Below, piece by piece: positions 1 through 61,166 of a stretch of DNA of 61,166 nucleotides. Numbering within the stretch: the stretch's first letter is position 1; every line of letters starts with the position of its first letter. The stretch lies in assembly GCA_027346135.1 (NCBI GenBank), contig DAIESS010000002.1, positions 1 to 61,166 of the forward strand. Direction: 5' to 3'. A program made the position numbers and the translations under genes. The notes beneath the pieces were generated by a model, which was not told where the DNA came from, searched no databases, and worked only from the letters and a program-made list of their open reading frames with translations. This DNA is from Candidatus Saccharimonadota bacterium (GTDB lineage Bacteria > Patescibacteriota > Saccharimonadia > Saccharimonadales > UBA4665).

Positions 1-1
1 T

Positions 2-709
2 GCGGGAACCCTGAAATCAAGAAATGGACAAGAAGTCGTTCTCACCGACGCACGCAGACTCTGGTATTGGGACGGCGCGGCCTCTCTGTCCGAACTATCG
101 GTGTCAGGCACAAAAAAACCTAAAAACTGCAAAGTTGGCCACACCGGCACGCTCGATCCGCTAGCCACCGGGCTGTTGGTGCTGTTAATTGGCAAAGACT
201 ACACCCGCCAGGCCGTCACCCTGTCCAAGCACGACAAAACTTATGAAGTAACAATGAAGCTGGGTGAAACCAGCACAACCGGTGACGAAGAGGGCGAAAA
301 AATAGCTGTATCCGACACTGTTCCGTCAGAAAAAGCTGTCCGAGAGGCTCTAGGGGGCTTACAAGGGGAAATTATGCAAGTCCCACCCCAATTTAGCGCT
401 ATGAAAGTTAACGGCGTCCGGGCCTACAAACTAGCGCGTGAGGGCAAGGCCGTCGAATTGGAAGCGCGCCCGGCCACAATTTATAGCAACGAGCTGACGG
501 GTTACGATTATCCATTCGTGAAATTTACAAGCCGAGTCGGCAGCGGCACGTACATTCGCAGCCTGGTCGAAGATCTGGGCCAAATGCTTGGCACGGGAGC
601 CTACATGTCCGATTTACGCCGTACCACCGTCGGTGATTTTGACATAGCGCAAGCCGTATTGGTGACCGAAATTCAGCCGGATTCACTGGGTAGTATACTT
701 ATACCTTAA
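2..709 (+). CDS. truB: tRNA pseudouridine(55) synthase TruB catalytic core. The 5' end runs off the window and the visible N-terminal part is atypical.
   Basis: KVGHTGTLDPLATGLLVLLIGK motif with the catalytic Asp at nt 131-196. The frame is open from nt 2, and GTG 101 is only the first in-frame start. Confidence 0.8.
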   Translation, partial: AGTLKSRNGQEVVLTDARRLWYWDGAASLSELSVSGTKKPKNCKVGHTGTLDPLATGLLVLLIGKDYTRQAVTLSKHDKTYEVTMKLGETSTTGDEEGEKIAVSDTVPSEKAVREALGGLQGEIMQVPPQFSAMKVNGVRAYKLAREGKAVELEARPATIYSNELTGYDYPFVKFTSRVGSGTYIRSLVEDLGQMLGTGAYMSDLRRTTVGDFDIAQAVLVTEIQPDSLGSILIP

Positions 710-772
710 CTTGACATGTCGGTAAGTGGGTTTATTATTGTTTACAAAATGATATAACCCAGAGGAAGAATT

Positions 773-1519
773 ATGAGTGCGAATGCAGCCGAAGTGAGTG
801 GAAACCGATGTTTAGTCGAAGAGCGGGCAGAGCTGGTTCAAGAGGTAGCAAGCTTATTGGTGCAGTCAGCGGCGGTCTTCGACTTGGCCCGGAGCTTTTC
901 GCCTCAGTCAGTCAGGCAGTTGCATGTAATTAGTCGTATGCGTAGTCCTTTTGTTCAGACGAGTGTAGGCCCTCACGGCGAAAAGATAATGTCTAGGCCC
1001 TCATTGCCTGAACAGCCAGAAGGTTATGAGTTGCCAGCCATCGTGTTGCCGGCAGCCGAATACCAAGATGTAACTAACGGTCGACTTGTGCGCAGGCGAG
1101 TCGCTTCAACCATGGAACTGCGCTACGATTATGAGAAACAGAGCGGTGTGGCAGAAGGATTGCCGCTTCCATCACCTACGCCAGATCATGTTCGATTCTC
1201 TAACCGGGCTATTTTGATGGATGGCGAGATCGAAAGGCGCAAAAATAATCAACTTACTCCTGTGCTTGGTTTTAGTGTGTTGGTAACAAACGGCGACGAG
1301 CTCGTATCGTCGGAATTTGCACCGACGGAGTCGTTTCCTTACCAAGATTATCCAGCCTCAGACAACAACTGGGAAGTTTTCTCGACTTATCCCGAAGAGG
1401 CCTTAACCGCCTCGGCGGTTGATCTGCACCGGCAAGTGGCCCGAGTATTTGCCGCCCGTTTAGCTTTGATCGAGATGGCGTTGCTCAACTCGCGGTGGTC
1501 ACCCGACGCAGCAAATTAA
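773..1519 (+). CDS. hypothetical protein (248 aa)
   Basis: Long ORF with an AGAGGAAG RBS and an upstream TTGACA-type promoter. No motif recognised. Confidence 0.5.
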   Translation: MSANAAEVSGNRCLVEERAELVQEVASLLVQSAAVFDLARSFSPQSVRQLHVISRMRSPFVQTSVGPHGEKIMSRPSLPEQPEGYELPAIVLPAAEYQDVTNGRLVRRRVASTMELRYDYEKQSGVAEGLPLPSPTPDHVRFSNRAILMDGEIERRKNNQLTPVLGFSVLVTNGDELVSSEFAPTESFPYQDYPASDNNWEVFSTYPEEALTASAVDLHRQVARVFAARLALIEMALLNSRWSPDAAN

Positions 1520-1676
1520 TGGTGTCGATTTCCCGGATAATTTAATGCAACAATCTTTGTAGGCTTGGCCAGGTCATCAGGTATGATGGCTCGGCTTGCC
1601 TGTCCGGCGAGGCGTTGTAATAATAGCTTAACGGCTAAAATTGTAAAAACATCAGGCGCATCTTAAAATACGATTA

Positions 1677-2354
1677 ATGAGAGAAGTTAGACGCCTAGAT
1701 TTTGCCGTCGATATATCCGAACGAGCACTTGACATGGCCACTGGCCTAGAGAGTACGAATCCTTGGCTACAACAACCGCAAGCAGCGGCGATTGCTTTAT
1801 TTAGAGCAATCGAAGCGCGCAAATACGCCCATACTTGGCGAAAGGAAAACCCGATTCATGTTGGGGCGTGTGGTATAAGCTTGCCCGATCGCGATCATTT
1901 TACCGCCTATATACACGGCGCCAACTTCAAACCTGAGCAATACGGGCCGATAAACACTCATGCCGAAGAGGAGGTGTTATATGCAGCCAGAAGCGTGCTT
2001 AATGTCTTGGCCGTGGTTGGGGATGTCCAACCGGATGACAATACTGGCTTGGCGGCCGAAACGCTTTTGCCCTGTAGCGCAGTTTGTTTGCCAATGCTAA
2101 AGGCCTCACAAAGTCTAGAGTCGCATTCTTTAATTCTTAGCGCCAATCCCGATTTATCAGTCGTACAATACTACGGTGTTCCGGAACTTAATAAAGTGTA
2201 TGAAACAGGGGATGTTGGTGAACTCATAACAGTCCACCTTGAAACTTCGCTTGCGGCTGACGACGCTGAATGGAACGAGAAAATTTTTTTACCGCTGATT
2301 GACCGCATTGTTGAGCGACTGAGTGGTGTTGGTGATCTTCTCCCGGAACAATAA
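1677..2354 (+). CDS. hypothetical protein with a cytidine-deaminase-like zinc motif
   Basis: VGACGISL..GANF, then T-HAE-EE (H95) and LPC-SAV-C (C133/C137). This resembles the CDA fold, but the Cys spacing is C-x3-C rather than PCxxC. Confidence 0.45.
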   Translation: MREVRRLDFAVDISERALDMATGLESTNPWLQQPQAAAIALFRAIEARKYAHTWRKENPIHVGACGISLPDRDHFTAYIHGANFKPEQYGPINTHAEEEVLYAARSVLNVLAVVGDVQPDDNTGLAAETLLPCSAVCLPMLKASQSLESHSLILSANPDLSVVQYYGVPELNKVYETGDVGELITVHLETSLAADDAEWNEKIFLPLIDRIVERLSGVGDLLPEQ

Positions 2355-2399
2355 ACCGCTCTTGTTAATAATTAATAAAAAGTGTATAATATAGCTATT

Positions 2400-2708
2400 A
2401 TGTCAGAGCAATTCCCGGAACTAGCAAACGATAAAGAGCCCGATTTGTTGGACCCTAGCGTAGCGGCCGAGGAAGTGCGCCGGCTGGAGGCCGAAAAAGA
2501 CCTGCTACTAAGTGTTTTAGGCGAAGAACGCGCTATGGCCGATCCACGTCTCCAGTTCTTAGCCGGTAAGTTGGCGGTTATGCGTGAGATAGCCCTGACT
2601 CACCAAGACCGTCAGCTGGAGATTGAACTAGCGAATGAACGTCTTCTCAACGAGCTGGACGCTCTCTTTGGCGAACAGGGCGAGTTACCGGGTGATACTC
2701 TTCAATAA
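2400..2708 (+). CDS. hypothetical acidic coiled-coil protein (102 aa)
   Basis: ATG 2400 lies 9 nt after TATAAT (2385-2390). The ORF-track GTG 2382 falls inside that -10 box. Confidence 0.5.
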   Translation: MSEQFPELANDKEPDLLDPSVAAEEVRRLEAEKDLLLSVLGEERAMADPRLQFLAGKLAVMREIALTHQDRQLEIELANERLLNELDALFGEQGELPGDTLQ

Positions 2709-2777
2709 GCTTGACAATTATCAAACAAACTGCTACTATACTTGAGTATCCAGTTCAAATAAAAAAGGAAACAAAAA

Positions 2778-3005
2778 ATGCCAAACGTAAAATTACATGA
2801 AAATCTCGAGCTGCCGGTCGTTACTGACGAAGCCAAAGCCGATGAAATTCTTAAAAACCTAAGCGATCAGAGCCGGGCTACTTTGCAGGCACCGAATATC
2901 GGTGCTGCCCTAGTTGACGGTATGGTTGCGAGCGGTGAAGAAGTCCAGCAGTTGCGTGACGACGGCCAAGGTATGGTTGTCGGTAGTTACGACAAAAGCC
3001 ACTAG
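2778..3005 (+). CDS. hypothetical protein (75 aa)
   Basis: AAAAAGGAAA RBS, with TTGACA-17-TACTAT upstream. Confidence 0.4.
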   Translation: MPNVKLHENLELPVVTDEAKADEILKNLSDQSRATLQAPNIGAALVDGMVASGEEVQQLRDDGQGMVVGSYDKSH

Positions 3006-3053
3006 TATAACTTCACCTGGATTGGCTGAGACCGGTACTACTCTTGGTAGTAT

Positions 3054-3081
3054 CGGTCCTTGGCTTTGGCGACCGTTTTTT
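3054..3081 (+). terminator. weak rho-independent terminator after the hypothetical gene cluster
   Basis: CGGTC..GACCG stem followed by TTTTTT. Confidence 0.35.
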
Positions 3082-3168
3082 ATAATTCGCTACGACCCCC
3101 ATGGCCAAAGAGGGCAGGGTCGGCCAGAGGGTTGCACCATCGGTCGTCATCTGGTACAATGTTTGCAC

Positions 3169-3435
3169 ATGATTACAACTGAGAAAAAACAAGCCGCTAT
3201 TAAAAGCGCGCAAGTACATGCCAAAGACACCGGTGGCGCTAGCGTCCAGGTGGCTGTGGCTACCGAGCGAATCAAGGAGTTGACCGAGCACTTGAAGTCC
3301 AACAAAAAAGACTTTGCTGCTCGCCGTGGTCTACTGCAACTCGTCGGCCGTCGCCGACGCCTGCTCAAGTACATTGCCGAGCGTGACTCGCAAGGTTACT
3401 TGGACCTGATCGCTAAACTCGGTATCCGCCGCTAA
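3169..3435 (+). CDS. rpsO: 30S ribosomal protein S15
   Basis: MITTEKKQAAIKSAQVHAKDTGGASVQVA..LLKYIAERD. ATG 3169 lies 8 nt after TACAAT (3155-3160). Confidence 0.93.
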   Translation: MITTEKKQAAIKSAQVHAKDTGGASVQVAVATERIKELTEHLKSNKKDFAARRGLLQLVGRRRRLLKYIAERDSQGYLDLIAKLGIRR

Positions 3436-3614
3436 GGTGCATAGATTACTCCGGCCGTCGACTGACAGCCGGACAAACTTGTGCACATTAAATACTTTGT
3501 GAGTACTTGCCGCGTAGGCAGAGACCAGATATACCCCCAGTCAAGCAGCACAAGTGGGGTGCTATATTTGCACTCTGCCTAAGCCGATACTCATTACAGG
3601 AAAGGAATAACCTT

Positions 3615-5762
3615 TTGAGTAAAACTATAAATCCTTATGGCCGAGACCTTATAACCGTCGAAACCGAATTTTGTGGCCGAAAATTGTCGCTAGAAGTTAA
3701 CCGCGTTGGTTTTCGTACATCCGCCAGTGTGTTAGTCCGTTATGGTGACACCGTCGTACTTGGTACGGCCATGGTGAGCCCAAATGTTGTCCAGGGGATG
3801 GACTACTTCCCCTTAAGCATCGACTACGAAGAAAAATTTTATGCAGCTGGTAAGATTTCGGGCAGCCGCTTTATTAAGCGGGAAGGTCGCCCAAGTGATG
3901 ACGCTATCCTAATCGGTCGTTTGATCGATCGCCCAATTCGTCCGCTGTGGCCTAAGGGCTACCGCCATGAAGTGCAGGGTGTCGCCACGGTTTTGAGTAT
4001 GGACCCGGCCTTTCGCCCTGACATGGTGGCTATGATTGCCATGAGTACTGCTTTTATGTTGACCGGCGCTCCGTTTGACGGTCCGGTGGCTGGCGTTCGT
4101 GTCGGCATGAACGACAAGGGTGAATACCAGGTGTTTATGACGCCTGAAGAGTTGAATGAGGGCAAGCTTGACCTCGTTGTGGCCGGTACCAAAGACGCCA
4201 TCATGATGGTTGAGGCCGGCGCTCGCGAGGCAAGCGAGGAAGATATCGTTGGTGCGTTGGAATTTGCTCAGACGGCTATTAAGCCGGCTGTTGAGTTGCA
4301 GCAACAACTTGTCAAAAAAGTTGGCGTAACTCCTCAGGAGTATGAACTACTTAAGCCCGAGCCGGCTATCCAGGAAAAGGTTGATGCTTGGCTCGAGGGC
4401 AAGCTTGGGGCTGCTTTGCGGGCACCATACCCAGAGCGTAACGCCTTAGTTCGCACTTTGCACGATCAAATGCACGATGAGTTTGTGGCTGAGATTGGCG
4501 AGGACGACTACAAAGACGTCCGCAACCACTACGCCGAAGCTTTCGAGCTAGCCATTCACAAGGACGTCCGCAAGGGCATTGTCGAAGAAAATATTCGCCC
4601 TGACGGCCGCAAACTCGACGAAATCCGCCCTCTAAGCAGTGAAGTCGGTTTCTTGCCACGAGCGCACGGTTCGAGCCTGTTTACCCGTGGTGTCACTCAA
4701 GGTATGAACATTGTTACCCTGGCGCCGCTTAGCTACGCTCAGCTGGTCGACACTATGGAAGTCCGCGACGGCGAACGCCGCTACATGCACCACTACAACG
4801 CGCCGGGCTACACCGTTGGTGAAGTTCGTCGCTTGGGTTCGCCGGGTCGCCGCGAAATCGGCCACGGTTACTTGGCCGAGCGAGCTTTGCTGCCGGTTTT
4901 GCCGAGTGAAGCCGACTTCCCGTACGCTATTCGTTCCGTAACCGAAATTATGAGTCAGAACGGCTCAACTAGCATGGCGGCAACTTGCTCTAGCTGTTTA
5001 GCGCTGATGGACGCCGGTGTGCCGCTCAAAGCCCCGGTTAGTGGTATTGCTATGGGCTTGATGGTTGACGGCGATAAAACTTACGTCTTGAGCGACATTG
5101 CTGATGCTGAAGACTTTGCTGGCGACATGGACTTCAAGGTTACTGGTACCAGCCAGGGCATTACGGCCTTACAGATGGATATGAAAGTGCACGGTTTGCC
5201 GGTCGCAACCCTTAAGCAGGCGCTTGAGCAGGCCAAGGGCGGTCGAGCCTTCATTTTGGAGCACATGTTAACGACTTTGGCCGAACCGCGCAAAGAGCTT
5301 AGCCCATATGCACCGCACGTTGAAGCTATCCAGATCAACCCCGACAAGATTCGGGAAATCATCGGTAAGGGTGGGGAAACCATCCAGAAGATTACGGCCG
5401 AGACTGGCACCGAAATCGACATTAAAGACGATGGTACGGTTATGATTGCAAGCCCCGACAAGGCCAAGATTGAAGCTGCCAAGCAGTGGATTGCTGACAT
5501 CGTTGAGGAGCCGGAAGTCGGTAAAATTTACCGTGACAAACCGGTTGTTAGCGTCATGGACTTCGGTGCTTTCGTTCAGATCATGCCCGGTAAGGATGGC
5601 CTGGTTCACGTTTCAGAAATGAAGGACGAGCGCGTTAACAAGCCGAGTGATGTCGTTAAAGAAGGCGACAAAGTTACCGTTAAATTACTGGCAATCGACG
5701 AACGCGGCCGCTTGCAACTTTCGATGAAAGCCGCCGCCAAAGAGTTAAACGAGAAGAGTTAA
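3615..5762 (+). CDS. pnp: polynucleotide phosphorylase (PNPase)
   Basis: Two RNase PH domains plus KH and S1 ([21 protein letters not shown]). TTG 3615 follows AGGAAAGGA. The start is uncertain and could be as far upstream as 3507. Confidence 0.9.
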
Positions 5763-5776
5763 ACGCCAAAAATAAT

Positions 5777-5989
5777 ATGCAGCTGCTCAATCGCTTCCAC
5801 AAAACAATAACCGGATTGATTTTGTTTGGAGTGATTGAGCTGGCGCTGGCTTATGGCGCGGCCAGTTGGGCGATCGACAGTGGCAATTTGCTGCTTTATG
5901 TTGCCACCATCGTCTTGGTCTTCGGCGGTTTGCGCAATTTTGCTAAATTAATGAGTAACGTTATCCATGGCAAGCGACAAACAAACTAA
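5777..5989 (+). CDS. small membrane protein (70 aa)
   Basis: Two hydrophobic helices. Tightly packed between pnp and udg. Confidence 0.45.
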   Translation: MQLLNRFHKTITGLILFGVIELALAYGAASWAIDSGNLLLYVATIVLVFGGLRNFAKLMSNVIHGKRQTN

Positions 5990-6533
5990 CCTTGAAGAGC
6001 TTCATCAAAAGATTTTGCAGTCGAACATCTGTCCAGAGTTAGCTGCTACCGCCACCCAGCTGGTGTTTGGTGAGGGTAATCCGAACGCTGACATCGTTTT
6101 CATCGGCGAGGCGCCGGGCAAGCAAGAGGATTTGCAGGGCAAACCGTTCGTAGGCGCATCGGGTAAGTTCCTGAACGAGATGTTGGAAATGATTGGCTTA
6201 CAACGGCAGGACATTTACATTACCAACATCGTCAAATATCGTCCACCGAACAACCGCGACCCATTACCGGAAGAAAAACGAGCTTTTTTGCCATTTTTAC
6301 AGGAGCAACTTAACATCATTAAACCAAAATTGATTGTCACCCTAGGCAGGCACAGCATGGATGTGTTGCTGCCCGGGCTGAAAATCAGCCAAGTGCACGG
6401 CCAGGCCAAACGGTATCACGACCAAGTCTTTCTACCGTTATTTCATCCGGCCGCCGCGCTATATAACGGCGGGCTCAGGCAGACCCTAATTGATGATTTT
6501 GCCAGCATCCCCGCCATTCTCAAGAAAATCTAA
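5967..6533 (+). CDS. uracil-DNA glycosylase, family 4
   Basis: GEGNPNADIVFIGEAPGKQEDLQGKPFVGASGKFLNEML motif. Confidence 0.85.
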   Translation: MASDKQTNLEELHQKILQSNICPELAATATQLVFGEGNPNADIVFIGEAPGKQEDLQGKPFVGASGKFLNEMLEMIGLQRQDIYITNIVKYRPPNNRDPLPEEKRAFLPFLQEQLNIIKPKLIVTLGRHSMDVLLPGLKISQVHGQAKRYHDQVFLPLFHPAAALYNGGLRQTLIDDFASIPAILKKI

Positions 6534-6562
6534 ATTATTTCTACAAGAAAGGAAATAAAACT

Positions 6563-8626
6563 ATGCAACCAAATAACAATAATCAAAATAAACCCCCAAG
6601 ACGTAGCGGCAACCGACCGGATAACGGCGGTAACCGCCGCTCGCAAAATGGTGGTAATAATCAAAGTGGCGAGCGCCGCAACGGCGTGTCGCGTGGCCAG
6701 GCTGTACGTGCTCTTAAACGTACCCAAATGGACGCTCAACGCATTGCCAATCAGTATCAAGCCGCTTCACCGGTCAAGCAGCCTCGTCGCGCCAATGTAA
6801 TCGACGATAGCCCACGCCTGAAAATTATTGGCCTGGGTGGTATGGACGGCGGTGGCTCCAAAAACATGATGCTCGTCGAGTACATGGACGACGCCGTTAT
6901 TCTCGACTGCGGTAACGACCTTGGTGTTGACTTGCCAGGTATCAACTACGGCATCGCCGACACGGCTTACCTCGACACGATTCGCCACAAAATTCGTGCC
7001 TACATCATTACGCACGGTCACCTTGACCACATCGGTGGTTTGCCGCACATTGTGCCGAAATTTCCGGCCCCAATTTACGGTAGTAAATTTACCATCGGCC
7101 GGGTAGAGGAAATCTTCGAGAACTTCGGCTTACCAATGCCGGAAGGCTTTGAACTGCGTACTGTTACCATGAACGAGAACACGCACGAACGACTGAAAGT
7201 TGGTGTTTTCTACGTTGAACTTGTGCGCGTAACGCACTCGATTCCTGGTAGTACCGTGATTGTGCTCGATACGCCGGTTGGACGTGTTATTAATACCGGT
7301 GACTTCCGCCTTGACCCGAACCCGCTCGACCACGAGCGTACCGATGTCGAACGTTTGAAAGAGCTCGGCGACGAGGGTGTTTTGGCGCTAATGTCCGAAT
7401 CGACCACGGTCGAACGCATGGGCCGCACGCCATCAGAAAGCACTATCGAGCAAAGTTTCATCGACATCATCAACCAAGCACCGGGCCGTATATTTGTCGG
7501 TCTTTTCAGCACTAACATGAACCGTGTCCAGATGATCGTTAACGCTGCCGTTCACCATGGCCGTAAAGTTGCTATGGATGGCCGCAGCATGGTTTCGACT
7601 CTTGAAATGGCCGTCCGTCACGGCTTTGTCCGCGTACCGAAGGGCACCTTCGTACCAATCGCTTCAGTTGCCAGCATGAAAGACACCGACGTCGTCGTTG
7701 TTTGTACTGGTAGCCAGGGTGAGCCAAGTTCGGCCTTGCAGCGCATGGCCAACGGCGAACACCGCCACGTCAAGATGAAAGAGCAAGACACCGTCATTTT
7801 GTCGAGTACACCTATCCCGGAGAGTGGTAACGATGCCCTCATCGGTACGATGGTCGACAACTTGGTTAAAAAAGGTGTGCACGTTTTCGAACACCGCAAC
7901 CACGAACTGGACGGCGTTGGTCCGCTGCACGTTTCTGGTCACGCCTCACGCGATGAATATGCCGACATGATCAACTTCTTGAAGCCCAAATTCTTCATTC
8001 CGATCTACGGCGCCTTCCGCGTTAAGCAGCGCCACGTTGAGCTAGCCATCGAGCAGGGCATTCCACGTGCCAACACGGCTAATGTTGGTAACGGGGAAGT
8101 TATTGCCCTCACGCCCGACAAAATTGAAGTCGTCGGTGAAGTGCCAAGCGGAACTATCTTGGTTGACCAAACCGGCGCACTCGTTAGCAACGTTGTTGTC
8201 AAAGACCGTGTCCTCCTGAGCGAAGAAGGCTTGGTGGCAGTCGTCTTAACAGTCGACAAAAAGAGCGGCAATTTGCTAACCAGCCCCGATATCATCAGCC
8301 GAGGCTTCATCTACATGCGTGATAACGAAGAAATTATGAACGGTTTGCGTGTCGAATTGCGCCGCGCCGTCCAGCAGCGTTTCAAGCGGGTTGACCTCGA
8401 CCGCTTCAAGGCCGAACTCAAAGACCACATTACGCATTACTTGTTCGAGCAAACTCAGCGTAGCCCAATCGTCATTCCAGTCGTTAATGTCGTTGGCGCC
8501 AAAGGTGAGGTCAAAACGGCCGTTAATGGCCGCACCAAGAGCAGCGAAGAGGTTGCCGCCGAGCAACAAAAGCGCTTCCAACAGATGCGCGCTCGCTTGC
8601 TGACTCAAGACCCTCGTGTTGACTAG
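6563..8626 (+). CDS. rnj: ribonuclease J with an N/R/G-rich N-terminal extension
   Basis: Metallo-beta-lactamase HGHLDHIGG, beta-CASP and C-terminal domains. The first 60 or so aa are low complexity. Confidence 0.88.
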   Translation: MQPNNNNQNKPPRRSGNRPDNGGNRRSQNGGNNQSGERRNGVSRGQAVRALKRTQMDAQRIANQYQAASPVKQPRRANVIDDSPRLKIIGLGGMDGGGSKNMMLVEYMDDAVILDCGNDLGVDLPGINYGIADTAYLDTIRHKIRAYIITHGHLDHIGGLPHIVPKFPAPIYGSKFTIGRVEEIFENFGLPMPEGFELRTVTMNENTHERLKVGVFYVELVRVTHSIPGSTVIVLDTPVGRVINTGDFRLDPNPLDHERTDVERLKELGDEGVLALMSESTTVERMGRTPSESTIEQSFIDIINQAPGRIFVGLFSTNMNRVQMIVNAAVHHGRKVAMDGRSMVSTLEMAVRHGFVRVPKGTFVPIASVASMKDTDVVVVCTGSQGEPSSALQRMANGEHRHVKMKEQDTVILSSTPIPESGNDALIGTMVDNLVKKGVHVFEHRNHELDGVGPLHVSGHASRDEYADMINFLKPKFFIPIYGAFRVKQRHVELAIEQGIPRANTANVGNGEVIALTPDKIEVVGEVPSGTILVDQTGALVSNVVVKDRVLLSEEGLVAVVLTVDKKSGNLLTSPDIISRGFIYMRDNEEIMNGLRVELRRAVQQRFKRVDLDRFKAELKDHITHYLFEQTQRSPIVIPVVNVVGAKGEVKTAVNGRTKSSEEVAAEQQKRFQQMRARLLTQDPRVD

Positions 8627-8656
8627 TTCTTGACCCCTTGCGGCAGCATAAGCGGA

Positions 8657-8685
8657 TTGACATATCATGACAAAATTGTTATGAT
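8657..8685 (+). promoter_or_regulatory. sigma70-like promoter abutting ATG 8693 (leaderless)
   Basis: TTGACA-17 nt-TATGAT, with 7 nt to the ATG. Confidence 0.5.
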
Positions 8686-8692
8686 ATGACTT

Positions 8693-9016
8693 ATGAGTAA
8701 TCATGAACAAAACCAAAATCCAGATGAAAATGACAATCCCTATGTCGAAAATTTTTGGGAGCCGGCCGACGATCGCCAGCAATATCCGCGAACGCGTGAA
8801 GATGCCGAAATTGGCATAACCGAACAATTCAAAGATGAGCTAGCCAGCGAGCCTAACGTCGTGGGTCGTGCCCGTCATGAGCCCACATCTGATAAGCCGC
8901 TTGAGGATATAAGTGCTTTGCCCGAAATCTCCCAGGAGCCGGAGGTTACGAAGCAATCTCTGGCAGCAAAAATAGCCGGTTTGCTAGGCAAGCTTAGGCG
9001 ACACGATGGCGAATAG
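8693..9016 (+). CDS. hypothetical acidic protein (107 aa)
   Basis: ORF directly behind a consensus promoter. The composition looks disordered. Confidence 0.45.
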   Translation: MSNHEQNQNPDENDNPYVENFWEPADDRQQYPRTREDAEIGITEQFKDELASEPNVVGRARHEPTSDKPLEDISALPEISQEPEVTKQSLAAKIAGLLGKLRRHDGE

Positions 9017-9077
9017 TGCTTGCCACGGTGTCTTAGAGAAAAATTAGTCGTGTTGGCTCGATAAACAGAGCGACTAA

Positions 9078-9106
9078 TTGACAAATGATGTAATTTTTGC
9101 TATAAT
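9078..9106 (+). promoter_or_regulatory. sigma70-like promoter abutting ATG 9116
   Basis: TTGACA-17 nt-TATAAT, with 9 nt to the ATG. Confidence 0.5.
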
Positions 9107-9115
9107 ACCGTCATT

Positions 9116-9436
9116 ATGACAGAACGACCACCTGAACATCCTGACGATTTCCAAGACTACGACGATAGACGAGATCCTTGGGCAGTGAAGGATGTATTGG
9201 CGGAGATCCGAGAGGCTTTAAGCGCCAGTTGGATTGAAGAGGGCCAAGTGGCTGAAGAAGAGGCTAAGGAAAATCCTATAGCAACCGACGACCCGGAATT
9301 GGCGGCAGCCCTGCAGCGGCTAAGAGCTTTGCTCGATCCGCTGACTCGGCCTGCCAGTGTTAGCGATGAAGAACTTAAATCGGCTGAAGATGAAGTACAC
9401 CGTCTGCAGGCCAAAAACAAAGACCCGGAACAGTAG
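9116..9436 (+). CDS. hypothetical acidic protein (106 aa)
   Basis: ORF behind a consensus promoter. Confidence 0.45.
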   Translation: MTERPPEHPDDFQDYDDRRDPWAVKDVLAEIREALSASWIEEGQVAEEEAKENPIATDDPELAAALQRLRALLDPLTRPASVSDEELKSAEDEVHRLQAKNKDPEQ

Positions 9437-9474
9437 ACGCACCAAGGTTAAAAACGTATAATATAAAAACTGTT

Positions 9475-11691
9475 ATGGCAAAAAAGAAACAAACTCGAAA
9501 AAAGAAACAACCAGTCGTCGAAGACGTCGTTGAGCGGTCACCATTTTGGGGACTAGCTGGCGGCGTTTTGTTGTGCGTCGTAGCGCTATTTCTGCTGTTA
9601 GGTGGTTTTGGCACCGGTGGACCGTTGCCGGTCAATTTATTCAAAGGTGTTTACGCCGTGTTTGGCTGGGCGGCATATTTATCGCCGGTAGCCATGGCTT
9701 ACTGGGGTGTTTATAAAATCACCAGCGAGGACCGACGGGTACCGCTAAGCAAGCTGCTGGGCATGTTTAGCGTCTTATTATTTAGCGCCGGCTGGCTGCA
9801 CGTATCGTTTGCTAGCCGCAACGATGCCGGTGCCTGGGTCGGTGGCTTTGGCGGCGCAGCCGGGCGGGTGATTGGCGGCATGATTTTAAGTGCCCTCGAC
9901 AAATGGCCAGCCGGAATCTTGTTCTTTGTACTCACCATCCTGGCCGTTTTCTTCGCTTTTGCGATTTCACCGAAGGTTATTCTCGATTTCTTTGCGATGT
10001 TTAAGGCCGAGGGCACCGAGGAAGGCGCTGCAACTGATTTGGCGGCACTCAAGGCTCGCGCTGAGCATACCGGCTTTAAGATGAATGAGGGTGTGCCGGT
10101 TGAGCATCACACTGCCCGCGAGGATGCTCGCTTGAGCAGCATGAAGAATACGGCCAAGAAGCTTACGCCGGCCGAGGACCATGTGGCTTTGACTATCGCC
10201 AGCGACCCGGACTGGCAATTGCCGCCGATTACTTTGCTGAACCAAAAGCAGGACAAGGCTAACGCCGGCAATGTCGAAGGCAATGCCGACATCATTCAAG
10301 ATACATTCGCGAACTTCAATATCGACGTCGAAATGGAAGGCGCCAACATTGGTCCGCGCGTCACCCAGTTTACGCTTAAGCCGCCAACAGGGGTAAAACT
10401 GACCAAAATTACGGCACTTGAAAACAACCTCATGCTCGATTTGGGTGCTCAAAGCATTCGTATGGAAGCGCCAATCCCTGGTAAGCGAGCGGTCGGCATC
10501 GAGGTACCAAACATCACACCGGCCGTCGTGCGGGTGAGTTCGCTGTTAACGTCCGAGCCGTGGAATAAACTCAAGAGTCCGCTTGGATTCACTATTGGTA
10601 AAGACATTTCCGGCCAGCCAATTGTCGCTGATTTGGCAAAAATGCCGCACTTGCTGGTGGCTGGTCAAACTGGCTCTGGTAAATCGGTCATGATTAATAC
10701 ATTCTTGACGAGCCTGCTGTACCGTAATAGCCCAAGCGACCTTAAATTGATCTTGGTCGACCCTAAGCAGGTTGAAATGGCGCCTTACCATGATATTCCG
10801 CACTTGCTTACGCCAATCATTAACGAGCCGGAAAAGTGCATTAGCGCTCTTAAATGGGCGGTGGCTGAAATGGAGCGCCGTTTGCGCACTATGGCCGAAG
10901 TTGGCAAGCGCAACATTGGCGAATACAACGACCTTAAAAAAGAAGAAGGCATGCCGTACATCGTTATCGTCATCGATGAGTTAGCTGACCTGATGATGAT
11001 GGCGGCTCGCGATGTCGAAGCACTGATCGTACGCATTGCCCAAAAGGCTCGTGCCGCTGGTATTCACTTGGTACTGGCAACGCAGCGTCCGTCTGTCGAC
11101 GTTATCACCGGTTTAATTAAAGCTAACGTACCTGGCCGTATTGCGTTTACGACGCAGTCTCAGGTTGACAGTCGCACCATCATCGACCAAGCTGGCGCCG
11201 AAAAACTATTGGGCCGTGGTGACATGTTGCTTTTGACAAGTGAAATGCCCAAGCCGAAGCGTATCCAGGCTGCTCTTATTGAGGATGCTGAGACGGCTAA
11301 AGTTATGGATTTCTTGCGCAACCAGCGACCGCCACGCTATGACGACGAAGTGGTCAGTCAACCGGTCGTTTTGAACGGTAAGGGCGGCATAGTCGCCGAC
11401 ATGGGTGGTAACGACGCTGATGACGACATGTGGCAGGACGCCGTTCGGGTGGTAATTGAGGGTCGCAAAGCATCGACCTCACTCTTACAGCGCCGTTTAC
11501 GGATTGGTTATGGCCGAGCCGCTCGTTTGATCGAACAAATGGAAGAACAGGGTATTGTAGGTCATGCCGACGGCTCTCGACCGCGCGAAGTTTTGGTTAA
11601 CAGCCTGGATGAAGTCTTTGGTGGCAGTGAGCCGGACGGTGCTACGCACATCCCAGTTGAAGACGACAACGAAGCCTACTCGAACGCTTAA
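9475..11691 (+). CDS. ftsK: DNA translocase FtsK/SpoIIIE
   Basis: N-terminal TM helices, Walker A GQTGSGKSV, DELADLMM, and a C-terminal gamma wHTH (LLQRRLRIGYGRAARLIEQME). Confidence 0.92.
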   Translation: MAKKKQTRKKKQPVVEDVVERSPFWGLAGGVLLCVVALFLLLGGFGTGGPLPVNLFKGVYAVFGWAAYLSPVAMAYWGVYKITSEDRRVPLSKLLGMFSVLLFSAGWLHVSFASRNDAGAWVGGFGGAAGRVIGGMILSALDKWPAGILFFVLTILAVFFAFAISPKVILDFFAMFKAEGTEEGAATDLAALKARAEHTGFKMNEGVPVEHHTAREDARLSSMKNTAKKLTPAEDHVALTIASDPDWQLPPITLLNQKQDKANAGNVEGNADIIQDTFANFNIDVEMEGANIGPRVTQFTLKPPTGVKLTKITALENNLMLDLGAQSIRMEAPIPGKRAVGIEVPNITPAVVRVSSLLTSEPWNKLKSPLGFTIGKDISGQPIVADLAKMPHLLVAGQTGSGKSVMINTFLTSLLYRNSPSDLKLILVDPKQVEMAPYHDIPHLLTPIINEPEKCISALKWAVAEMERRLRTMAEVGKRNIGEYNDLKKEEGMPYIVIVIDELADLMMMAARDVEALIVRIAQKARAAGIHLVLATQRPSVDVITGLIKANVPGRIAFTTQSQVDSRTIIDQAGAEKLLGRGDMLLLTSEMPKPKRIQAALIEDAETAKVMDFLRNQRPPRYDDEVVSQPVVLNGKGGIVADMGGNDADDDMWQDAVRVVIEGRKASTSLLQRRLRIGYGRAARLIEQMEEQGIVGHADGSRPREVLVNSLDEVFGGSEPDGATHIPVEDDNEAYSNA

Positions 11692-11770
11692 AATACAACG
11701 TGATTTTGCTTGCAAAAAGCACAAGCAGTTTCTATTATGAGGTTAGAACAAACATAAGAGGAAAAGGCAT

Positions 11771-11881
11771 ATGAAAAGTCTGCGCGAATTCGCTGGAATG
11801 GCTATTGTCATCCCGCGCGACGGCGGACTCTCATGTGACCACACCACGAAAACTCCCGGCCAATACAGCCGGGAGTTTTAA
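11771..11881 (+). CDS. possible 36-aa leader ORF (MKSLREFAGMAIVIPRDGGLSCDHTTKTPGQYSREF)
   Basis: AAGAGGAAAAGG RBS. TTGCAA-17-TATTAT promoter at about 11718-11746. The 3' end lies inside the terminator stem. Below the ORF-track size cutoff. Confidence 0.25.
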   Translation: MKSLREFAGMAIVIPRDGGLSCDHTTKTPGQYSREF

Positions 11882-11885
11882 TTTT
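11850..11885 (+). terminator. rho-independent terminator or attenuator
   Basis: AAACTCCCGGC-caataca-GCCGGGAGTTT followed by TAATTTT. Confidence 0.6.
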
Positions 11886-11901
11886 CAAAAAGGAGTCGCC
11901 A

Positions 11902-12888
11902 GTGCCTATAAATAGTGAGATGCATCGAATAATTACAGCCGACTGCTCGTATCCAAAAGAGATCGACGACGGGCTTTTTATCAAACCACTCGATGAGGAT
12001 CACGAACTATATCAGGTAGGCGTGTGTATTGCTGATACTTCAAAAATTTATGATAACGTCGAGGTGACCAAGCAGGCGTTCGCCCGGACGACAGCGCGTT
12101 ACTGGGATCTACCAGATGGTGAGCGGGGCTATGACCCAATGATTGACCCGAAACTGGTCCAGAAAATCGAACTCAAAGCCGGCACGGTGCGTGATGCAAT
12201 GGTGGCTTCATTTATGGTCGGTGTGCATGAGGCGCCGAGCGATATCGAAATATCATTCGAGCCGGTTAAGATCGACAAAAACATAGACTATCGGCAATTA
12301 TCCAACTTTACGTACAGTGAGCAGGGCCGTAAATATTTGCGAGCTAGCTTATTAATTCGCCAGCACCTCGGTTACATTGCTTACGGTGACCACATCGGTA
12401 GCCGGCCGCAATGGCGCAAGGATGAGGCCGGTCAGCCCGCGGCTGTTAATATGTCTGGCCGCGCTTGGAAGCGCGGTTCGCAGATCAATGAATCGTTTAT
12501 GGTGGCGACAAATCATTTGGTTGGTAAGCTGATGGACGAAGAAAACCGGCCGGTCATTTACCGGGTGCACGACCCGGATGACGAGCAGTATCTAGAATTA
12601 TTATCGGCTAGCGTGGCACGCTTTAGTCGTAAGGCGGGGCTTCATTCTGGTCTTGGGCTGGACCCGTATTGCCGGGTAACGTCACCGTTGCGTCGGCTTG
12701 ATGACTTTGTGTCGATTCAACAGCTCAGACAGCGAGATCGAGGACTGGCGCCTACTGCCAAAGACATACAAGACGTGGCTTTTGCGGTTCGCCGTTTGAA
12801 CCAAGAATTGGTGGCATCGGCACCAAAAGAAGCCGCCCGGCTGAGCCGCCGCGATATCTTGGGGCGAGCCGCTTTGGCCGCCGGTTGA
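11902..12888 (+). CDS. RNB-domain-only ribonuclease II/R-like protein (328 aa)
   Basis: RNB motifs I-IV: EIDDGLF, CIADTSKIY, ARYWDL..DPMIDP, GLGLDPYCRVTSPLRRLDDF. There are no CSD or S1 domains. GTG start after AAAGGAG. Confidence 0.7.
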   Translation: MPINSEMHRIITADCSYPKEIDDGLFIKPLDEDHELYQVGVCIADTSKIYDNVEVTKQAFARTTARYWDLPDGERGYDPMIDPKLVQKIELKAGTVRDAMVASFMVGVHEAPSDIEISFEPVKIDKNIDYRQLSNFTYSEQGRKYLRASLLIRQHLGYIAYGDHIGSRPQWRKDEAGQPAAVNMSGRAWKRGSQINESFMVATNHLVGKLMDEENRPVIYRVHDPDDEQYLELLSASVARFSRKAGLHSGLGLDPYCRVTSPLRRLDDFVSIQQLRQRDRGLAPTAKDIQDVAFAVRRLNQELVASAPKEAARLSRRDILGRAALAAG

Positions 12889-12979
12889 CGAACAGGGGTA
12901 GCTGGGGTATAATTGCCAGGTCATTAACTCAGTTTGCATCCAATATGTGAGTGCAAGCTTTAACCAAAGGAGAAACCTC

Positions 12980-13360
12980 GTGAATCAATACGAAGTAGCT
13001 GTTTTGTATCATCCAGATTTGGAAATTGATCTGGAAAAAGCGTCGTCGCGCGTTGAGAAGATCTTTACCGACAATGGCGGTAAGATCGTCAACACTGACA
13101 ACTGGGGCAAGCGCAAGCTGGCCTACACCATCAAAAAAAATGATCACGCCGTGTACGTTTTTTATACGGTTGAATTGCCGGGCGAGAACGTTAAGAAGGT
13201 TGAATCGACCCTTAACATCACCGACGAAGTTATTCGTTTCTTGATTACTCGTCCCGACCTTAAGGCGATTGCCAAGGCCGAAGCTGCCAAGGCTGAGAAG
13301 GCCAAAAAGGCTGCTGAGCGCGGTGAAAGCGCCGACAGCGACAAAGAAGACGAAGAATAG
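12980..13360 (+). CDS. rpsF: 30S ribosomal protein S6
   Basis: YEVAVLYHPDLE..GKRKLAYTIKK..IRFLITR. GTG 12980 follows AAGGAG. Confidence 0.9.
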   Translation: MNQYEVAVLYHPDLEIDLEKASSRVEKIFTDNGGKIVNTDNWGKRKLAYTIKKNDHAVYVFYTVELPGENVKKVESTLNITDEVIRFLITRPDLKAIAKAEAAKAEKAKKAAERGESADSDKEDEE

Positions 13361-13455
13361 ACCTGTAGCGCCGTCGCTTGACGAAAAATCGGCGGCAGCG
13401 TAGCGTGAAAGTATAAATTAACCAAAGACATAGTTCTTATAAGGAGGGATGCCAA

Positions 13456-13938
13456 ATGGCACGAAGCGTAAACCAAGTAATTTTGATGGGCAACCTAACA
13501 CGCGACCCCGAATTGCGTAGTACGCCAAGCGGACAAAACGTATGCAGCTTTAGTTTGGCTCTAAACCGCAGTTACAAAGATGCCAGCGGTGAGTGGCAAG
13601 AAGCCACTGACTACATCGATGTAACCGCCTGGGGTCCGCTAGGCGAGCGGGTTAGCCAATATTTGAGCAAGGGCCGTCGTTGCCTCGTTCAGGGCCGACT
13701 GCAATCGCGCAGCTGGGAACAAGATGGGCAGAAGCGCAGCAAAGTTGAAGTACTGGCTAGCGACGTAACTTTCCTAGATGGCCGCGGTGGTAGCGATGAT
13801 GGCAGTGGTATGATCGGCAACGGTCGTCCGGCCAACGGTGATGGCGACGGTAAACCGGCACCATCCAAGAAAAAGAACGATGTCGTTATCGATGACATCG
13901 GTGACGAACCGATCAATCTTGATGATATCCCATTCTAA
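13456..13938 (+). CDS. ssb: single-stranded DNA-binding protein
   Basis: OB fold (NQVILMGNLTRDPELR), a Gly-rich tail, and a C-terminal DDIPF. Confidence 0.93.
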   Translation: MARSVNQVILMGNLTRDPELRSTPSGQNVCSFSLALNRSYKDASGEWQEATDYIDVTAWGPLGERVSQYLSKGRRCLVQGRLQSRSWEQDGQKRSKVEVLASDVTFLDGRGGSDDGSGMIGNGRPANGDGDGKPAPSKKKNDVVIDDIGDEPINLDDIPF

Positions 13939-14118
13939 CTGCATGAGACACCTGTAAACAGGTTTCTCATCGCTCCTTGCGAAGTAACTTCGCATTCGCT
14001 AAAGCGAACCGGAGCTGCTCTCCCCGGAGCCAAATGGGGAATAAACTTAAGTAATTTTTGAAAGGAGAAAGGGCGGACACAAAAGAATAACCGAAAGGTT
14101 ATTTCCGCCTTACATGAT

Positions 14119-14322
14119 ATGGCAAAGATTTTTAAACACCGCACCGACGTTGCGTTTTTCGATTACAAGGACTTCAAGACTTTGCAACGTTACGTTAACG
14201 TTTACGGACAAATTGAAACTCGCAAGAAGACTGGTTTGACCGAGAGCCAGCAGCGCCGCCTAAGCGTCGCAATTAAGCGTGCTCGTCACATTGCTTTGTT
14301 GCCGTTCGTCGCATCGAACTAG
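14119..14322 (+). CDS. rpsR: 30S ribosomal protein S18
   Basis: FFDYKDFKTLQRYVNVYGQIETRKKTGL..AIKRARHIALLPF. Confidence 0.93.
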   Translation: MAKIFKHRTDVAFFDYKDFKTLQRYVNVYGQIETRKKTGLTESQQRRLSVAIKRARHIALLPFVASN

Positions 14323-14335
14323 GGACTAGAGCCGG

Positions 14336-14662
14336 GTGGAATCGCCATATCGTTTGATGCAGCAGCTCGAGGCGCAAATTCGCGCCCGCTTGTCCGACAT
14401 CGATATATATGACCTAGAGATGGATGTTCGCAAGCTAGTTCTGGCGCTGCGTAATCAGGCTACCGATGCCCGCCTCGACATACGCGACTACGAACTGATC
14501 GAAACTCGGCAGTTACAAATCGAAAAGGCAACGGCTGCCCGCGGCCGTTTAAAACAGCTCGAAAAAGATATTTTAACGGCTAGTGAACACAATATTTTTA
14601 GTAGCATCGATGTGGCTCATCTGTCGGCCAACGTCGAATACATTTTAGAGAAGTTATTATAG
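14336..14662 (+). CDS. hypothetical protein (108 aa)
   Basis: ORF with a GTG start (alternative ATG at 14357). Packed between rpsR and efp. Confidence 0.4.
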   Translation: MESPYRLMQQLEAQIRARLSDIDIYDLEMDVRKLVLALRNQATDARLDIRDYELIETRQLQIEKATAARGRLKQLEKDILTASEHNIFSSIDVAHLSANVEYILEKLL

Positions 14663-14672
14663 GAGAATCGTC

Positions 14673-15239
14673 ATGGCACTAAGCATTACCGACCTCAAAA
14701 AAGGTACCGTTTTTCAACTGGACGGCGTGCCTTATCGTGTGGTTGAGTACTCGCAAAAGGTGATGGGCCGGGGTGGTTCGATTGTTAACGTCCGCATTAA
14801 GAGCCTAATCGATGGCCGCGTGCTCGAAAAAACCTTCAAGGGCAATGAGCAGCTTGACTACGCCGATGTAACCAATCAAAACGTACAATATTTGTATAAC
14901 GATGCTGCTAACTTCTTCTTTATGAACGAAGATACTTTTGAACAATTTGAAGTATCAGCTGATTTGGTGGGAGATGGCGCTGGCTACTTAAAAGAAGGTG
15001 ATGTTGTGTCGTTGCAGATGTTTGACGGCCGGCCGATTAATGTCGAATTGCCCAAAAATGTACCCCTAAAAGTCACTTACACCGAGAGTGCCGTTAAGGG
15101 TGATACTAGCAGTGCCATCACCAAGGATGCAACGCTCGAAACTGGCATAACCATAAAGGTACCGGCCTTTATTAAGCAGGGCGACTTAATTTCCGTCGAT
15201 ACGGCAACGGGCGCCTACCGCGAACGCGTCAAAGGCTAA
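14673..15239 (+). CDS. efp: elongation factor P (Arg at the modification-loop tip)
   Basis: Full-length EF-P. The loop QKVMGRGGS places R33 where E. coli has K34. Confidence 0.95.
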   Translation: MALSITDLKKGTVFQLDGVPYRVVEYSQKVMGRGGSIVNVRIKSLIDGRVLEKTFKGNEQLDYADVTNQNVQYLYNDAANFFFMNEDTFEQFEVSADLVGDGAGYLKEGDVVSLQMFDGRPINVELPKNVPLKVTYTESAVKGDTSSAITKDATLETGITIKVPAFIKQGDLISVDTATGAYRERVKG

Positions 15240-15246
15240 AATTGCT

Positions 15247-15735
15247 ATGATTGTGGATTTTGAACAGCTGCCTGAAATACGCGAGACTCATAAAGACGAT
15301 AAAATCGTTTTCAGGGGTGGTTGTTACGATATTGTCCACGAAGGTCATATACAGGGTTTGGCATTTGCCAAGAAATTGGGAACCTTATTGGTGGTAGGGG
15401 TGCGACCCGACAAAAGGGTGACCGAGCGCAAAGGACCGACTAGGCCCATTCGCGGCCAAGACGCTCGTTTGACCGTTGTTGATGCGATCCGCTATGTTGA
15501 CTACAGTTTTCTGATGCCTGACGGCAATGATGAGATTGGGGCGGCATCTCTGCGTGTGGTTGACGCTTTGCGTCCAGATATCTTCGTCGGAACGGGGACT
15601 CACGTTGGCAGCCATCCTAATGATGAAGCAGTGCAACGAATGGGTGCCGAGATTATACTCGACCCAAATTTGCCGCCCAACTCAACGACTAAGATTATCG
15701 AACGAATCATGGCTTTGCACATGGATAGGTCATGA
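15247..15735 (+). CDS. cytidylyltransferase-like nucleotidyltransferase (HxGH family)
   Basis: GGCYDIVHEGHIQGL (HIGH-type motif), as in RfaE domain II / TagD-type enzymes. Confidence 0.7.
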   Translation: MIVDFEQLPEIRETHKDDKIVFRGGCYDIVHEGHIQGLAFAKKLGTLLVVGVRPDKRVTERKGPTRPIRGQDARLTVVDAIRYVDYSFLMPDGNDEIGAASLRVVDALRPDIFVGTGTHVGSHPNDEAVQRMGAEIILDPNLPPNSTTKIIERIMALHMDRS

Positions 15736-16454
15736 AACTACGACTCGATCAGGCTTTGGTAGTGCGCGGCTTAATATCGACGCGGAGCCAGGCCGAAAGC
15801 TTTATTAAACTTGGCAGTGTCCAGGTTAACGGAAAGATTGTTTCTAAGGCCGGTACCTTGGTGGACGAAGCCGACGACGTTAATCTCACTGCCACCGAAC
15901 AGTATGTTAGCCGGGCAGGGCTTAAGCTGGCTAGCATCGCCAAAATCCTGAAACTCGATTTTCGCGACAAAGTCGTGCTCGATGTCGGTTCATCGACAGG
16001 TGGTTTTACTGACTACGCCTTGCAGCATGGCGCTCGTAAGGTCATTGCCGTAGAAGTTGGTACCGACCAGTTACACCCGAGCCTGCATGGTCATCCGCAG
16101 ATTGAATTGCATGAAAAAACTGACATCCGTGATTTTCATACTAGCGAGGTTATCGATATTGTGGTGGCCGATGTATCTTTTATATCTTTGCGTGACATCT
16201 TGCCAAGCGTCGTTAAGCTGACCAACCGCCAGACCAGGCTGGCCATCATGGTAAAGCCCCAGTTTGAGGCCGCCCAAAGCAGCCTAAAACACAAAGGTGT
16301 CATTAAAAACGACGCGATGCGCCGTCGGATTTTGAAAGATTTCGAAGAATGGGCTCATCGATATTTCGTTATTGTCGACAAAGCCGATAGTGATGTGGCT
16401 GGTGCTAAAGGTAATCGCGAACGCTTTTATTTGTTACGTCCCTTAAGTGACTAA
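15732..16454 (+). CDS. tlyA: TlyA-family rRNA 2'-O-methyltransferase
   Basis: S4 domain (RLDQALVVRGLISTRSQAE) plus the FtsJ-like LDVGSSTGGFTDYALQHGA. Confidence 0.88.
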   Translation: MKLRLDQALVVRGLISTRSQAESFIKLGSVQVNGKIVSKAGTLVDEADDVNLTATEQYVSRAGLKLASIAKILKLDFRDKVVLDVGSSTGGFTDYALQHGARKVIAVEVGTDQLHPSLHGHPQIELHEKTDIRDFHTSEVIDIVVADVSFISLRDILPSVVKLTNRQTRLAIMVKPQFEAAQSSLKHKGVIKNDAMRRRILKDFEEWAHRYFVIVDKADSDVAGAKGNRERFYLLRPLSD

Positions 16455-16493
16455 TTTGGCACAAGCATAAGAGGAAATGATACACTTGTAAAT

Positions 16494-17150
16494 ATGTACT
16501 TTGCTTCGCGTGTTCAAGCTGGTCGAATGCTGGCTAATCGGTTGTTACCGCAGTACCGCTATGAGAACTGTGTTGTTCTCGCGCTCAGTGATGGCGGGGC
16601 TATGGTAGGCGCGCAAATCGCTATGGCCTTGCACTGTGCGATGGGATTGTTGGTGACCGAAGAAATCGAATTGCCGCGCGAGCCTGACGCTTTAGCTGGT
16701 ATTGCCCAGGATGGTTCTTTTTCTTTTAATGGCATGTACTCACCCGGTGAGATTGATGAGATGATGTCTGAGTATTATCAGTACGTCGAACAGGAAAAAA
16801 TGACCAAGTTACAAGAGATGCACCGCATGATTGGTGACAATATCGTTCTGAAAAAGAGCATGCTAAAGGGGCGAAACGTTATTATGGTGTCAGATGGCAT
16901 GAAGAGTGGTTTTGCACTGGATATTGCCGCTCAATTCTTAAAGCCAATTGATATCGAAAAAATGATCATTGCCGTGCCAGTGGCGAGTGTTAAAGCGGTC
17001 GATCGCATGCACATTGTCGCCGACGAGCTGTATGTTATGAGTGTCGTCGAAGACTACATTAGCACGGAGCATTATTACGACAAAGAGGATGTTCCGGAGC
17101 ACAAAGTGGTCGTCGATACGGTCGAGAAAATTATTCTTAACTGGGCGTAA
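16494..17150 (+). CDS. predicted phosphoribosyltransferase-like protein
   Basis: FASRVQAGRMLANRL..VLALSDGGAMVG..VIMVSDGMKSG (degenerate PRPP loop). Confidence 0.55.
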   Translation: MYFASRVQAGRMLANRLLPQYRYENCVVLALSDGGAMVGAQIAMALHCAMGLLVTEEIELPREPDALAGIAQDGSFSFNGMYSPGEIDEMMSEYYQYVEQEKMTKLQEMHRMIGDNIVLKKSMLKGRNVIMVSDGMKSGFALDIAAQFLKPIDIEKMIIAVPVASVKAVDRMHIVADELYVMSVVEDYISTEHYYDKEDVPEHKVVVDTVEKIILNWA

Positions 17151-17154
17151 ATGC

Positions 17155-17829
17155 TTAGTGGGTCAGGTGATTTTCGAGCCCGGCAACGTCGAGCAGTAGT
17201 ATCTGTGATTGTTCATTTTTGAGCAGACCTTTACGCTCTAGCGCGGATAGCTCGCGGCTGGCTGTTTCGCGGCTGGAATTAATTGAGCTAGCGATATCTT
17301 GGTGCTTGAGGGGTAAAGCAATCAACAAACCGTCGTTAGTCTCATGGCCGAAGCGACTAGCCATAGTGAGCAGGAAAGAAATGAGACGTTCACGAACGCT
17401 GCGATATTCAAGATTGATAAGTCGTTCGCTGTGCAAGCGGTACATCTCAAGTGTCATGTCCAATAATGGCGCTAAAGCATCGGGCTGTTGATGTACAAAA
17501 TCGAGTAAAATTTCGCGGTCAATTTTTAAAACCACGGTTGGAGCGAGTGCTTCGTATATAACTTGCCGCTCCTGGCCGGTTAACGCCCAGATAAGCGGAA
17601 AAACTTCGTGTTCTTTGCGGATAATCAGCAGGTTTTCATCGCCGTACTTGGTGATGTCATAAGCTTTGACAATACCCTCGTTGATATAAAAAACACCTGA
17701 CGGATATTCACCAGGTCTAACGATGTACTCTCCCTTGCGGAAAGTAATTTTATGGCCCTGATCCCGAAACAGTTCCACCAGTTCGGCTGTTTGGCGAAGC
17801 GTCGCTAGCATATCTGTATTATGGCACAT
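17155..17829 (-). CDS. Crp/Fnr-family transcriptional regulator
   Basis: cNMP-binding beta-barrel (FRKGEYIVRPGEYPSGVFYINEGIVKAY) plus a C-terminal HTH (QDIASSINSSRETASRELSALERKG). Confidence 0.85.
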   Translation of the reverse strand: MCHNTDMLATLRQTAELVELFRDQGHKITFRKGEYIVRPGEYPSGVFYINEGIVKAYDITKYGDENLLIIRKEHEVFPLIWALTGQERQVIYEALAPTVVLKIDREILLDFVHQQPDALAPLLDMTLEMYRLHSERLINLEYRSVRERLISFLLTMASRFGHETNDGLLIALPLKHQDIASSINSSRETASRELSALERKGLLKNEQSQILLLDVAGLENHLTH

Positions 17830-17830
17830 C

Positions 17831-17846
17831 TGTGATTTTTGCGACA
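17831..17846. promoter_or_regulatory. CRP-like half-palindrome box abutting the crp-like start
   Basis: TGTGA-tttttg-CGACA, compared with the consensus TGTGA-N6-TCACA. Confidence 0.25.
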
Positions 17847-17866
17847 GGCTGGGAAAGGTGAAAAAA

Positions 17867-17882
17867 TGTGATTATTATCTCA
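17867..17882. promoter_or_regulatory. CRP-like box in the divergent intergenic region
   Basis: TGTGA-ttatta-TCTCA (9/10 to the consensus arms). Confidence 0.35.
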
Positions 17883-17961
17883 TTTTTAAGGTAAGCATTT
17901 TCACCTCATTACCTTGCAGGGGCAGGTAATATATAGATGAAAGGCGCAGGGGGAAATCAAT

Positions 17962-18714
17962 ATGATAAGCTACGAAAAAGTTCAACAACAGCTCAAAGAT
18001 CTGCGTATTAATGTTAACGGTTGGGGTCGAACCGAATACGGCGAGCTGTGCAATATTTTGGCCCCCAACGAGGCCATCGAAGAGTGTGTCAACGGTTATT
18101 ACGAAGCAGGGTTTGCTTTACTGGTTGCCACCAAAAATCGGTTACTAATTGTCGATAAAAAACCGCTCAATTATCTCACGGTTGAAGATATGCGCTTTGA
18201 TATGATTAACGAATTCGACTACCAACACCGCTTGTTTGGTGCTCAGATTAAAGTTAGCGCGGGCTTTAAGACGCTGCACTTTACCAGCCTTAACCAGGTT
18301 CGGTTACGCCGCGTACTGGGCTATGTCCAGACACGAATGACCCAGATAAAAGAGGAGCAGCAGACCCAGCAAGAAGCACAAGAACGGCATCTTGATCAGA
18401 TGAACAAGCAGCTTGAAATGTACTTGCAGCTTCAACAACTGCAGCAGCAACAATATTTTCAACAGGCTCAACGGCAGCCATTGCCTTATGGAAACGAGTG
18501 GCAGCAGCAACCTTCATATACGTCTCAGCAGATGAGCATGCCGCAGCCAAACCCTAACCCCAATGTTAACAATGATCAACCGCATATCATTACGCCGCAG
18601 CAATTAGGCATTGCGGCCATGAAACGGGTAATTCCAGTTATTAGCGCCTATACGCGCTTGCCACTGTTGAGCCAGCGTCATCGCTTCCAGGCTCAGCCGG
18701 GATCGGTTCGATAA
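17962..18714 (+). CDS. bacterial PH-domain (YokE-like) protein with a Q/N/P-rich C-terminal region
   Basis: NEAIEECVNGYYEAGFALLVATKNRLLIVDKKP pattern. Then QLQQLQQQQYFQQAQRQ..PQPNPNPNVNN. Confidence 0.5.
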   Translation: MISYEKVQQQLKDLRINVNGWGRTEYGELCNILAPNEAIEECVNGYYEAGFALLVATKNRLLIVDKKPLNYLTVEDMRFDMINEFDYQHRLFGAQIKVSAGFKTLHFTSLNQVRLRRVLGYVQTRMTQIKEEQQTQQEAQERHLDQMNKQLEMYLQLQQLQQQQYFQQAQRQPLPYGNEWQQQPSYTSQQMSMPQPNPNPNVNNDQPHIITPQQLGIAAMKRVIPVISAYTRLPLLSQRHRFQAQPGSVR

Positions 18715-18740
18715 TTTTCAAATTTTTGTGCAGTTAAAGC

Positions 18741-19844
18741 TTATTTAGTGACGTTGAATTTGAATTCCACGACATCGTTCGGCTGCATGACGTAAGTTTT
18801 GCCTTCGGTACGGACTTTGCCGGCGGCCTTGGCGGCAGCTAGCGGCGAGCCATTGGTCTGGTCGGCGCTTAGGGAGATGAGATCGTTGTAGTCGATAATT
18901 TGAGCGGCGATGAAGCCTTTCTCGAAGTCGCCGTGAATAACGCCCGCGGCTTGCGGGGCGGTAGCGCCCTTGTGAACCGTCCAGGCCCGTACCTCTTTTT
19001 CGCCAGCGGTAAGATAACTTTGCAAGCCAAGCGTGGCATAGGCGGCATGTATAAGTTGGATTAAGCCAGATTCCTTTACGCCATAGCTTTCGAGTAGTTC
19101 AGCGGCATCGGTGGCATCTAAGCTGCGCAGCTCACTTTCCAATTTGGCACAGACAAACAGGGCGGGTGACGGCGCAACCAATTCACGTAGTTTTTGCTGG
19201 TGGGCGGTGTCGGTCAAACCGTCTTCGTCAAGATTGAATACATATATTACTGGCTTAGCGGTTAACAACTGAAGGTCGGCAATGTGCTCGCGGTCGATGT
19301 CTGGTTGACTCCAGATGGGCTGGCCGCTGTCGAGCAGAGTGCGAACTTGTAAAATCGTGTCGAGTACGGGCTTTAATTTCGGGTTAGCTCGGGCTTCTTT
19401 TTCGAATTTATTAAGTCGGTTAGTAACGGTTTGTAAGTCGGCCAGGACCAATTCGGTGTTAATGACATCGATGTCTTTAGCCGGGTCGTGTTGCTCGTCG
19501 ACATGTTGAACGTTAGGGTCGTCAAAGGCCCGTACAACCTGCACGATGGCGTTCGTACTACGGATATGGCTCAAAAATTGATTACCCAGACCTTCACCCT
19601 TACTGGCGCCGGCTACCAGTCCAGCAATATCAACAAAGCTAACCGTTGCTGGAACGATATTGTTAGTTTTGTACAAAGAGGCTAGCTTTGTCAGCCGCTC
19701 ATCCGGTACGGGTACTATGCCGGTATTTGGTTCGATAGTCGCAAACGGATAATTAGCCGCCAGAATGTTGCTGTCGGTTAGGGCATTAAACAACGTGGAT
19801 TTACCAACGTTGGGCAAGCCGACGATGCCAATGGATAAGCTCAT
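18741..19844 (-). CDS. ychF: redox-regulated ATPase YchF
   Basis: IGIVGLPNVGKSTLFNALT and a C-terminal TGS-like domain. Confidence 0.95.
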   Translation of the reverse strand: MSLSIGIVGLPNVGKSTLFNALTDSNILAANYPFATIEPNTGIVPVPDERLTKLASLYKTNNIVPATVSFVDIAGLVAGASKGEGLGNQFLSHIRSTNAIVQVVRAFDDPNVQHVDEQHDPAKDIDVINTELVLADLQTVTNRLNKFEKEARANPKLKPVLDTILQVRTLLDSGQPIWSQPDIDREHIADLQLLTAKPVIYVFNLDEDGLTDTAHQQKLRELVAPSPALFVCAKLESELRSLDATDAAELLESYGVKESGLIQLIHAAYATLGLQSYLTAGEKEVRAWTVHKGATAPQAAGVIHGDFEKGFIAAQIIDYNDLISLSADQTNGSPLAAAKAAGKVRTEGKTYVMQPNDVVEFKFNVTK

Positions 19845-19872
19845 AATTTATATTGTAACAGAGGCAAAATAG

Positions 19873-19901
19873 TTGACAAAACATAATAGTTTTGCTATTA
19901 T
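19873..19901 (+). promoter_or_regulatory. unit A promoter
   Basis: TTGACA-17 nt-TATTAT. Confidence 0.55.
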
Positions 19902-20000
19902 ACGGCCGAACTGTTGGAATAGTGGCGGCACTATTACTCTTTGGAGTTCCGTATTTTTAGTACGATGATGGTCGTGCTGCTTGCCAACGTTCGTTTATTT

Positions 20001-20015
20001 AACATGTCAGATTGT
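20001..20015. repeat. inverted repeat L1 (AACATGTCAGATTGT)
   Basis: Exact reverse complement of 20496-20510. Confidence 0.9.
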
Positions 20016-20181
20016 CCGGATATTTAGACGAGAGTTTAAGTGTCTAGTGTCACAGCAGGCGCACGACCGAGAGTCGCACACTTCCTGTGATACTAAACCC
20101 CGGTGTTTGGTTGCTCACTGATGTAAACCATGATTTTGACCCATCCCGAGTCAAACGTGGCGATTTACGAAAGGACACACC

Positions 20182-20322
20182 ATGAACACGAGCGTCAAGA
20201 ACATCGTCATGCCTGTCCGCAAGGTCGGCACGAAGGTCGGCGTCGCCGTCACGGCAGTGGTCACCGCAACTGCTGGCGTCATCGAGCTGATCCTTACTGG
20301 GGGAAACTACCCCTGGAACTGA
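20182..20322 (+). CDS. 46-aa hydrophobic peptide (MNTSVKNIVMPVRKVGTKVGVAVTAVVTATAGVIELILTGGNYPWN), payload of unit A
   Basis: The ATG sits at the same position behind the shared CGAAAGG RBS as the unit B gene. Contains one predicted TM helix. Below the ORF-track cutoff. Confidence 0.45.
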   Translation: MNTSVKNIVMPVRKVGTKVGVAVTAVVTATAGVIELILTGGNYPWN

Positions 20323-20379
20323 TCGCTCTCTACGAACGCCGTTGCTGTTGGCTGACAACATATCGGCGTTTGTGTCGTT

Positions 20380-20451
20380 GGGCTAAGAGGCGGTGGACAT
20401 TCGTCCATCCAAAAGACGCGGTTCCAAACCGTACGTCCACCCCTCTAGCCC
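20380..20451 (+). other. conserved 3' hairpin module, unit A
   Basis: GGGCTAAGAGGCGGTGGAC .. GTCCACCCCTCTAGCCC gives 17 bp with two bulges. Inner hairpins are TGGAC-attc-GTCCA and GACGCGG..CCGTACGTC. Confidence 0.6.
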
Positions 20452-20495
20452 TGACGGCCCCCTTACACCCCAACCCTCACTCTCCTCAACAATCC

Positions 20496-20510
20496 ACAAT
20501 CTGACATGTT
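20496..20510. repeat. inverted repeat R1 (ACAATCTGACATGTT)
   Basis: Reverse complement of L1. Confidence 0.9.
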
Positions 20511-20614
20511 TCTTTCCATATTTTTGAAAGTTCAGAGTTTATCTGGGTTTGAATAACATGTGGAAGCAACTTCAACCGCCGGTTCACTAGGGCCCTGTAA
20601 CAGAGGCGAGATGG

Positions 20615-20643
20615 TTGACAAAACATAAAAGTTTTAGTATGAT
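20615..20643 (+). promoter_or_regulatory. unit B promoter (lies between R1 and L2)
   Basis: TTGACA-17 nt-TATGAT. Confidence 0.55.
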
Positions 20644-20740
20644 ACAACAGCAATTTTGGAATTGTAGAGGCATTAGTATTATTTTGAGCGCCGTACGCAT
20701 GTACGATGACGCTCGTGCAGCTAACCAAAGTTCGCACATT

Positions 20741-20755
20741 AACATGTCAGATTGC
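20741..20755. repeat. inverted repeat L2 (AACATGTCAGATTGC)
   Basis: Exact reverse complement of 22672-22686. Confidence 0.9.
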
Positions 20756-20936
20756 AAAGATATATTAGCTGGATTTTTGAGTGTCTAGTATCGCAGCAGG
20801 TGCACGACAAATTATCGTTAATGGTCGCACTCTTACTGTGATACTGGACACCACATTGTGTTTGGTCAATCACGGCATGACACCATGATTTTGACTCATC
20901 CCGAGCCAAAACGTGGCTACCCGAAAGGGAACCCTC

Positions 20937-21809
20937 ATGAAGGACGGAAATCAGCTTGCCCGAAAGGCACTGGAGCTGCGCTTCAGCCTTTCCCGGGTGA
21001 TCGGTGGGCTTGTTGTGGCAATTGTCGGTTGCGTCGCCCTCGTCATGGGGACGAGCTTCACCGCCGATGCCGCCACGACCGTGACCACGGTGACCGCTTC
21101 GTACGCGGCCCCCACGGTGCAGTGCTCGCCGCTCGCGGTGGTCATCCCCAGTTCGCCTGGGTACGACTACTACATGTCGACCGGGCGCACCGGCTTCACG
21201 CTGGTGGCGGCTGGCAGCTACCCCGTGTCGACATCCGACCTCCCGGTCGGTGTATCGGTGCGACTGGCTGGTTCATCGCCCGATGGGCCCCCGCTGCAGT
21301 TCTGGGACCTGAGCGCGGACATCACGGCCTGTGGCACGACGACGTCAACAACGCCGCCGACGACCACCACGACCACTCCGCCGGTCACGACCACCACGTC
21401 GCCGCCGACGACCACCACGACCACGACAACGCCACCGACGACGACGTCAACAACGCCGCCGACGACCACCACGACCACTCCGCCGGTCACGACGACAACG
21501 ACGCACACCACGTCAACGACGCCGCCCACGGTGACTTCGACCTCTACGTCGTCTACGACTCCGGTCGTGACGAAGACGACCAAGACGTCGTCTCACGTAG
21601 TGGTCGTGGGGCACGGCAACAACCGCAACACCCCGAGTTCCACCTCGACCTCCGCCTCGCGTGCAGCGGGCGTGGGTACGGGTGGTCAGCTCGATGCAAC
21701 CAAGACCAGCAGCAGCTTCCCGCTGCTCCCGGTCGGTCTCATCGCCGCCGGCCTCCTGCTGGCAGCGACAGGCCTGAGGAAGCCCCAGCGTGTCAGGGCG
21801 ACACGCTGA
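20937..21809 (+). CDS. secreted Thr/Pro-rich surface protein with a sortase-type C-terminal anchor architecture
   Basis: Signal peptide (..VALVMGTSFTADA), TTPPTTTTT repeats, and a C-terminal hydrophobic helix plus RKPQRVRATR tail. ATG 20937 was chosen by homology with the unit A RBS/ATG. GC-rich. Confidence 0.75.
   Translation: MKDGNQLARKALELRFSLSRVIGGLVVAIVGCVALVMGTSFTADAATTVTTVTASYAAPTVQCSPLAVVIPSSPGYDYYMSTGRTGFTLVAAGSYPVSTSDLPVGVSVRLAGSSPDGPPLQFWDLSADITACGTTTSTTPPTTTTTTPPVTTTTSPPTTTTTTTTPPTTTSTTPPTTTTTTPPVTTTTTHTTSTTPPTVTSTSTSSTTPVVTKTTKTSSHVVVVGHGNNRNTPSSTSTSASRAAGVGTGGQLDATKTSSSFPLLPVGLIAAGLLLAATGLRKPQRVRATR
21339..21493 (+). repeat. tandem repeat, 53-bp perfect copies with a 102-bp period
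   Basis: ACGACGTCAACAACGCCGCCGACGACCACCACGACCACTCCGCCGGTCACGAC occurs at 21339 and 21441. Confidence 0.85.
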
Positions 21810-22569
21810 GCACAGCGGTCACCGCTGGCTCAACTGGTCGGTAGCCCTCGGAGTAACCCTGGTTATGCTGGGGATGGTCCTTTGGGCTACCGGCCAACTG
21901 GGGACAGTTGCTGGAAGTAGCGCTTCGGCTCAGCCGACGCGAACCTTGCCAGTAACACCCTCAGGTTCGGCGGTGCCGCCAACGTCGTCTTCGTCGACGA
22001 CCACTGGTGCGCCGCGACCCGCGACGACACCAACACCAACTCACAAGGCAAAATCGACGACGGCTACTCCGCCATCAGCGGTAACTTCGCACAGAATTGT
22101 CTCGGTCGAGATTCCTGCTATTGGGGTCAAGGCCAAGGCAAGCGGAGGCATCGTGCCAACGGCGTCATCGCGCTGCGAGGGTAGTGGCGTAGCTATCTGC
22201 TACGACCCACCGGTGTTAACCGAGGTGGCCTGGGGCTCGCTCTGCGCGCTACCAAGCATCCCCTCGCACGACACCGTGTGTCTGTTTGGTCACAGTAATC
22301 GCTTCTATCCGGACAGGCAGGTCTTCAACGACCTACCCAAGCTACGGACTGGCGACAAAATCATCGTGACGACAGACACGGCGGTTTTCATCTACCGGAT
22401 GGATAAAAACCCGATTTGGGTAAACTTCAACCGTGTAAGTGAGTCCGACTGGGTTTGGGCGAAAGTTCCGAACCGACTCGTTGCCATTACGTGCACGATT
22501 GGCTCCAGTAGCTATACGGGAGCAACCGTCGCGGAGGCGACAATCGTGTCGGTTCGGCCGCTGGGCTAA
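21790..22569 (+). CDS. sortase-family transpeptidase
   Basis: N-terminal TM, Pro/Thr linker, LFGHSN (His), LRTGDKIIV, and LVAITCT (Cys). Overlaps the upstream gene by 20 nt. GC-rich. Confidence 0.72.
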   Translation: MSGRHAEHSGHRWLNWSVALGVTLVMLGMVLWATGQLGTVAGSSASAQPTRTLPVTPSGSAVPPTSSSSTTTGAPRPATTPTPTHKAKSTTATPPSAVTSHRIVSVEIPAIGVKAKASGGIVPTASSRCEGSGVAICYDPPVLTEVAWGSLCALPSIPSHDTVCLFGHSNRFYPDRQVFNDLPKLRTGDKIIVTTDTAVFIYRMDKNPIWVNFNRVSESDWVWAKVPNRLVAITCTIGSSSYTGATVAEATIVSVRPLG

Positions 22570-22634
22570 GAGGCGGTGGACGTTTGTCCATTTAAAAGAC
22601 GCGGCTAACGCCGTACGTTCACCCCCTCTGGCTC
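22563..22634 (+). other. conserved 3' hairpin module, unit B
   Basis: The 5' arm is identical to unit A. The 3' arm carries three substitutions that all keep pairing as G-U wobble. Confidence 0.6.
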
Positions 22635-22671
22635 TGGTGGTATATATCACTCTTGCCTTAATCGGCAGCCC

Positions 22672-22686
22672 GCAATCTGACATGTT
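22672..22686. repeat. inverted repeat R2 (GCAATCTGACATGTT)
   Basis: Reverse complement of L2. Confidence 0.9.
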
Positions 22687-22796
22687 TTCCTCCATAATTT
22701 TGAAAGTTCAGAAGCCTTCTGGGTTTGAATAAATATATGGAAGAGGCCGAAGCATGGCCTATTCTTATTGTGCTTGTGGTTTGGTATAGTACATCT

Positions 22797-23321
22797 ATGA
22801 GTGAAATTGTGCTCGACCCAGAGACGGCCGCTAGAAATAAACATCGTCTGCACATAAACCCTCGAACGATGTTGCTGGTTTTGGCCTTGCTAGTATTAGT
22901 GGGTATTGGTTGGGGTGTGCAGTATGTGCTGTTACACCGGACTACAAAGCCTAAGAACACGGTCGCCGATACGTCGCAGAATAGTAGTTATGCCCAATCG
23001 CTCAACGACTGGCGTCAAAAGTTAGCCGCCGCTAAAACGCCGCAGGAAAAGAGCGCTGCTCACCAGGGTTTGGCCAATGTCGAAAGTGCCCAGGGTAATA
23101 ACACGGCTGCTCTAGCCGATGCCCAGGCTGCGGTCAGCAGTGACGGCACCTCTTATGCTGCCTATGCCGTTCTGGCAATGGTAAAAATGCAGGCAGGGGA
23201 CAATGCCGGAGCAATTGCAGCTTATAAAAAAGCTGCGGAACTCGCTCGTGCCACGGGCACGCCGGAAGGTATTCGTGGCGCAAGTGATTACGAAATAATG
23301 GCAGCGAGCGTGGGGCGCTAG
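22797..23321 (+). CDS. membrane-anchored TPR-like protein
   Basis: TM helix (MLLVLALLVLVGIGWG) followed by Ala-rich helical repeats. ATG 22797 lies 6 nt after TATAGT. The ORF-track TTG 22725 lies in the repeat module. Confidence 0.5.
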   Translation: MSEIVLDPETAARNKHRLHINPRTMLLVLALLVLVGIGWGVQYVLLHRTTKPKNTVADTSQNSSYAQSLNDWRQKLAAAKTPQEKSAAHQGLANVESAQGNNTAALADAQAAVSSDGTSYAAYAVLAMVKMQAGDNAGAIAAYKKAAELARATGTPEGIRGASDYEIMAASVGR

Positions 23322-23323
23322 CG

Positions 23324-25522
23324 ATGAAAATTAACAAGAAATTCAGAGCTCTACTTACTGGCTTGTTCGTTGCGAGCGTCGCCTTTGTGGTGGCCAGCCA
23401 AAGTACGGTCTCGGCCTATACTCTTATTTCCGGAACAGGTTACTTTACTGGCACTAGTCAAAGTGCCGATGGTGATAGCTACGCTTATGACGTTATTGCA
23501 GCTCGCCAGTATGGCTACAACGCCATTCCGTCGAGTGTCTACTCTGGCGTAAGCAGCAGCCAGTTAAAAAGCAACTTTATAAACTGGCTGAATGGCTACG
23601 TTGCCCAAAACAGTACAGCCAACACCCACAACGAAGTTGGTGGCGCATTTATTGTTAATGCCATGTTGGGGCGTGCATCGGGCTCACGGACGCTTTATAT
23701 AAGTACGGCTATGTGGAACGACCTGGTGGCTAGAATTAGCCAATCCGGCATCACGGCGTCTTGGGTGACGGTCGACCCGAACTCATTGTCAGGGACGACT
23801 TCGTTTAACAACTATAACGTTGGTAAAAGTGGTGGGGATGTCTTTTTCCATTATTGGAATGCTGTCCCTCGACCCGTTATCGAATTTAGGAATTCGGCCG
23901 GTACGTTAGTGTTTGCCATTGAGATTCCTTGCGGTAACCCATTGGGTGGGTTCCCGGGCTTACCACAAGTGCCGCCAGCTACCCTGGATGGGTATAAAAT
24001 GAGTAATACCGGCAGCACGTCTGGCTTTGAATATTCGGGTCTACCCGTAAGTGTGAGTGGCGTAACTACCACAACGGGCAACCCTTTTTACTTCTCGGGC
24101 GGCTCGGCCATAACAATGTCGGGTAGCTTATCGACGACACAAACTGTTTCGGTTAATACTACAAACTTAACCAAGGGTTGGGCTGTGATTGGCCACTCCA
24201 TTTGTGATGGTACGGCCGATCCGACCGGTTGTACGAATGCAAACTTGTCCTATGGCGCTAAGTACTACGTATCGTCATCGGCTTCCAGCTTTAGTTATGT
24301 CTTCAAGAGCGGCCACCAATACCATATGCGCTGGTTCTTTAAGTCGCTAGTTGTGTTGTCATGCGCGAACTTCACAACCAACCCGACCGAGCTTGATCCG
24401 TTTACGGCTTTCACGGCCATAGCCAAAGTAAACCTCGGTACAACTGCCGCCGTACCAGCCAACCAGAACATAGCTTTAATTCTTAAAAACAGTGCTGGCG
24501 TAACCAAGTATGGTCCGGTAAACGTAGTCCCAACCACGTCGAGCGGTACATCTACTTCGACCTATTCACCGGTTGGACCGTTACCAGGGGAGACATATAG
24601 TGTTACATGGGTCTATACAGCCACGGGCTACAGCATAACCTGTAATAGCAGCCTGGTCGTAGCATATATGCCGTTCTTAGCGGTTTATGGCGGAGATATG
24701 ATAGCCGGCAATTCACCTCAAGTTGACGCTGCCGGCAACGCAGCGGGTTGCTACAGCAACAACTCAGCCGGAATTTATTCGTGGAATACGGGCTCACCGG
24801 CTTATATGGGCGCAGGGGCTTCCTATGCTGTCATGGCACTAGGCCAAATTCAAGATTTTGCTAGCGCACTGGGAAACTCGGCGCCAGACAGATTGGCGTT
24901 CGCTAATACGACGGCTAAGCATAATGTGGCAAGCGGACTTTTTGGCGGCGATGCCGGCAGTGTGCCTGCCAGCTGTGACTTTACGACCAACCAAGCTGTT
25001 ACCGATACGGGCAACACGATCATAAATGGCCACGTTGTAGGTGTTAGTTCCACTAAGACTGAAGATCGTTATGTTAAGGGCGGTGATGTTAGCATTACCG
25101 GTGATATTGTCTACAACGGCATTGGCGGCTGGGCTAAACTAGCCGATATCCCGAGCTTTAAGCTTGTCGTTGTGGGCGGAGACATCTACATCAATGCTAG
25201 CGTTCACGAGCTGGACGGCATATATGTTGCCATACCGGATTCAACCGGCAAGGGCGGTCATATTTACACCTGTGCCAGTGGTTTTACGCCGATGCTAACC
25301 TCGAGTGCTACCTATTACTCGGATTGCAACAGACCACTTGTAATTAATGGTAGTTTTACGGCTAAACAGGTTCAGTTCTTACGTACATTCGGTTCGTTGC
25401 GTCAGCCGGGTAATATATCGGCCGAGACCTTCAACTATGGGCCTGAAGTTTGGTTGCCGCGAAATACGACCTCCACTAGACAAAGCTATAATTCAATAAC
25501 GGGCTTGCCGCCAGTACTATAA
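23324..25522 (+). CDS. large secreted protein of unknown function (732 aa)
   Basis: Signal peptide MKINKKFRALLTGLFVASVAFVVASQSTVSA. Ser/Thr/Gly/Asn-rich. Start coupled to the upstream stop. Confidence 0.6.
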   Translation: MKINKKFRALLTGLFVASVAFVVASQSTVSAYTLISGTGYFTGTSQSADGDSYAYDVIAARQYGYNAIPSSVYSGVSSSQLKSNFINWLNGYVAQNSTANTHNEVGGAFIVNAMLGRASGSRTLYISTAMWNDLVARISQSGITASWVTVDPNSLSGTTSFNNYNVGKSGGDVFFHYWNAVPRPVIEFRNSAGTLVFAIEIPCGNPLGGFPGLPQVPPATLDGYKMSNTGSTSGFEYSGLPVSVSGVTTTTGNPFYFSGGSAITMSGSLSTTQTVSVNTTNLTKGWAVIGHSICDGTADPTGCTNANLSYGAKYYVSSSASSFSYVFKSGHQYHMRWFFKSLVVLSCANFTTNPTELDPFTAFTAIAKVNLGTTAAVPANQNIALILKNSAGVTKYGPVNVVPTTSSGTSTSTYSPVGPLPGETYSVTWVYTATGYSITCNSSLVVAYMPFLAVYGGDMIAGNSPQVDAAGNAAGCYSNNSAGIYSWNTGSPAYMGAGASYAVMALGQIQDFASALGNSAPDRLAFANTTAKHNVASGLFGGDAGSVPASCDFTTNQAVTDTGNTIINGHVVGVSSTKTEDRYVKGGDVSITGDIVYNGIGGWAKLADIPSFKLVVVGGDIYINASVHELDGIYVAIPDSTGKGGHIYTCASGFTPMLTSSATYYSDCNRPLVINGSFTAKQVQFLRTFGSLRQPGNISAETFNYGPEVWLPRNTTSTRQSYNSITGLPPVL

Positions 25523-25568
25523 TTATGGTTGTCTTTACTAATGATGCTTATGGTATAATTTCAGCAAT

Positions 25569-26609
25569 ATGAGTATATTGAGTGGGGTATCGGCCTTCTT
25601 TGGACTAGACATCGGTAGCACGGCTATACGATTAGTTGAATTGCACGGTAATGGCGGCCAGAAATCGTTGGTCAAATATGCCTACATGCCCATCGAAAGC
25701 AAAATTGCTCTGAGCGACTCCAGGAACGACCAGCAGCGCTTGGCCCAAGCTATCGCTCAGCTGATTGACCAAGCCCGCTTGAGTACCAAGAACGTTGCCG
25801 TTGGCATACCGTCATCTCGCGTCTTTACGACTGTCGCCGATATCGATCGCTTACCCAATAACGAGCTGGCTAAGGCTATTCGCTATCAGGCGGATGCATT
25901 AATTCCGACACCGCTTAACGAGTCTAAGCTCGATTGGGCGTTACTTGGCGATTCGCCGAAAGAGCAGACTAAACTCGAGATTCTTTTGTCGAGCGTGCCG
26001 AATGCTTTTATTGAACAACGTCTGGATATGCTCGAATCGATTGGTTTGAACGTGATTGCCTTTGAGCCCGATAACTTGGCCTTGAGCCGGGCATTGGTGC
26101 CACATGATGCCACGACACCGCAGATGGTTCTCGATATTGGCCAGAAGAACACCGATCTTGTTATTCTTATGAACGGTACGCCACGTCTAACCCGGGCTAT
26201 ACCAACCGGCATGGAAGCTGTCATTCGATCGGCCATCCAAAACTTAAATGTCGACGAAAAACAGGCCGAGCAATTTGTATTTAAGTTTGGTCTTGGCAAA
26301 GACAAACTTGACGGCCAGGTCTATCAAGCAATTATCGGTACTATCGATATATTGATTGGTGAAATCGATAAATCGATTAAATTTTTCCAAACACGCTATA
26401 CCGACGCTAAGCTTGAGCGCATGATTGTAACCGGTGGCGCATCAGTCTTACCGGAATTTCCATTGCTGCTTGCTAACAAATTCGGTGTGAACGTTGAAAT
26501 TGGCAATGCCTGGCGGAATGTTGCAGTCTCGTCTGATCGTCAAAACGAACTTTTGGCCATATCTAACCAATTTGGGGTAGCCGTAGGCCTGGCGGAGCGA
26601 AGCGAATGA
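25569..26609 (+). CDS. pilM: type IV pilus assembly protein PilM
   Basis: Actin-like ATPase fold with FGLDIGSTAIRLVEL. Confidence 0.85.
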   Translation: MSILSGVSAFFGLDIGSTAIRLVELHGNGGQKSLVKYAYMPIESKIALSDSRNDQQRLAQAIAQLIDQARLSTKNVAVGIPSSRVFTTVADIDRLPNNELAKAIRYQADALIPTPLNESKLDWALLGDSPKEQTKLEILLSSVPNAFIEQRLDMLESIGLNVIAFEPDNLALSRALVPHDATTPQMVLDIGQKNTDLVILMNGTPRLTRAIPTGMEAVIRSAIQNLNVDEKQAEQFVFKFGLGKDKLDGQVYQAIIGTIDILIGEIDKSIKFFQTRYTDAKLERMIVTGGASVLPEFPLLLANKFGVNVEIGNAWRNVAVSSDRQNELLAISNQFGVAVGLAERSE

Positions 26610-27259
26610 TCCAATTTAACCTCTTACCAGACGTAAAATTACAGTACATTAAAGCACAGCGCACCAAGCATACTGTTGTTACCATTTCAGTGCTAGCGGG
26701 TGCAGCCGCTCTGGTGCTGTTTGTATTCTTAATCTTGTCAGTTGATGTCGTTCAGAAGAAACTCATGAGCGATAAATCTAAGCAGATCAATCAGCTTAGC
26801 AGCGAGATACGCAAGACGCCTAACTTATCAAAGATGTTGACGGTACAGGCGCAACTTAACCAGTTAACCGCCCTGCATGACTCTAAGCCGGTCATGTCAC
26901 GGCTGTTAGAGTACATGAATAAGTTAACGCCGACGTCGGTTTCGATATCTCAGCTCTCGCTCGACAACCAGGCCAAGACCATGGTTATAAGTGGCACGGC
27001 CGATACGCTCGATAGTGTTAACGCCTTCACTGACTCTCTAAAATATACCACTTACCAGGTCGACGGTTCGGACCAGCCGGCTAAGAATGCTTTTTCTAAC
27101 GTTGTCCTAACTAACATTAACCGCGATAGCACGCGCGCAACCTTTAGCCTTAGCTTGTCGTTCGATGACACCATCTTCAACAACGCCGGTAATGTTACGC
27201 TTACGGTCAACAAATCAGTCGCCGAGCAGGCCGCCGCAATAATCACCAAGGGGCAATAA
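26606..27259 (+). CDS. pilN: type IV pilus assembly protein PilN
   Basis: IQFNLLPD motif plus a single TM. 4-nt overlap with pilM. Confidence 0.75.
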   Translation: MIQFNLLPDVKLQYIKAQRTKHTVVTISVLAGAAALVLFVFLILSVDVVQKKLMSDKSKQINQLSSEIRKTPNLSKMLTVQAQLNQLTALHDSKPVMSRLLEYMNKLTPTSVSISQLSLDNQAKTMVISGTADTLDSVNAFTDSLKYTTYQVDGSDQPAKNAFSNVVLTNINRDSTRATFSLSLSFDDTIFNNAGNVTLTVNKSVAEQAAAIITKGQ

Positions 27260-27261
27260 TT

Positions 27262-27933
27262 ATGGCACAACCGAGTTCCGTCAAACGATCGCTGATAGAC
27301 AAGGCCAATACGACCATTGTCGCTGTCACGGCTGGCGCCTGTTTTGTAGTGGTTTTCTCCCTCGTAGCATCAGCAACACTGTTTAGCCAGTTCAACTACC
27401 AAAACCGGATTATCGGCGCTAAAAACAAGGCCATCAAGCAGCTCAAGGACGATAAAGCTGCGACCGACAATCTAAAGGTTTCGTACGATAGTTTCGTCAA
27501 TTCTTCGCAGAATATTCTTGGCGGCAATCCAACCGGCACTGGTCCGCAAGACGGTGACAACGCCAAGATTATCCTCGATGCATTGCCGAGTAAATACGAC
27601 TTTCCAGCCTTAACGACGAGTTTGGAAAAAATTCTTACCAGCCAGAGTGTAGAAATCCAAACCATCACTGGTACGGACGATGCACTTAATCAGTCGGACA
27701 ATCAAACTAGCTCAAATCCGACGCCACAGACGATGCCATTCAAAATTTCGGTCGACGGCAACTATGATAGCTTGCACAATGTTTTGCTGGCCCTTGAGCG
27801 GTCGATTCGGCCAATTCAAATTACCACTCTCGATATTAGCGGTGATCAAACCAAGTTAACCCTTAACATTGACGCCCAGACCTACTATCAACCGGCTAAA
27901 GATCTTAACATAACGATGCAGGTAGTGAAATGA
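27262..27933 (+). CDS. PilO-like pilus assembly protein
   Basis: N-terminal TM, coiled coil, and position after pilN. Confidence 0.5.
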   Translation: MAQPSSVKRSLIDKANTTIVAVTAGACFVVVFSLVASATLFSQFNYQNRIIGAKNKAIKQLKDDKAATDNLKVSYDSFVNSSQNILGGNPTGTGPQDGDNAKIILDALPSKYDFPALTTSLEKILTSQSVEIQTITGTDDALNQSDNQTSSNPTPQTMPFKISVDGNYDSLHNVLLALERSIRPIQITTLDISGDQTKLTLNIDAQTYYQPAKDLNITMQVVK

Positions 27934-28181
27934 AACAAAAAGACGTTGCTCTTATAATTGTGATTGCAGCCATCAGTGGTTTTGCGTCCTTCTTTTTGTC
28001 GCACTTTCTTTTTGCCACTCCCCAGAATCGTGAGCAGAAAGTCGAAGTTGTCGATAAAATTACGACCGAATTTCCTTTGCCCAGCCATAAATACTTTAAC
28101 GAGAACTCTATCGATCCGGCACAGTTGGTACAGGTGGTGGATAATAATAACCCCAACCCTTTTAAAGGTGCGGGGCAGTAG
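27930..28181 (+). CDS. small membrane protein in the pilus locus (83 aa)
   Basis: One TM. 4-nt overlap with the upstream gene. Confidence 0.4.
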   Translation: MKQKDVALIIVIAAISGFASFFLSHFLFATPQNREQKVEVVDKITTEFPLPSHKYFNENSIDPAQLVQVVDNNNPNPFKGAGQ

Positions 28182-28208
28182 CAGCCTTTTGCTGGGCGGT
28201 AGTTTGCT

Positions 28209-30023
28209 ATGAGCGTATTGTCTGCAGCCAGTCAGCAGCAGGTAGAGGACGAGCTGATCAGCGAAGGCTTCTTGACGGCTGATGGTTTAAAAAAAGTTAA
28301 AGATAAAGCGGCTGAAAAATCGGCTCCAGTTCTGGGTTTGCTGGTTAGCGAAGGCCTGGTAACGAATGAACAGCTAACCAAGGCAATCGCCAAGGTTACC
28401 AAGATGCCGTACGTTAATCTATCGGCGGCACGTATCGACCAAAAGATTCTAGCTTTGTTGCCGCAAGATATTGCCGAACGATATATGGCTGTGCCATTGG
28501 GTGAGATGCAACATCGTCTAGTTGTGGCCATGCTCGATGCCGACAATGTGCAGGCCGTCGACTTTTTGAGCAATAAAATTGGTCGGCCGCTCAAAGTATA
28601 CGCCGCCTCTGAAGAAGGGGTACGCAATGTCCTTAAACAATACCAGGCAAGCATCGCCGAGTCGGTGGCTGGTGACATCGAGAAGCTAACCGGTGACGTC
28701 AAAGTCGAAGAGGGCGCTCCGGCCGATCCTAAGGGTGGTACGGCGCAAGCTCCGGCCAAGAACATCAAGACCCTGGTGCAAGATTCGCCAATTTCGAAAG
28801 CACTCTCAACCATTCTGGAGTTCGCCGCCAAAAACCACGCCAGTGACGTTCACATCGAACCATTGCAGGACAGTTTAAAGATACGCTGTCGGATTGATGG
28901 TATCTTGCGCGAAGTCATGAAGTTGCCAAAAAGCACTGAACCGCCACTGGTTTCGCGCATCAAAATTTTATCCAACTTGAAGATCGATGAACACCGGACA
29001 CCTCAGGATGGTGAATTTACCATCCAGGTAGCTGGTAAAGACATTGACCTTCGTATCGCCATTTCGCCGGTTATATGGGGTGAGCAGGTGGTTATTCGTT
29101 TGCTCGACAAGTCTGGCACCAGTCTCCGTCTGGAAGACATGGGCTACCGTGGTCGAGCTTTGCGCACGATTCGTGATGGCCTAAAACAGAGTAATGGTAT
29201 GATTCTGACTAGTGGACCGACCGGTTCTGGTAAGTCGACCTCGCTATATGCGCTAATTCAAGAAATTAAAGACGATGCCATTAACATTGTGACGCTGGAA
29301 GACCCGGTTGAGTACAAAATGGAGGGCATTAACCAGATTCAGGTAAACGCCGACGTTGGTTTAACTTTTGCCAGTGGTTTGCGCTCGATTTTGCGCCAAG
29401 ACCCCGACGTTGTAATGGTGGGGGAGATTCGCGATAAAGAAACGGCCGAATTAGCCGTCCAGGCCGCTCTAACGGGTCACTTGGTGTTTAGTACGTTGCA
29501 CACTAACAGTGCGGCTGGCATTCTGCCTCGCTTGCTCGATATGGGTATTGAGCCGTTTCTGATAGCTAGCACCGTAAAAACTGTGATTGGCCAGCGTTTA
29601 GTCCGCCGTATCGGTGAAGAAAACAAAGAAACCTACCAGAGTAACGCTGTCGAAACTGAGTCAATCCACAAGACACTCGACAAGTTTTTGCCGGCTGACG
29701 CCGCTAAAATGAAGGCGGCTTGCGAAGACTTCGGCTATGATAGCTTGCCACTGGCGGGCCAAAGCGCTTATACTTTGAGCAAGGGCAAAGATAGCCCGGC
29801 TTCGCCAGGCGGCTATAGCGGCCGAATGGGGATTTACGAAGTGTTTGCCGTGACAGAAGAAGTCCAAAAGAAGATTCTAACACGGTCAACCAGCGCTGAA
29901 ATCCAGAAGATCGCCCAAGAACAGGGCATGGTCACTATGCGGGAAGATGGCTATCTGAAAGCCTTAAGTGGCTATACAACATTAACAGAAATTAACCGCG
30001 TCGCTGCGGCAGACATACAATAA
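28209..30023 (+). CDS. pilB: type IV pilus extension ATPase PilB (GspE family)
   Basis: GSPII_E N-domain and Walker A SGPTGSGKSTS, plus Asp and His boxes. Confidence 0.92.
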   Translation: MSVLSAASQQQVEDELISEGFLTADGLKKVKDKAAEKSAPVLGLLVSEGLVTNEQLTKAIAKVTKMPYVNLSAARIDQKILALLPQDIAERYMAVPLGEMQHRLVVAMLDADNVQAVDFLSNKIGRPLKVYAASEEGVRNVLKQYQASIAESVAGDIEKLTGDVKVEEGAPADPKGGTAQAPAKNIKTLVQDSPISKALSTILEFAAKNHASDVHIEPLQDSLKIRCRIDGILREVMKLPKSTEPPLVSRIKILSNLKIDEHRTPQDGEFTIQVAGKDIDLRIAISPVIWGEQVVIRLLDKSGTSLRLEDMGYRGRALRTIRDGLKQSNGMILTSGPTGSGKSTSLYALIQEIKDDAINIVTLEDPVEYKMEGINQIQVNADVGLTFASGLRSILRQDPDVVMVGEIRDKETAELAVQAALTGHLVFSTLHTNSAAGILPRLLDMGIEPFLIASTVKTVIGQRLVRRIGEENKETYQSNAVETESIHKTLDKFLPADAAKMKAACEDFGYDSLPLAGQSAYTLSKGKDSPASPGGYSGRMGIYEVFAVTEEVQKKILTRSTSAEIQKIAQEQGMVTMREDGYLKALSGYTTLTEINRVAAADIQ

Positions 30024-30038
30024 CGGAAGGGTGGAACC

Positions 30039-31106
30039 ATGCAGGGGCAACCGCGAATAGAAGTATTACTGGAAGAAGTCGTAAAAAAGAAGGCTTCTGA
30101 CCTCCATTTACAGGTCGGTTTGCCGCCCATGCTACGTATTGATGGTTCACTCGTGCCCGTTAGTGGCGCCGATGCTTTAAGCGATGAGGCGGTTGAGGCG
30201 CTTATCTTTGCGGTGCTCGACGAAGACCAAAAACAAATCTTACTCAAGGACAAGGAATTTGACTTCAGTTTTGCCTTTGGTGATCTTGGGCGTTTTCGTG
30301 TTAACGCTTTCCACGAACGTGGTAACTTAGCCGCCGCCTTACGTTTAATTACCAACGAGATTCTGACGACCGAACAACTTGGCTTGCCGCCGATTGTTAC
30401 TAAGTTTGCAGACTACCCGCGTGGTTTGGTCCTCGTAACTGGACCGACTGGTTCTGGTAAGTCCACCTCGCTAGCGGCTTTGATCCACAAGATCAACATG
30501 GAGCAGGCCAAACACATTATTACCATCGAAGACCCGATTGAGTACACTCACATGTCGCGTAAGTCGGTGATTGTTCAGCGCGAAGTTCACTACGACACTT
30601 ATAGCTTCTCGGCTGCTTTACGCAGTGCCTTGCGTGAAGACCCGGACGTTGTGCTGATCGGTGAAATGCGTGACCTTGAGACCATCGCTTCGGCCATTAC
30701 CATTGCCGAAACTGGTCACTTGGTCTTTGCTACCTTGCACACCAACAGCGCCGCTCAATCGATCGACCGTATGATCGATGTCTTTCCGCCTCACCAGCAG
30801 CCCCAAATTCGGGCTCAGTTATCGAACATCTTGGTGGCTATATGCTCACAGCGTCTAATCCCAGCTATTGGTGGCGGCCGTGTCGCAGCCGCTGAGATTT
30901 TAATCGGTACTCCAGCTGTTCGTAACATTATTCGCGAAGGTAAGAGCCACCAGCTTGACGCCGTTATTCAGACGGGTGCCGAATTTGGTATGCAATCGAT
31001 GGACAAAACCTTGGCTAACTTTATTCACGAAGGTACCATCAGCTACGATGAAGCCCGTAATTATGCCGTCGATGTCGATGAGCTAGATAGGTTAATGAGG
31101 AGCTAA
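30039..31106 (+). CDS. pilT: twitching-motility retraction ATPase PilT
   Basis: 355 aa with GPTGSGKSTSLAAL and ATLHTNSAAQSIDRMIDVF. Confidence 0.92.
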   Translation: MQGQPRIEVLLEEVVKKKASDLHLQVGLPPMLRIDGSLVPVSGADALSDEAVEALIFAVLDEDQKQILLKDKEFDFSFAFGDLGRFRVNAFHERGNLAAALRLITNEILTTEQLGLPPIVTKFADYPRGLVLVTGPTGSGKSTSLAALIHKINMEQAKHIITIEDPIEYTHMSRKSVIVQREVHYDTYSFSAALRSALREDPDVVLIGEMRDLETIASAITIAETGHLVFATLHTNSAAQSIDRMIDVFPPHQQPQIRAQLSNILVAICSQRLIPAIGGGRVAAAEILIGTPAVRNIIREGKSHQLDAVIQTGAEFGMQSMDKTLANFIHEGTISYDEARNYAVDVDELDRLMRS

Positions 31107-31111
31107 GACTC

Positions 31112-32335
31112 ATGCTAACGTACGATTACGTTGCGCGCGACCCGGCCAGCGGCCGGCAAGTGAAGGCTGGCGTCCAGGCGGACAGCGAGTCTTCGGCGGC
31201 GAAACTGATTCGTGCTGAGGGGTTGGTGCCAATCGATATTCAGGTTAGTAAAGTTGCGACGGGCGGCTTGCTGGGTCGCTTTAAGCGTGTTAAGACGAAA
31301 GACAAAGTGCTATTTTCACGCCAGCTGGCCACGTTGCTAAACGCCGGCTTGCCACTGTTGCAGAGCTTGCGCAGTGTTAATGGTCAAACCGAAAGCAAAC
31401 AGTTGAAAGTGATCATAGCCGATATCATCACCGATATCGAAGGTGGTTCGTCCTTGGCCAATTCTATGGGTAAACACCCTGATGTGTTCAACCAGATTTA
31501 TCTTAGTTTGGTGGCAGCCGGGGAGGCGTCCGGTACTCTTGATCAAGCGCTTGAACGCTTGGCTAATCAGCAAGAAAAGGATGCCGACATTGTCTCCAAG
31601 ATTCGCGGTGCCATGATTTATCCGTTGATCGTCCTGGTTGTGATGGGCGGCGTGGCCGGTTTTATGATCATTAAGGTGTTACCGCAGGTAAAAACACTGT
31701 ATAGCAGCGTAGCGAAGGGCCATAGCTTGCCGTTCGTTACTCAGGTGTTATTAGCCATTTCAGATTTCACCATCCACTTTTGGTGGGTTGTGCTTATTAT
31801 TGTTGCCGTATTGGTGGTATTCACATCGAAATGGGCTCGGTCGGTTGGTGGTAAAACGCTCATCGACAAGGTAAAGATGCAGGCCTGGCCGTTCGGACCT
31901 CTTTTTATGAAGGTCTACATGGCTCGATTTTCGCGTACGGGCTCAACGCTGGTCGCCAGTGGCGTACCACTGATTCAGGTGCTCGAAATTACTTCCAGTG
32001 CTATCGACAATGTCCATATTGCCGATTCACTCCGCGGCGCCATCGAGAAGGTCAAGGGCGGTAAATCGCTTGGCGACTCACTCCAGGGCGACCCAAACTT
32101 CCTTGAGCTAGTACCTAACATGCTTAAAATTGGTGAGCAATCCGGTTCGATGGAACAAATGCTGGGCAAAACCGCCGATTACTATGAAAAAGAAGTCGAC
32201 CAAGAAATTAAAAATATCCAGACCCTAATTGAGCCACTCATGATGGTTCTAATGGGTATTATGGCTCTAATTATCGTTGCAGCTGTTCTTCTACCGATAT
32301 ATAACCTGGCCGGAAACGTCGGCGGTGTCGTGTAA
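31112..32335 (+). CDS. pilC: type IV pilus platform protein PilC
   Basis: Two GspF repeats and three TM segments. Confidence 0.9.
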   Translation: MLTYDYVARDPASGRQVKAGVQADSESSAAKLIRAEGLVPIDIQVSKVATGGLLGRFKRVKTKDKVLFSRQLATLLNAGLPLLQSLRSVNGQTESKQLKVIIADIITDIEGGSSLANSMGKHPDVFNQIYLSLVAAGEASGTLDQALERLANQQEKDADIVSKIRGAMIYPLIVLVVMGGVAGFMIIKVLPQVKTLYSSVAKGHSLPFVTQVLLAISDFTIHFWWVVLIIVAVLVVFTSKWARSVGGKTLIDKVKMQAWPFGPLFMKVYMARFSRTGSTLVASGVPLIQVLEITSSAIDNVHIADSLRGAIEKVKGGKSLGDSLQGDPNFLELVPNMLKIGEQSGSMEQMLGKTADYYEKEVDQEIKNIQTLIEPLMMVLMGIMALIIVAAVLLPIYNLAGNVGGVV

Positions 32336-32431
32336 AGAAGAGGGGCTGTTTAAAATATCACTTGCAAATTGCGCTGCATCTCTATAGTATGCAAGCATAA
32401 GCATTAATAGCACGTAAGGGGGCACTTGCAC

Positions 32432-32896
32432 ATGCTACAAAACATCAAGAAACGTAACGAAGGCTTTACTATCATCGAAGTGATGATCGTCTTGGCAATT
32501 GCCGGACTTATTATGCTGATCGTGTTCCTGGCTGTTCCAGCCTTACAGCGTAACTCACGCAACACTCAATACAAGAACGACGCTGCTTCATTGCTGTCGG
32601 CTGCGACTGAGTGGAGCAACAACAATAACGGTAAGGTTCCTGCCTCGGCTAATGCAGCAGCTATCCAGTCGCTAGCTAAGACCCAGAACATTACAACTCT
32701 CGTTATTAGCGCTGGTACTTCATCAATTACAACTAGCAACTTCAACACTGCCTACATCGTAACGGGCGTAAAGTGCAACACCAACAGTGGTGCTACGGCT
32801 AGCCTAACTACTGGTGTGGCTACTCGTGCTATGGCTATGGTATACGCTGTGGAAGATTCTTCCGGCGGTAAAGTCGCTCAGTGTACTGAGAGCTAA
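32432..32896 (+). CDS. type IV major pilin
   Basis: Prepilin leader MLQNIKKRNEG / FTIIEVMIVLAIAGL. ATG 32432 is better spaced from the GGGGG RBS than TTG 32426. Confidence 0.85.
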   Translation: MLQNIKKRNEGFTIIEVMIVLAIAGLIMLIVFLAVPALQRNSRNTQYKNDAASLLSAATEWSNNNNGKVPASANAAAIQSLAKTQNITTLVISAGTSSITTSNFNTAYIVTGVKCNTNSGATASLTTGVATRAMAMVYAVEDSSGGKVAQCTES

Positions 32897-32920
32897 ACTT
32901 AGCGAGCAACAAGAATTATA

Positions 32921-32948
32921 AAACAGGCCCCCAAGGGGCCTGTTTTTT
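32921..32948 (+). terminator. rho-independent terminator after the pilin gene
   Basis: ACAGGCCCC-aa-GGGGCCTGT followed by TTTTT. Confidence 0.75.
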
Positions 32949-32965
32949 GTGATAACATAAGCGTA

Positions 32966-33817
32966 ATGGTTATCGCTCTCTTAATTGTGTTTGGCTTAAG
33001 CCTGGGAAGCTTTGTAAATGCGCTGGTTTGGCGTTTGCACGAGCAAGCCGAGCTGTCGCGGCGTAAGAAAAGGACGAAACAACAAGCTGAATATCTGCAT
33101 GACCTCTCTATTAGTCGAGGCCGTAGCATGTGCCCGCATTGTCATCATGAACTAGCTGCAAAAGATTTGGTGCCGGTTTTGAGCTGGCTGTCCCTAAGGG
33201 GCAAGTGCCGCTATTGCCAAAAGCCGATTAGTTGGCAGTATCCGCTTGTCGAGCTGCTGATGGCAGTGATATTTGTTTTTACTTATCTTTACTGGCCATT
33301 AACCCTGAGTGGCCAAAATTGGGTACAATTTGCAGCTTTTCTAGTACTTCTAGTAGGTTTTATGGCTCTGAGTGTATATGATATCCTTTGGTTTCTATTG
33401 CCCGACAGACTGATTGCGCCTTTAACTTTCATTGCCGTGGTGACGGTTCTATTTGTTAGTTTCACGAGCCACGATGGCTTGGCGACTTTTGCCAATGCAG
33501 CCGGCGGAGCGACTGTCATAGCGATTCTATTCTATGCTTTATTTTGGTTTTCAAAAGGCCAGTGGATAGGCGGAGGAGACGTCAAGCTAGCGCCAATGTT
33601 AGGTCTGCTGGCAGGCAATCCAATCAAAGCCTTGTTGGTCGTTTTTTTCGCCTCTTTAATTGGACTTCTGGTGGCCGTACCACTGATGATAAGAGGAAAG
33701 GCTAATCGGTCTAGTCATATTCCTTTTGGCCCTTGTTTGATGGCGGCCGCTCTATTGGTGGTATTATTCGGCGGTAATATAGTGCATGCCTACGAAGCAG
33801 TATTTACGCTGAACTGA
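32966..33817 (+). CDS. pilD: prepilin peptidase PilD (A24 family)
   Basis: CPHCHH..CRYCQ zinc motif, multiple TM segments, and GGGDVKL. Confidence 0.9.
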   Translation: MVIALLIVFGLSLGSFVNALVWRLHEQAELSRRKKRTKQQAEYLHDLSISRGRSMCPHCHHELAAKDLVPVLSWLSLRGKCRYCQKPISWQYPLVELLMAVIFVFTYLYWPLTLSGQNWVQFAAFLVLLVGFMALSVYDILWFLLPDRLIAPLTFIAVVTVLFVSFTSHDGLATFANAAGGATVIAILFYALFWFSKGQWIGGGDVKLAPMLGLLAGNPIKALLVVFFASLIGLLVAVPLMIRGKANRSSHIPFGPCLMAAALLVVLFGGNIVHAYEAVFTLN

Positions 33818-33853
33818 TATCATGCCGAATACGCTTATGTTATACTTGACCTC

Positions 33854-34633
33854 ATGAAGCGTGGTTCTACGCAGGCGGGCTTTACCATCTTCGAAACACT
33901 CATAGTGCTGGCTGTTTCAGCTGCTTTATTTACTATGGTGGCTTTGACCATGTCTGGCAGTCAAAACAAGGCCCAATTTTTGCAGGCCACTCAAAACTTG
34001 CAAAGTCGTATACAACAGATAATAAGCGATGTGCCAAACGGTTTTTTCCCAAATACCGGCAATGTTCAATGTTCGGCAAGTGCGGCTGGCGTAATCATTA
34101 ATTCAGCGAGCCAAGAGCAGGGTACCAACCAAGACTGTGTCTTTCTAGGAAAAGTAGTTCAATTTCATATACAAGGAACCGATCCGGAGCAGATTAACAC
34201 CTATAGCATAGCCGGTTGGCGGCAAGCCACAACGGTAGCGGCGGCTAAGCCGATAGTCGTCAATGTGCCGGGCGCAATTGATACGACCCTCATGAATTAT
34301 GGCTTGACGAGCAAGTCACTTACTTATGGCGGTATACCAATAGGTGCGTTCGGTATTATTAGCGAAATGGGCTCTTTAAATGCGGCCGGTAGTTATGAAT
34401 CGGGTAATCAGCGGGTTGATCTAGTGCCGATCATGTCATCGAATCTAAATGTTACGACCGGCAGTAGCGTATCGACTATTAACAGTAATTTGGCGGCCAG
34501 TATGGCCAATAGCAACCCTCCGGGGGGCATTTTGCTGTGCGTCCAAAGCGGCACCACTAGTCAAACCGCACTTATTACGATTGGCTCTGATGGTCATGAC
34601 TTAGCTGTCGAGTCAGAGGTTAAGCCATGCTAA
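33854..34633 (+). CDS. pilin-like protein (minor pilin)
   Basis: STQAG / FTIFETLIVLAV prepilin signal. Confidence 0.7.
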   Translation: MKRGSTQAGFTIFETLIVLAVSAALFTMVALTMSGSQNKAQFLQATQNLQSRIQQIISDVPNGFFPNTGNVQCSASAAGVIINSASQEQGTNQDCVFLGKVVQFHIQGTDPEQINTYSIAGWRQATTVAAAKPIVVNVPGAIDTTLMNYGLTSKSLTYGGIPIGAFGIISEMGSLNAAGSYESGNQRVDLVPIMSSNLNVTTGSSVSTINSNLAASMANSNPPGGILLCVQSGTTSQTALITIGSDGHDLAVESEVKPC

Positions 34634-35280
34634 GTAAACGTCATTCAAAACAAGGCTTTGGCTCGTATGGTTTTACCGTCTTGGAGCTGCTTGTTTCTAC
34701 GCTGGTCTTCAGCGTTGTTTTACTAGTTATCACTGCCGGGATTATTGCCTTTACGCGCCAGTACTATCACGGTGTCATTAATTCGCGAACGCAAGCGACG
34801 ACTCGCGCTATAATGGCGGAATTAACGCAGAGCTTACAGTTTGGCCGAACGGTCAATTTGGGGCTGGTGAACGGATCGGCTAACGGCTTCTGTATAGATA
34901 ACAAGCTTTTTAGTTATGTTACGGGCCAGCAAGTTGAGTCGAGCCCTGATACAACTCAGCACCAAAATTACCAAGGTTTCGTCGAGAATAATAACGGTGG
35001 AACCTGTAGTGCTACCAGTGGCAGCTCTTTGAGTGTACCTGCGACAGCCGTGTTGCCTAGCGGCGAACGAGAATTACTGGGAGATCATATGCGTTTAGGC
35101 GATCTGACTATCCAGCCCACCGCCGGCGGACTTTATAGGGTTCATTTAAGGGTTATCTATGGCACCGATGATTTACTATCGAGCACAAACTGGGCCACGG
35201 CAGTTTGCAAGGGTGGCTCTGGGTCACAGTTTTGCTCTGTATCGGAGTTGACCACGACCGTTCAACAAAGGTTAGAATAG
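34627..35280 (+). CDS. pilin-like protein (minor pilin)
   Basis: GSYG / FTVLELLVSTLVF prepilin signal. Confidence 0.65.
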   Translation: MLSKRHSKQGFGSYGFTVLELLVSTLVFSVVLLVITAGIIAFTRQYYHGVINSRTQATTRAIMAELTQSLQFGRTVNLGLVNGSANGFCIDNKLFSYVTGQQVESSPDTTQHQNYQGFVENNNGGTCSATSGSSLSVPATAVLPSGERELLGDHMRLGDLTIQPTAGGLYRVHLRVIYGTDDLLSSTNWATAVCKGGSGSQFCSVSELTTTVQQRLE

Positions 35281-35288
35281 GAATAAGC

Positions 35289-36353
35289 ATGACCAGAATA
35301 TCTTTACTGTCTAGTAAAAAGTCTTCCGAGCAGGGGATGACCGCAATTTTCGTAACCATGATACTTATATTTGTCATTAGTCTGTTGGTGTTAGGTTTTG
35401 CCTTGTTGTCGCGTCGCGAACAGCGCACCAGCCTAGACTCGCAGCTTAGCACCCAGGCCTATTATGCCGCCGAAAGTGGCGTTAACGATGCGGCCGGTGC
35501 TATCCAAAATCAGCTCAATACTGGCGGCGCCATCGCAGCCAAAACTGCTTGCGTCGACTCGGCGCCGTATAAATTCAATGCTACTGGCGAGTCAACACTT
35601 TCCGCCCCTGATGGTGTTTCCTATACCTGTGTTTTGATAGACCCGGCACCTAAAACTCTCACCTTCAAGAACGTTGGTGCCGATGGGGTCGTTATACCAA
35701 TGACGTCCGCGAGCGGGAATGCTTTTAACACCATCACTATAACTTGGCAGCCGTCACCAGGGCAGGAGACAGCACCTGTAAACTGTTCGGTACCAACTAC
35801 TCAGTTGCCGACTTCAACTGCCTGGGTGTGCAAATATCCAATGCTTCGCATGACCACTGTGCCGGGTAATGTCTTGAGTCGCGCTGCCTTAATGGTCAAC
35901 GCACGTACGGCCTTTCTTATGCCTCAATCGGCTGGCAGTGGCAGTATGTCGATTGGCGCCAATGCACAAGTCCTAGGAGCGCACTGTACGGTGACAGAGT
36001 GTAAGATGGTTATTTCGGCTGGAGGCACATCTAACAAATACTTTATGCGCCTGAATGCTCTATATCGCCAAACCAGCAACATCAGCATAACTGCGACCGA
36101 TACCACCGGAGCTGGCGTAGGTTTGGTTGGAGCGCAAGCTATTGTGGACTCAACTGGTAAGGCCCAGGACGTCTTGCGTCGAATAGTTGTAGCGGTTGAT
36201 CTAACGGACGCAAACGCCAATAAATTACCCACGGCGGCTCTAACTACGGGTGACTCGGTCTGTAAGCGTTTTACAGTAGCTACGGGTGTTCCGTTTAACA
36301 AGATCGGGCCTTTTGCCGGCGCCGGTGGCGCAGACAATATACTGTGTAACTAA
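35289..36353 (+). CDS. PilX-like or other pilus-associated protein
   Basis: SEQG / MTAIFVTMILIFVISLLV N-terminus. ATG 35289 was chosen over the in-frame upstream extension. Confidence 0.5.
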   Translation: MTRISLLSSKKSSEQGMTAIFVTMILIFVISLLVLGFALLSRREQRTSLDSQLSTQAYYAAESGVNDAAGAIQNQLNTGGAIAAKTACVDSAPYKFNATGESTLSAPDGVSYTCVLIDPAPKTLTFKNVGADGVVIPMTSASGNAFNTITITWQPSPGQETAPVNCSVPTTQLPTSTAWVCKYPMLRMTTVPGNVLSRAALMVNARTAFLMPQSAGSGSMSIGANAQVLGAHCTVTECKMVISAGGTSNKYFMRLNALYRQTSNISITATDTTGAGVGLVGAQAIVDSTGKAQDVLRRIVVAVDLTDANANKLPTAALTTGDSVCKRFTVATGVPFNKIGPFAGAGGADNILCN

Positions 36354-36356
36354 AAG

Positions 36357-37289
36357 TTAGTTAGCGCTCGACTCTTTATGTGTGGCGTTATGGAATTTCT
36401 CGTGTGTTGCTTTAAGATGTGGGTCGGTTACGTGGGTATATATTTGTGTTGTACTGATGTTGCTGTGGCCGAGCATGGCTTGAACGGAACGCAGATCGGC
36501 TCCATTCATGAGCAAATCGGTTGCGAAACTATGGCGCAATGTGTGTGGGCTGACGTGCTTGGTAATGCCGGCTAGCAAGGCGTAGCGAGCGACTAGCCGT
36601 TGGACACTGCGAGCTGTCAGTCGGTGGAAGTTGCCGGTCAAATCCACCTTTTTCGTACCGCTGTAGCGCACAAAAAGCGGCCGGGCAGTGTCCTTTCGTT
36701 CCTGCAAGTATTGTTCAATGCGGAGAGCGGCTTCCGGGCTGATAAAAATCGGCCGGTCTTTTTGGCCCTTACCACGTACCATAAATTCCCGCCGTTTTAG
36801 GTTTATGTGATCGCGATCGAGTCCCACTAGTTCTGACACGCGCAGCCCGCTACTGAACAGTAATTCCAGGATTGCCCGGTCTCGCTTGCCCACAAGAGTC
36901 GAGGTGTCGGGCACATCGAACATGCGCTCCAACTCTTCTTCGCTTAAAAATGTGACCTGTTTTCGGACCGTTCGAGCCAGCTCGATCTTATCGGCGGGCA
37001 GAGCAGATACATCGCGTTTGGCACAATATTTTAAGAAGCCGCGCAGGGCAATCAGGTGGTAATTTTGGGTGGTCTTTTGAAGCTCGTCAGAGGTATTGGT
37101 GCCTAGCCGGTTCAGCCATAAACGCCATTTGCGGACCAGTTCAACATCAATTTCGCTGACGTTTATGTCGCCGGCAAAATCAAGCAGGCGGGTCAAGTAA
37201 TGATCATAATTAGCAATCGTTTTTTGCGACCGGTTTTGTTCGATTTCCATATATTCCAGGAAATCGGTTTTAGCTCGCTGAAACTTCAT
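36357..37289 (-). CDS. tyrosine recombinase, XerC/XerD family
   Basis: N-terminal SAM-like domain. C-terminal HTLRHSFATDLL..LGHSNISTTQIYTHV with the catalytic Tyr. Confidence 0.88.
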   Translation of the reverse strand: MKFQRAKTDFLEYMEIEQNRSQKTIANYDHYLTRLLDFAGDINVSEIDVELVRKWRLWLNRLGTNTSDELQKTTQNYHLIALRGFLKYCAKRDVSALPADKIELARTVRKQVTFLSEEELERMFDVPDTSTLVGKRDRAILELLFSSGLRVSELVGLDRDHINLKRREFMVRGKGQKDRPIFISPEAALRIEQYLQERKDTARPLFVRYSGTKKVDLTGNFHRLTARSVQRLVARYALLAGITKHVSPHTLRHSFATDLLMNGADLRSVQAMLGHSNISTTQIYTHVTDPHLKATHEKFHNATHKESSAN

Positions 37290-37405
37290 ATGTTTATTGT
37301 AGCAGGCAGTCGCTAGCGCCGAAGTAATTACTCTGTTAAATTATGCGGTTTCTTGCTAGAATAACGGTAAAGACAGCTAATAATTATCGAAGGAAGTTAC
37401 CCCTT

Positions 37406-37918
37406 ATGGAACGTACACTTATTATTTTTAAGCCAGACTCAGTAATGCGCGGTATTGTTGGCGAGATTTTGACTCGCTTTGAGCGTGTTGGCCTGAAGAT
37501 TGTCGGCGCCAAAATGCTGCAGCCAGATTATGACTACTACTATCGTCATTACGAGGGCATCGGTACCCTTAAAACTCGTAAGGGTGAGGATATTTTTGAG
37601 CAAAACATGAAGACCATGCAGGCCGGTCCGGTGATTGCGATGGTTCTTGAAGGTGTCAATGCCGCCGAACAAGTTCGCAAGATGGTTGGTGATACCGAAC
37701 CGAAGAGTGCTTTACCTGGTACGATCCGTGGTGACTACGCTCATGTTAGTTACAAGCAGGCTTCAACGGTTGAACTCGGTGTTGCTAACGTTCTTCATGC
37801 TTCAGCTGACGCCGATGAGGCCGCCAAGGAGATCGACCACTGGTTTGCCGACAGCGAGCTCTACGACTACGAAGCCGTTCACGAACCATTTACTCAGCCC
37901 CAGCCAAAAAAGAAATAA
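37406..37918 (+). CDS. ndk: nucleoside-diphosphate kinase
   Basis: MERTLIIFKPDSVMRGIVGEILTRFE..NVLHASAD. RBS GAAGGAAG. Confidence 0.93.
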   Translation: MERTLIIFKPDSVMRGIVGEILTRFERVGLKIVGAKMLQPDYDYYYRHYEGIGTLKTRKGEDIFEQNMKTMQAGPVIAMVLEGVNAAEQVRKMVGDTEPKSALPGTIRGDYAHVSYKQASTVELGVANVLHASADADEAAKEIDHWFADSELYDYEAVHEPFTQPQPKKK

Positions 37919-37967
37919 AAAGCCCCGTCGTAAGTGACGAGGTAAGCTTGTTGATAACTTAGTTTTT

Positions 37968-38042
37968 TGGTGCCCCCGCCACGACTCGAACGTGAAGCTT
38001 CTCCTTAGGACGGAGTTGTTTTATCCATTGAACTACAGGGGC
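37968..38042 (-). tRNA. tRNA-Arg (anticodon CCT), CCA encoded
   Basis: Manual cloverleaf: acceptor GCCCCTG/CGGGGGC, T-arm TCACG-TTCGAGT-CGTGG, anticodon loop GTCCTAA. G32 and an A27-A43 mismatch are unusual. Confidence 0.78.
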
Positions 38043-38125
38043 GCGTCCCTTAGTATACCTTGTTATAACAGAGAAGGCGATATGGCGGGTTTGGACACCG
38101 CTTGGTGGCATTGTACAATACGCTT

Positions 38126-38695
38126 ATGACAGAAACAGCCGATTCGGCCGAAAGTTCCGCTCGAGTCCGTTATTTTGACGACCAGTTCGACGACGAAGAC
38201 GTCAAATTTGTCTTTCGCCGCCATCCGATCGTTATGCGCAAAGGGTTGGTTTTTGGCATGCTCGGCCCCTTGGTAGGTGTTATCCCGGCCGCGATTAACC
38301 CGGGTCTTGGTTTTGGCTGGTTTTTTGGCGGCCTGGCCGGTGGCGTTGTGCTCGGTCTGCTCATCTTTTTTCGCCCCTGGATCGACTGGTATTTTAGCGT
38401 TTTCATCTTAACCAACCAGCGTTTTATCCAGATTACGCAAAAAGGTTTGTTTCATCGCAGTGTGGCGGACATTAACCTGCAACAGATACAGTCGATTAAT
38501 TACGAGATTAATGGTATCGAGCAAACACTGCTTGGGTTTGGTACAATAAAGATGCAGACATATGTAGGGGATTTGGTGATGCACGACATCCACCATCCTG
38601 CCAAAACGCAGCGCAAAATTGCCGAGATTTTGCGTGACGAAGGAATTGTCGCCAACACCAGCCCTATAAATAGTCGAATTCAACATGAAAATTAG
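38126..38695 (+). CDS. membrane protein with a bacterial PH domain (YdbS/YdbT-like)
   Basis: FVFRRHPIVM.., two TM segments, then a PH-like region. ATG 38126 lies 6 nt after TACAAT. Confidence 0.55.
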   Translation: MTETADSAESSARVRYFDDQFDDEDVKFVFRRHPIVMRKGLVFGMLGPLVGVIPAAINPGLGFGWFFGGLAGGVVLGLLIFFRPWIDWYFSVFILTNQRFIQITQKGLFHRSVADINLQQIQSINYEINGIEQTLLGFGTIKMQTYVGDLVMHDIHHPAKTQRKIAEILRDEGIVANTSPINSRIQHEN

Positions 38696-39746
38696 TAAGT
38701 CTAAACTCAAGAAACCGAATTTATCACGGTTACGACGCAAAAAACCGATCGAAGCCGAATCTGGCCTGCCTCGTATTACTAACGAAACGGTAGCAGCGCA
38801 TCGTGAAGAGGTGTTATCGAGCGCGCGTAAGTATATTTACCCGTTGCAACATTCTAAGCGACGTGTGGTTAAGATATCAGTTACCTTGCTTGTTGTTGCT
38901 ATTATCGGGTTCTTTGTATATCTCGGCCTGGCGCTGTACCGATTCCAGTCGACCAATACATTTGTGTACGGCGTAACGCAGGTACTACCATTGCCGGTTG
39001 CCAAAGCCGGGTCGGATTACGTGTCTTACAATAGCTATTTGTTTGAACTAAGGCATTACATCCACTACTACCACACGCAGCAGCAAGTCGACTTTTCGAC
39101 GAAGCAGGGTAAGGACCAACTGGTTGAGTACAAGAAACGTTCGCTCGATCGCGTCATTCAAATAGCCTATGCCAAACAGTTAGCTGCAAAATACGGCATT
39201 ACGGTGTCGCAAAAAGAAATCGATCAGCAAATCGCTCTAGTCCGCTCGCAGAACCGCCTGGGCGGCAGCGACCAAGTGTTTAAGGATGTTTTAAGTGAAT
39301 TTTGGGGTTGGACAGTCACCGACTTTAAGCGTGAGCTAGGTGATGAAATACTCGAGCAAAAGGTTGTCGCCAAGCTCGATACGGCAGCTCAGAACAAAGC
39401 CCAAGCTGCCTATGCTCAACTGCAACAGGGGGCTGACTTCGGCGAAGTCGCTAAACAATACTCTGAAGATCAAGCCACAGCCGGCAACGGTGGGGTATAC
39501 CCGATTGCTATTGACCGGTCGAACCGCGACGTAGCTCCACAGTTAGTCTCGGCCGTATTTGCGCTTAAACCTGGCGAATATTCTAGTGTTATTAACACCG
39601 GCTACAGGTTGGAAATCGTTAAAGTTATCAGCGTATCCAACGATCGCGTTCAGGCGGCACACATCGTTGTTAACCTGAAAGACATTAAGTCTTACACTGA
39701 TCCGTTGCAGGCTCAGCACAAGGCTCATCGCTTTATCCGTTTCTAG
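38685..39746 (+). CDS. membrane-anchored parvulin-type peptidyl-prolyl isomerase (PrsA/SurA-like)
   Basis: TM anchor plus a PpiC domain (ADFGEVAKQYSEDQATAGNGG..GYRLEIVKV). Confidence 0.7.
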   Translation: MKISKSKLKKPNLSRLRRKKPIEAESGLPRITNETVAAHREEVLSSARKYIYPLQHSKRRVVKISVTLLVVAIIGFFVYLGLALYRFQSTNTFVYGVTQVLPLPVAKAGSDYVSYNSYLFELRHYIHYYHTQQQVDFSTKQGKDQLVEYKKRSLDRVIQIAYAKQLAAKYGITVSQKEIDQQIALVRSQNRLGGSDQVFKDVLSEFWGWTVTDFKRELGDEILEQKVVAKLDTAAQNKAQAAYAQLQQGADFGEVAKQYSEDQATAGNGGVYPIAIDRSNRDVAPQLVSAVFALKPGEYSSVINTGYRLEIVKVISVSNDRVQAAHIVVNLKDIKSYTDPLQAQHKAHRFIRF

Positions 39747-39849
39747 CATTGCATTTTGGTGCACGTCTTGGTATGATTACCTCTGTTGTATTTCGCAACA
39801 CGGAGTTGCGGCTGTGATGAGAATTACCTTATTCTGCCAATACTAACAA

Positions 39850-39925
39850 GGGCTCGTAGTGAAGTGGTTATCACGCCTCCCTGTCACGGAGGAGATCGCC
39901 GGTTCAAATCCGGTCGGGCCCGCCA
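39850..39925 (+). tRNA. tRNA-Asp (GTC), CCA encoded
   Basis: Cloverleaf: GGGCTCG/CGGGCCC, anticodon loop CTGTCAC, T-loop TTCAAAT. Confidence 0.93.
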
Positions 39926-39933
39926 AGAAAAAA

Positions 39934-39958
39934 GGATCACCTAGCGTGGTCCTTTTTT
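39934..39958 (+). terminator. terminator after tRNA-Asp
   Basis: GGATCAC-ctagc-GTGGTCC followed by TTTTTT. Confidence 0.6.
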
Positions 39959-40182
39959 CTTGGCAGCAGGCTACGACAGCTATATATTAGACAAATTTCT
40001 CGAACGAGGCGTTGCTGTACGTAAGTCATATAAAACGAATACAAAAAGTATACAGGCTATTTTAACAGGGGGAATTTATCTGTCTTGATTCAAAATATTG
40101 TGAACAAAAACTTGTATAGACGCATGCTTTTCGTGTGATATCGACATGTCTGTTATAATTACCCTGTCCTTCAAATGGGCGT

Positions 40183-40258
40183 GCCATCTTAGCTCAGTTG
40201 GTAGAGCAGCGCATTCGTAACGCGCAGGTCGCCGGTTCGATCCCGGCAGATGGCTCCA
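40183..40258 (+). tRNA. tRNA-Thr (CGT), discriminator U, CCA encoded
   Basis: GCCATCT/AGATGGC and anticodon loop TTCGTAA. Confidence 0.93.
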
Positions 40259-40325
40259 TATAATCTTAATCTAAGTGACTATGTGTGGCTGAGTGAGTAA
40301 CGTTTTCTAGATACGAGATATGCAA

Positions 40326-40400
40326 GCGGGTATCGTATAGCGGCCATTATGTAGCCTTCCCAAGGCTGAGATCTGGGTTCGACTCCCAGTACCCGCACCA
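40326..40400 (+). tRNA. tRNA-Gly (CCC), CCA encoded
   Basis: GCGGGTA/TACCCGC and anticodon loop TTCCCAA. Confidence 0.9.
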
Positions 40401-40428
40401 GCACAGAGTGCTACAATATGAGTAACCA

Positions 40429-40791
40429 ATGGAAATTTCAAAAAACTATTTTCAAGACAAAATAATCTTACTTCTCCTTAGTGTGAACGCTTTCATAGCC
40501 ATCGCCACGGTGGTGATGATTGCACTTCGAGTGGGGTCGGGCCATACCGATTACATCGTCCAATGTCGCGATTGTTCCAATGTGCAGGCAATTAGTCGTT
40601 TCAGTAAGGGCGGTATTAGCGAAATATTGGCATTCATGGTTTTTTCTGTCGGCGTCGCCGCTGTTCACACGATTTTGAGCATAAAACTATTTAACATTAA
40701 CCGGCAATTAACGGTAGTTGTTCTGGCCTTCGGCACGCTATTACTAGTACTATCATTTATTATTAGCTATGCTTTACTACTTCTGCGCTAG
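40429..40791 (+). CDS. membrane protein (120 aa)
   Basis: Three or four hydrophobic helices. Lies upstream of the GT2 gene. Confidence 0.5.
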   Translation: MEISKNYFQDKIILLLLSVNAFIAIATVVMIALRVGSGHTDYIVQCRDCSNVQAISRFSKGGISEILAFMVFSVGVAAVHTILSIKLFNINRQLTVVVLAFGTLLLVLSFIISYALLLLR

Positions 40792-40796
40792 GTAAT

Positions 40797-42404
40797 ATGA
40801 CAGACATCGAGATACCTTACGAAAAAGACCGACACGGTCATTATCGTTTTTTCGAGATATTGCCGGGCGTTCTTTCTTATTCGCTGCTGCTGCTGCCTTT
40901 CGTACTTAGCCTTATAAATGTCACTTTGGCCGCTATATTCGTGCTGGCCTATATGCTGATTTACGTAGTACGTGGCTTCGGGGTCGCTTTTCGAGGCGTC
41001 CAGGCATTTCACGTTCTGGGTCAGCAGAGGAAGTTGGATTGGCCGGAATTGCTCGATAACTTGCAGACCGGTAAATTAACGCCCGGTCACAAAACGCCGC
41101 GCTGGCATAGCGAAAGGCTGCATCGTTTACATGACCAGCCGAATCGATTGATGCCTAAGGATATTATCCATGCCGTTATAATTGCTACCTACAACGAGAG
41201 TCGAGAAGTATTAGAGCCTACTATTCAGTCGGTTGTCGACTCTTTATATGACATGAAGCAGGTAATTCTCGTGCTGGCTTATGAAGAGCGTGGCGGTGAG
41301 CGGGTCGAGGAGCAATCACTGTCACTAGTCGAAGACTACAAAGATAAATTCCTTGATGCTATGGCCATCAAGCACCCCAAAGATATGCCGGGAGAGGTGA
41401 TTGGGAAGGGCGGCAATGTGACTTATGCTGGTCGCCAACTACAAAAATACCTTGAGAGTAAGAACATCGATCCGCGTCGCGTTATCGTGACGACGCTCGA
41501 TTCCGACAATCGACCCGACAAGCAGTACCTGCCAGCTTTAAGTTATGTTTACGCCGCTTGCGAGGATCCAGTTCACGTTTCGGTCCAGCCAATCACTATC
41601 TACAGTAATAATATTTGGGACGCGCCGGCACCTATGCGGGTTATTGCGACGGGTAACTCCTTTTATAATATTGTTTTGTCACTGCGCCCGCATTTGCTGC
41701 GCAACTTTTCCGCTCACGCCCAGAGTATGGCGGCGCTTATCGATATGGATTTCTGGAGCGTCCGGACTATCGTGGAGGATGGCCATCAATTTTGGCGATC
41801 GTATTTTCGGTATGACGGTAATTACCGGGTGCTACCACTGTATGTACCGATCTACCAAGATGCCGTGTTAACTGATAATTACCGCAAGACACTAAAAGCG
41901 CAGTTTGTTCAGTTGCGTCGTTGGACCTATGGAGCTTCGGACATAGCTTATGTTGCCGACAAGGGTTTTTTTAAGTCCAACAAGGTGCCAAGACTCGATC
42001 TTATTGGCAAATGGTTGCGCCTGACTGAAGGGCACGTTAGTTGGGCGGCGGCGCCTATCCTAGTGCTATTTGCTGGTTATATCCCGGCCTTATTCCACCC
42101 CCAAAGCTTTGCGGCCAACGAACTGCCGCTCATTTTAAGCCGGATCCAGCGTTTTGCGATGCTTGGGGTGGTTATATTAATCTTTGTTGCCTTCAAGACG
42201 CTGCCGCCCAAACCAGCTCGTTACAAGCGCCGCCGCTCGTTTTGGATGGTCTTACAGTGGATCTACCTCCCGGTAACCACAATCGGCTATAACTCATTTG
42301 CAGCCTTTTACTCGCAAACTCGCCTGATGTTCCGTAAGTATATGGATAAATTCGACGTGACCGAAAAAGCTGTCGTCGACGAGTCGGGTAAGGCCAGCTC
42401 CTAG
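40797..42404 (+). CDS. membrane-embedded processive family-2 glycosyltransferase
   Basis: IIATYNES, TLDSDN, and QLRRW (QxxRW), flanked by TM helices. Confidence 0.8.
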   Translation: MTDIEIPYEKDRHGHYRFFEILPGVLSYSLLLLPFVLSLINVTLAAIFVLAYMLIYVVRGFGVAFRGVQAFHVLGQQRKLDWPELLDNLQTGKLTPGHKTPRWHSERLHRLHDQPNRLMPKDIIHAVIIATYNESREVLEPTIQSVVDSLYDMKQVILVLAYEERGGERVEEQSLSLVEDYKDKFLDAMAIKHPKDMPGEVIGKGGNVTYAGRQLQKYLESKNIDPRRVIVTTLDSDNRPDKQYLPALSYVYAACEDPVHVSVQPITIYSNNIWDAPAPMRVIATGNSFYNIVLSLRPHLLRNFSAHAQSMAALIDMDFWSVRTIVEDGHQFWRSYFRYDGNYRVLPLYVPIYQDAVLTDNYRKTLKAQFVQLRRWTYGASDIAYVADKGFFKSNKVPRLDLIGKWLRLTEGHVSWAAAPILVLFAGYIPALFHPQSFAANELPLILSRIQRFAMLGVVILIFVAFKTLPPKPARYKRRRSFWMVLQWIYLPVTTIGYNSFAAFYSQTRLMFRKYMDKFDVTEKAVVDESGKASS

Positions 42405-42410
42405 CGAGGC

Positions 42411-42821
42411 TTACTTTAGGTGAAAAGCCTTGTAGTGGGTGGCGGCCACTTGGTCGAAGCTTAGAAGTATTGCGTGGACTAGTTCGCTTAGTTTATCGGG
42501 GTAAATAACGCCTTCGTCGGCAACTTCAGACAATTTGCCAATAACGGTATCAGTTAGGGCTCCTGCATCCTGTAGAGCGTCGCTACGGTGACGGCAGCTG
42601 TTATATATACTCACCAGTAATTTATCGCGTAAAAACGGCGTTAACGGCGATTTGGAGGTGCTAGGACGTACCATGAAAGCATCCGTTAAAAGAGCTGCTT
42701 CGATGGTTGTAAAGACCGAATGACAGCTTTGGCACTGTCGGCGGCGCCAAACCCGGTTAAGTCGCTTCTGGGGGCGGGAATTAATTACGTCAGTTTCTCG
42801 TGCACAATAAATACAAACCAT
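42411..42821 (-). CDS. nrdR: transcriptional repressor NrdR-like
   Basis: Zinc ribbon CIYC..CQSC (VWRRRQCQSCHSVFTTIE) plus an ATP-cone-like C-terminal region. Confidence 0.72.
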   Translation of the reverse strand: MVCIYCARETDVINSRPQKRLNRVWRRRQCQSCHSVFTTIEAALLTDAFMVRPSTSKSPLTPFLRDKLLVSIYNSCRHRSDALQDAGALTDTVIGKLSEVADEGVIYPDKLSELVHAILLSFDQVAATHYKAFHLK

Positions 42822-43237
42822 GACTACATATTGTCATAACGCTATAAAAAATGCTAGTGGAAAACTATTTGAGCTTGGGGGAAAACTCTCAATAATAACG
42901 TCTCTACGCAATATAAAAGCTCCTAGGCTATACCTAGGAGCTATTGGTGGGACCTGTTGCGGCCCCCGTAATCTAAACTTTATTTGCGCAAGCGGCGGAT
43001 TCGAGTTGTCGGTTGAGCGGTTAATTCCTCATAAAACAACTGAAATACGTCAAGCGCACTGGCTTGGTTGATACTCACCCAAAATCCCTGTTTAACTCAT
43101 GTATATTACATTAAGCTATCAGAACTGTCAATAAAGGGACATAATACTGTTTATGCTTATAACAGGGGTATGAAATGTATTTTACCCTTGTTATTAGGGA
43201 CTGTTTCCGTTATAGTTAGCACGGATCAGTTATAAGA

Positions 43238-43314
43238 GGGCTCTTAGCTCATTTGGCTAGAGCGCATCCTTGACGTGGATGAGGTGAGAGGTTCGAATCC
43301 TCTAGAGCCCACCA
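43238..43314 (+). tRNA. tRNA-Val (GAC), CCA encoded
   Basis: GGGCTCT/AGAGCCC and anticodon loop TTGACGT. Confidence 0.92.
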
Positions 43315-43317
43315 ACT

Positions 43318-43347
43318 AAAATACCCCTGGTTATACAGGGGTATTTT
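43318..43347 (+). terminator. terminator after tRNA-Val
   Basis: AAAATACCCCTG-gttata-CAGGGGTATTTT. Confidence 0.75.
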
Positions 43348-43689
43348 AGTTGTATAAGGCTACGCCATTCGGCTATGTATATAAAGCGGCAGCTTCCCAG
43401 TGTAAGTAGGCACATGATGACATAGGCAGAACGTTATCGTGCAAATAAGTGTCGTCGCACAATTATTTTTCAAAATCGTCACATATTCTTATGACAGATA
43501 ATTTGGTTGGAAGGCGTTATGATCTTATATGACAAAGCGTGAGGTATGCCTATACCACATAAGAGATAAAAATAATTGTTATATCCACAGGTGGATATGT
43601 AAACAAAACAACAAAATAAGGCTAGCCATATAGTACTAACTATATTAGACTACTTTGTAGGTGAGGTTTTGCCGAGAGGTTTTGTAAGG

Positions 43690-43727
43690 CGCTTGAATGA
43701 ATTTGCGAGATCATTCAAGCGTTTTTT
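43690..43727 (+). terminator. strong orphan rho-independent terminator
   Basis: 11-bp stem CGCTTGAATGA..TCATTCAAGCG followed by TTTTTT. No ORF lies upstream. Confidence 0.6.
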
Positions 43728-43797
43728 AATGGTTTTCGGTTAGTCTATCTTTCTCCGGCGATAGGGGTTACTAGACCTAATATGCTACACTGGTGAC

Positions 43798-43982
43798 AGA
43801 GTGATGATGTGGCTTCACCATCCATGGAGCTCTGTCCGTAACGGTCGGATCAAATCCCGTTATAAGTGCCCCGTTAATATGGGGAAGTCCGGTGGAACCA
43901 CCTCTAGAATTAGGGGCCCGAGACGCAATCAGCTGTTAAATACATTTGCGAGAGTATTGAACGGCTGGGAGCGTCTTTTTTA
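43798..43982 (+). promoter_or_regulatory. T-box leader (tRNA-Thr responsive) controlling thrS
   Basis: T-box-like AAGTCCGGTGGAACCACC (43885-43902), candidate specifier ACC-A at 43817, and a terminator AGACGC..GCGTCT plus T-run (43921-43981). -10 TACACT at 43786. Confidence 0.55.
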
Positions 43983-44008
43983 TATCAAAATAACGGAGCT
44001 GTATATTA

Positions 44009-45859
44009 ATGGCTGACTCAAACAATCAAACTGAATTATCCGCCTTGCGCCACAGTCTGGCGCACATTATGGCAAATGCCACTCAACATCTCTGGCCGCG
44101 AGCCAAATTTGGCGTTGGACCGGTTGTTGAACATGGTTTTTACTATGACGTAGATATACCGGGAGTAAGTTTATCTAACGAAGATTTCGAGCGAATTGAA
44201 GCCGAGATGAAGAAGATTATCGCGACCGATGAGCCGTTTGAACGTTTTACGATGCCTATAGCCGAAGCGATTAAGTGGGCGACCGACAACGACCAACCGT
44301 ACAAAGCCGAGCTATTAAACGACCTGCAGCGTGCCGGCACGACTGTCGCAAAAGATTTAGATGCCGGCGAGCTGGGGTTACCAGCGGGTGACGGTAGTAA
44401 GGTAAGCGAAGTGTCGTTTTACAGAAACGGAGATTTTACTGATTTATGTCGTGGCCCGCACGTTGAATCTACTGGCAAAGTCGGTGCCTTTAAGCTAATG
44501 CGTGTCTCTGGTGCATATTGGCGGGGTAACGAGAAGAATGCACAGATGCAGCGAATTTACGGCGTAGCGTTTTCGACGCCTAAGGAGTTGCGACAACACC
44601 TCGATATGCTTGAGGAAGCCAAAAAGCGCGATCACCGCAAGCTTGGCCAGGAACTCGACTTATTCCTCTTTAGCGACTTAGTTGGCTCTGGTTTGCCGTT
44701 GTTTACGCCGCGCGGTACGGTTCTACGTGAAGAGTTAGGTAAGTTTACCCAAGAGCTTAGACACAAGACGGGCTTCCAGCGGGTGTGGACACCGGTTATT
44801 GCCAAGACGGATCTGTATAAGGCAAGTGGCCATTGGGATAAATTTGGCGACGAACTCTTCCTGGTCAAGAGCCAGGAAACTTCCGACGAATTTGTCTTGC
44901 GGCCGATGAACTGTCCGCACCATGTCCAGATCTATGCTTCCCAGCCGCGCAGCTATCGTGATCTGCCGCTTAAGTTCATGGAAAATGCCGGTGACTACCG
45001 GGACGAGAAGACGGGTGAGTTACACGGCTTAAGTCGAGTGCGTTCATTTACGCAGGATGATAGTCACGCGTTCGTAGCCGAAAATCAGATCAAGGAAGTA
45101 GCAACAGCACTCGTTCACGCATCACAAGAGATGTACGAAGTGTTCGATATGGAGCTGAAGTTCCGGCTAAGTTTTCGCGATAGTGGTCCAGGTTACCTGG
45201 GAGATCCCAAACTTTGGGATAAAGCTCAGGCACAGATCGAAGAATTGGCCAAAGAAAATAACCTGGACTATTACATCGAAGAAGGTGAGGCGGCGTTTTA
45301 TGGTCCAAAGATTGACTTCATGGCGACTGATGCCATTGGTCGACAGTGGCAGGTGGCAACGGTTCAGCTCGACTTTGTTCAGCCGGAGCGTTTTGGCTTG
45401 GAATACACCGATGAGTCCGGTGGCAAGCAGCAGCCGGTTATGATTCACTGCGCGCTGTTAGGGTCACTTGAACGTTTCCTGTCTGTATATATCGAACACG
45501 TTGGTGGCCGGTTCCCGGTATGGTTGGCGCCAGAGCAAGTACGTATAATTACCGTCAATCAAGAAGAAAAGACGCTCGACTTTGCTCGAAAATTGTCGGA
45601 ACGAGCCGATAAATTGGGTCTGCGTGTTAGTGTCGATAACGACAACGAATCGGTCGGTAAGAAGATCCGTAGTAGTGAGGTCTGGAAAGTACCGTATACG
45701 ATAGTGATTGGTGACAAAGAGATAGAAAGTAACGAAGTCACGCCTCGAATAAGGGGTGATATGGTGGTAAATCAGGACGCTAAGACCTATACGACAGATG
45801 AATTTTTGCAAACTGTCGCCAATGAGTCTAAAATGCGCGTTACGAAAACGTCGTTCTAG
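44009..45859 (+). CDS. thrS: threonine--tRNA ligase (no N-terminal TGS domain)
   Basis: Begins in the editing domain (LRHSLAHIM..CRGPH), followed by the class II core and anticodon-binding domain. Confidence 0.93.
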   Translation: MADSNNQTELSALRHSLAHIMANATQHLWPRAKFGVGPVVEHGFYYDVDIPGVSLSNEDFERIEAEMKKIIATDEPFERFTMPIAEAIKWATDNDQPYKAELLNDLQRAGTTVAKDLDAGELGLPAGDGSKVSEVSFYRNGDFTDLCRGPHVESTGKVGAFKLMRVSGAYWRGNEKNAQMQRIYGVAFSTPKELRQHLDMLEEAKKRDHRKLGQELDLFLFSDLVGSGLPLFTPRGTVLREELGKFTQELRHKTGFQRVWTPVIAKTDLYKASGHWDKFGDELFLVKSQETSDEFVLRPMNCPHHVQIYASQPRSYRDLPLKFMENAGDYRDEKTGELHGLSRVRSFTQDDSHAFVAENQIKEVATALVHASQEMYEVFDMELKFRLSFRDSGPGYLGDPKLWDKAQAQIEELAKENNLDYYIEEGEAAFYGPKIDFMATDAIGRQWQVATVQLDFVQPERFGLEYTDESGGKQQPVMIHCALLGSLERFLSVYIEHVGGRFPVWLAPEQVRIITVNQEEKTLDFARKLSERADKLGLRVSVDNDNESVGKKIRSSEVWKVPYTIVIGDKEIESNEVTPRIRGDMVVNQDAKTYTTDEFLQTVANESKMRVTKTSF

Positions 45860-45891
45860 AACGGACGTTTACTAGCCTTAGGAGTTAGAAT

Positions 45892-46488
45892 ATGAAGCGA
45901 CAAACTATTGCGGTGGATATCGATGATGTCTTGGCAGACCATGTTGCTGCCTTTGCTGCCTTTAGTAATGCCAACTACGGCACTAACATTAGCAAGCATA
46001 ACTACGACGATGCGTGGTCAAAACTTTGGGAAGTAGACAGGCGGGAGATCGAACGTCGAGCCCTAGAATTTCATACGGCCGAAAGTATTATGCAGTATGA
46101 ATTAATCGAGGCCGCCAAAGAATCGCTTGAGCATCTGGCGCACCACTATGACCTAGCCGTTGTTTCGGCTCGGCCAATGCACGTCAAAGATGCCAGTGAG
46201 CGATGGCTAGCAATAAACTTTGGAAATATGTTTCGTGAGGTGCATTTTTTGCCATACTGGGAAGAGAACAATACTCTGACCAAGGCCGACCTGTGTAAGC
46301 GAGCTGGCGCCGACTACCTCATCGACGATATCGTTAAACACTGTAATATTGCAGCCGAAAACGGCCTGCAGGGTTTATTATTCGGTGACTACAGTTGGAA
46401 CCAGGCGGATAATATTCATTCATCGGTGAAGCGTTTGGCAAACTGGAAAGAAGTGGTTGAGTATTTTGACGAGCAAAGAAGTCGATAG
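45892..46488 (+). CDS. HAD-superfamily 5'(3')-deoxyribonucleotidase-like protein
   Basis: IAVDIDDVLAD (DxDxV) motif and NT5C-like layout. Confidence 0.6.
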   Translation: MKRQTIAVDIDDVLADHVAAFAAFSNANYGTNISKHNYDDAWSKLWEVDRREIERRALEFHTAESIMQYELIEAAKESLEHLAHHYDLAVVSARPMHVKDASERWLAINFGNMFREVHFLPYWEENNTLTKADLCKRAGADYLIDDIVKHCNIAAENGLQGLLFGDYSWNQADNIHSSVKRLANWKEVVEYFDEQRSR

Positions 46489-46804
46489 TTCGTTTGCTGA
46501 GCGGGTGCATGCTTTGGTTAGACAAATTCCAACCGGTCGTGTAATGACATATGGACAGGTTGCTGCGCTTTGCGGTAACCCCAGAGCGGCACGGATCGTG
46601 GGTGGTGTGGCTCATTTTGGCGATCCGGACGTGCCATGGCAGCGGGTCGTAAACAAGTCGGGGCAGCTGGCAGCCGGCTATCCTGGCGGCCGAGCGGGCC
46701 ACAAAATACAGCTAGAAGCCGAAGGTATAGCCGTATCTGACGATTATAAAGTTGATGTTGCGAGCTTGTTGTGGTGGCCTCCTCTTAAGCGAGGCGATGT
46801 ATGA
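46457..46804 (+). CDS. alkyltransferase-like (ATL) DNA-damage-binding protein
   Basis: MGMT DNA-binding fold (IPTGRVMTYGQVAALCGNPRAAR) with PWQRV in place of PCHRV. Confidence 0.75.
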   Translation: MSILTSKEVDSSFAERVHALVRQIPTGRVMTYGQVAALCGNPRAARIVGGVAHFGDPDVPWQRVVNKSGQLAAGYPGGRAGHKIQLEAEGIAVSDDYKVDVASLLWWPPLKRGDV

Positions 46805-47670
46805 GAACGTCACCGCTTTTAGCTATTGTTGGCGAGACGGCCAGCGGCAAGTCGTCTATGGCTATGGCATTAGCCAAACGTTTCAACGGCGAGTTAATTT
46901 GCGCCGATTCGTGGACTGTCTATAAAGGTTTCGATATCGGAACTGCCAAACCGAGCTCCGAAGACCAACGCCGTGTCCGCCACCACTTGCTGGACGTAGC
47001 TGAGCCCGAGCAAGGTTTTAGTGCGGTTCTATTTCAGAAATTAGCTCGAGAAGTCATCGCCGACATTGAGGCTCGCAATAAATTGCCCATACTTGTTGGC
47101 GGTACCGGTTTATATATAGACAGTGTCATCTTTTCATATGAGTTTTTACCACCGCCAAGTCCGCAATTACGGGCCGAACTCAATGCCTTATCGCTGGACG
47201 AAGTTGTCGAGCGGGCTAATCGGCTCGGGCTTGATCTTACAAGCATCGATGCACGCAATAAGCGCCGGGTGATTCGGCTGATCGAAAATAATGGTCAACT
47301 TCCCGGCAAAGGACCACTGCGCGAAAACACCCTCATCCTGGCAATAGATACTGACCGGGAAAATTTAAAGGAGCGTATAGCAGCTCGGGTTGACGCTATG
47401 CTAGCAGCCGGCTTGGAGGATGAGGTTCGCCAACTATCCGAAAAATATGGCTGGAACGTTGAGCCGATGAAGGGTATTAGCTATAGCGAATGGCAACCAT
47501 ACTTTGCAGGTGTTCACGATTTGGAGCAGACCAAACAGCGTATTATTAAGGACACGCTTGATCTGGCTAAGCGTCAGCGTACATGGTTCAAACGCAATAA
47601 AGCCATTAACTACCTCTGTAATACAGATGAAGCCGTAGAGTTAACGACAACATTTCTGAACAAATCCTGA
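46801..47670 (+). CDS. miaA: tRNA dimethylallyltransferase
   Basis: IVGETASGKSSMAMALA..ICADSWTVYKGFDIGTAKP. Confidence 0.9.
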   Translation: MRTSPLLAIVGETASGKSSMAMALAKRFNGELICADSWTVYKGFDIGTAKPSSEDQRRVRHHLLDVAEPEQGFSAVLFQKLAREVIADIEARNKLPILVGGTGLYIDSVIFSYEFLPPPSPQLRAELNALSLDEVVERANRLGLDLTSIDARNKRRVIRLIENNGQLPGKGPLRENTLILAIDTDRENLKERIAARVDAMLAAGLEDEVRQLSEKYGWNVEPMKGISYSEWQPYFAGVHDLEQTKQRIIKDTLDLAKRQRTWFKRNKAINYLCNTDEAVELTTTFLNKS

Positions 47671-47704
47671 TGGCGTTACTCGTATAATTTGTTACACTAG
47701 TTAT

Positions 47705-48298
47705 ATGATTGAACAATTGTTTGGGTCAAAGACACGTGTAAAATTACTGCAGCTTTTTTACAGTAACCCGAACCGGTCATTTTACGTTCGCGAGATTACT
47801 CGTAAGATTGACGAACAAATAAACTCGGTTCGTCGCGAGCTATCCAACCTATTAAATATTGGCATTATTGTGTCGGACAATAACAATAATAAACTCTACT
47901 ATGAGGTTAATCAGTCATATGATTTTTACGAGCCTTTGGCAGCAATTTTTGGTGGCGAAAACAAGCAACAAGTTGCTGCTCAGCCCATTGCCGACGCAGA
48001 TCACAAGGACGAACTGCGGGCACTTGGCCGTGTAGACCTGGCGCTTTATACGGGGCAATTTACCCGTGATGAAAGTGCCGGCATAGATGCCTTGTTTGTG
48101 GGCGACATCAATGCCCATGCTTTGCAGAAATATATTACCGACCTCGAGGCCAAAGAGGGCAAGGAGATCCGTTATACACTTATGAGCATGGATGATTTCA
48201 AATATCGCCAGCAGGTTAAAGATCGCTTTATAAATAATGTGATTGATGCCAAAAAGCAGATCCTGGTAGATACCCAGGGTTTATTGTCAGAAAAGTAA
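47705..48298 (+). CDS. winged-helix transcriptional regulator-like protein
   Basis: KTRVKLLQLFYSNPNRSFYVREITRKIDEQINSVRRELSNL. Confidence 0.5.
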   Translation: MIEQLFGSKTRVKLLQLFYSNPNRSFYVREITRKIDEQINSVRRELSNLLNIGIIVSDNNNNKLYYEVNQSYDFYEPLAAIFGGENKQQVAAQPIADADHKDELRALGRVDLALYTGQFTRDESAGIDALFVGDINAHALQKYITDLEAKEGKEIRYTLMSMDDFKYRQQVKDRFINNVIDAKKQILVDTQGLLSEK

Positions 48299-48322
48299 TG
48301 GGCGGGAAGTAGGAGAAGATAG

Positions 48323-48949
48323 ATGGAATTACAGTATTATGGTGCCAACTGCGTACTTTTAACAGCCAAGGACATTCGTATTGTTGTTGATGATACTTTG
48401 GCTATGACTAGCGCTAAAAGCATAACAAAGCCTGGTGATGTCGCATTGTTTACTGGGATTGTGCCAGAAATTGCAGTCGACACGAAGATAACTATCGCTC
48501 AGCCCGGTGAGTATGAGATCGCAAACGTTTCGATTGTGGGTATTCCCGCTAGGGCACATATGGACGAGCCTGGCCAGCACAGCGCAACCATGTATAAAGT
48601 GATTGTCGGCGACGTATCCTTCTTGTTTACGGGTCATGTTTATCCCGAATTGAGTGACGATCAGCTTGAAGACATCAACGCCATCGACGTTATGGTAGTG
48701 CCAGTAGGTGGTAACGGCTTCACGCTGGACTCGATTGGCGCCCTAAAGCTCGTGAAGGCTATTGAGCCGAAGATTGTTGTGCCAACCCATTACGACGAGA
48801 AGGGCTTGAAATTTGAGGTGCCTCAACAAACTCTCGACCAGGCGATTCATGGATTGGGCATGGAGCCGAAAGAAAAAGTCGCCAAGCTAAAGGTGAAGAG
48901 CCTAGAGCTACCTGAAGTTACCAGTTTAATTGTGCTTGAACGCTCTTAA
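48323..48949 (+). CDS. MBL-fold metallo-hydrolase-like protein
   Basis: YYGANCVLLTAKDIRIVVDD..VVPTHYD pattern. Confidence 0.6.
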   Translation: MELQYYGANCVLLTAKDIRIVVDDTLAMTSAKSITKPGDVALFTGIVPEIAVDTKITIAQPGEYEIANVSIVGIPARAHMDEPGQHSATMYKVIVGDVSFLFTGHVYPELSDDQLEDINAIDVMVVPVGGNGFTLDSIGALKLVKAIEPKIVVPTHYDEKGLKFEVPQQTLDQAIHGLGMEPKEKVAKLKVKSLELPEVTSLIVLERS

Positions 48950-48976
48950 TTAGTCTCGCTCAAGGCTGTAAATAAT

Positions 48977-49007
48977 AAAATACCCCTCGATTATGAGGGG
49001 TATTTTT
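48977..49007. terminator. bidirectional terminator between the MBL gene and rpmB
   Basis: AAAATACCCCTC-gattat-GAGGGGTATTTTT. Confidence 0.75.
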
Positions 49008-49031
49008 ATGGACGTTTGAAGTCCTTGAGGG

Positions 49032-49232
49032 CTACTTGGCGGTAGTGATCAGACCTTTTTTCTTCAGAGTGCGAAGAGCCTGGGTACTGACCTTAAGCGT
49101 AACTTTCTTGCCGTCAACAACCAAGGTCTTGGTCTGCAGGTTTGGCTTCCAGACTTTCTTGGTGTGGCGCTGTGAAAAGCTGACATTGCTGCCGTATTGC
49201 TTGCCTTTGCCGGTGAGGTCACATTTTTGCAT
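49032..49232 (-). CDS. rpmB: 50S ribosomal protein L28
   Basis: MQKCDLTGKGKQYGSNVSFSQRHTKKVWKPNLQ. Confidence 0.92.
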   Translation of the reverse strand: MQKCDLTGKGKQYGSNVSFSQRHTKKVWKPNLQTKTLVVDGKKVTLKVSTQALRTLKKKGLITTAK

Positions 49233-49321
49233 AAAACTTCCTTAAACTTCAGCTTTATACTCTACAGTAACAGAGTAAAAAAGTCAATCACGGCCAGGAT
49301 GGTATACTTAAGGTAATAGTT

Positions 49322-49939
49322 ATGGATATATCGTTTGATTTTGGGACGCTTCTCGCGGTGCTAGTATGCTTGGTAGTAAGCATAACGCTGCACGAGATGA
49401 TGCACGCCTACGCAGGCCTTAAATTAGGCGACACGACCGCTCATGAAGAGGGGCGGGTTAGCCTGAACCCTTTGCGCCACATCGACCCGTTTGCAACGGT
49501 TGTGCTGCCAATCATTACTCTTGTCTTGTTTCATGCACCAATCTTAGCGGCCAAGCCGGTGCCATTTAACCCAGATCGCGTTAAATTTGATGAATTCGGT
49601 GCTGCCATAATTGCTGCCGCCGGCCCGTTTACTAACTTGGCCCTGGCAGTAGTTGGGGGTGTAATTGCTCACTTGTTAGGCGGCAACGCAGCTGTTTATA
49701 ACATCCTAACTATTTTTGTGAGTTTGAATGTCGGTCTGTTCGTCTTTAACATGGTGCCAATACCGCCACTTGATGGGTCGCGTATTTTGTATGCCTTTGC
49801 GCCGGACTTTTTGCGTGGCATTATGGCTCAGATAGAAACATACGGTATTTTCATCGTATTTGGCCTGGTATTGATGGTGCCTGCCTTCAGTGAATTGCTA
49901 ATAAATCTCAATCGATCAATCTCGCTCTTCCTTCTTTAA
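49322..49939 (+). CDS. site-2 protease family (M50) membrane metalloprotease
   Basis: HEMMH zinc motif in a TM helix, with several further TM segments. Confidence 0.75.
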   Translation: MDISFDFGTLLAVLVCLVVSITLHEMMHAYAGLKLGDTTAHEEGRVSLNPLRHIDPFATVVLPIITLVLFHAPILAAKPVPFNPDRVKFDEFGAAIIAAAGPFTNLALAVVGGVIAHLLGGNAAVYNILTIFVSLNVGLFVFNMVPIPPLDGSRILYAFAPDFLRGIMAQIETYGIFIVFGLVLMVPAFSELLINLNRSISLFLL

Positions 49940-49949
49940 GTTATAATAG

Positions 49950-50103
49950 AAGTACGGTCCTAGCGGGCCAAACCGAATTAATGATAATCTGATACATATC
50001 ATTAGGGAGCTCAAGATTTTGGAAGGCCGTGGCCAACCAGTGCGAGCACCCACCTGGCATAAAAACCAGGTTGTCATCTCGGCGAAAGTTCGCAGGGCCA
50101 AAT
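49950..50103 (+). ncRNA. candidate structured RNA or long 3'UTR of unknown class
   Basis: 155 nt without an ORF, starting after TATAAT (49942). At least 5 hairpins, for example UAAUGAUA..UAUCAUUA and CCUGG..CCAGG. Ends at terminator 50104-50137. Confidence 0.25.
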
Positions 50104-50137
50104 AAAAAAGCTCAGGCTTAAAAACTTGAGCTTTTTT
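50104..50137. terminator. bidirectional terminator
   Basis: AAAAAAGCTCAGG-cttaaaaa-CTTGAGCTTTTTT. Confidence 0.7.
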
Positions 50138-50140
50138 ATT

Positions 50141-50216
50141 TGGTCGGGGTGACAGGACTTGAACCTGCGACCTCACGGCCCCCAGCCGTACGCGCTACCA
50201 ACTGCGCTACACCCCG
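50141..50216 (-). tRNA. tRNA-Pro (GGG), CCA encoded
   Basis: CGGGGTG/CACCCCG and anticodon loop CTGGGGG. Confidence 0.92.
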
Positions 50217-50313
50217 TTGTTGGAACCTTCGGTCTTTTGACGTTTGGACTTTGGCTGGGGGTATTATAGCATCTGTGGATAAGAGGGCGGTAGGGTGTGC
50301 GATAATAGAACTA

Positions 50314-51132
50314 ATGAAAACAATAAAACTCGACCACCAGTTAGCTGAAGATGTAAAAAACGGTAAAAAGCGCTCTACTTGGCGACTTTTCGATGATAAA
50401 GATCTGTCGGTGGACGATCGGGTGATGCTAATCGATAAAGTTAACCCGCGTGATCATGATACTTGGGTGGTATTTGGCGAAGCTGTAATTACTCGGGTTA
50501 CGGAAAAACACTTAGGTGACATTAGCAACGAGGATTATGAGGGACATGCCCAATACGATTCGCCTGATGAAATGCTACGTGCTTATCGCGGTTATTATGG
50601 CGATTCGGTCAGTTTCAAAACGCCTGTCAAAGTAATCCGGTTTGATTTCTTCCCGTATGAACATATGGCTCCAGTGGCAGGCGACTCGGTTAAGCACGAA
50701 GAGGAAAAACCAACTGAAATAAAACTGTATGCTGACGGCGGTTCGCGAGGTAATCCCGGCCCGTCGGCTAGCGGCTTTGTATTGTACGACATGCATGACA
50801 GGCCATTGGTAGATAAAGGAGTCTATCTAGGAATTACCACCAACAATCAGGCAGAATACACCGCACTAAAATTAGGCCTTGAAGAAGCGCGGCTAATGGG
50901 CGCTCGTCGTGTTCATGTTCATATGGACAGCTTGTTGGTCGTGAATCAGATGAAGGGCATATTTAAAATCAAAAACCGAGATTTATGGCCCATTCATGGT
51001 GCTATTAAAGATTTGCTATCCGGTTTTGAGCATGTTGACTTTACGCATGTTCCGCGCGAACTCAATAAGGCGGCCGATGCTGCCGTTAATCGCAGTATGG
51101 ACGAAGCGCTTAAGCATCAAAATATCGCTTAA
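50314..51132 (+). CDS. ASCH domain - RNase H fusion protein
   Basis: N-terminal ASCH-like region of about 110 aa. C-terminal RNase HI with the DEDD residues (YADGGSRGNPG, NNQAEYTAL, HMDSLL, NKAADA). The part of the ORF upstream of 50314 overlaps tRNA-Pro. Confidence 0.8.
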   Translation: MKTIKLDHQLAEDVKNGKKRSTWRLFDDKDLSVDDRVMLIDKVNPRDHDTWVVFGEAVITRVTEKHLGDISNEDYEGHAQYDSPDEMLRAYRGYYGDSVSFKTPVKVIRFDFFPYEHMAPVAGDSVKHEEEKPTEIKLYADGGSRGNPGPSASGFVLYDMHDRPLVDKGVYLGITTNNQAEYTALKLGLEEARLMGARRVHVHMDSLLVVNQMKGIFKIKNRDLWPIHGAIKDLLSGFEHVDFTHVPRELNKAADAAVNRSMDEALKHQNIA

Positions 51133-51150
51133 AATGGTATAATACAACGG

Positions 51151-51514
51151 TTAGATGATTAGCTAATCGCTTGTTCTTTTGAATAAGAGGAAAGTCCGGG
51201 CAGCACAGGGAAGGACAGTCGCTAACGGCGACCGGGGGTGACCCTAGGGAAAGTGCCACAGAAACGAAACTACCTTTAGCTTGAAAGAGTTAAGGGAAAA
51301 GGTGAAACGAGCGAGGTAAGAGCTCGCAACGACTGGCGGTGACGCCAGTAGTAGGTAAACCCTGTCCGCTGCAAGGAGTAGGCTATAAAAGTTCCCGCTA
51401 TGCCTGCGTTTAACCCCGCTCGAGCTTGTCGGTAACGGCAAGCCTAGATAGATGATTGGCCATGTTAGCTTTTATCGGCGATCAGGACAGAACCCGGCTT
51501 ATCGATCATCTGAC
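51151..51514 (+). ncRNA. rnpB: RNase P RNA, bacterial type A
   Basis: GAGGAAAGTCCGGGC near the 5' end, ACAGAACCCGGCTTATCG near the 3' end, P1 pairing AGATGAT/ATCATCT, and TATAAT at 51138. Confidence 0.85.
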
Positions 51515-51521
51515 AGATATG

Positions 51522-51553
51522 AAAATACCTCGCTTTTAAGGCGAGGTATTTTT
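51522..51553. terminator. bidirectional terminator (rnpB / rplT)
   Basis: AAAATACCTCGC-ttttaag-GCGAGGTATTTTT. Confidence 0.75.
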
Positions 51554-51574
51554 GTTGTGATAAGGATTGCTCAG

Positions 51575-51919
51575 CTATTTGGTAGCAGCCTTAACGACTG
51601 CTTCGAAGGCCTTAGGCTCGTTAACGGCTAGCTCAGCTAGAACCTTGCGGTCCAGCTCGATCTTAGCGCCTTTTAGGGCGGCGATAAGCTTGCTGTAGGT
51701 GGTGCCGTTTAGGCGGGCAGCGGCGTTAATGCGTGCGTTCCACAGTTCGCGGAAAGTGCGCTTTTTGTTGCGACGGTCGCGGTAGGCGAACTGCAATGAT
51801 TTAGTAACGGCCTGTCGACCGCGCTTGATGCTGGCACGGTTAGGATGGGTCATGCCTTTAGTGGCGCGACGGATCTTCTGGTGCTTGTGGTGGCTGGCAA
51901 CGCCTCGTTTTACGCGCAT
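51575..51919 (-). CDS. rplT: 50S ribosomal protein L20
   Basis: [33 protein letters not shown]. Confidence 0.95.
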
Positions 51920-51923
51920 GAGA

Positions 51924-52118
51924 TTAAGCTCCTAGCTTTCGTTTCAATATCTTACTGTTGGCGCCAGTGGCGGTAGCTAAACCGCTCAATGAACGCTTGC
52001 GTGAACCGCTCTTTTTCTGCAAAAAGTGGTTCATGTTTGGGTGACCGATACGGACTTTTCCGTTCTTGGTCAGCCGGACGCGGTCTTTTGTACCGCTATG
52101 CGTCTTTAGCTTTGGCAT
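51924..52118 (-). CDS. rpmI: 50S ribosomal protein L35
   Basis: [21 protein letters not shown]. Confidence 0.93.
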
Positions 52119-52626
52119 TCTGTTTGCTCCTTATCACAAAATTTAACTGTTTGCCCGCAAATTGCGGTGCTTGGTCGACTACTATTGTATCACCGAAATC
52201 GGCGATGACTTTGTCGGCAAGTTTAAACCCAATATCCCGGTGGGCGAGTTCACGACCTCGGTAAAAAATGGTGATCTTTACCTTGTGACCAGATGCCAAG
52301 AAGTTCGTTACCTTGCTCATTTTTACGCCCAAATCGTGCGGACTAATCTTGAGCCCGAACCGCATTTGTTTCATCTCGAGAGCTTTGGCAGTGCGCTTAT
52401 TCTTCTGCTGCTGTTTCGTCTTTTGGTAGTTGAATTTACCCCAATCGACAATTTTGGCGACAGGTGGCTTGGCATCGGGTGATATCTCTACAAGGTCAAG
52501 ACCTTGTTCGTCAGCAAGCTGAAGAGCTTCACTTTTGCTTAAGATGCCGAGTTGTTTGCCGTCTGCGTCTATAACTCGCAGCTGGGGAGCCTGAATTGCA
52601 TGATTCAGGCGGGTTGTCTTACTAAT
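52096..52626 (-). CDS. infC: translation initiation factor IF-3, probable ATT start
   Basis: The IF-3 N and C domains are present. AAAGGAG lies 8 nt upstream of ATT 52626. The ORF-track GTG 52647 would lie upstream of that RBS. Confidence 0.88.
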   Translation of the reverse strand: MSKTTRLNHAIQAPQLRVIDADGKQLGILSKSEALQLADEQGLDLVEISPDAKPPVAKIVDWGKFNYQKTKQQQKNKRTAKALEMKQMRFGLKISPHDLGVKMSKVTNFLASGHKVKITIFYRGRELAHRDIGFKLADKVIADFGDTIVVDQAPQFAGKQLNFVIRSKQNAKAKDA

Positions 52627-52706
52627 AGAGTAGTCTCCTTTAAGCACATTGATGTTATAGGTGTTAGCATTGTAACAGATATAGTAACAGAGGTCAACTC
52701 GCTTGT

Positions 52707-54230
52707 TTAATTTAGGGTCGGTTGTCGGTACTGGAGCGCCTCGGTAAGGTGCTCTGGCAAAATAGCTTCGCTTCCGGCAAGGTCGGCAATGGTTCGGGCG
52801 ACTTTGATGGTTCGCATGTAGCTGCGAGCCGAGATGTTGAGCTTCTCGGCGGCAGTATCAAGCAGGATTTTGGCTGCCGGATCTAAATTCGAAAATTGTT
52901 TAATTTGGCGGTTTGTCATGCTGCTATTTAAATGAGTACTTGTGCCAAAGCGTTTGGTTTGACGATCGCGCGCCCTGGCGACTCGATTTTTGGTGTGTTT
53001 GTCTTCATCTTCACTGGCGACATGAGTTATGAGCTTAGTATGTTCGACGTCGCTTACATTAGAAAAGATATCGATTCGGTCCATGATCGGTCCGGAAAGC
53101 TTTTGTTGGTAGTGTTGTATCTGATGAGGCAGGCAAGTACATGGTTTAGAGGTTCCGTAATAACCGCAGGGGCAGGGGTTAGCGGTTGCAATTAGTATGA
53201 AGTTGGCCGGATATTCGACAGTATCTTTGGCTCGTGCGACTGTAATTGTGCGGTCCTCAAGCGGTTGGCGAAGAGCTTCTAAGGTTGTGCGGCTGAATTC
53301 TGGCAACTCATCAAAGAATAAAACCCCGCGGTGGCTTAGACTGATCTCGCCTGGGCGCAAATGATGACCGCCGCCAATAACAGATACTGGACTAGCACTG
53401 TGATGGGGCGATCGAAATGGTCGTAAGGTAACGACCGTATCGTAAGCGTGAGTGACTAAACTATGCATATGAGTGACTTCCAGCATTTCCTCGTGGGTCA
53501 AATCCGGCATGATTGAGGGCAAGGCGCGTGCCAGCATACTTTTGCCAGTGCCCGGTGGCCCATTAAAAAGAACGTTATGACCACCTGCGGCGGCAATCTC
53601 CAGCGCTCGTTTGGCGTGTTGTTGTCCTACGATTTCGCTTAAAGATGAAGCGGGCTCGCTCGATCGGTTAATAGTAGGTGCGTGCTTGCCTTCGTTAGTC
53701 TCGATAATTTGTAAGCGGTCGGTATTCGTCAGGTGGTCATATAATGAGCGCAAGCTTTTAACGGGCAATAATTTAATGCCTGGTACCAGCAAGGACTGCT
53801 CAAGATTGCCGATGGGGATATAAAAGTGAGTCACGCCATGGCTGCGACCAGCCAATAGCTTACCGATGATACCGCGAACTGGTCGAACTGAGCCATCTAA
53901 GCCCAACTCACCAATAAATGTCGTGGTTTTGCCTGGTGCGGGCATGCTACTATTACTGGCTTGTATGATGGCCGCCGCCATACCCAGATCGAAACCGCTG
54001 TCGTCCTTGGGGATGTCGGCTGGGGCTAAGTTTATGGTAATTCGTTTGCGCGGCAATTGTAGTTGGCTGCTAGCAAAGGCGCCGCGGAGACGTTCTTTTG
54101 ACTCGTCGACGGCTTTTGTGGCGCTGCCGACAATCACAATTGCGGGAAGGCTGTTAGACAAATGGCATTCAATGTCGACAATGAGTCCGCTCGCTCCCGC
54201 ACTAATTAGGCTCTGGACCGTCCCGTGCAT
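52707..54230 (-). CDS. comM: YifB/ComM-family Mg-chelatase-like ATPase
   Basis: Lon-like N-domain, Walker A GPPGTGKSM, and an MCM-type AAA+ fold. Confidence 0.9.
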   Translation of the reverse strand: MHGTVQSLISAGASGLIVDIECHLSNSLPAIVIVGSATKAVDESKERLRGAFASSQLQLPRKRITINLAPADIPKDDSGFDLGMAAAIIQASNSSMPAPGKTTTFIGELGLDGSVRPVRGIIGKLLAGRSHGVTHFYIPIGNLEQSLLVPGIKLLPVKSLRSLYDHLTNTDRLQIIETNEGKHAPTINRSSEPASSLSEIVGQQHAKRALEIAAAGGHNVLFNGPPGTGKSMLARALPSIMPDLTHEEMLEVTHMHSLVTHAYDTVVTLRPFRSPHHSASPVSVIGGGHHLRPGEISLSHRGVLFFDELPEFSRTTLEALRQPLEDRTITVARAKDTVEYPANFILIATANPCPCGYYGTSKPCTCLPHQIQHYQQKLSGPIMDRIDIFSNVSDVEHTKLITHVASEDEDKHTKNRVARARDRQTKRFGTSTHLNSSMTNRQIKQFSNLDPAAKILLDTAAEKLNISARSYMRTIKVARTIADLAGSEAILPEHLTEALQYRQPTLN

Positions 54231-54261
54231 ATCGCCATTGTAACCCTAAAACTTAAAAATA

Positions 54262-54375
54262 AAATACCCCGGAACAAAACCGAGGCTTTAGGTCTCTTCA
54301 CGAAACAACGGCTTGCGAGAAGCCGTTGTTTACATAGTCATTTTTGTTTTTGAGCACTTTTTTTATTCAAGTGCT
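54262..54375 (-). ncRNA. candidate small RNA of about 115 nt
   Basis: Minus-strand promoter TTGACA-17-TAAGAT (54410-54382). Three hairpins, the last being CCTCGG..CCGGGG followed by TATTTTATTTTT. No ORF. Confidence 0.3.
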
Positions 54376-54512
54376 ACGCCTATCTTATAAATTACAAAAA
54401 CCTATGTCAATATGATTTATGGAAATCTTTTATTAAAGCTGTGCATAACTTAAGCGGCTTGGCAAAGCATAAAGGGATTGACATATTGACCGTTTTGCGC
54501 TAACATATTTTC

Positions 54513-54723
54513 AGTAAGTCAAAAACAAAAACAATACTTACAAAAACGGGAAACCGTATATCGCTCTAACCACCCTAAAAGTGGAAAGAGCGGTCAGTCA
54601 AGTCAGTGCCGGTAAGCGCTACAATAGTTTTTACATTACGAGCGGATTTACCGGCCTGGCACCAAATTTGCAGAATTATTAAAACTGAATCATCATCAGC
54701 CGTAGGGCCGGTGATGATTTTTT
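54513..54723 (+). ncRNA. candidate ncRNA of about 210 nt, unknown class
   Basis: Promoter TTGACA-17-TAACAT (54478-54506). Hairpins include CGCTCT..AGAGCG and GCCGGTAA..TTACCGGC. Terminator at 54688-54723. No ORF of 60 aa or more on either strand. Confidence 0.35.
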
Positions 54724-54740
54724 GTTAATATGGGTCTAGC

Positions 54741-55106
54741 ATGAGCATCAAATCAAATATTATTAAATATCGTCGATATTTCGCGCTGATTGTTGTCGAT
54801 GCGCTATTTTTCGGGCTTTTCTCGCCTGATGCCGATTCTTTTATAGTCATACCGGCCTTTTTATTGGTGATAGTGACTATATATATGACCATAGATCTAG
54901 TTTTAAGGGGTTGGATGCGTCTACTACCCCTTAAAAAGACGGTAAGGCAGTGGATTACCTTTATATTTACAGGTGGTCTGTCATTAATAATAGCCTTGCA
55001 GTCTATTGGGCAACTTACGACGCGTGATGTAATCACAATTGTGCCTTTAATTGCGCTATTGTATTTTTACTTGGCGTACAATCGTGGCGTGGCGTCTGGT
55101 CGCTAG
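54741..55106 (+). CDS. membrane protein (121 aa)
   Basis: Four hydrophobic helices. Confidence 0.5.
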   Translation: MSIKSNIIKYRRYFALIVVDALFFGLFSPDADSFIVIPAFLLVIVTIYMTIDLVLRGWMRLLPLKKTVRQWITFIFTGGLSLIIALQSIGQLTTRDVITIVPLIALLYFYLAYNRGVASGR

Positions 55107-55140
55107 TCTTTAGTGTGGCTAAAGTTGTATAATTATCACA

Positions 55141-55560
55141 ATGGAACCGACAGGTAGTAAAGAAAATAATAATTCGAATGGCATGGCGAATGATGTGCCG
55201 GGGCAGTTTTTGGGTGCGCCGGCACAAGGCTTTGGGCAGGCTTCGGCACAGCCTGGTTCGCCGGTTAGCTCGCCCGTTCCGACTATACCGAGCCCGTCAT
55301 TTTCGCCAGCATCTAATGGTGGCAACGGCTATCCTGCGATGGCCGGGTCTACTCCAAGTGTAGATCCAAACACAACAAATATTCAGGCATCTGACGAAAG
55401 CGTAATAACAGATAAAATGTGGTCTGAAAAAGTCAAAATTGTTGTAAATGAAACAAAAGGAAACCCCTTCATTAGGAGTCAGAAAATAGCGGCTTTAAAG
55501 TCTGAATATATAACCAAAACCTATGGCAAACGACTCGGCCAAAACGAGCAAAAATCATGA
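55141..55560 (+). CDS. hypothetical Pro/Ser-rich protein (139 aa)
   Basis: Stop codon overlaps the next start (ATGA). Confidence 0.45.
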   Translation: MEPTGSKENNNSNGMANDVPGQFLGAPAQGFGQASAQPGSPVSSPVPTIPSPSFSPASNGGNGYPAMAGSTPSVDPNTTNIQASDESVITDKMWSEKVKIVVNETKGNPFIRSQKIAALKSEYITKTYGKRLGQNEQKS

Positions 55561-58500
55561 CAACGATAGTAATTATTTTGATAATTTTGGGGTTGCTTGG
55601 AGCGGCCGGTTGGGTTGCTTTTGTGTACATAGAACGAGCCCTGCGGGACCGCAAAAATTATGAGCGCGGTCTTAAAATGGTGCCGTTACTAATACACCTG
55701 CCGCCGCCTAGTGACGATATTGATGGTGGCGGACGAGATCGCCGTGACGTTGTCGATGAGCATATATCTAAGGCGCAGGTTATATACAACATTATTGCCA
55801 GCACGCTGCAGAAAGGTTTTAAGACCCGCATATATGGTCAGCGCCACTTTGCTTTCGAAATTGTTGGCCATGATGGCTTTGTTTACTTCTATGCAGCCGT
55901 ACCGGTGCCTTTGGTTGAAGTGATCAAACAGGCGGTAATTAGTGCTTATCCAACGGCTCAGCTTGAAGAAGTAAGTGAGCACAATATTTTCAACCAGATC
56001 GGTAAACTAACCGGTACGGTAGGTGGTGAAATGGTTCTAAAAGAGCAGTTCGCATACCCTATTGCCACCTATCAAGATCTAAAACGAGATACACTACAAT
56101 CACTCTTGAACGCGCTTTCTACACTCGATAAGGAAGACGGTGCGGCTATACAGTTGCTGATACGACCGGCTGATTCTAGCTGGCGTAAAACTGCATCGGC
56201 AGTAGCTAGTAGCAAGCGCAAGGGCGAAGAATCTAAAAAAGGAATGAGTGCTGTAGGCTCAATATCCAAGCAGATTTTGATGGCGCCAGTTAAGCCGCCG
56301 GAAGAAAAGAAAGCTGATGCTCCGCCTAAACCGGAGCTTTCACATATGGACCAATCCATACTTGATGCGATCGACGACAAGACGCGATATCCGGGTTATG
56401 AGGTCTTGGTTCGGGTGGTTGTATCGTCCAATATATCGCAACGGTCTCAGGCAATTCTGAGTAATATCGTAGCGACCTTTTCGTTGTTCGACGCGCCCGG
56501 GAAGAACGGCTTCAAATATATACCGGCAAAAGATGTTGACGAACTTACATCGGATTATATCCTTAGAGTATTCCCGGCCGAGAACAAAAAGACAATTCTA
56601 AACTCTATTGAATTGGCGACACTTTTCCATTTTCCGGACCAAAGCAACGTGCCAACATCGCAACTTAGACGGCAAGAATCCAAGCAAGTTGATGGGCCGC
56701 GCAATATACCAGAAAAGGGTCTACTGCTGGGCTATAACATTTTCCGTGGCGTCAAAAAACCAATTCGTCTGGACCTAGGCGACAGGCAGCGACACATGTA
56801 TGTGGTTGGTCAAACCGGTACTGGTAAGTCGACCTTTCTGGAAAACTTGGCCTTGCAAGACATGCTAAACGGCAATGGTTTTGCCTTTGTTGACCCGCAT
56901 GGTGATACGGCCGAAAAATTGTTATCCATGGTTCCTAAAGAGCGGACCGAAGACCTTATTTATTTTTCGCCAGCCGACACTGACTTCCCGATGGGGCTTA
57001 ATTTGTTCGAGTTTCATTCACCGGATCAGAAAGATTTCCTTATACAAGAGGCTCTTAACATGCTCTATAAGTTGTATGACCCTCAACACCAGGGCATTAT
57101 GGGCCCGAGGTATGAGCACCTGTTCCGTAACGCCGCTTTGACGGTCATGGCCGACCCGGCCGGTGGTACCTTCGTAGATATCCCTAAGTTATTCCGCGAT
57201 CCGAAGTTTGTGCAGCAAAAGCTACAACACGTTAAGGACCAAACGGTCATCGAATTCTGGCAGAAGGAAATGCCACAGTCGCAAAGATCGAACGAATTTG
57301 GTGAAGTTGTTAGTTGGTTTGTGAGTAAATTTGGTGCATTCGTTTCTAACGAGATGATGCGTAATATTATCGGGCAGACAAAAAGTGCGTTCGATTTGCG
57401 CGACATTATGGACAACAAAAAAATCCTGCTAGTGAACCTGAGTAAAGGGCGAACAGGCGAACTTAATAGCAAATTGCTGGGTATGATTTTCGTAATGAAA
57501 TTCCAGGCGGCCGCTATGAGTCGTGCCAACATTCCGGAGTCTGAGCGGGTCGACTTTTCGTTGTACGTGGATGAGTTTCAAAACTTCTCGACCGATTCGT
57601 TTGCGACCATCATGTCGGAAGCGCGCAAGTATCACTTGAATCTTATTGTTGCGAACCAGTTTACGACACAGCTAACGACCGAGATCCGTGACGCGGTTTT
57701 CGGTAACATGGGTACGATCGTGTCGTTTAGGGTCGGTCAAAATGATGTCGAATCACTAGTTAAGTATTTCCAGCCGATATTCGAAAGTGACGACTTATTG
57801 AGGGTACCCAACTACAACACAATCATACGTACGCTGGTTGGCGGTGTACCGACGCAGCCTTTTAGTATGGCGACGTTACCGCCATTGGGTAACCCGAATG
57901 CCAAATTGGCTGATGCTCTAAAGCAGCTTTCTGCCGCAAAGTACGGCAAGCCACGAGCAGTTGTCGAAAAGGATATATTTGCTCGTATGGCAACGCAAGA
58001 AGCGCCCAAGCCAGCCTTTGGTGCTGAATTTGGTTCAGCAGCCAACAAGTCTCCTTTTGACTCGCCAAAAGCGCCTTGGGATACTCCTGCGAGGGCAACG
58101 GCGACGCCAACTACTGGCGGATCACGGCGACCATCATCGCCAGCACCAGCATCGAGTTCATCATTCCTTGACGAGTGGCTTAATAAGCGCAAGACGGTTA
58201 CACCGCCGCGTCCAAGCAATGGCGTAGCTGCATCCGAATCTACCGAAAAGCCGGCGCCAATGGTTGCCGTGCCGCAACCCTCGGCTCAGCCCCAGACTGA
58301 AAGTAAACGTGCTGCCGACCAACATGGTGCTGAAACAAAGAATATTTCCAGTGACGAAATTGAGCAGCGTGAGGTTAATAAAATAGCCGCAGAGTTGAAA
58401 CATCAACTTGGGCCAGTCGGTACTCAGCCGAAGAACTCGCCAAAACAGCCACCTAAACCCAAAGAGGATAAGCCAAAGCCGGATGAACCAAAACCTGCCA

Positions 58501-58631
58501 AGCCAGCTTTTTCAATCAGTGATTTGCAGCCGAAAAATAGCGCAGCGTCGAACCTGCCAAAGGATGACGCAAACGATACTATATATATAGATCAAGACGG
58601 CACATTGCATATCAAGCAAGACCAGCCATAA
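55557..58631 (+). CDS. VirD4/TraD/TrwB-like P-loop ATPase (type IV secretion coupling-protein-like) with a disordered Lys/Pro-rich tail
   Basis: N-terminal TM, Walker A VGQTGTGKST followed by FVDPHGD, and Walker B YVDEFQNF. Confidence 0.55.
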   Translation: MTTIVIILIILGLLGAAGWVAFVYIERALRDRKNYERGLKMVPLLIHLPPPSDDIDGGGRDRRDVVDEHISKAQVIYNIIASTLQKGFKTRIYGQRHFAFEIVGHDGFVYFYAAVPVPLVEVIKQAVISAYPTAQLEEVSEHNIFNQIGKLTGTVGGEMVLKEQFAYPIATYQDLKRDTLQSLLNALSTLDKEDGAAIQLLIRPADSSWRKTASAVASSKRKGEESKKGMSAVGSISKQILMAPVKPPEEKKADAPPKPELSHMDQSILDAIDDKTRYPGYEVLVRVVVSSNISQRSQAILSNIVATFSLFDAPGKNGFKYIPAKDVDELTSDYILRVFPAENKKTILNSIELATLFHFPDQSNVPTSQLRRQESKQVDGPRNIPEKGLLLGYNIFRGVKKPIRLDLGDRQRHMYVVGQTGTGKSTFLENLALQDMLNGNGFAFVDPHGDTAEKLLSMVPKERTEDLIYFSPADTDFPMGLNLFEFHSPDQKDFLIQEALNMLYKLYDPQHQGIMGPRYEHLFRNAALTVMADPAGGTFVDIPKLFRDPKFVQQKLQHVKDQTVIEFWQKEMPQSQRSNEFGEVVSWFVSKFGAFVSNEMMRNIIGQTKSAFDLRDIMDNKKILLVNLSKGRTGELNSKLLGMIFVMKFQAAAMSRANIPESERVDFSLYVDEFQNFSTDSFATIMSEARKYHLNLIVANQFTTQLTTEIRDAVFGNMGTIVSFRVGQNDVESLVKYFQPIFESDDLLRVPNYNTIIRTLVGGVPTQPFSMATLPPLGNPNAKLADALKQLSAAKYGKPRAVVEKDIFARMATQEAPKPAFGAEFGSAANKSPFDSPKAPWDTPARATATPTTGGSRRPSSPAPASSSSFLDEWLNKRKTVTPPRPSNGVAASESTEKPAPMVAVPQPSAQPQTESKRAADQHGAETKNISSDEIEQREVNKIAAELKHQLGPVGTQPKNSPKQPPKPKEDKPKPDEPKPAKPAFSISDLQPKNSAASNLPKDDANDTIYIDQDGTLHIKQDQP

Positions 58632-58709
58632 ACCGCCTAGGTCTAGTCGACGAGACCAAAAGCTGATCCTGGGGCAACTTGTGGTAGGGGTTGTTTTAAT
58701 CTATAATAG

Positions 58710-60722
<2,013 letters not shown>

Positions 60723-60723
60723 G

Positions 60724-61166
60724 ATGGACGACGAAAACAACACCCCAAACCAACCGATAGAGCCTGACGAAATTATTAAGCCCGAGACTCCAATGGAAGA
60801 GCGTCGCCGCAATACAACATTAGCGGCCGATGTGCTCGATTCCGGCCACTCACGGGCTGTCGAGCTCCGTACGGTCGAGAATGTCATGGAGGATAGCTAC
60901 TTGCGCTATTCCATGAGCGTTATCATTGACCGCGCCTTGCCCGATGTTCGTGATGGCATGAAGCCCGTGCACCGCCGTATTTTGTACACGATGAACCGCG
61001 ATGGTTTGCGTAGTAGCGCCCGCCACCGTAAATCGGCCACCGTTGTGGGTGCTGTGATGGGTGATTACCATCCTCATGGCGACAGCTCCATTTATGACAG
61101 TATGGTACGTATGGCTCAGGATTGGGCGATGCGTTATCCGTTGGTAAATGGCCAAGGTAACTTCGG
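60724..61166 (+). CDS. gyrA: DNA gyrase subunit A, N-terminal part (runs off the window)
   Basis: [38 protein letters not shown]. Confidence 0.95.

Follow-up and report, generated by a model that had tools for sequence, protein, structure and literature searches.

A conserved expression frame with a payload that differs between lineages, and its probable tandem duplication in a Saccharimonadales bacterium

Our study examined a window of 61,166 nucleotides, which by organism and gene order belongs to a Saccharimonadales bacterium of the Saccharibacteria (TM7). Two tandem units, with all features on the plus strand unless stated otherwise, were found between ychF on one side and a type IV pilus cluster on the other. 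Unit A (19854-20566) and unit B (20596-22743) are arranged head-to-tail as direct, colinear copies, with a gap of approximately 29 nt from the end of A to the start of B. Each consists of a coding payload enclosed by shared 5′ and 3′ modules, hereafter the frame. The 5′ modules pair up over 19854-20181 and 20596-20936 and the 3′ modules over approximately 20339-20575 and 22526-22752, and careful alignment gave an identity of 72–75 % between the modules of A and B. This divergence is comparable to that seen between orthologous modules of other species, as the modules of B were 71 % identical to those of lineage L010 and 66 % identical to those of L045, and the substitutions between A and B were clustered in blocks (p ~0.002–0.01). 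Diagnostic motifs occurred in two copies each within the window, and the arm of an inverted repeat in four, against a shuffle expectation of 0–0.3. The frame-plus-payload unit is present twice in tandem in this genome, with B intact and A carrying a complete frame around a reduced payload.

Each unit begins with an identical upstream motif, TGTAACAGAGGC (19854-19865 in A and 20596-20607 in B). In unit A this motif immediately precedes the −35 box and shares sequence with the divergent ychF promoter; a promoter-like minus-strand site of the form TTGTCA-16-TACAAT overlaps it. Related AACAG[AG]GG motifs were found 5′ of the frame promoter in L045, L048, L052 and L012. The promoters themselves are TTGACA-17-TATTAT in unit A (19873-19901) and TTGACA-17-TATGAT in unit B (20615-20643), each with 11 of 12 consensus matches, and the unit A promoter is homologous to those of B, L045, L048 and L052; a near-consensus sigma-70-type promoter is part of the frame. 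The first-pass annotation had reported that A and B match block by block, and this was borne out by the module alignment, the motif counts and both promoters.

Downstream of the promoters, structured 5′ leaders were predicted of approximately 274 nt in unit A (19908-20181, MFE −87.8 kcal/mol, z=−3.4) and 287 nt in unit B (20650-20936, MFE −94.2 kcal/mol, z=−4.5). The leader of B is homologous over its full length to those of L048, L052 and L045, and this homology spans the promoter to the ATG irrespective of the type of payload that follows. Of the pairs in a five-sequence consensus, 83 % are formed by leader A and 88 % by leader B. Covariation was clearest in a long hairpin (20045-20095 in A, 20786-20846 in B), in which the 17 pairs were 97 % paired across four units and ten carried compensatory double changes; none of 500 shuffles was as good, and slid controls were only 26–47 % paired. 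An RBS-proximal hairpin in unit A (20128-20160) also covaries between lineages, with CCAUGAUUUU...AAACGUGG in A replaced by CCUCUACUUUU...AAAGAGAGG in L048 and L052 (alignment columns 315–349), and the RBS and ATG context of A is kept in common with B, L048 and L052. Screening against the Rfam 15 covariance models returned no match at the gathering threshold and none at E≤5 within 19800-22800. As modelled from folding and covariation, the leader is a new structured RNA without an Rfam match.

At the other end of the unit, a long 3′ UTR stem with inner hairpins starts at the stop codon in unit A (20386-20446) and has its counterpart in unit B (22569-22629); the consensus structure from A, B and L010 comprises 25 pairs, three of them compensatory, and L048 and L052 carry an analogous stem of different sequence. 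The units close with a terminator-like hairpin, weak in the tail of A (20511-20566), which is 84 % identical to the tail of B (22687-22743) and homologous to those of L010, L048 and L052. The tail of B is followed by the separate, conserved promoter of a TPR gene, whose motif ATTGTGCTTGTGGTTT is retained in L010, L048 and L052.

The sequences AACATGTCAGATTG and CAATCTGACATGTT had initially been listed as separate shared blocks. They are shared by the two units, but are reverse complements of one another and form a perfect 15-nt inverted repeat around each payload. In unit A the left arm (AACATGTCAGATTGT, 20001-20015) is the perfect complement of the right arm (ACAATCTGACATGTT, 20496-20510), with a duplex energy of −20.8 kcal/mol, and in unit B the left arm (AACATGTCAGATTGC, 20741-20755) is the perfect complement of the right (GCAATCTGACATGTT, 22672-22686). 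One arm is placed in the leader and the other in the 3′ UTR of the predicted transcript, with the payload between them and a spacing of 480 nt in A and 1916 nt in B. All four complete units displayed 15/15 complementarity, and the end pairs of the repeat covary (outer A-T versus G-C; inner T-A in A versus C-G in B). A 13-nt core was invariant in 10 of 10 arms from five lineages, whereas the surrounding frame was just 65–75 % identical. An invariant core alongside other helices that covary freely hints at recognition by a sequence-specific protein or recombinase, beyond mere RNA pairing. Bracketing of a unit from 5′ to 3′ by an inverted repeat is unusual.

These repeats raise the question of whether they act as DNA recombination sites, at which the coding segment would invert relative to a fixed promoter and make expression of the surface protein phase-variable. 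Invertible switches typically act on surface antigens, and the arrangement has perfect 15-bp inverted repeats flanking a segment, as in an inverton, with the coding region between the repeats and the promoter outside; in the window, a 258-bp segment from the right arm of A to the left arm of B, carrying promoter B, could also invert. The invariance of the core would fit such a role, and the contig of L049 stops 15 nt upstream of the left arm. However, at assembly level a single orientation was seen in seven independent assemblies (five of the window species, L048 and L052), and no dedicated invertase was found near the locus. Annotation with Pfam of nearly all window ORFs of ≥100 aa identified a sole recombinase in the 61 kb, at 36357-37289 and 14 kb away, which is Xer-type (XerC/XerD 251/247 bits; integron-integrase 136 against a cut-off of 265). 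Both arms also fall in predicted UTRs beside RNA structures supported by covariation, and their end pairs covary as in an RNA helix. We consider inversion improbable.

The payload of unit B comprises two genes. The first (20937-21809, GC3 0.81) encodes a surface protein of 290 aa that opens with a signal/TM segment and a small N-terminal domain; a Thr/Pro-rich linker then leads to a GVGTG sorting-type motif, which is followed by a TM segment and a basic tail. The length of its repeat differs among assemblies. The L045 surface protein is 47 % identical to it over 79 aa, and L004 encodes a protein of like architecture. The second gene is a sortase (21790-22569), the start of which is uncertain; public gene calls place it at the ATG at 21865 (234 aa). 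Its sortase domain (PF04203) scored 36.1 bits against a cut-off of 26.6, the catalytic His and Cys motifs GHSNR and (A/M)(I/M)TC are conserved in the sortase alignment, and a conserved catalytic Arg was not identified in it. It shares 73 % identity with the sortase of L010, 61 % with that of L004 and 43 % with that of L045. The pair resembles the class E-type housekeeping sortases of Actinobacteria and their LAxTG substrates: substrate and sortase genes are adjacent, and the substrate runs from a signal peptide through a Thr/Pro-rich stalk to an xxxTG motif, with a TM segment and a basic tail behind it. It departs from class E in the missing Arg assignment, in a best NCBIfam match, to class E, that scored only 25.8, far under the cut-off of 160, and in its sorting-type motif, GVGTG being non-canonical, as are AIGTG in L004 and SFGTG in L045; the substrates of L048 and L052 carry (I/V)AAHTG, a canonical LAxTG-like motif.

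The payloads are strong, true compositional outliers. GC3 was 0.81 for the surface gene, 0.81 for the ORF of unit A and 0.64 for the sortase, compared to 0.52±0.05 for 58 native ORFs, and no genuine flanking gene exceeded 0.60. The G+C counts of the first-pass annotation (40/60 in payload and 21/60 in module) were exact on recount, and the shift is not one common to many native genes. The nearest sortase outside the Saccharibacteria (61–65 % identity) was found on an Intrasporangium-like actinobacterial contig, where the operon is compositionally foreign too (GC3 0.71–0.76 versus 0.94–0.96) and the frame is absent.

The reduced payload of unit A is a 46-codon ORF (pepA, 20182-20322), encoding a signal-peptide- or TM-like orphan peptide with no homologue among 1.84 billion representative proteins; the ORF is confined to the same species. 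No similarity to the N-terminus of the B surface protein was detectable; judged only by its signal-peptide appearance and GC3, pepA would probably be the remaining N-terminal portion of a surface-protein gene that has been lost. Beginning 17 nt 3′ of this ORF is a frameshifted remnant of the 3′ end of a type-1 sortase gene (20339-20386, the last ~15 codons and stop), which is 76 % identical to the 3′ end of the B sortase and also similar to that of L004. Its frame-2 translation ends ...ADNISAFVSLG, where the B sortase ends ...AEATIVSVRPLG. In view of this relic, unit A is probably a degraded counterpart of a B-like unit and not an unrelated cassette. Two earlier claims need amending here. Similarity between the units does not resume exactly at the stop codon, but approximately 44 nt inside the sortase coding sequence (20339-20417 versus 22526-22600, 76 %). 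The payloads had also been called unrelated, which holds for the 46-codon ORF and the B surface protein, but not for the sortase remnant, the one part of the payloads that is a diverged paralogue. The head-to-tail layout of the units is also the one that a tandem segmental duplication has.

Units A and B are adjacent, direct and colinear copies with abutting ends, as in a tandem segmental duplication with a degenerate copy, and a remnant of the parental sortase gene is seen in the short copy. They depart from that pattern in two ways: nothing of the regulatory shell has been lost from the short copy, and the ORF left in it is unrelated to the beginning of the long copy. That the frame of A is fully intact at ~27 % divergence is easier to reconcile with a unit that still functions than with a pseudogene in decay. 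Unit A may be a working small gene, in which the frame has been re-used for a 46-aa membrane or secreted peptide, or for a regulatory RNA, controlled in the manner of the surface-protein operon. Its promoter and RBS/ATG context are preserved, as are the consensus leader pairs noted above, its repeat is perfect, its 3′ stem is intact, the ORF retains its high GC3 and is identical in five assemblies of the species, and the block-like pattern in which A and B are conserved implies that both are under constraint. Against this, the peptide is an orphan, its copies are all >99 % identical and so provide no test for selection, the frameshifted sortase relic points to deletion, and L045, L048 and L052 are single-unit lineages. 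We regard a working unit A as rather unlikely.

No fewer than four further lineages (L045, L048/L049, L052 and L010) have a single frame at this locus, which with the window brings the number recovered to five, so the modules are not peculiar to this genome. The frame was not found in the available ychF-adjacent DNA of L035–L040 and L046, nor across the whole slot to the pilus cluster in L035–L037 and L012, the contigs of which reach it. A counterpart of unit A was absent from L045, L048 and L052, in which the upstream side was covered; the L010 contig is too short. In L010 and L045 the frame encloses a surface-protein/sortase pair related to that of unit B, and in L048 and L052 a pair without BLAST similarity to it, whereas native proteins of L048 and L052 are 76–86 % identical to those of the window. 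All payloads found are of one functional kind, a sortase substrate and its sortase. YchF identities are star-like at ~80 %, and vertical inheritance of the frame within the clade is plausible. Sequence comparison shows the payload to be hypervariable, with at least one replacement by a surface-protein/sortase pair that is not homologous.

Conserved frames around non-homologous payloads could also be produced by a dedicated capture system, in which the DNA between the repeats would move as a site-specific element (integron-like cassette, or cargo-bearing transposon or MITE) and enter a conserved socket. The outlying composition of the payloads, their link to Actinobacteria and the patchy occurrence of the frame among Saccharimonadales with ~80 % YchF identity are consistent with this. 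However, homology extends beyond the repeats by approximately 150 nt on the outside and persists within them, and between payload types it includes the long hairpin, the RBS-proximal helix, the RBS and the architecture of the 3′ stem; the boundaries of exchanged DNA are therefore the start and stop codons and not the repeats. No direct repeats indicative of target-site duplication were visible beside the arms, no integrase or transposase was encoded within ±10 kb, where the genes are housekeeping or type IV pilus genes, and no further copies of the modules were found elsewhere in the window or in viral contigs, plasmids and phages. Together with a promoter in each unit and a payload that is always the same functional pair, this makes a mobile cassette highly improbable. 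A transposon or MITE with terminal inverted repeats was rejected, as target-site duplication, transposase and other copies are lacking and homology crosses the repeats. An integron cassette array was likewise rejected. The locus shares with integron cassettes a repeated tandem architecture around different ORFs and imperfectly palindromic elements, but it has no adjacent intI with attI and no compact attC, each unit has its own strong promoter and ~280-nt leader, and there are just two units with payloads of one functional type. The reusable scaffold proposed in the first-pass annotation thus stands, in that promoter, leader, RBS and 3′ module are shared around differing payloads both in the window and across species, but its likeness to integrons does not. 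The frame is a real, recombinase-free ‘socket’, and not an integron-like system.

On balance, we consider the locus probably to be an expression frame, specific to its lineage, for an operon encoding a sortase-anchored surface protein, with a hypervariable payload and the unit duplicated in tandem. The frame would comprise the AACAGRGG motif, the promoter, the leader, the 3′ stem from the sortase stop codon, the 15-bp repeat and the terminator-like hairpin. Unit A may go back to an old duplication in tandem, or to a diverged allele that integrated next to B via homology in the frame, in either case followed by internal deletion. The frame may act at the RNA level, through folding of the leader and control of mRNA stability or translation, and the repeat arms would probably pair in the transcript as a panhandle (about −21 to −24.5 kcal/mol as modelled). 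Payload turnover could proceed by homologous recombination in the conserved frame and flanking genes after uptake of DNA. Actinobacteria are the known hosts of Saccharibacteria epibionts and are candidate exchange partners.

Comparators for the untranslated regions include the 5′ stem-loops of S-layer slpA and of ompA, the 3′ retroregulator of Bacillus thuringiensis cry, the fold-back of hok mRNA and rRNA processing stalks. The frame resembles such mRNA-stabilizing UTRs in its strong promoter, long folded leader with a stable hairpin and stable post-stop 3′ stem, and resembles long-range 5′–3′ pairing elements in having complementary stretches on its 5′ and 3′ sides that could close the predicted transcript. 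This likeness is one of structure and covariation only, with no sequence or Rfam kinship, and the 13-nt core differs from these elements in being invariant and not merely pairing. The pneumococcal cps locus, between dexB and aliA, is hypervariable and switched by homologous recombination in conserved flanks. Our locus is similar to such surface-antigen and capsule loci in its fixed position, conserved flanks and non-homologous, atypical content, which may plausibly be exchanged when DNA that has been taken up recombines within the flanks. It differs in that the flanks are the operon’s own promoter, its leader up to the ATG and its 3′ UTR from the stop codon, and in having two tandem frames in one genome and a 15-bp inverted repeat joining 5′ and 3′ ends around the payload.

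In summary, the locus is probably a conserved expression frame that has been duplicated in tandem and whose coding payload changes from one lineage to another. It represents a hypervariable surface-antigen locus with a new leader RNA and an unusual 5′–3′ bracket.

Our study revealed that one frame of regulatory sequence is present in two colinear copies, unit A (19854-20566) and unit B (20596-22743), each enclosing its own coding DNA, or payload. Each unit starts with the upstream motif TGTAACAGAGGC, followed by a promoter matching the consensus at 11/12 positions (TTGACA-17-TATTAT in A, TTGACA-17-TATGAT in B) and a leader of ~280 nt that can be aligned as far as the RBS and ATG (20182 in A, 20937 in B). 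Downstream of the payload, A and B have a 3' module in common, consisting of a stem, the repeat arm CAATCTGACATGTT and then TTTTGAAAGTTCAGA..TCTGGGTTTGAATAA. The diagnostic blocks from which a first-pass annotation had deduced two tandem plug-in cassettes were confined to these units within the 61 kb, with approximately zero occurrences expected from shuffled sequence. Careful alignment gave 72-75% identity between the modules of A and B, and the differences were not randomly placed, as there were 7 identical runs of ≥12 nt, compared to 2.9 expected under random placement (p≈0.01), and the sum of squared run lengths was also above random placement (p≈0.002). However, the similarity does not resume at the stop codon, as had been reported, but ~44 nt inside the sortase CDS (20339-20417 versus 22526-22600, 76%). 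Over this stretch unit A reads ...ADNISAFVSLG and a stop, in a different frame from its 46-codon ORF, and unit B reads ...AEATIVSVRPLG and a stop, which indicates that A retains a frameshifted relic of the end of a sortase gene.

Neighbouring proteins and related contigs assigned the genome to the Saccharibacteria/Saccharimonadales. The gene order, which is kept in relatives, is rpsF-ssb-rpsR...efp...crp-bPH-ychF, the units, and then a TPR protein, a large unknown protein and pilM/N/O/B/T/C. Both units recur, with order and orientation unchanged, on four other contigs of this species (>99% identical), one of which breaks off inside unit B; these contigs vary only in how many Thr/Pro repeats they have. 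The space between ychF and the TPR gene of the pilus cluster is a variable slot in other genomes (L035-L040, L045, L046 and L048), where a 135-aa protein with a SHOCT protein, a Fic-like protein, a 223-aa protein, HopA1, and an xre regulator with a membrane protein were seen. On the minus strand, a promoter-like site for ychF (TTGTCA-16-TACAAT, 19844-19879) overlaps the -35 region of unit A and leaves only ~8 nt between its end and the ychF ATG. The two promoters would thus be divergent and overlapping, and the ychF mRNA nearly leaderless. TGTAACAGAGGC in unit B could be no more than a duplicated fragment of the ychF promoter, but this proposal was weakened by the presence of related motifs ahead of the frame promoter in genomes where other genes intervene between ychF and the frame. 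By inspection, no convincing Crp/NtcA-type operator was found for the neighbouring Crp-family regulator. Elsewhere in the window, a single XerC/XerD-like tyrosine recombinase (36357-37289, minus strand), which scores below the equivalog cut-offs, is found where the type IV pilus cluster ends, and two small ORFs without a family match lie ahead of a 1024-aa protein (55557-58631) that weakly matches HerA/DUF87 and AAA_22. An ORF joining ASCH with RNase H/RVT_3-like domains (50140-51132) overlaps a minus-strand tRNA (50144-50216) at its predicted 5' end, and its true start is therefore probably further downstream.

The leader has the properties of a structured RNA. Leader folds were more stable than those of shuffled sequences (z = -3.4 for A, -4.5 for B and -4.4 for L048, a frame-bearing relative). 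A long hairpin (20045-20095 in A, 20786-20846 in B) covaries across four units, with 97% of cells paired over 17 pairs and compensatory double changes in 10 of these, a result matched by 0/500 shuffles. Structures predicted from few sequences lean toward their source sequences, but the controls for this hairpin were clean, the slid partners reaching only 26-47% pairing. The RBS-proximal helix also covaries, pairing as CCAUGAUUUU...AAACGUGG in the window versus CCUCUACUUUU...AAAGAGAGG in L048 and a second relative, L052. The 3' stem, which begins at the stop codon, is kept in A, B and the relative L010, with compensatory changes in one inner hairpin; in L048 and L052 it is present with a different sequence and weaker support. 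Consensus leader pairs are formed at 83% in unit A and 88% in unit B, so the frame of A has not decayed, and unit A may still be functional, either through its 46-aa peptide or as an RNA. A candidate conserved upstream ORF, MILTHPE, was rejected, as an indel splits the frames after 7 codons and the sequence folds into a covarying hairpin. No match to the leader or frame was found in Rfam.

Furthermore, a perfect 15-nt inverted repeat brackets each unit. The first-pass annotation had listed both blocks separately and these are indeed present; what it missed is that AACATGTCAGATTG in the leader is the reverse complement of CAATCTGACATGTT in the 3' module. The arms lie at 20001-20015 and 20496-20510 in unit A and at 20741-20755 and 22672-22686 in unit B. 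Each of the four complete units shows 15/15 complementarity between its arms, and the duplex energies range from -20.8 to -24.5 kcal/mol. At the outer end of the repeat, the window has an A-T pair where L048 and L052 have G-C; the relative L045 has a G in its left arm and L010 a C in its right arm. At the inner end, unit A has T-A and all others C-G. Both arms should be in transcribed positions, the left at ~+95 from the predicted TSS and the right upstream of a terminator-like hairpin, and we favour a reading in which they pair within the transcript to form a panhandle that would affect processing, stability or translation. The 13-nt core of the repeat showed no variation across the ten arms seen, which leaves room for a protein or recombinase site. 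A DNA-inversion switch at the repeats is conceivable but unlikely; a single orientation was found across all assemblies. L049, a contig of the L048 species obtained from a different sample, ends at its position 1 (equivalent to L048 7924), 15 nt upstream of the left arm, possibly an assembly branch caused by population variation that starts at the boundary between frame and payload.

Unit B encodes a sortase (PF04203, 36.1 bits against a cut-off of 26.6) and a 290-aa surface protein. This protein starts with a signal/TM segment and a small N-terminal domain, continues with a Thr/Pro-rich stalk and a GVGTG motif, and closes with a TM segment and a basic tail. The 46-codon ORF of unit A resembles a signal peptide and is present only in the window species; an exhaustive search of 1.84 billion representative proteins with its peptide found no homologue, only the peptide itself and one low-complexity match. 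The G+C counts on which payload DNA had been judged richer than the modules were reproduced exactly, and the composition of the payloads is truly aberrant: GC3 is 0.52±0.05 across 58 native ORFs, no genuine flanking gene exceeds 0.60, and the values are 0.81 for the surface gene, 0.81 for the 46-codon ORF and 0.64 for the sortase. A protein search with the N-terminal domain of the surface protein returned zero matches, its own record included. Public gene calls for the species replace the surface protein (20937-21809) with a wrong-frame ORF of 328 aa (20858-21844), and the homologous GC-rich genes of L048 and of an Intrasporangium-like actinobacterial contig (L004) are likewise called wrongly or not at all, so that this family escapes searches of protein databases. 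The Thr/Pro-rich linker (21336-21560) is made of imperfect 9-, 18- and 102-nt repeats, and its length varies among otherwise >99% identical assemblies (the window, L001, L002 and L041-L043), with at least three repeat-length variants spread over up to ~100 nt.

Contigs of relatives, obtained through YchF and sortase homologues, carry the frame at the same locus as a single unit, which extends it to at least four lineages besides that of the window. The comparison covers only five frame-bearing lineages, several of them represented by short contigs. In L045, the promoter, leader 1 and left arm are 66-72% identical to unit B, the surface protein is 47% identical across a 79-aa N-terminal domain and the sortase 43-47%. 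L010 encodes a sortase of 73% identity, followed by the 3' stem, right arm, tail and TPR gene. L048/L049 and L052 (NCBI GCA_039921005.1) hold complete units, and an alignment of five leaders shows homology from promoter to ATG. Of the relatives recovered, L048 and L052 are closest to the window (identities of 84-86% for pilM, 78-79% for Crp and 76-81% for PRT), and their surface proteins bear an (I/V)AAHTG sorting motif. However, their surface proteins and sortases had no BLAST similarity to the counterparts in the window, L010, L045, L004 or L012 (a distant Saccharibacteria MAG), and between the two the surface proteins do not match and the sortases are 62% identical. The frame is thus kept and the coding content is replaced or diverges beyond recognition, with the start and stop codons as the boundaries of change.

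Profiles of the 5' and 3' parts of the frame (nhmmer) matched only the loci of L045, L010, L048/L049, L052 and the window. They had no match in L011, L012, L035-L040 or L046; in these, the position next to ychF is either empty or occupied by other genes. Several look-ups guided by YchF met frame-less lineages because YchF identities are star-like (~80%) and a poor guide to relatedness. A sortase-alignment profile search of genome contigs found nothing, and one with a 732-aa neighbour found two distant Saccharibacteria MAGs only, neither with the frame. One of these, L012, has a GC-rich surface-protein/sortase pair at the corresponding locus. Around its sortase gene is a different 15-nt inverted repeat (8627-8641 and 9401-9415, 14/15 complementary), and a hairpin with 40-nt arms lies ahead of the surface-gene RBS; these could be an analogous architecture or chance. 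A metagenome scan with the 3' pattern GGTGGACN{20,40}CGTACGTNCACCCC gave 22 chance matches in contigs of 59-76% GC, unrelated to the locus; the GC content of this pattern was too high, and samples containing relatives are evidently absent from the collection.

Saccharibacteria are epibionts attached to Actinobacteria. The nearest sortase outside the Saccharibacteria is 61-65% identical, closer than that of L045 (43%), and sits in L004, a contig of 70% GC, beside a similarly built substrate (AIGTG motif). The product of a neighbouring gene in L004 shares a ≥90% identity cluster with a protein from Intrasporangium sp. The operon is compositionally foreign there too (GC3 0.71-0.76 versus 0.94-0.96 for its neighbours), and the frame was not found in L004. 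There has clearly been transfer between epibiont and actinobacterial lineages, in one direction or the other. The L004 pair (8972-10498) adjoins a PIN toxin module. An origin of the pre-ATG region together with the operon from a high-GC donor, based on a shared CATCCCGA, was unsupported, as the alignment did not stand out from shuffles (z≤1.4). Horizontal transfer involving Saccharibacteria has been discussed previously (e.g., PMC10031880, PMC8764695). Our literature search found no description of the ychF/type IV pilus frame locus.

Taken together, the frame is probably a conserved expression platform within which the surface-protein/sortase pair turns over fast. The tandem arrangement probably arose either when a whole unit was duplicated or when a diverged allele integrated in tandem by way of homology between the frames, with a subsequent internal deletion in copy A. 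Several observations argue against the integron-like capture scaffold envisaged in the first-pass annotation, and likewise against a transposon- or phage-like origin: no integrase, invertase or transposase lies within ±10 kb and the sole recombinase of the window is Xer-type, each unit has its own promoter, target-site duplications are lacking, and homology between units of different payload types runs on inside the repeats. In addition, no copies of the frame were found elsewhere in the window or in viral contigs, plasmids and phages, one chance 17-mer apart. More speculatively, and in our estimation rather unlikely as a whole, a conserved RNA-level 'socket' (promoter, leader to ATG, 3' stem from the stop codon and invariant 15-bp bracket) could be a standing platform of an episymbiotic Saccharibacteria clade, into which operons exchanged with actinobacterial hosts are repeatedly swapped, with the bracket taking part either in RNA circularization or processing or as a site of recombination or recognition, and the tandem pair a snapshot of a swap intermediate.

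In summary, our study describes a structured leader RNA that is new and has covariation support, together with an unusual bracket between 5' and 3' UTRs; both are open to study with the genetic systems that now exist for Saccharibacteria. Surface proteins of these organisms are prime candidates for host recognition, and the locus adjoins type IV pilus genes. The retention of a fixed regulatory shell, with the anchored protein and its sortase replaced, suggests a testable route to rapid change of the host-facing surface in a reduced genome.

Follow-up and report, generated by a model that had tools for sequence, protein, structure and literature searches.

Inverted arm pairs around surface-protein genes beside a type IV pilus cluster in a Saccharibacterium, and their possible role as a long-range mRNA stem

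The window analysed here is a stretch of 61,166 nucleotides from Candidatus Saccharibacteria, tiny bacteria with a parasitic way of life. At its ychF-TPR locus, beside a type IV pilus cluster, two units are arranged in tandem. These are unit A (19854-20556) and unit B (20596-22732), which share 78-84% identity over promoter, leader and trailer. Both follow a common plan, in which a promoter close to consensus is followed by a structured leader, a GC-rich payload and a trailer that is likewise structured. The promoters, terminators and folds of all units are predictions from sequence. The promoter of unit A lies back to back with the minus-strand ychF promoter (19879-19852), and its block is kept in unit B as well as in two related loci, L023 and L013. 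At the other end, the tail of unit B is directly 5' of the TPR gene promoter and its leaderless start (22797); this second promoter block is kept in the related loci L010 and L011. The features of the two units are as follows.

19873..19901, +, unit A promoter, TTGACA-17-TATTAT, TG-extended (11/12 consensus matches)
19908..20000, +, unit A leader part 1, a closed 5' domain with small hairpins within a TTGG/CCAA closing stem (consensus fold)
20001..20015, +, unit A left arm, AACATGTCAGATTGT (exact match and repeat search)
20046..20094, +, unit A leader part 2, a long imperfect hairpin (conserved with unit B)
20182..20322, +, unit A payload, a 46-residue ORF for a small hydrophobic protein, with an AAAGGA ribosome-binding site upstream
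20380..20451, +, unit A 3' hairpin, starting at a remnant of the sortase stop codon, GGGCTAAGAGG (consensus fold; the remnant aligns with the sortase 3' end)
20496..20510, +, unit A right arm, ACAATCTGACATGTT (exact match and repeat search)
20511..20556, +, unit A tail, a U-rich stretch, a small hairpin GTTCAGA/TCTGGG and TTTGAAT (84% identical to the unit B tail)
20615..20643, +, unit B promoter, TTGACA-17-TATGAT (11/12 consensus matches)
20741..20755, +, unit B left arm, AACATGTCAGATTGC (exact match and repeat search)
20787..20845, +, unit B leader part 2, a long hairpin (consensus with unit A)
20937..21809, +, unit B gene 1, a 290-residue surface protein
21865..22569, +, unit B gene 2, a sortase (Pfam PF04203, E = 6.3e-9)
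22563..22634, +, unit B 3' hairpin, with the sortase stop codon inside its internal loop (consensus fold)
22672..22686, +, unit B right arm, GCAATCTGACATGTT (exact match and repeat search)
22687..22770, +, unit B tail, a small hairpin and a terminator-like site (22744-22760 plus ATTCTTATTG)

The 290-residue protein of unit B is rich in threonine and proline, with an N-terminal signal or transmembrane segment, a C-terminal transmembrane anchor and a GC content of 65-69%. Over its N-terminal domain, it is 42% identical to the payload protein of L023. The sortase reading frame is open from 21790, although the gene callers place its start at 21865. This enzyme is 72% identical to the sortase of L010, 60% to that of L004, which lies on a 70%-GC contig, and 47% to that of L023. 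The payload genes were apparently copied from high-GC actinobacterial hosts. Very few relatives were recovered when the sortase and the TPR protein served as queries for homologues. The 46-residue protein of unit A gave no family match, and an identical copy of it is called on four independent contigs. It was also considered that unit A is a deletion derivative of unit B. The last ~45 nt of the sortase are indeed kept in it, but its reading frame has no detectable similarity to unit B, and this origin was rejected.

Each payload is enclosed by one inverted pair of short arms, a placement first pointed out in an earlier note. The left arm sits within the 5' leader, with the start codon 166-182 nt downstream, and the right arm lies 45-38 nt downstream of the 3' hairpin. 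All four copies reported there are exact, with AACATGTCAGATTG at 20001-20014 and 20741-20754 on the forward strand and its reverse complement at 20497-20510 and 22673-22686. When up to two mismatches are allowed, these four arms are the only matches in the window; 0.33 matches were expected in the shuffled window, and none of 100 shuffles gave four or more. Perfect 14-nt inverted pairs are expected by chance only 0.016 times in the 2.95-kb region. Because a T:A in unit A and a C:G in unit B add a 15th base pair, the arms match over 15 bp in each unit, and the repeat search found both pairs 100% complementary (20001-20015/20496-20510 in unit A; 20741-20755/22672-22686, ...GATTGC/GCAATC..., in unit B). 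The motif is not a common dispersed one, since neither the window nor ~150 kb of related loci without the cassette contained a further copy, and a DNA uptake sequence was rejected as its identity because the window search found no dispersal. The four copies, however, belong to one duplicated unit. Units A and B are tandem duplicates and thus not independent evidence, so that the arm pair counts once within the window.

It is the external evidence that, on comparison of the related loci, lifts the arm pair above chance or duplication. L013, a Saccharibacterium whose YchF is only 71% identical, carries the 13-nt core pair at the corresponding locus too, where it encloses an unrelated gene that is rich in GC. 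Its arms (TGACATGTCAGATTG at 5011-5025 and the complement at 5863-5877) enclose a 64%-GC gene for a 209-residue protein ending in LPKTGA, and an 8-bp stem with a U6 run, terminator-like, follows the right arm. This locus carries a single unit, and its leader and trailer are otherwise unalignable with those of the window. L023 and L010, whose contigs end early, have one arm each. Complete arm pairs number three (A, B and L013), two of them being duplicates. In all units the 13-nt core is invariant, the neighbouring bases change jointly on both sides and the duplex stays 15 bp long. Conservation tapers both outward and inward from each arm. The core of L013, L023 and L010 has TG...CA ends and contains a 10-bp palindrome, TGACATGTCA, which is broken by a G-to-A change in the window. 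The neighbourhoods of eight other YchF relatives (78-83% YchF identity) have neither the motif nor an analogous long-range pair of another sequence. The distribution is therefore patchy, the unit being absent from these eight and present in one relative at 71%.

Searches further afield returned little. Both 15-mers were scanned in viral contigs, giving 36 and 30 singletons and no second arm within those loci. A metagenome scan with the 3'-hairpin and right-arm pattern gave no match, and one with the left-arm and GATAnTTAG pattern gave two chance matches, both inside coding regions. Against Rfam, the region 19800-22800 at E <= 10 gave no match save a chance sX5 inside the sortase gene; the whole window at gathering thresholds gave nothing, which covers group I and II introns, ribozymes, riboswitches and T-boxes. 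No published description matching the arm-pair element was found, and an empty slot (promoter, leader part 1 and tail without arms) was not seen among the related loci.

In the predicted transcripts, the arms lie on one RNA and outside the coding sequence. When the full transcripts (653, 2091 and 981 nt) were folded by partition function, the arm duplex received a probability of ~1.0. In unit A, 20001-20015 pairs with 20496-20510 at probabilities of 0.35-1.0, with the core at 1.0, and in unit B, 20741-20755 pairs with 22672-22686 at 0.73-1.0. The unit A helix comprises 15 perfect base pairs together with the interrupted extensions GGAU/AUCC and GAGAG/CUCUC. Across homologues, complementarity appears to be maintained by compensatory change. 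The window has A:U at position -1 where L013 has G:C, and at position 15 the U:A of unit A corresponds to C:G in unit B. Of 16 pairs compared over three rows, 13 never vary and two differ on both sides, and no one-sided change falls inside the 15-bp duplex; the score is matched by 69 of 500 shuffles and is not statistically decisive. Furthermore, because the arm pairs are all Watson-Crick, the arms themselves cannot separate RNA from DNA. The pair-specific 15th base, to which the earlier note had drawn attention, is real on both sides, but as RNA it would confer almost no partner specificity, as the left arm of A is predicted to pair with the right arm of B via U.G at -21.1 kcal/mol against -20.8 with its own right arm.

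Leader part 1 is 73-77% identical among A, B and L023, and its consensus fold has 27 pairs, four of them compensatory. The hairpin of leader part 2 differs between A and B by G.U to A-U transitions, and L023 and L013 have a hairpin of another sequence at the same position. The consensus 3' hairpin of A, B and L010 also has 27 pairs, of which three are compensatory, and it contains sense-strand G.U pairs that would be A.C if read on the opposite strand. In these predicted folds, the untranslated regions near the arms behave as sense-strand structured RNA.

We favour, at roughly even odds (probability about 0.5), the reading in which the two arms pair as RNA into a long-range helix that would close the mRNA and act as a processing or stability stem. 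It is proposed that each unit is transcribed from its own strong promoter into a single RNA. Along this RNA would lie, in order, the 5' domain of leader part 1, the left arm, the long hairpin, the ribosome-binding site and coding part, the GC-rich 3' hairpin, the right arm, the small hairpin and the terminator. Once transcribed, the right arm would pair with the left arm into a perfect 15-bp duplex of about -21 to -23 kcal/mol and close the entire coding part into a loop. As the arms are in untranslated regions, ribosomes would not unwind the duplex. A double-strand-specific RNase, such as RNase III, could then cut the stem and release a defined mRNA. Cut or uncut, the paired ends would protect the foreign GC-rich message from RNase J at the 5' end and from PNPase and RNase II/R at the 3' end. 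A classical RNase III site has about two helical turns of double strand, and 15 bp is short for that. The window contains no rnc gene. The organism encodes RNase J, PNPase and RNase II/R. Of the two possibilities raised in the earlier note, an RNA clamp fits best, given the promoter and terminator placement, the structured leader and trailer, the two-sided changes and the fold probability of ~1, with the pairing itself being a prediction. From these features we infer pairing in the cell, cleavage and stabilisation of the message by the arm helix. The G-to-A change in the window, by which the palindrome TGACATGTCA is lost and left-right complementarity is kept, suggests that pairing, and not a dimer-binding site, has been under selection. 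The identity of the 13-nt core amid unalignable flanks exceeds what pairing alone needs, which implies a sequence-specific reader or a role at the DNA level.

Such a role is the basis of the chief alternative, in which the arms would delimit an exchangeable gene cassette, either as terminal inverted repeats served by a transposase elsewhere, such as those of a mobile insertion cassette, or as sites of a site-specific recombinase. Host-derived genes could thereby swap into a fixed expression slot by ychF; we regard this boundary, together with the exchange that it would permit, as possible but on the unlikely side. Differing payloads do lie inside the same arms, namely the surface protein and sortase of B and L010, the 42-47% identical pair of L023, the LPKTGA protein of L013 and the 46-residue ORF of A. 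The window sortase is nearer to that of the 70%-GC organism than to that of L023, which implies separate acquisitions into the same slot. When unit B is compared with L023, similarity amounts to 77% (z = 17.8) as far as the left arm; it ends exactly at the inner edge of the arm and is at the random level (z = 0.8) immediately beyond. This break and the patchy distribution may be read as easily as cassette exchange, yet a conserved RNA element alone would serve as a microhomology breakpoint in transformation. The invariant core, with its palindrome and TG...CA ends in three lineages, resembles the ends of many DDE transposons, and the region upstream of ychF is an insertion hot spot, with a serine-recombinase element there in L024 and L025. 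Against this, none of the three complete units has a 2-9 bp target-site duplication (flanks TTT/TCT in A, ATT/TTC in B and CTT/TTC in L013), on which ground a transposon was ruled out. The unit is known from the ychF-TPR locus alone among the window and related loci searched; no cognate insertion sequence with the same ends was found, and the window has no transposase. There is neither a transposase nor an invertase within 10 kb, and the only recombinase of the window is of the Xer-like tyrosine type (36357-37289), 14 kb off. The arm tips are mutated in the window, yet complementarily at both ends, which is not predicted for a decaying or an active transposon end, and conservation runs outward past the arms, a misfit with a transposon tip. 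Leader part 2, just inside the arms, is AT-rich like the recipient genome and not GC-rich like the donor, so that the arms do not bound imported DNA. The earlier note's recombination sites, allowing inversion, deletion or duplication, found no direct support.

The remaining explanations are weaker. In a phase-variation switch, an invertase would flip the segment between left and right arms, or else the promoter segment that lies between A-right and B-left, and so toggle expression of the surface protein. Inverted repeats of about 15 bp round a surface-protein operon are the classic layout of such a switch, and the 230-bp segment 20511-20740 between A-right and B-left holds a promoter. But the expressed orientation is found everywhere, in the window, in the near-identical strains L001-L003 and in the diverged L013, L023 and L010 (as these are consensus assemblies, a rare minority orientation would escape); no invertase is adjacent or within 7-10 kb, and A-right and B-left mismatch at the 15th base. 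L013, moreover, has one unit only, which makes the promoter-between-arms layout a by-product of the duplication in the window, and a switch is very improbable. Hardly better placed are operator sites on DNA, at which a regulator, for example the Crp/Fnr-family protein two genes beyond ychF, would bind both ends and loop or silence the unit. The invariant core and the palindrome of L013, L023 and L010 would suit such binding, and the Crp-family gene is syntenic in all relatives; many of these, however, lack the motif, which is also missing from all other promoters of the window, and the palindrome is broken in the window though left-right complementarity is kept. Crp/Fnr-type sites have a 4-6 bp spacer between half-sites, and the half-sites of the motif have none, by which a Crp/Fnr box is ruled out. 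An integron gene cassette was rejected in view of the absence of an integrase and attC, the separate promoter of each unit, the pairing of partners across the payload and not inside a single 3' site, and the 15th-base mismatch between A-right and B-left. The motif agrees at about 8 of 11 positions with the XerD arm consensus, but a Xer/dif module, judged by eye, was rejected as there is no XerC arm and no 6-bp spacer architecture.

Among known systems, the stems of precursor rRNA are close to the favoured RNA helix. There, RNase III cuts the helices that the 5' and 3' flanks of 16S and 23S rRNA form with each other across 1.5-3 kb. Similarly, a long-range helix would form here between the flanks of a long insert on one transcript, with the functional part looped, and the arms are far better conserved than the adjacent spacers. 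Unlike the rRNA stems, the arm pair encloses a foreign protein-coding message, has 15 perfect base pairs and few interrupted ones, and its cleavage is a proposed one. The icaR mRNA of Staphylococcus aureus pairs its own 5' and 3' untranslated regions, forming a duplex proposed as an RNase III substrate, and its 3'UTR pairs with the Shine-Dalgarno sequence and blocks translation (PMC3868564). Pairing within one bacterial mRNA is shared, here as a prediction, but here the start codon follows the left arm at a distance of 166-182 nt, and the predicted ribosome-binding site accessibility is unchanged. In unit A, the SD-AUG region has a mean unpaired probability of 0.44 with and 0.43 without the right arm, and in L013 the value is 0.42 either way; a translation lock of the icaR or hok type was thus rejected. 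The arm pair has no evident regulatory pay-off at the ribosome-binding site.

Type I toxin mRNAs, for which a fold-back or long-distance 5'-3' interaction is described in hok (PMC9841398) and aapA1 (PMC5416894), also pair the 5' end with the 3' end of the full-length transcript, as predicted here, and unit A encodes a hydrophobic peptide of 46 residues. The comparison with hok drawn in the earlier note holds for this geometry; it does not extend to function, since over 160 nt separate the left arm from the ribosome-binding site and the clamp is unconnected with its sequestration. Neither an antisense RNA gene nor a toxin family match was found here, and the same clamp also surrounds a 1.6-kb two-gene operon (B) and a 209-residue secreted protein (L013). 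At the DNA level, mobile insertion cassettes carry passenger genes between inverted repeats of insertion-sequence type, with no transposase (PMC4337579, PMC5444012). Transposase-free, differing passengers between the same short ends are common to both, but here there is no target duplication, a single locus and no cognate insertion sequence found, the ends change complementarily, and conservation continues outside them. Invertons such as fimS, Hin/hix, the Bacteroides promoter inversions and the hsdS invertons (PMC7672463) likewise have short inverted repeats round a segment tied to surface-structure genes. The present units differ in that no sequence has a second orientation, no invertase is adjacent, and in the single-unit relative L013 the repeats enclose genes and not a promoter.

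Saccharibacteria live attached to Actinobacteria, and to our knowledge the way in which they recognise and attach to their hosts is mostly unexplained. Genes that look freshly acquired from hosts, for cell-wall-anchored surface proteins with their own sortase, are placed here beside pilus genes in a strongly promoted, purpose-built unit. The arm pair is the defining mark of this unit and is kept across lineages that otherwise share little at the locus. An RNA clamp, if true, would offer a clear example from nature of an mRNA that its own ends hold closed, the conserved sequence hinting at a specific reader; a DNA boundary, if true, would be a new way to capture host genes. More speculatively, and in our view rather doubtfully, the arm pair may mark a dedicated expression slot by the type IV pilus cluster for genes captured from actinobacterial hosts, with the arms being both a boundary for DNA exchange and an RNA clamp stabilising the foreign GC-rich message. 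Slot, boundary and clamp together would, if true, constitute a new system of gene capture and expression in an obligate episymbiont. On either reading, ACATGTCAGATTG in inverted pairs gives a short, searchable signature for host-derived genes in these genomes.

The 14-mer AACATGTCAGATTG is found in exact copies on the plus strand at 20001 and 20741, and its reverse complement, again exact, at 20497 and 22673. With up to two mismatches allowed, the two sequences have these four matches in the whole 61,166-base window and no others, against 0.33 matches in shuffled sequence. Through repeat finding, two 15-nt pairs of 100% complementarity were obtained, 20001-20015/20496-20510 and 20741-20755/22672-22686; the number of perfect 14-nt inverted pairs expected in the 2.95-kb stretch is 0.016. 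The four copies in two inverted pairs that the earlier note had described are thus borne out, in exact position as well as in complementarity. The arm pair, a left arm in the leader and its reverse complement, the right arm, in the trailer, is a real, non-random and conserved cis element.

All four arm copies belong to two tandem copies, unit A (19854-20556) and unit B (20596-22732), which are 84% identical in the 5' part and 78% in the 3' part. Each unit runs from a promoter through leader 1, the left arm, a long hairpin, a ribosome-binding site with a GC-rich coding part (the payload), a 27-pair 3' hairpin and the right arm to a short tail.

Features of units A and B
19873 (A) and 20615 (B): near-consensus sigma-70 promoters, 11 of 12 consensus matches
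about 95 nt between promoter and left arm: leader 1, predicted to form a closed domain with small hairpins
20046-20094 (A) and 20787-20845 (B): long imperfect hairpin after the left arm
20182-20322: payload A, a 46-aa hydrophobic ORF
20937-22569: payload B, a 290-aa Thr/Pro-rich surface protein and a sortase

Across A, B and a related sortase locus, L010, the 27 pairs of the 3' hairpin include three compensatory pairs as well as G.U pairs on the sense strand, and the sortase stop codon lies within its internal loop. The last 45 nt or so of the sortase gene are retained in unit A, and a ychF promoter copy, now decayed, is present in unit B; A and B are therefore products of a tandem duplication that took in the whole segment. 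The ychF promoter itself (minus strand, TTGTCA-16-TACAAT, TG-extended) stands back to back with that of unit A (window 19852-19901), and their -35 hexamers are almost identical. Neither ychF nor the TPR gene, which starts at 22797, seems to have a leader; their -10 boxes stand 6-7 nt upstream of the ATG. Four independent contigs carry the 46-aa ORF of unit A, MNTSVKNIVMPVRKVGTKVGVAVTAVVTATAGVIELILTGGNYPWN, in identical form, and a ribosome-binding site precedes it. No known family matches it; from its sequence, this putative gene looks like a small membrane peptide.

All four arms, oriented as in the window, are present in three near-identical strains (L001-L003). In L013, a Saccharibacterium sharing 71% YchF identity with the window, a single unit occupies this locus.

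Features of the L013 unit
5011-5025: left arm TGACATGTCAGATTG, after the promoter
5147-5776: payload gene of 64% GC, encoding a secreted protein of 209 aa that ends in LPKTGA
between payload and right arm: perfect 16-bp GC hairpin
5863-5877: right arm CAATCTGACATGTCA, followed by a small hairpin and a good terminator (both predicted)

The leader and trailer of L013 are unalignable with the window except for the arms and about 10-17 nt on either side. Its unit has no sortase gene, and LPKTGA stands at the very C-terminus of the payload protein, with no hydrophobic tail beyond the sortase motif. In L023 (YchF 82%), the promoter and leader 1 are 77% identical to unit B and the left arm is TTGACATGTCAGATTGC. 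Leader 2, which follows it, is unalignable with the window, yet a hairpin occupies the corresponding position in it, with another sequence. The L023 payload consists of a different surface protein (42% identical) and a sortase (47%); the contig stops before the right arm, so that the left arm alone is visible. Conversely, the L010 contig begins too late to include a left arm and carries a sortase (72% identical), the 3' hairpin and GCAATCTGACATGTC. Eight other relatives, with YchF identities of 78-83%, lack the unit; in one of them ychF directly adjoins the TPR gene. In both L013 (4995-5036) and L023 (2168-2205), the left arm is central in an imperfect palindrome of about 40 nt that is 72-78% complementary. 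It could therefore pair first with the end of leader 1 as a local hairpin, before the right arm is transcribed; such a hairpin may be a kinetic folding intermediate.

A 13-base core, ACATGTCAGATTG, is identical in every arm seen, and the positions flanking it vary jointly on both sides.

Pairing at the positions flanking the core
-2: U.U in window A, U.U in window B, U:A in L013
-1: A:U in window A, A:U in window B, G:C in L013
15: U:A in window A, C:G in window B, U.C in L013

The duplex is 15 bp long in all three complete units, its register being shifted by one; within it, two positions changed on both sides and none on one side only. The covariation score was reached by 69 of 500 shuffles and, with three rows, is not statistically decisive. 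A G-to-A change in the window removes the internal palindrome TGACATGTCA and leaves left-right complementarity intact. Even with three rows, such joint changes, together with the loss of the palindrome, form a telling pattern at the sequence level. The 15th base, which had been proposed to be pair-specific, does differ in the DNA (T:A in the 20001/20496 pair, C:G in the 20741/22672 pair); however, it confers no real partner specificity, because the left arm of A with the right arm of B forms a U.G at -21.1 kcal/mol.

The most probable reading of the arm pair is a long-range RNA clamp belonging to a modular unit that expresses host-derived surface-protein genes. Both arms lie within the predicted transcript and outside the coding sequence. 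The conservation of leader and trailer is of the RNA type, in that sequence drifts, structure stays and G.U pairs fall on the sense strand. When the full-length transcripts of A, B and L013 are folded, the duplex has a probability of about 1.0, with computed energies of -20.8 to -22.7 kcal/mol; in A and L013 it is extended inward by interrupted pairs (GGAU/AUCC and GAGAG/CUCUC). The two arms of one transcript would pair and close the ends of the mRNA, and the clamp would serve as a stem for processing or stability, comparable with those that enclose rRNA precursors, which are among its nearest parallels in working principle. Since the genes of the organism include those for RNase J, PNPase and an RNB-family exonuclease, paired mRNA ends would be protective. 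Few 5'UTR-3'UTR interactions are known in bacteria, and those near the clamp in principle are icaR (PMC3868564) and the hok and aapA1 fold-backs (PMC9841398, PMC5416894). The 5'/3' clamp of the earlier note fits best, but the likeness to hok that it drew extends only to geometry: predicted accessibility of the ribosome-binding site is the same with and without the clamp, so a processing or stability stem is favoured over a lock of the hok or icaR type. The units match no Rfam family, and a full-text literature search returned nothing on such an element in Saccharibacteria.

Alternatively, the arms may mark the boundary of a cassette in the DNA, where the nearest likenesses are mobile insertion cassettes (PMC4337579, PMC5444012) and invertons (PMC7672463). 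The core is conserved far beyond what pairing requires, different payloads lie between the same arms in different lineages, and the distribution of the unit is patchy. The window sortase is closer to that of a high-GC contig, L004 (60%), than to that of L023 (47%), which implies that the slot took in genes more than once. Furthermore, B and L023 resemble each other precisely as far as the inner edge of the left arm, with z = 17.8 up to that point and 0.8 beyond. However, conservation tapers outward from the arms as well as inward, and the sequence immediately inside them is AT-rich, like the recipient, rather than GC-rich, like the donor. A conserved RNA element would also be a natural microhomology breakpoint for diverged alleles recombining after DNA uptake. 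There is no target duplication, second locus or nearby transposase or invertase, and none of the sequences compared has an inverted or empty configuration. A boundary in the DNA is possible but doubtful, and a new gene-capture slot of which the arm pair is part is a live possibility, though less probable. The earlier proposal of recombination sites permitting inversion or deletion finds no direct support in these sequences; a protein operator is very improbable, and an inversion switch marginally more so. Transposons, invertons and integrons each have defining features, which were looked for here and not found.

The sole recombinase in the window is Xer-like, of the tyrosine type, at the end of the pilus cluster (36357-37289, minus strand); with FtsK upstream (9475-11691, plus strand), it probably serves housekeeping chromosome-dimer resolution. 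In another Saccharibacterium (L024 5353-7032, L025 1383-3062), the gene for a large serine recombinase (559 aa) runs 32 nt into the start of ychF before it ends. It stands at the border of an AT-rich element, about 7 kb long, that carries primase-like and HTH genes. The region upstream of ychF is therefore an integration hot spot in this group.

Outside the units, the whole window has 41 perfect inverted repeats of at least 12 nt spaced 60-5000 nt apart, and 24 direct repeats by the same rule. Shuffled sequence gives 9-20 inverted repeats of at least 12 nt within 5 kb, all counted; the excess is modest. Six inverted repeats of the window have a length of 14-15 nt, mostly within coding sequence. 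A second perfect 14-nt pair, ATAACATAAGCGTA/TACGCTTATGTTAT (32952-32965 and 33830-33843), flanks the prepilin peptidase gene (32966-33817). Both arms are intergenic, one abutting the start codon and the other 12 nt beyond the stop. Its geometry is like that of the unit arms and its sequence different; judged by position, it could be another 5'/3' mRNA pairing, here over the translation start.

The payloads have a GC content of 60-69%, against 49% for the window. The closest genome records to the window are Candidatus Saccharibacteria. Around the units lie ychF and genes for a bacterial PH-domain protein, a Crp-family regulator and a TPR protein, with a type IV pilus cluster after the TPR gene. 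In the surface-protein gene, Thr/Pro-coding repeats (21336-21557) are irregularly spaced by 9-24 nt. The protein, as called, has 290 aa in the window, 294 in L002 and 310 in L001, which suggests repeat-number variation between near-identical strains. The homologue search found very few relatives of the sortase. The closest, 60% identical, is on the 70%-GC contig L004, downstream of a Thr/Pro-rich anchored protein (the two genes together at 8972-10498), in the gene order of unit B, and both sortases end on the same TTGGGCTAAGAG at the stop codon; arms and leader are absent from that locus. The contig also encodes ROK, sugar-ABC and nSTAND-WD40 genes. Composition and homology lead us to infer an actinobacterium-like organism of high GC as the source of the payload. 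Such organisms are the kind of host that these episymbionts live on. The surface protein and its sortase thus look like a recent transfer from an actinobacterium-like host to its episymbiont.

Follow-up and report, generated by a model that had tools for sequence, protein, structure and literature searches.

The window, meaning the whole stretch of 61,166 nt that was analysed, came from a Saccharimonadales genome: its YchF was 73–75% identical to those of Ca. Saccharimonadales MAGs. At 20937–22569 on the forward strand it carried two genes. ORF1 (20937..21809) encoded a 290-aa secreted, Thr/Pro-rich surface protein, recognized by sequence, AF2 modelling, and repeat and homologue comparison. 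ORF2 (21790..22569) encoded a 259-aa membrane-anchored enzyme of sortase fold, recognized by Pfam, AF2 and Foldseek. The two genes overlapped by 20 nt. ORF2 began with a GTG codon preceded by GAGGAAG, and ORF1 and ORF2 are probably translationally coupled.

The N-terminus of ORF1 comprised a basic stretch and then a hydrophobic helix, the layout of a signal peptide (AF2 helix at residues 4–40). It was followed by a Cys-containing domain of ~90 aa, for which a word-based homologue search found no relatives, and by a Thr/Pro stalk with an imperfect 48-nt tandem repeat (21339–21504). At the C-terminus a hydrophobic helix (residues 264–280; 21726–21776) led into the basic tail RKPQRVRATR (21777–21806); such a C-terminus was unique to ORF1 among the ORFs of the window. 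The AF2 model of ORF1, built without an alignment, had a pLDDT of 44. An earlier, sequence-only reading of the locus had named the signal peptide, the Thr/Pro repeats, the C-terminal helix and its tail, and all of these were present. It had also stated that ORF1 has no canonical LPXTG, and none was found; LAXTG was absent from ORF1 as well. Neither Pfam nor NCBIfam returned an anchor match for ORF1, Gram_pos_anchor included, and the cargo surface proteins, both here and at the related loci described below, were without any Pfam domain.

The sorting signal of ORF1 consisted of RAAGVGTGG, the helix and the basic tail, with GVGTG at 21669–21683; the stretch around this candidate motif (Thr248, Gly249) is SRAAGVGTGGQLD. 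The earlier choice of QLDATK as the nearest motif candidate did not survive comparison with the homologue from a 70%-GC genome (L001). QLDATK was not kept in that protein, and the block conserved between the two, RAAG-V-G-T-G, lay just upstream of it. The motif recurred in the partner proteins of related sortases (GVGTG in the window, AIGTG in L001, SLGTG in the locus L099), and six peptides of 52–55 aa bore [HSNYG][VI]GTG. A profile of the small peptides did not match ORF1. Partners of the P0011/P0018-clade sortases (loci L097 and L098) had SGLG instead, and enzyme and motif therefore appear to change together. Across ~11 sequences with short identities, the pattern of conservation makes GVGTG, which reads x[VIL]GTG in relatives, the likely sorting motif in place of QLDATK.

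ORF2 contained an N-terminal membrane helix (residues 10–35), a Pro/Thr/Ser linker and a catalytic domain (residues ~100–259). With the Pfam Sortase model PF04203 (MEROPS C60) it scored 36.1 bits, above the gathering threshold of 26.6. Its AF2 model had a pLDDT of 83 overall and >90 over residues 100–259. The top 50 Foldseek matches of this model were all sortases, SrtA and SrtE1 included, at target-normalised TM-scores of 0.53–0.77, and a PDB profile search returned sortases only. The sortase His and Cys motifs noticed in the sequence-only reading were borne out: His168 (LFGHSN, 22291–22293) and Cys235 (AITC, 22492–22494) were invariant in 19 family members. At the column that, in the strand following the Cys, has Arg in the class A sortase 7f87 (DRIIV), the window clade had Ala or Thr and distant members had Asn, and the sequence alignments contained no invariant Arg in the family. 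With no aligned catalytic Arg, catalysis may differ or be lost.

An assignment of ORF2 to one of the classes A–F by HMM, which had been suggested earlier, gave no class. In NCBIfam ORF2 fell below every class cutoff. It scored 25.8 bits against class E (NF033747; cutoff 160) and had no match to class F (NF033748) at E≤0.1, while its relatives scored 20–30 bits against class F (cutoff 166). Judged by its sequence, ORF2 is a member of an unclassified sortase family without an aligned canonical Arg. That ORF1 and ORF2 are a substrate and its matching sortase, as first proposed, was supported by the Pfam match and by the presence of the same pair in L001.

The composition of the pair set it apart from the other genes of the window. 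GC content was 0.631 over 20937–22569 vs 0.487 for the remaining window. In a 200-nt profile GC climbed to 0.62–0.70 between ~20900 and ~22300, and the step was abrupt at both ends of the cassette. Against a baseline of the 51 other window ORFs (GC3 0.514±0.045, maximum 0.60), ORF1 had a GC3 of 0.808 (z=+6.6) and ORF2 of 0.642 (z=+2.9). The earlier remark about GC-rich codons in a window of moderate GC held in this comparison, and synonymous codon choice was shifted in the same sense: Thr ACG was used at 0.51 in the pair vs 0.29 elsewhere, Pro CCG at 0.68 vs 0.43, and Val GTG at 0.50 vs 0.21. The non-repetitive N-terminal domain of ORF1 also had a high GC3 (0.86), and a native 732-aa Thr/Ser-rich neighbour had ordinary codons (GC3 0.51). 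Three long alternative-frame ORFs (20858–21844+, 21218–21583− and 20130–20504+) were ascribed to the GC-rich or repetitive nature of the DNA.

An assembly chimera, in which a Saccharibacterial contig is fused to an actinobacterial fragment, would give such abrupt GC steps. However, independent contigs of matching depth crossed 20788–20938 (run X2), 22016–23322 (run X1) and 20489–20794 (run X5), traversing both junctions, and two loci from other samples (L007 and L099) attached related genes to the same native flanks. The independent contigs refute the chimera, which we regard as exceedingly improbable; because independent assemblies traverse both junctions, the locus is not chimeric.

The pair lay in an expression frame that occurred in two copies on the forward strand, unit 1 and unit 2. 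The leader of unit 2 (20596..20936; homology and promoter scan) contained the promoter TTGACA-17-TATGAT (20615–20643), a 5' arm (20741–20755), hairpins and the RBS AAGGG, and ran up to the start of ORF1. Its trailer (22570..22743; homology and folding) contained a conserved stem-loop (22570–22631), a 3' arm (22672–22686) and a hairpin, and was followed by a terminator-like hairpin with a T-run (22744–22770). The trailer block CACCCCTCTGGC preceded the 3' arm.

The leader of unit 1 (19854..20181; promoter scan and homology) contained the promoter TTGACA-17-TATTAT (19873–19901), sigma-70-like with 11/12 matches in the promoter scan, and a structured 5' UTR of ~280 nt with the RBS AAGGA at its end. 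Its 5' arm, AACATGTCAGATTGT (20001..20015), was a perfect complement of 20496–20510. The unit 1 trailer (20387..20566; homology and folding) comprised the stem-loop GAGGCGGUGGAC...GUCCACCCCUC, the 3' arm (20496–20510) and a terminal hairpin. Between leader and trailer lay a 46-codon ORF (20182..20322), read as a signal-peptide-like stub from sequence and GC3, and a relic of a sortase 3' end (20339..20386; ...AFVSLG stop), identified by DNA homology to the final codons of ORF2 (22526–22569). The 46-codon ORF had a polar or basic N-terminus, a hydrophobic stretch of ~20 residues and a GC3 of 0.81. It gave no family or homologue and did not significantly resemble ORF1, the protein of L001 or the profile of MYG peptides; from its architecture and the flanking relic it is probably the remnant of an earlier cargo.

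The leaders of units 1 and 2 were 73–77% identical up to the start codon. Homology between the units stopped at the ATG and resumed 44 nt inside the 3' end of the sortase gene. By this alignment the frame is tandemly duplicated and its first copy (19854–20566) is decayed. All 69 of 69 predicted leader pairs were kept in both unit copies, the observed value for leader structure was reached by 27/500 shuffles, and the trailer stem-loop showed compensatory changes in L007; these statistics on leader and trailer structure are weak because they come from two to four copies. Rfam returned nothing at the locus, either at gathering thresholds over the whole window or at E≤5 over 19700–22900. In the metatranscriptomes of the same study the locus was without coverage.

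In the minimum-energy fold predicted for the RNA of unit 1 (z=−7.7) its two arms formed a helix, and their 15-nt perfect complementarity was reached by 0/2000 shuffles. The arms of unit 2 paired with a probability of ~1.0 in a 2096-nt fold. Arms of 13 nt stood at equivalent positions in L097, where the 3' arm was upstream of a canonical terminator; they differed from those of the window by three double, pair-preserving changes, and 5/2000 shuffles equalled their match. In the window and in L097 alike, both arms lay inside the predicted transcript, from promoter to terminator. As modelled, a 15-bp leader-trailer helix would probably control stability, processing or translation. The covariation of the arms is equally compatible with an inverted repeat that acts as DNA and with a helix in the RNA. 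A 16-nt arm sequence had 11 matches in viral contigs, each in single copy and at about the number estimated by chance, and these matches were dismissed.

The 14–15-nt arms could instead be DNA recombination sites, and inversion between them would turn the cargo, or the promoter of unit 2, on and off and so produce phase variation or shuffling. The four arm copies alternated in orientation (20001+, 20497−, 20741+, 22673−), perfect inverted repeats flanked each cargo, and one pair flanked a 230-nt segment with the unit 2 promoter. The homology of L099 to the leader of the window also stopped just past the 5' arm, and covariation of both arms agrees with this reading equally. However, no invertase was found within ~14 kb, and consensus contigs from four datasets that crossed an arm showed the reference orientation only, with no strand-switch joints reported. 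Units 1 and 2 were homologous inside the arms too, and the position of both arms within the predicted transcript, in the window and in L097, also speaks against inversion. As an inverton, then, the locus had the repeats, no recombinase nearby and one orientation in consensus contigs, and we consider inversion quite improbable.

Other Saccharibacteria (L010, L013 and L020) lacked the pair at the syntenic site, ychF...TPR-pilM. Its closest relative outside the lineage was the same gene pair, in the same order and 60% identical, in the 70%-GC genome (L001). The other proteins of that genome best matched Nonomuraea and Streptomyces, but weakly, and the taxonomy of the 70%-GC contigs depends on such weak matches in a plasmid database. 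The L001 pair sat beside a VapBC-like pair, between unrelated operons, and had a GC3 of 0.71–0.76 vs 0.94–0.96 for adjacent genes; since this copy is atypical in its own genome, the high-GC lineage is not a simple donor. In L007, a relative from another sample, the order sortase-trailer-TPR was the same as in the window. The flanking proteins of L007 were 47–52% identical to those of the window, and its sortase had the GC3 of its neighbours. The common insertion site despite diverged flanks indicates that the insertion is old, yet GC3 is still 0.81. L007, from a relative of the window organism, and L006, from the high-GC organism, came from one sample, 3300047676.

The wider sortase family, with ~160 representatives, also had members in other Saccharibacteria whose composition was native there (P0006, from Ca. 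Saccharibacteria bacterium 32-49-12), and a sister clade mixed hosts of 49–57% GC with hosts of 70% GC. A pattern scan of 185,579 GTDB species representatives found no homologue, and a scan of viral contigs found no sortase relatives. Scans of metagenome contigs by trailer pattern and for sortase relatives gave no match; the trailer pattern did not recover even the window, and the collection therefore lacks its samples. No mobility genes flanked the cassette, and the sole recombinase of the window was an Xer-like gene 14 kb away.

Two further loci, on Saccharibacteria-type contigs, carried other genes in such a frame. L099 shared with the window ychF, the promoter and, without a difference, the 5' arm, and had a different cargo: a surface protein of 402 aa plus a sortase with just 39% identity in the catalytic domain, both of them GC-rich (GC3 0.78 and 0.62) and preceded by a leader of 41% GC. 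L097 held a third cargo in a similar frame, with GC3 of 0.86 and 0.68. The different GC-rich cargos of L097 and L099 point to a dedicated variable locus and not to a single host-to-epibiont capture. Three unrelated cargos on one GC3 plateau are not expected from independent transfers followed by amelioration, and the common plateau could reflect selection or mutation bias, not foreign origin.

On balance we favour, with moderate confidence in the explanation as a whole, the reading that the gene pair is a self-contained surface-display module of the Saccharimonadales genome, an exchangeable cargo in a conserved AT-rich expression frame adjoining ychF, drawn from a GC-rich cassette pool common to Saccharibacteria and high-GC, probably actinobacterial, bacteria. 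The sequence-only reading had considered the pair horizontally acquired. Foreign composition and syntenic absence agreed with acquisition, and lateral exchange of the pair with high-GC bacteria is supported; the native occurrence of the family in other Saccharibacteria did not agree. Homologues within the same CPR lineage had been named as evidence against acquisition, and this was half the case: the wider family was native there, and the nearest outside pair was in the 70%-GC genome, in another phylum that is itself weakly supported.

The specific source suggested as possible in that reading was an actinobacterial host, from which an adhesin and its sorting enzyme would have been captured directly. 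The GC3 of the pair far above that of its genome, the closest outside homologue being a matching unit of two genes in the 70%-GC genome, the weak best matches of other proteins of that genome to Actinomycetota, and the common sample of L007 and L006 are as such a capture would predict, and cultivated Saccharibacteria live in association with actinobacterial hosts (10.64898/2026.03.03.709456). However, the L001 cassette is GC-poor for its genome and looks acquired there too, which tells against this source. The insertion is old by the divergence of the L007 flanks although GC3 is still high, L099 and L097 have different GC-rich cargos in a frame that is the same or similar, other Saccharibacteria have the family as a native one, and the scan of GTDB species representatives found no homologue; we consider direct host capture unlikely. 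Slightly less probable still is transfer in the reverse direction or from a third party, in which the pool would belong to Saccharibacteria or to an unseen mobile element of ~62–66% GC and the 70%-GC organism a recipient. The GC-poor L001 copy, with its VapBC-like neighbour and unrelated flanking operons, the single composition plateau of three Saccharibacterial cargos and the mixed sister clade speak for it; but in composition the cassette lies at least as far from Saccharibacteria (0.51) as from the L001 genome, no mobile-element genes were seen, and viral contigs gave no matches. Native, fast-evolving surface genes whose GC stems from selection or mutation bias (mRNA structure, repeats) and not from transfer are a rather improbable alternative. 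Three cargos with sortases 35–40% identical have the same GC3 pattern, the L007 sortase matches its neighbours in GC3, and sortases are common in CPR bacteria (PMC6744442). Against this stand the high GC3 of the non-repetitive N-terminal domain, the ordinary GC3 of the native Thr-rich neighbour, the missing pair at syntenic sites of relatives and the 60%-identical pair in a non-CPR genome.

The exchangeable-module explanation starts from what was shown: the identity of the genes, the fold and the composition, the synteny, the homology of the frames and the complementarity of the arms. Under it, ORF1 would be exported and would then stay in the membrane through the hydrophobic helix and the basic tail at its C-terminus. 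Membrane-anchored ORF2 would process ORF1 at the non-LPXTG motif GVGTG, presumably cutting after Thr248, and would transfer it to a cell-envelope acceptor, with cell-wall anchoring as the presumed outcome. The result would be a Thr/Pro stalk on the cell surface presenting the small N-terminal domain. The 15-bp leader-trailer helix would close the whole mRNA, if the arms act as RNA. Unit 1 would have lost its cargo save for the signal-peptide stub and the last ~15 sortase codons, and cargos would be exchanged laterally through the GC-rich cassette pool by a putative exchange mechanism.

Several known systems resemble parts of this locus. The nearest solved folds to ORF2 were SrtE1 of Streptomyces coelicolor (class E, 5cuw) and class A SrtA (5hu4). 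Like Gram-positive sortases, ORF2 has an eight-stranded sortase fold, an N-terminal membrane anchor, a GHS(N) His and a TC Cys; like Gram-positive sorting signals, that of ORF1, which is encoded immediately upstream, is tripartite: a motif with TG at its end, the hydrophobic helix and the basic tail. Unlike Gram-positive sortases, the ORF2 family scores 20–30 bits against class A–F cutoffs of 140–166 and has, in sequence alignments, Ala, Thr or Asn in the canonical Arg column, and its motif x[VIL]GTG is unlike LPXTG or LAXTG. Dedicated sortase-substrate pairs, in which the gene of one sortase adjoins that of its only substrate, include class B SrtB with IsdC and class D SrtC of Bacillus. The window pair is likewise a one-enzyme, one-substrate operon with overlapping genes, but it uses another sortase family and motif and behaves as exchangeable cargo in a conserved non-coding frame.

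Long-range pairing within bacterial mRNAs is known from the hok fold-back element and from the 3'UTR-5'UTR interaction of icaR in Staphylococcus aureus. As in these, leader and 3' UTR share a conserved helix of 13–15 bp around the coding region, which has a predicted probability of ~1 and covaries between lineages. Unlike in these, the 5' arm of the frame lies ~180 nt upstream of the RBS and does not mask it, and no antisense RNA or toxin is evident at the frame. HGT between CPR bacteria and other bacteria has been reported (PMC10031880), and Saccharibacteria acquired arginine deiminase (PMC8764695). The pair resembles reported CPR transfers in its atypical composition, its patchy distribution and a nearest relative in another phylum, and differs from them in being a surface-display module at a recurrent framed locus whose copy in the partner genome is also atypical.

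A wider reading, which we offer tentatively, is that Saccharimonadales have a dedicated cassette platform by ychF, upstream of type IV pilus genes, that receives swapped GC-rich modules of surface proteins and sortases of an Arg-less, not previously described family (x[VIL]GTG) from a pool common with high-GC hosts and serves as an attachment or host-range determinant. If true, modules would be swapped, duplicated and decayed within a frame whose promoter is fixed, whose leader and trailer are structured and whose long-range helix covaries. The x[VIL]GTG family would widen the known sortase specificities and may serve protein ligation, and the frame with its covarying 5'-3' helix, without a match in Rfam, is an element of RNA or DNA that is not known to have been described. 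Given the composition data, 'GC-rich in an epibiont' should not be equated with 'taken from the host'. To our knowledge, how Saccharibacteria recognize and hold their hosts is largely unknown beyond type IV pili, and these bacteria are now genetically tractable. A surface protein that is exchanged laterally, varies between strains, brings an anchoring enzyme of its own and lies next to a pilus cluster makes a concrete candidate attachment or host-range factor.

The window (GC 0.491 over 61,166 nt) contained a single sharp GC peak, with GC of 0.62–0.70 between about 20900 and 22300, filled by two overlapping ORFs on the + strand. GC content was 0.631 at 20937–22569 and 0.487 elsewhere in the window. 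GC3 was 0.81 in ORF1 and 0.64 in ORF2, against 0.514 ± 0.045 (maximum 0.60) in the 51 other ORFs, bearing out the sequence-only reading of GC-rich codons in a moderate-GC window. The non-repetitive N-terminal domain of ORF1 still had a GC3 of 0.86, and a Thr/Ser-rich native neighbour of 732 aa had ordinary codon use. The compositional anomaly of the pair is real at the codon level.

The cassette is not an assembly artefact. Logan contigs from independent runs spanned both junctions at similar depth: leader to ORF1 (20788–20938, run X2) and sortase to TPR gene (22016–23322, run X1). A contig from run X5 joined the two repeat units described below (20489–20794). Related cargos were joined to the same native flanks in contigs L007 and L099 from other samples.

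ORF1 (20937–21809, + strand) encoded a Thr/Pro stalk protein of 290 aa. It comprised a basic stretch and hydrophobic helix at the N-terminus, with signal cleavage probably near A45/A46 (ADA-A context), a Cys-containing domain of ~90 residues, a Thr/Pro stalk with imperfect 48-nt repeats in its coding sequence (21339–21504), a C-terminal hydrophobic helix (residues 264–280) and the tail RKPQRVRATR. A contig from run X5 lacked 84 nt within the repeat region (window 21338–21423), indicating that stalk repeat number varies between strains.

ORF2 (21790–22569, + strand; 259 aa) overlapped the end of ORF1, its GTG start lying eight bases past GAGGAAG within the ORF1 3′ end. An N-terminal membrane helix was followed by a Pro/Thr/Ser linker and the catalytic domain. 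Its proposed identity as a sortase with catalytic His and Cys held: it scored 36.1 bits against Pfam Sortase (threshold 26.6), and His168 and Cys235 were invariant in the family. HMM classification stopped short of a class, as no family member reached any NCBIfam class A–F cutoff. The AF2 model (pLDDT 83) matched the SrtA and SrtE1 folds, and the canonical-Arg column of the family alignment was Ala, Thr or Asn.

QLDATK, earlier named as the nearest sorting-motif candidate, was not conserved. Partner proteins of related sortases instead shared x[VIL]GTG, placed about 35–45 residues before the C-terminus, with a hydrophobic stretch and then a basic tail behind it. The motif was GVGTG in ORF1 (no other substrate of this kind occurred in the window), AIGTG in the L001 partner, SLGTG in the L099 partner and MYG[AS]x[VI]GTG in six small peptides. 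Cleavage probably occurs within this motif, and the kept T-G dipeptide fits sortase chemistry. Partners in the clade of sortase clusters P0011 and P0018 (L097, L098) carried RAAGSGLG, which suggests that enzyme and sorting signal evolve together. No description of the motif was found in literature on sortase with VGTG, IGTG or LGTG, or on Patescibacteria with sortase and sorting signal.

The non-coding flanks of the cassette recurred 740 nt upstream, forming unit 1 (19854–20566) and unit 2 (20596–22743), which holds the pair. Both units had a near-consensus promoter, a ~290-nt leader reaching the start codon and a common ~220-nt trailer, whose homology already starts within the sortase gene, 44 nt before its 3′ end. 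Unit 1 contained only a 46-codon ORF (GC3 0.81, signal-peptide-like) and a sortase relic (...AFVSLG-stop), and was read as a putative decayed earlier cassette. Its leader overlapped the divergent ychF promoter (TTGTCA-16-TACAAT; 19852–19879, - strand). Unit 2 copied this stretch with a degenerate -10 (20594–20621, - strand), which shows that a tandem duplication of the ychF-proximal frame gave rise to unit 2. The frame had no match in Rfam, and neither leader nor trailer was present in L001. Long alternative-frame ORFs overlapping the cassette and unit 1 (20858–21844, +, 328 aa; 21218–21583, -, 121 aa; 20130–20504, +, 124 aa) were rejected as genes, since they look like a side effect of repetitive or GC-rich sequence. 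A "MILTHPE" start conserved in both leaders had no ribosome-binding site upstream.

In each unit a 15-nt leader (5′) arm was perfectly complementary to a trailer (3′) arm, a match reached by none of 2000 shuffles. The 14-nt arm core occurred in four perfect copies in the window, versus 0.33 expected with two mismatches allowed. Position 15 was a T-A pair in unit 1 and a C-G pair in unit 2. In thermodynamic folds of either unit the two arms were paired (unit 1, z = -7.7; unit 2, predicted pairing p~1.0, spanning 1.9 kb). The trailer stem-loop GAGGNGGUGGAC...GUCCACCCCUC was kept in L007, its inner hairpin with compensatory changes.

L099 had the ychF start, the same promoter, the 5′ part of the leader and an identical 5′ arm. 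Past this arm the 3′ part of the leader was different, as was the surface protein (402 aa), and the sortase belonged to another clade. The leader had 41% GC, and the cargo behind it was again GC-rich (GC3 0.78 and 0.62). The Saccharibacteria-like L097 carried a third cargo, with GC3 of 0.86 and 0.68 (neighbours 0.55–0.69); its neighbouring gene shared 46% identity with a gene next to ychF in L020. L097 shared with the window a hairpin in the leader (UAGUGUCAC...GUGACACUA) and a block of the trailer (CACCCCUCGGCC), and had 13-nt arms at equivalent positions (matched by 5 of 2000 shuffles) that differed from those of the window by three double, pairing-keeping changes (GUCAGAUUGC/GCAAUCUGAC against ACCAGACUGC/GCAGUCUGGU). 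The arms could be a DNA inverted repeat, but no invertase was found near them in the window and contigs contained the reference orientation only. The 3′ arm lay upstream of a canonical terminator in L097 and of a terminator-like hairpin (22744–22770) in the window, placing both arms inside the predicted mRNA, which favours an RNA helix as their probable mode of action.

YchF (18741–19844) was 64–75% identical to proteins of Ca. Saccharimonadales and Saccharibacteria MAGs. The next-best matches among GTDB representatives (L022–L087) were nearly all Actinomycetota (55–61%), which may reflect search patterns, or old affinity or transfer. The window also encoded typical housekeeping genes and a type IV pilus cluster (25569–36353; pilM, pilB, pilT, pilC, pilins and prepilin peptidase, read by eye), and was matched best by a mine-drainage metagenome run. 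Directly downstream of the cassette (22797–25522) were a TPR protein and the 732-aa Pfam-less surface protein, which had diverged homologues (about 30–35% identity) in other Saccharibacteria; the cassette thus borders a region of surface structures. Three labelled relatives (L010, L013, L020) retained the order ychF ... (TPR) - large surface protein - pilM, and the sortase pair, leader and trailer were all missing at this site. Elsewhere, an ORF listed at 50140–51132 started over tRNA-Pro (50141–50216, - strand), and the gene probably starts further downstream than listed.

A search of 5.8 billion proteins found only two close sortase clusters besides that of the window. P0002 (L007, 56% GC; 68% identity) had the same trailer and TPR gene behind the sortase, and comes from an organism related to that of the window. 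P0003 (L001–L006, 70% GC) had 60% identity. Immediately before the L001 sortase was a 269-aa Thr/Pro-rich protein with 37% identity to ORF1, the homology including the block RAA-x-[VI]GTG. The L001 neighbour genes (PFOR, ROK, sugar ABC transporter, GH3, nSTAND-WD40 protein) were not CPR-like, with best plasmid-database matches in Nonomuraea and Streptomyces. There the cassette (L001:7974–10498) lay directly downstream of a 77-aa + PIN (VapBC-like) pair, between unrelated metabolic operons. Its GC3 was 0.71–0.76, against 0.94–0.96 in adjacent genes, so it is compositionally foreign in L001 too. The three unrelated Saccharibacterial cargos were on a shared GC3 plateau, with the L001 copy intermediate. 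Horizontal acquisition, as first proposed, is well supported by the foreign GC3, the absence of the pair at the relatives' site and the 60%-identical sortase in a 70%-GC genome. The proposed actinobacterial host is only one possible donor, the L001 cassette being atypical in its own genome.

An exhaustive HMMER search yielded about 160 family representatives. In a neighbour-joining tree, phylogeny having been suggested earlier as a check, the window, its relative L007 and the 70%-GC L001 formed one clade. Sortases of its sister clade lay in a conserved operon with the order polysaccharide deacetylase - GT2 glycosyltransferase - 52–55-aa peptide - sortase (L088:1607–4476, L090:3323–6543, L091:3458–5696, L092:890–4127, L093:828–3768, L095:2–1435). 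No deacetylase was beside GT2 in L091, and the L095 contig began inside GT2. The peptide (MYG[AS]x[VI]GTG...TM...RRxxRxGxHQRP) had no family match and resembles a sorting signal on its own, the motif being preceded by just 4–5 residues. The operon occurred in 70%-GC genomes (L088, L093) and in contigs of 49–57% GC, including Ca. Saccharibacteria bacterium 32-49-12 (L091); sortase composition equalled that of neighbours in L091, L092 and L095. By this distribution and native composition, the family is long established in Saccharibacteria and has passed between Saccharibacteria and high-GC bacteria on more than one occasion.

Earlier work had described sortases in CPR bacteria (PMC6744442), as well as HGT in which CPR bacteria take part (PMC10031880, PMC8764695). 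Overall, the two genes probably form a module for surface display, made up of a stalk protein that is exported and a dedicated atypical sortase. They probably act as exchangeable cargo of the conserved expression frame, which is situated next to ychF and the pilus genes.
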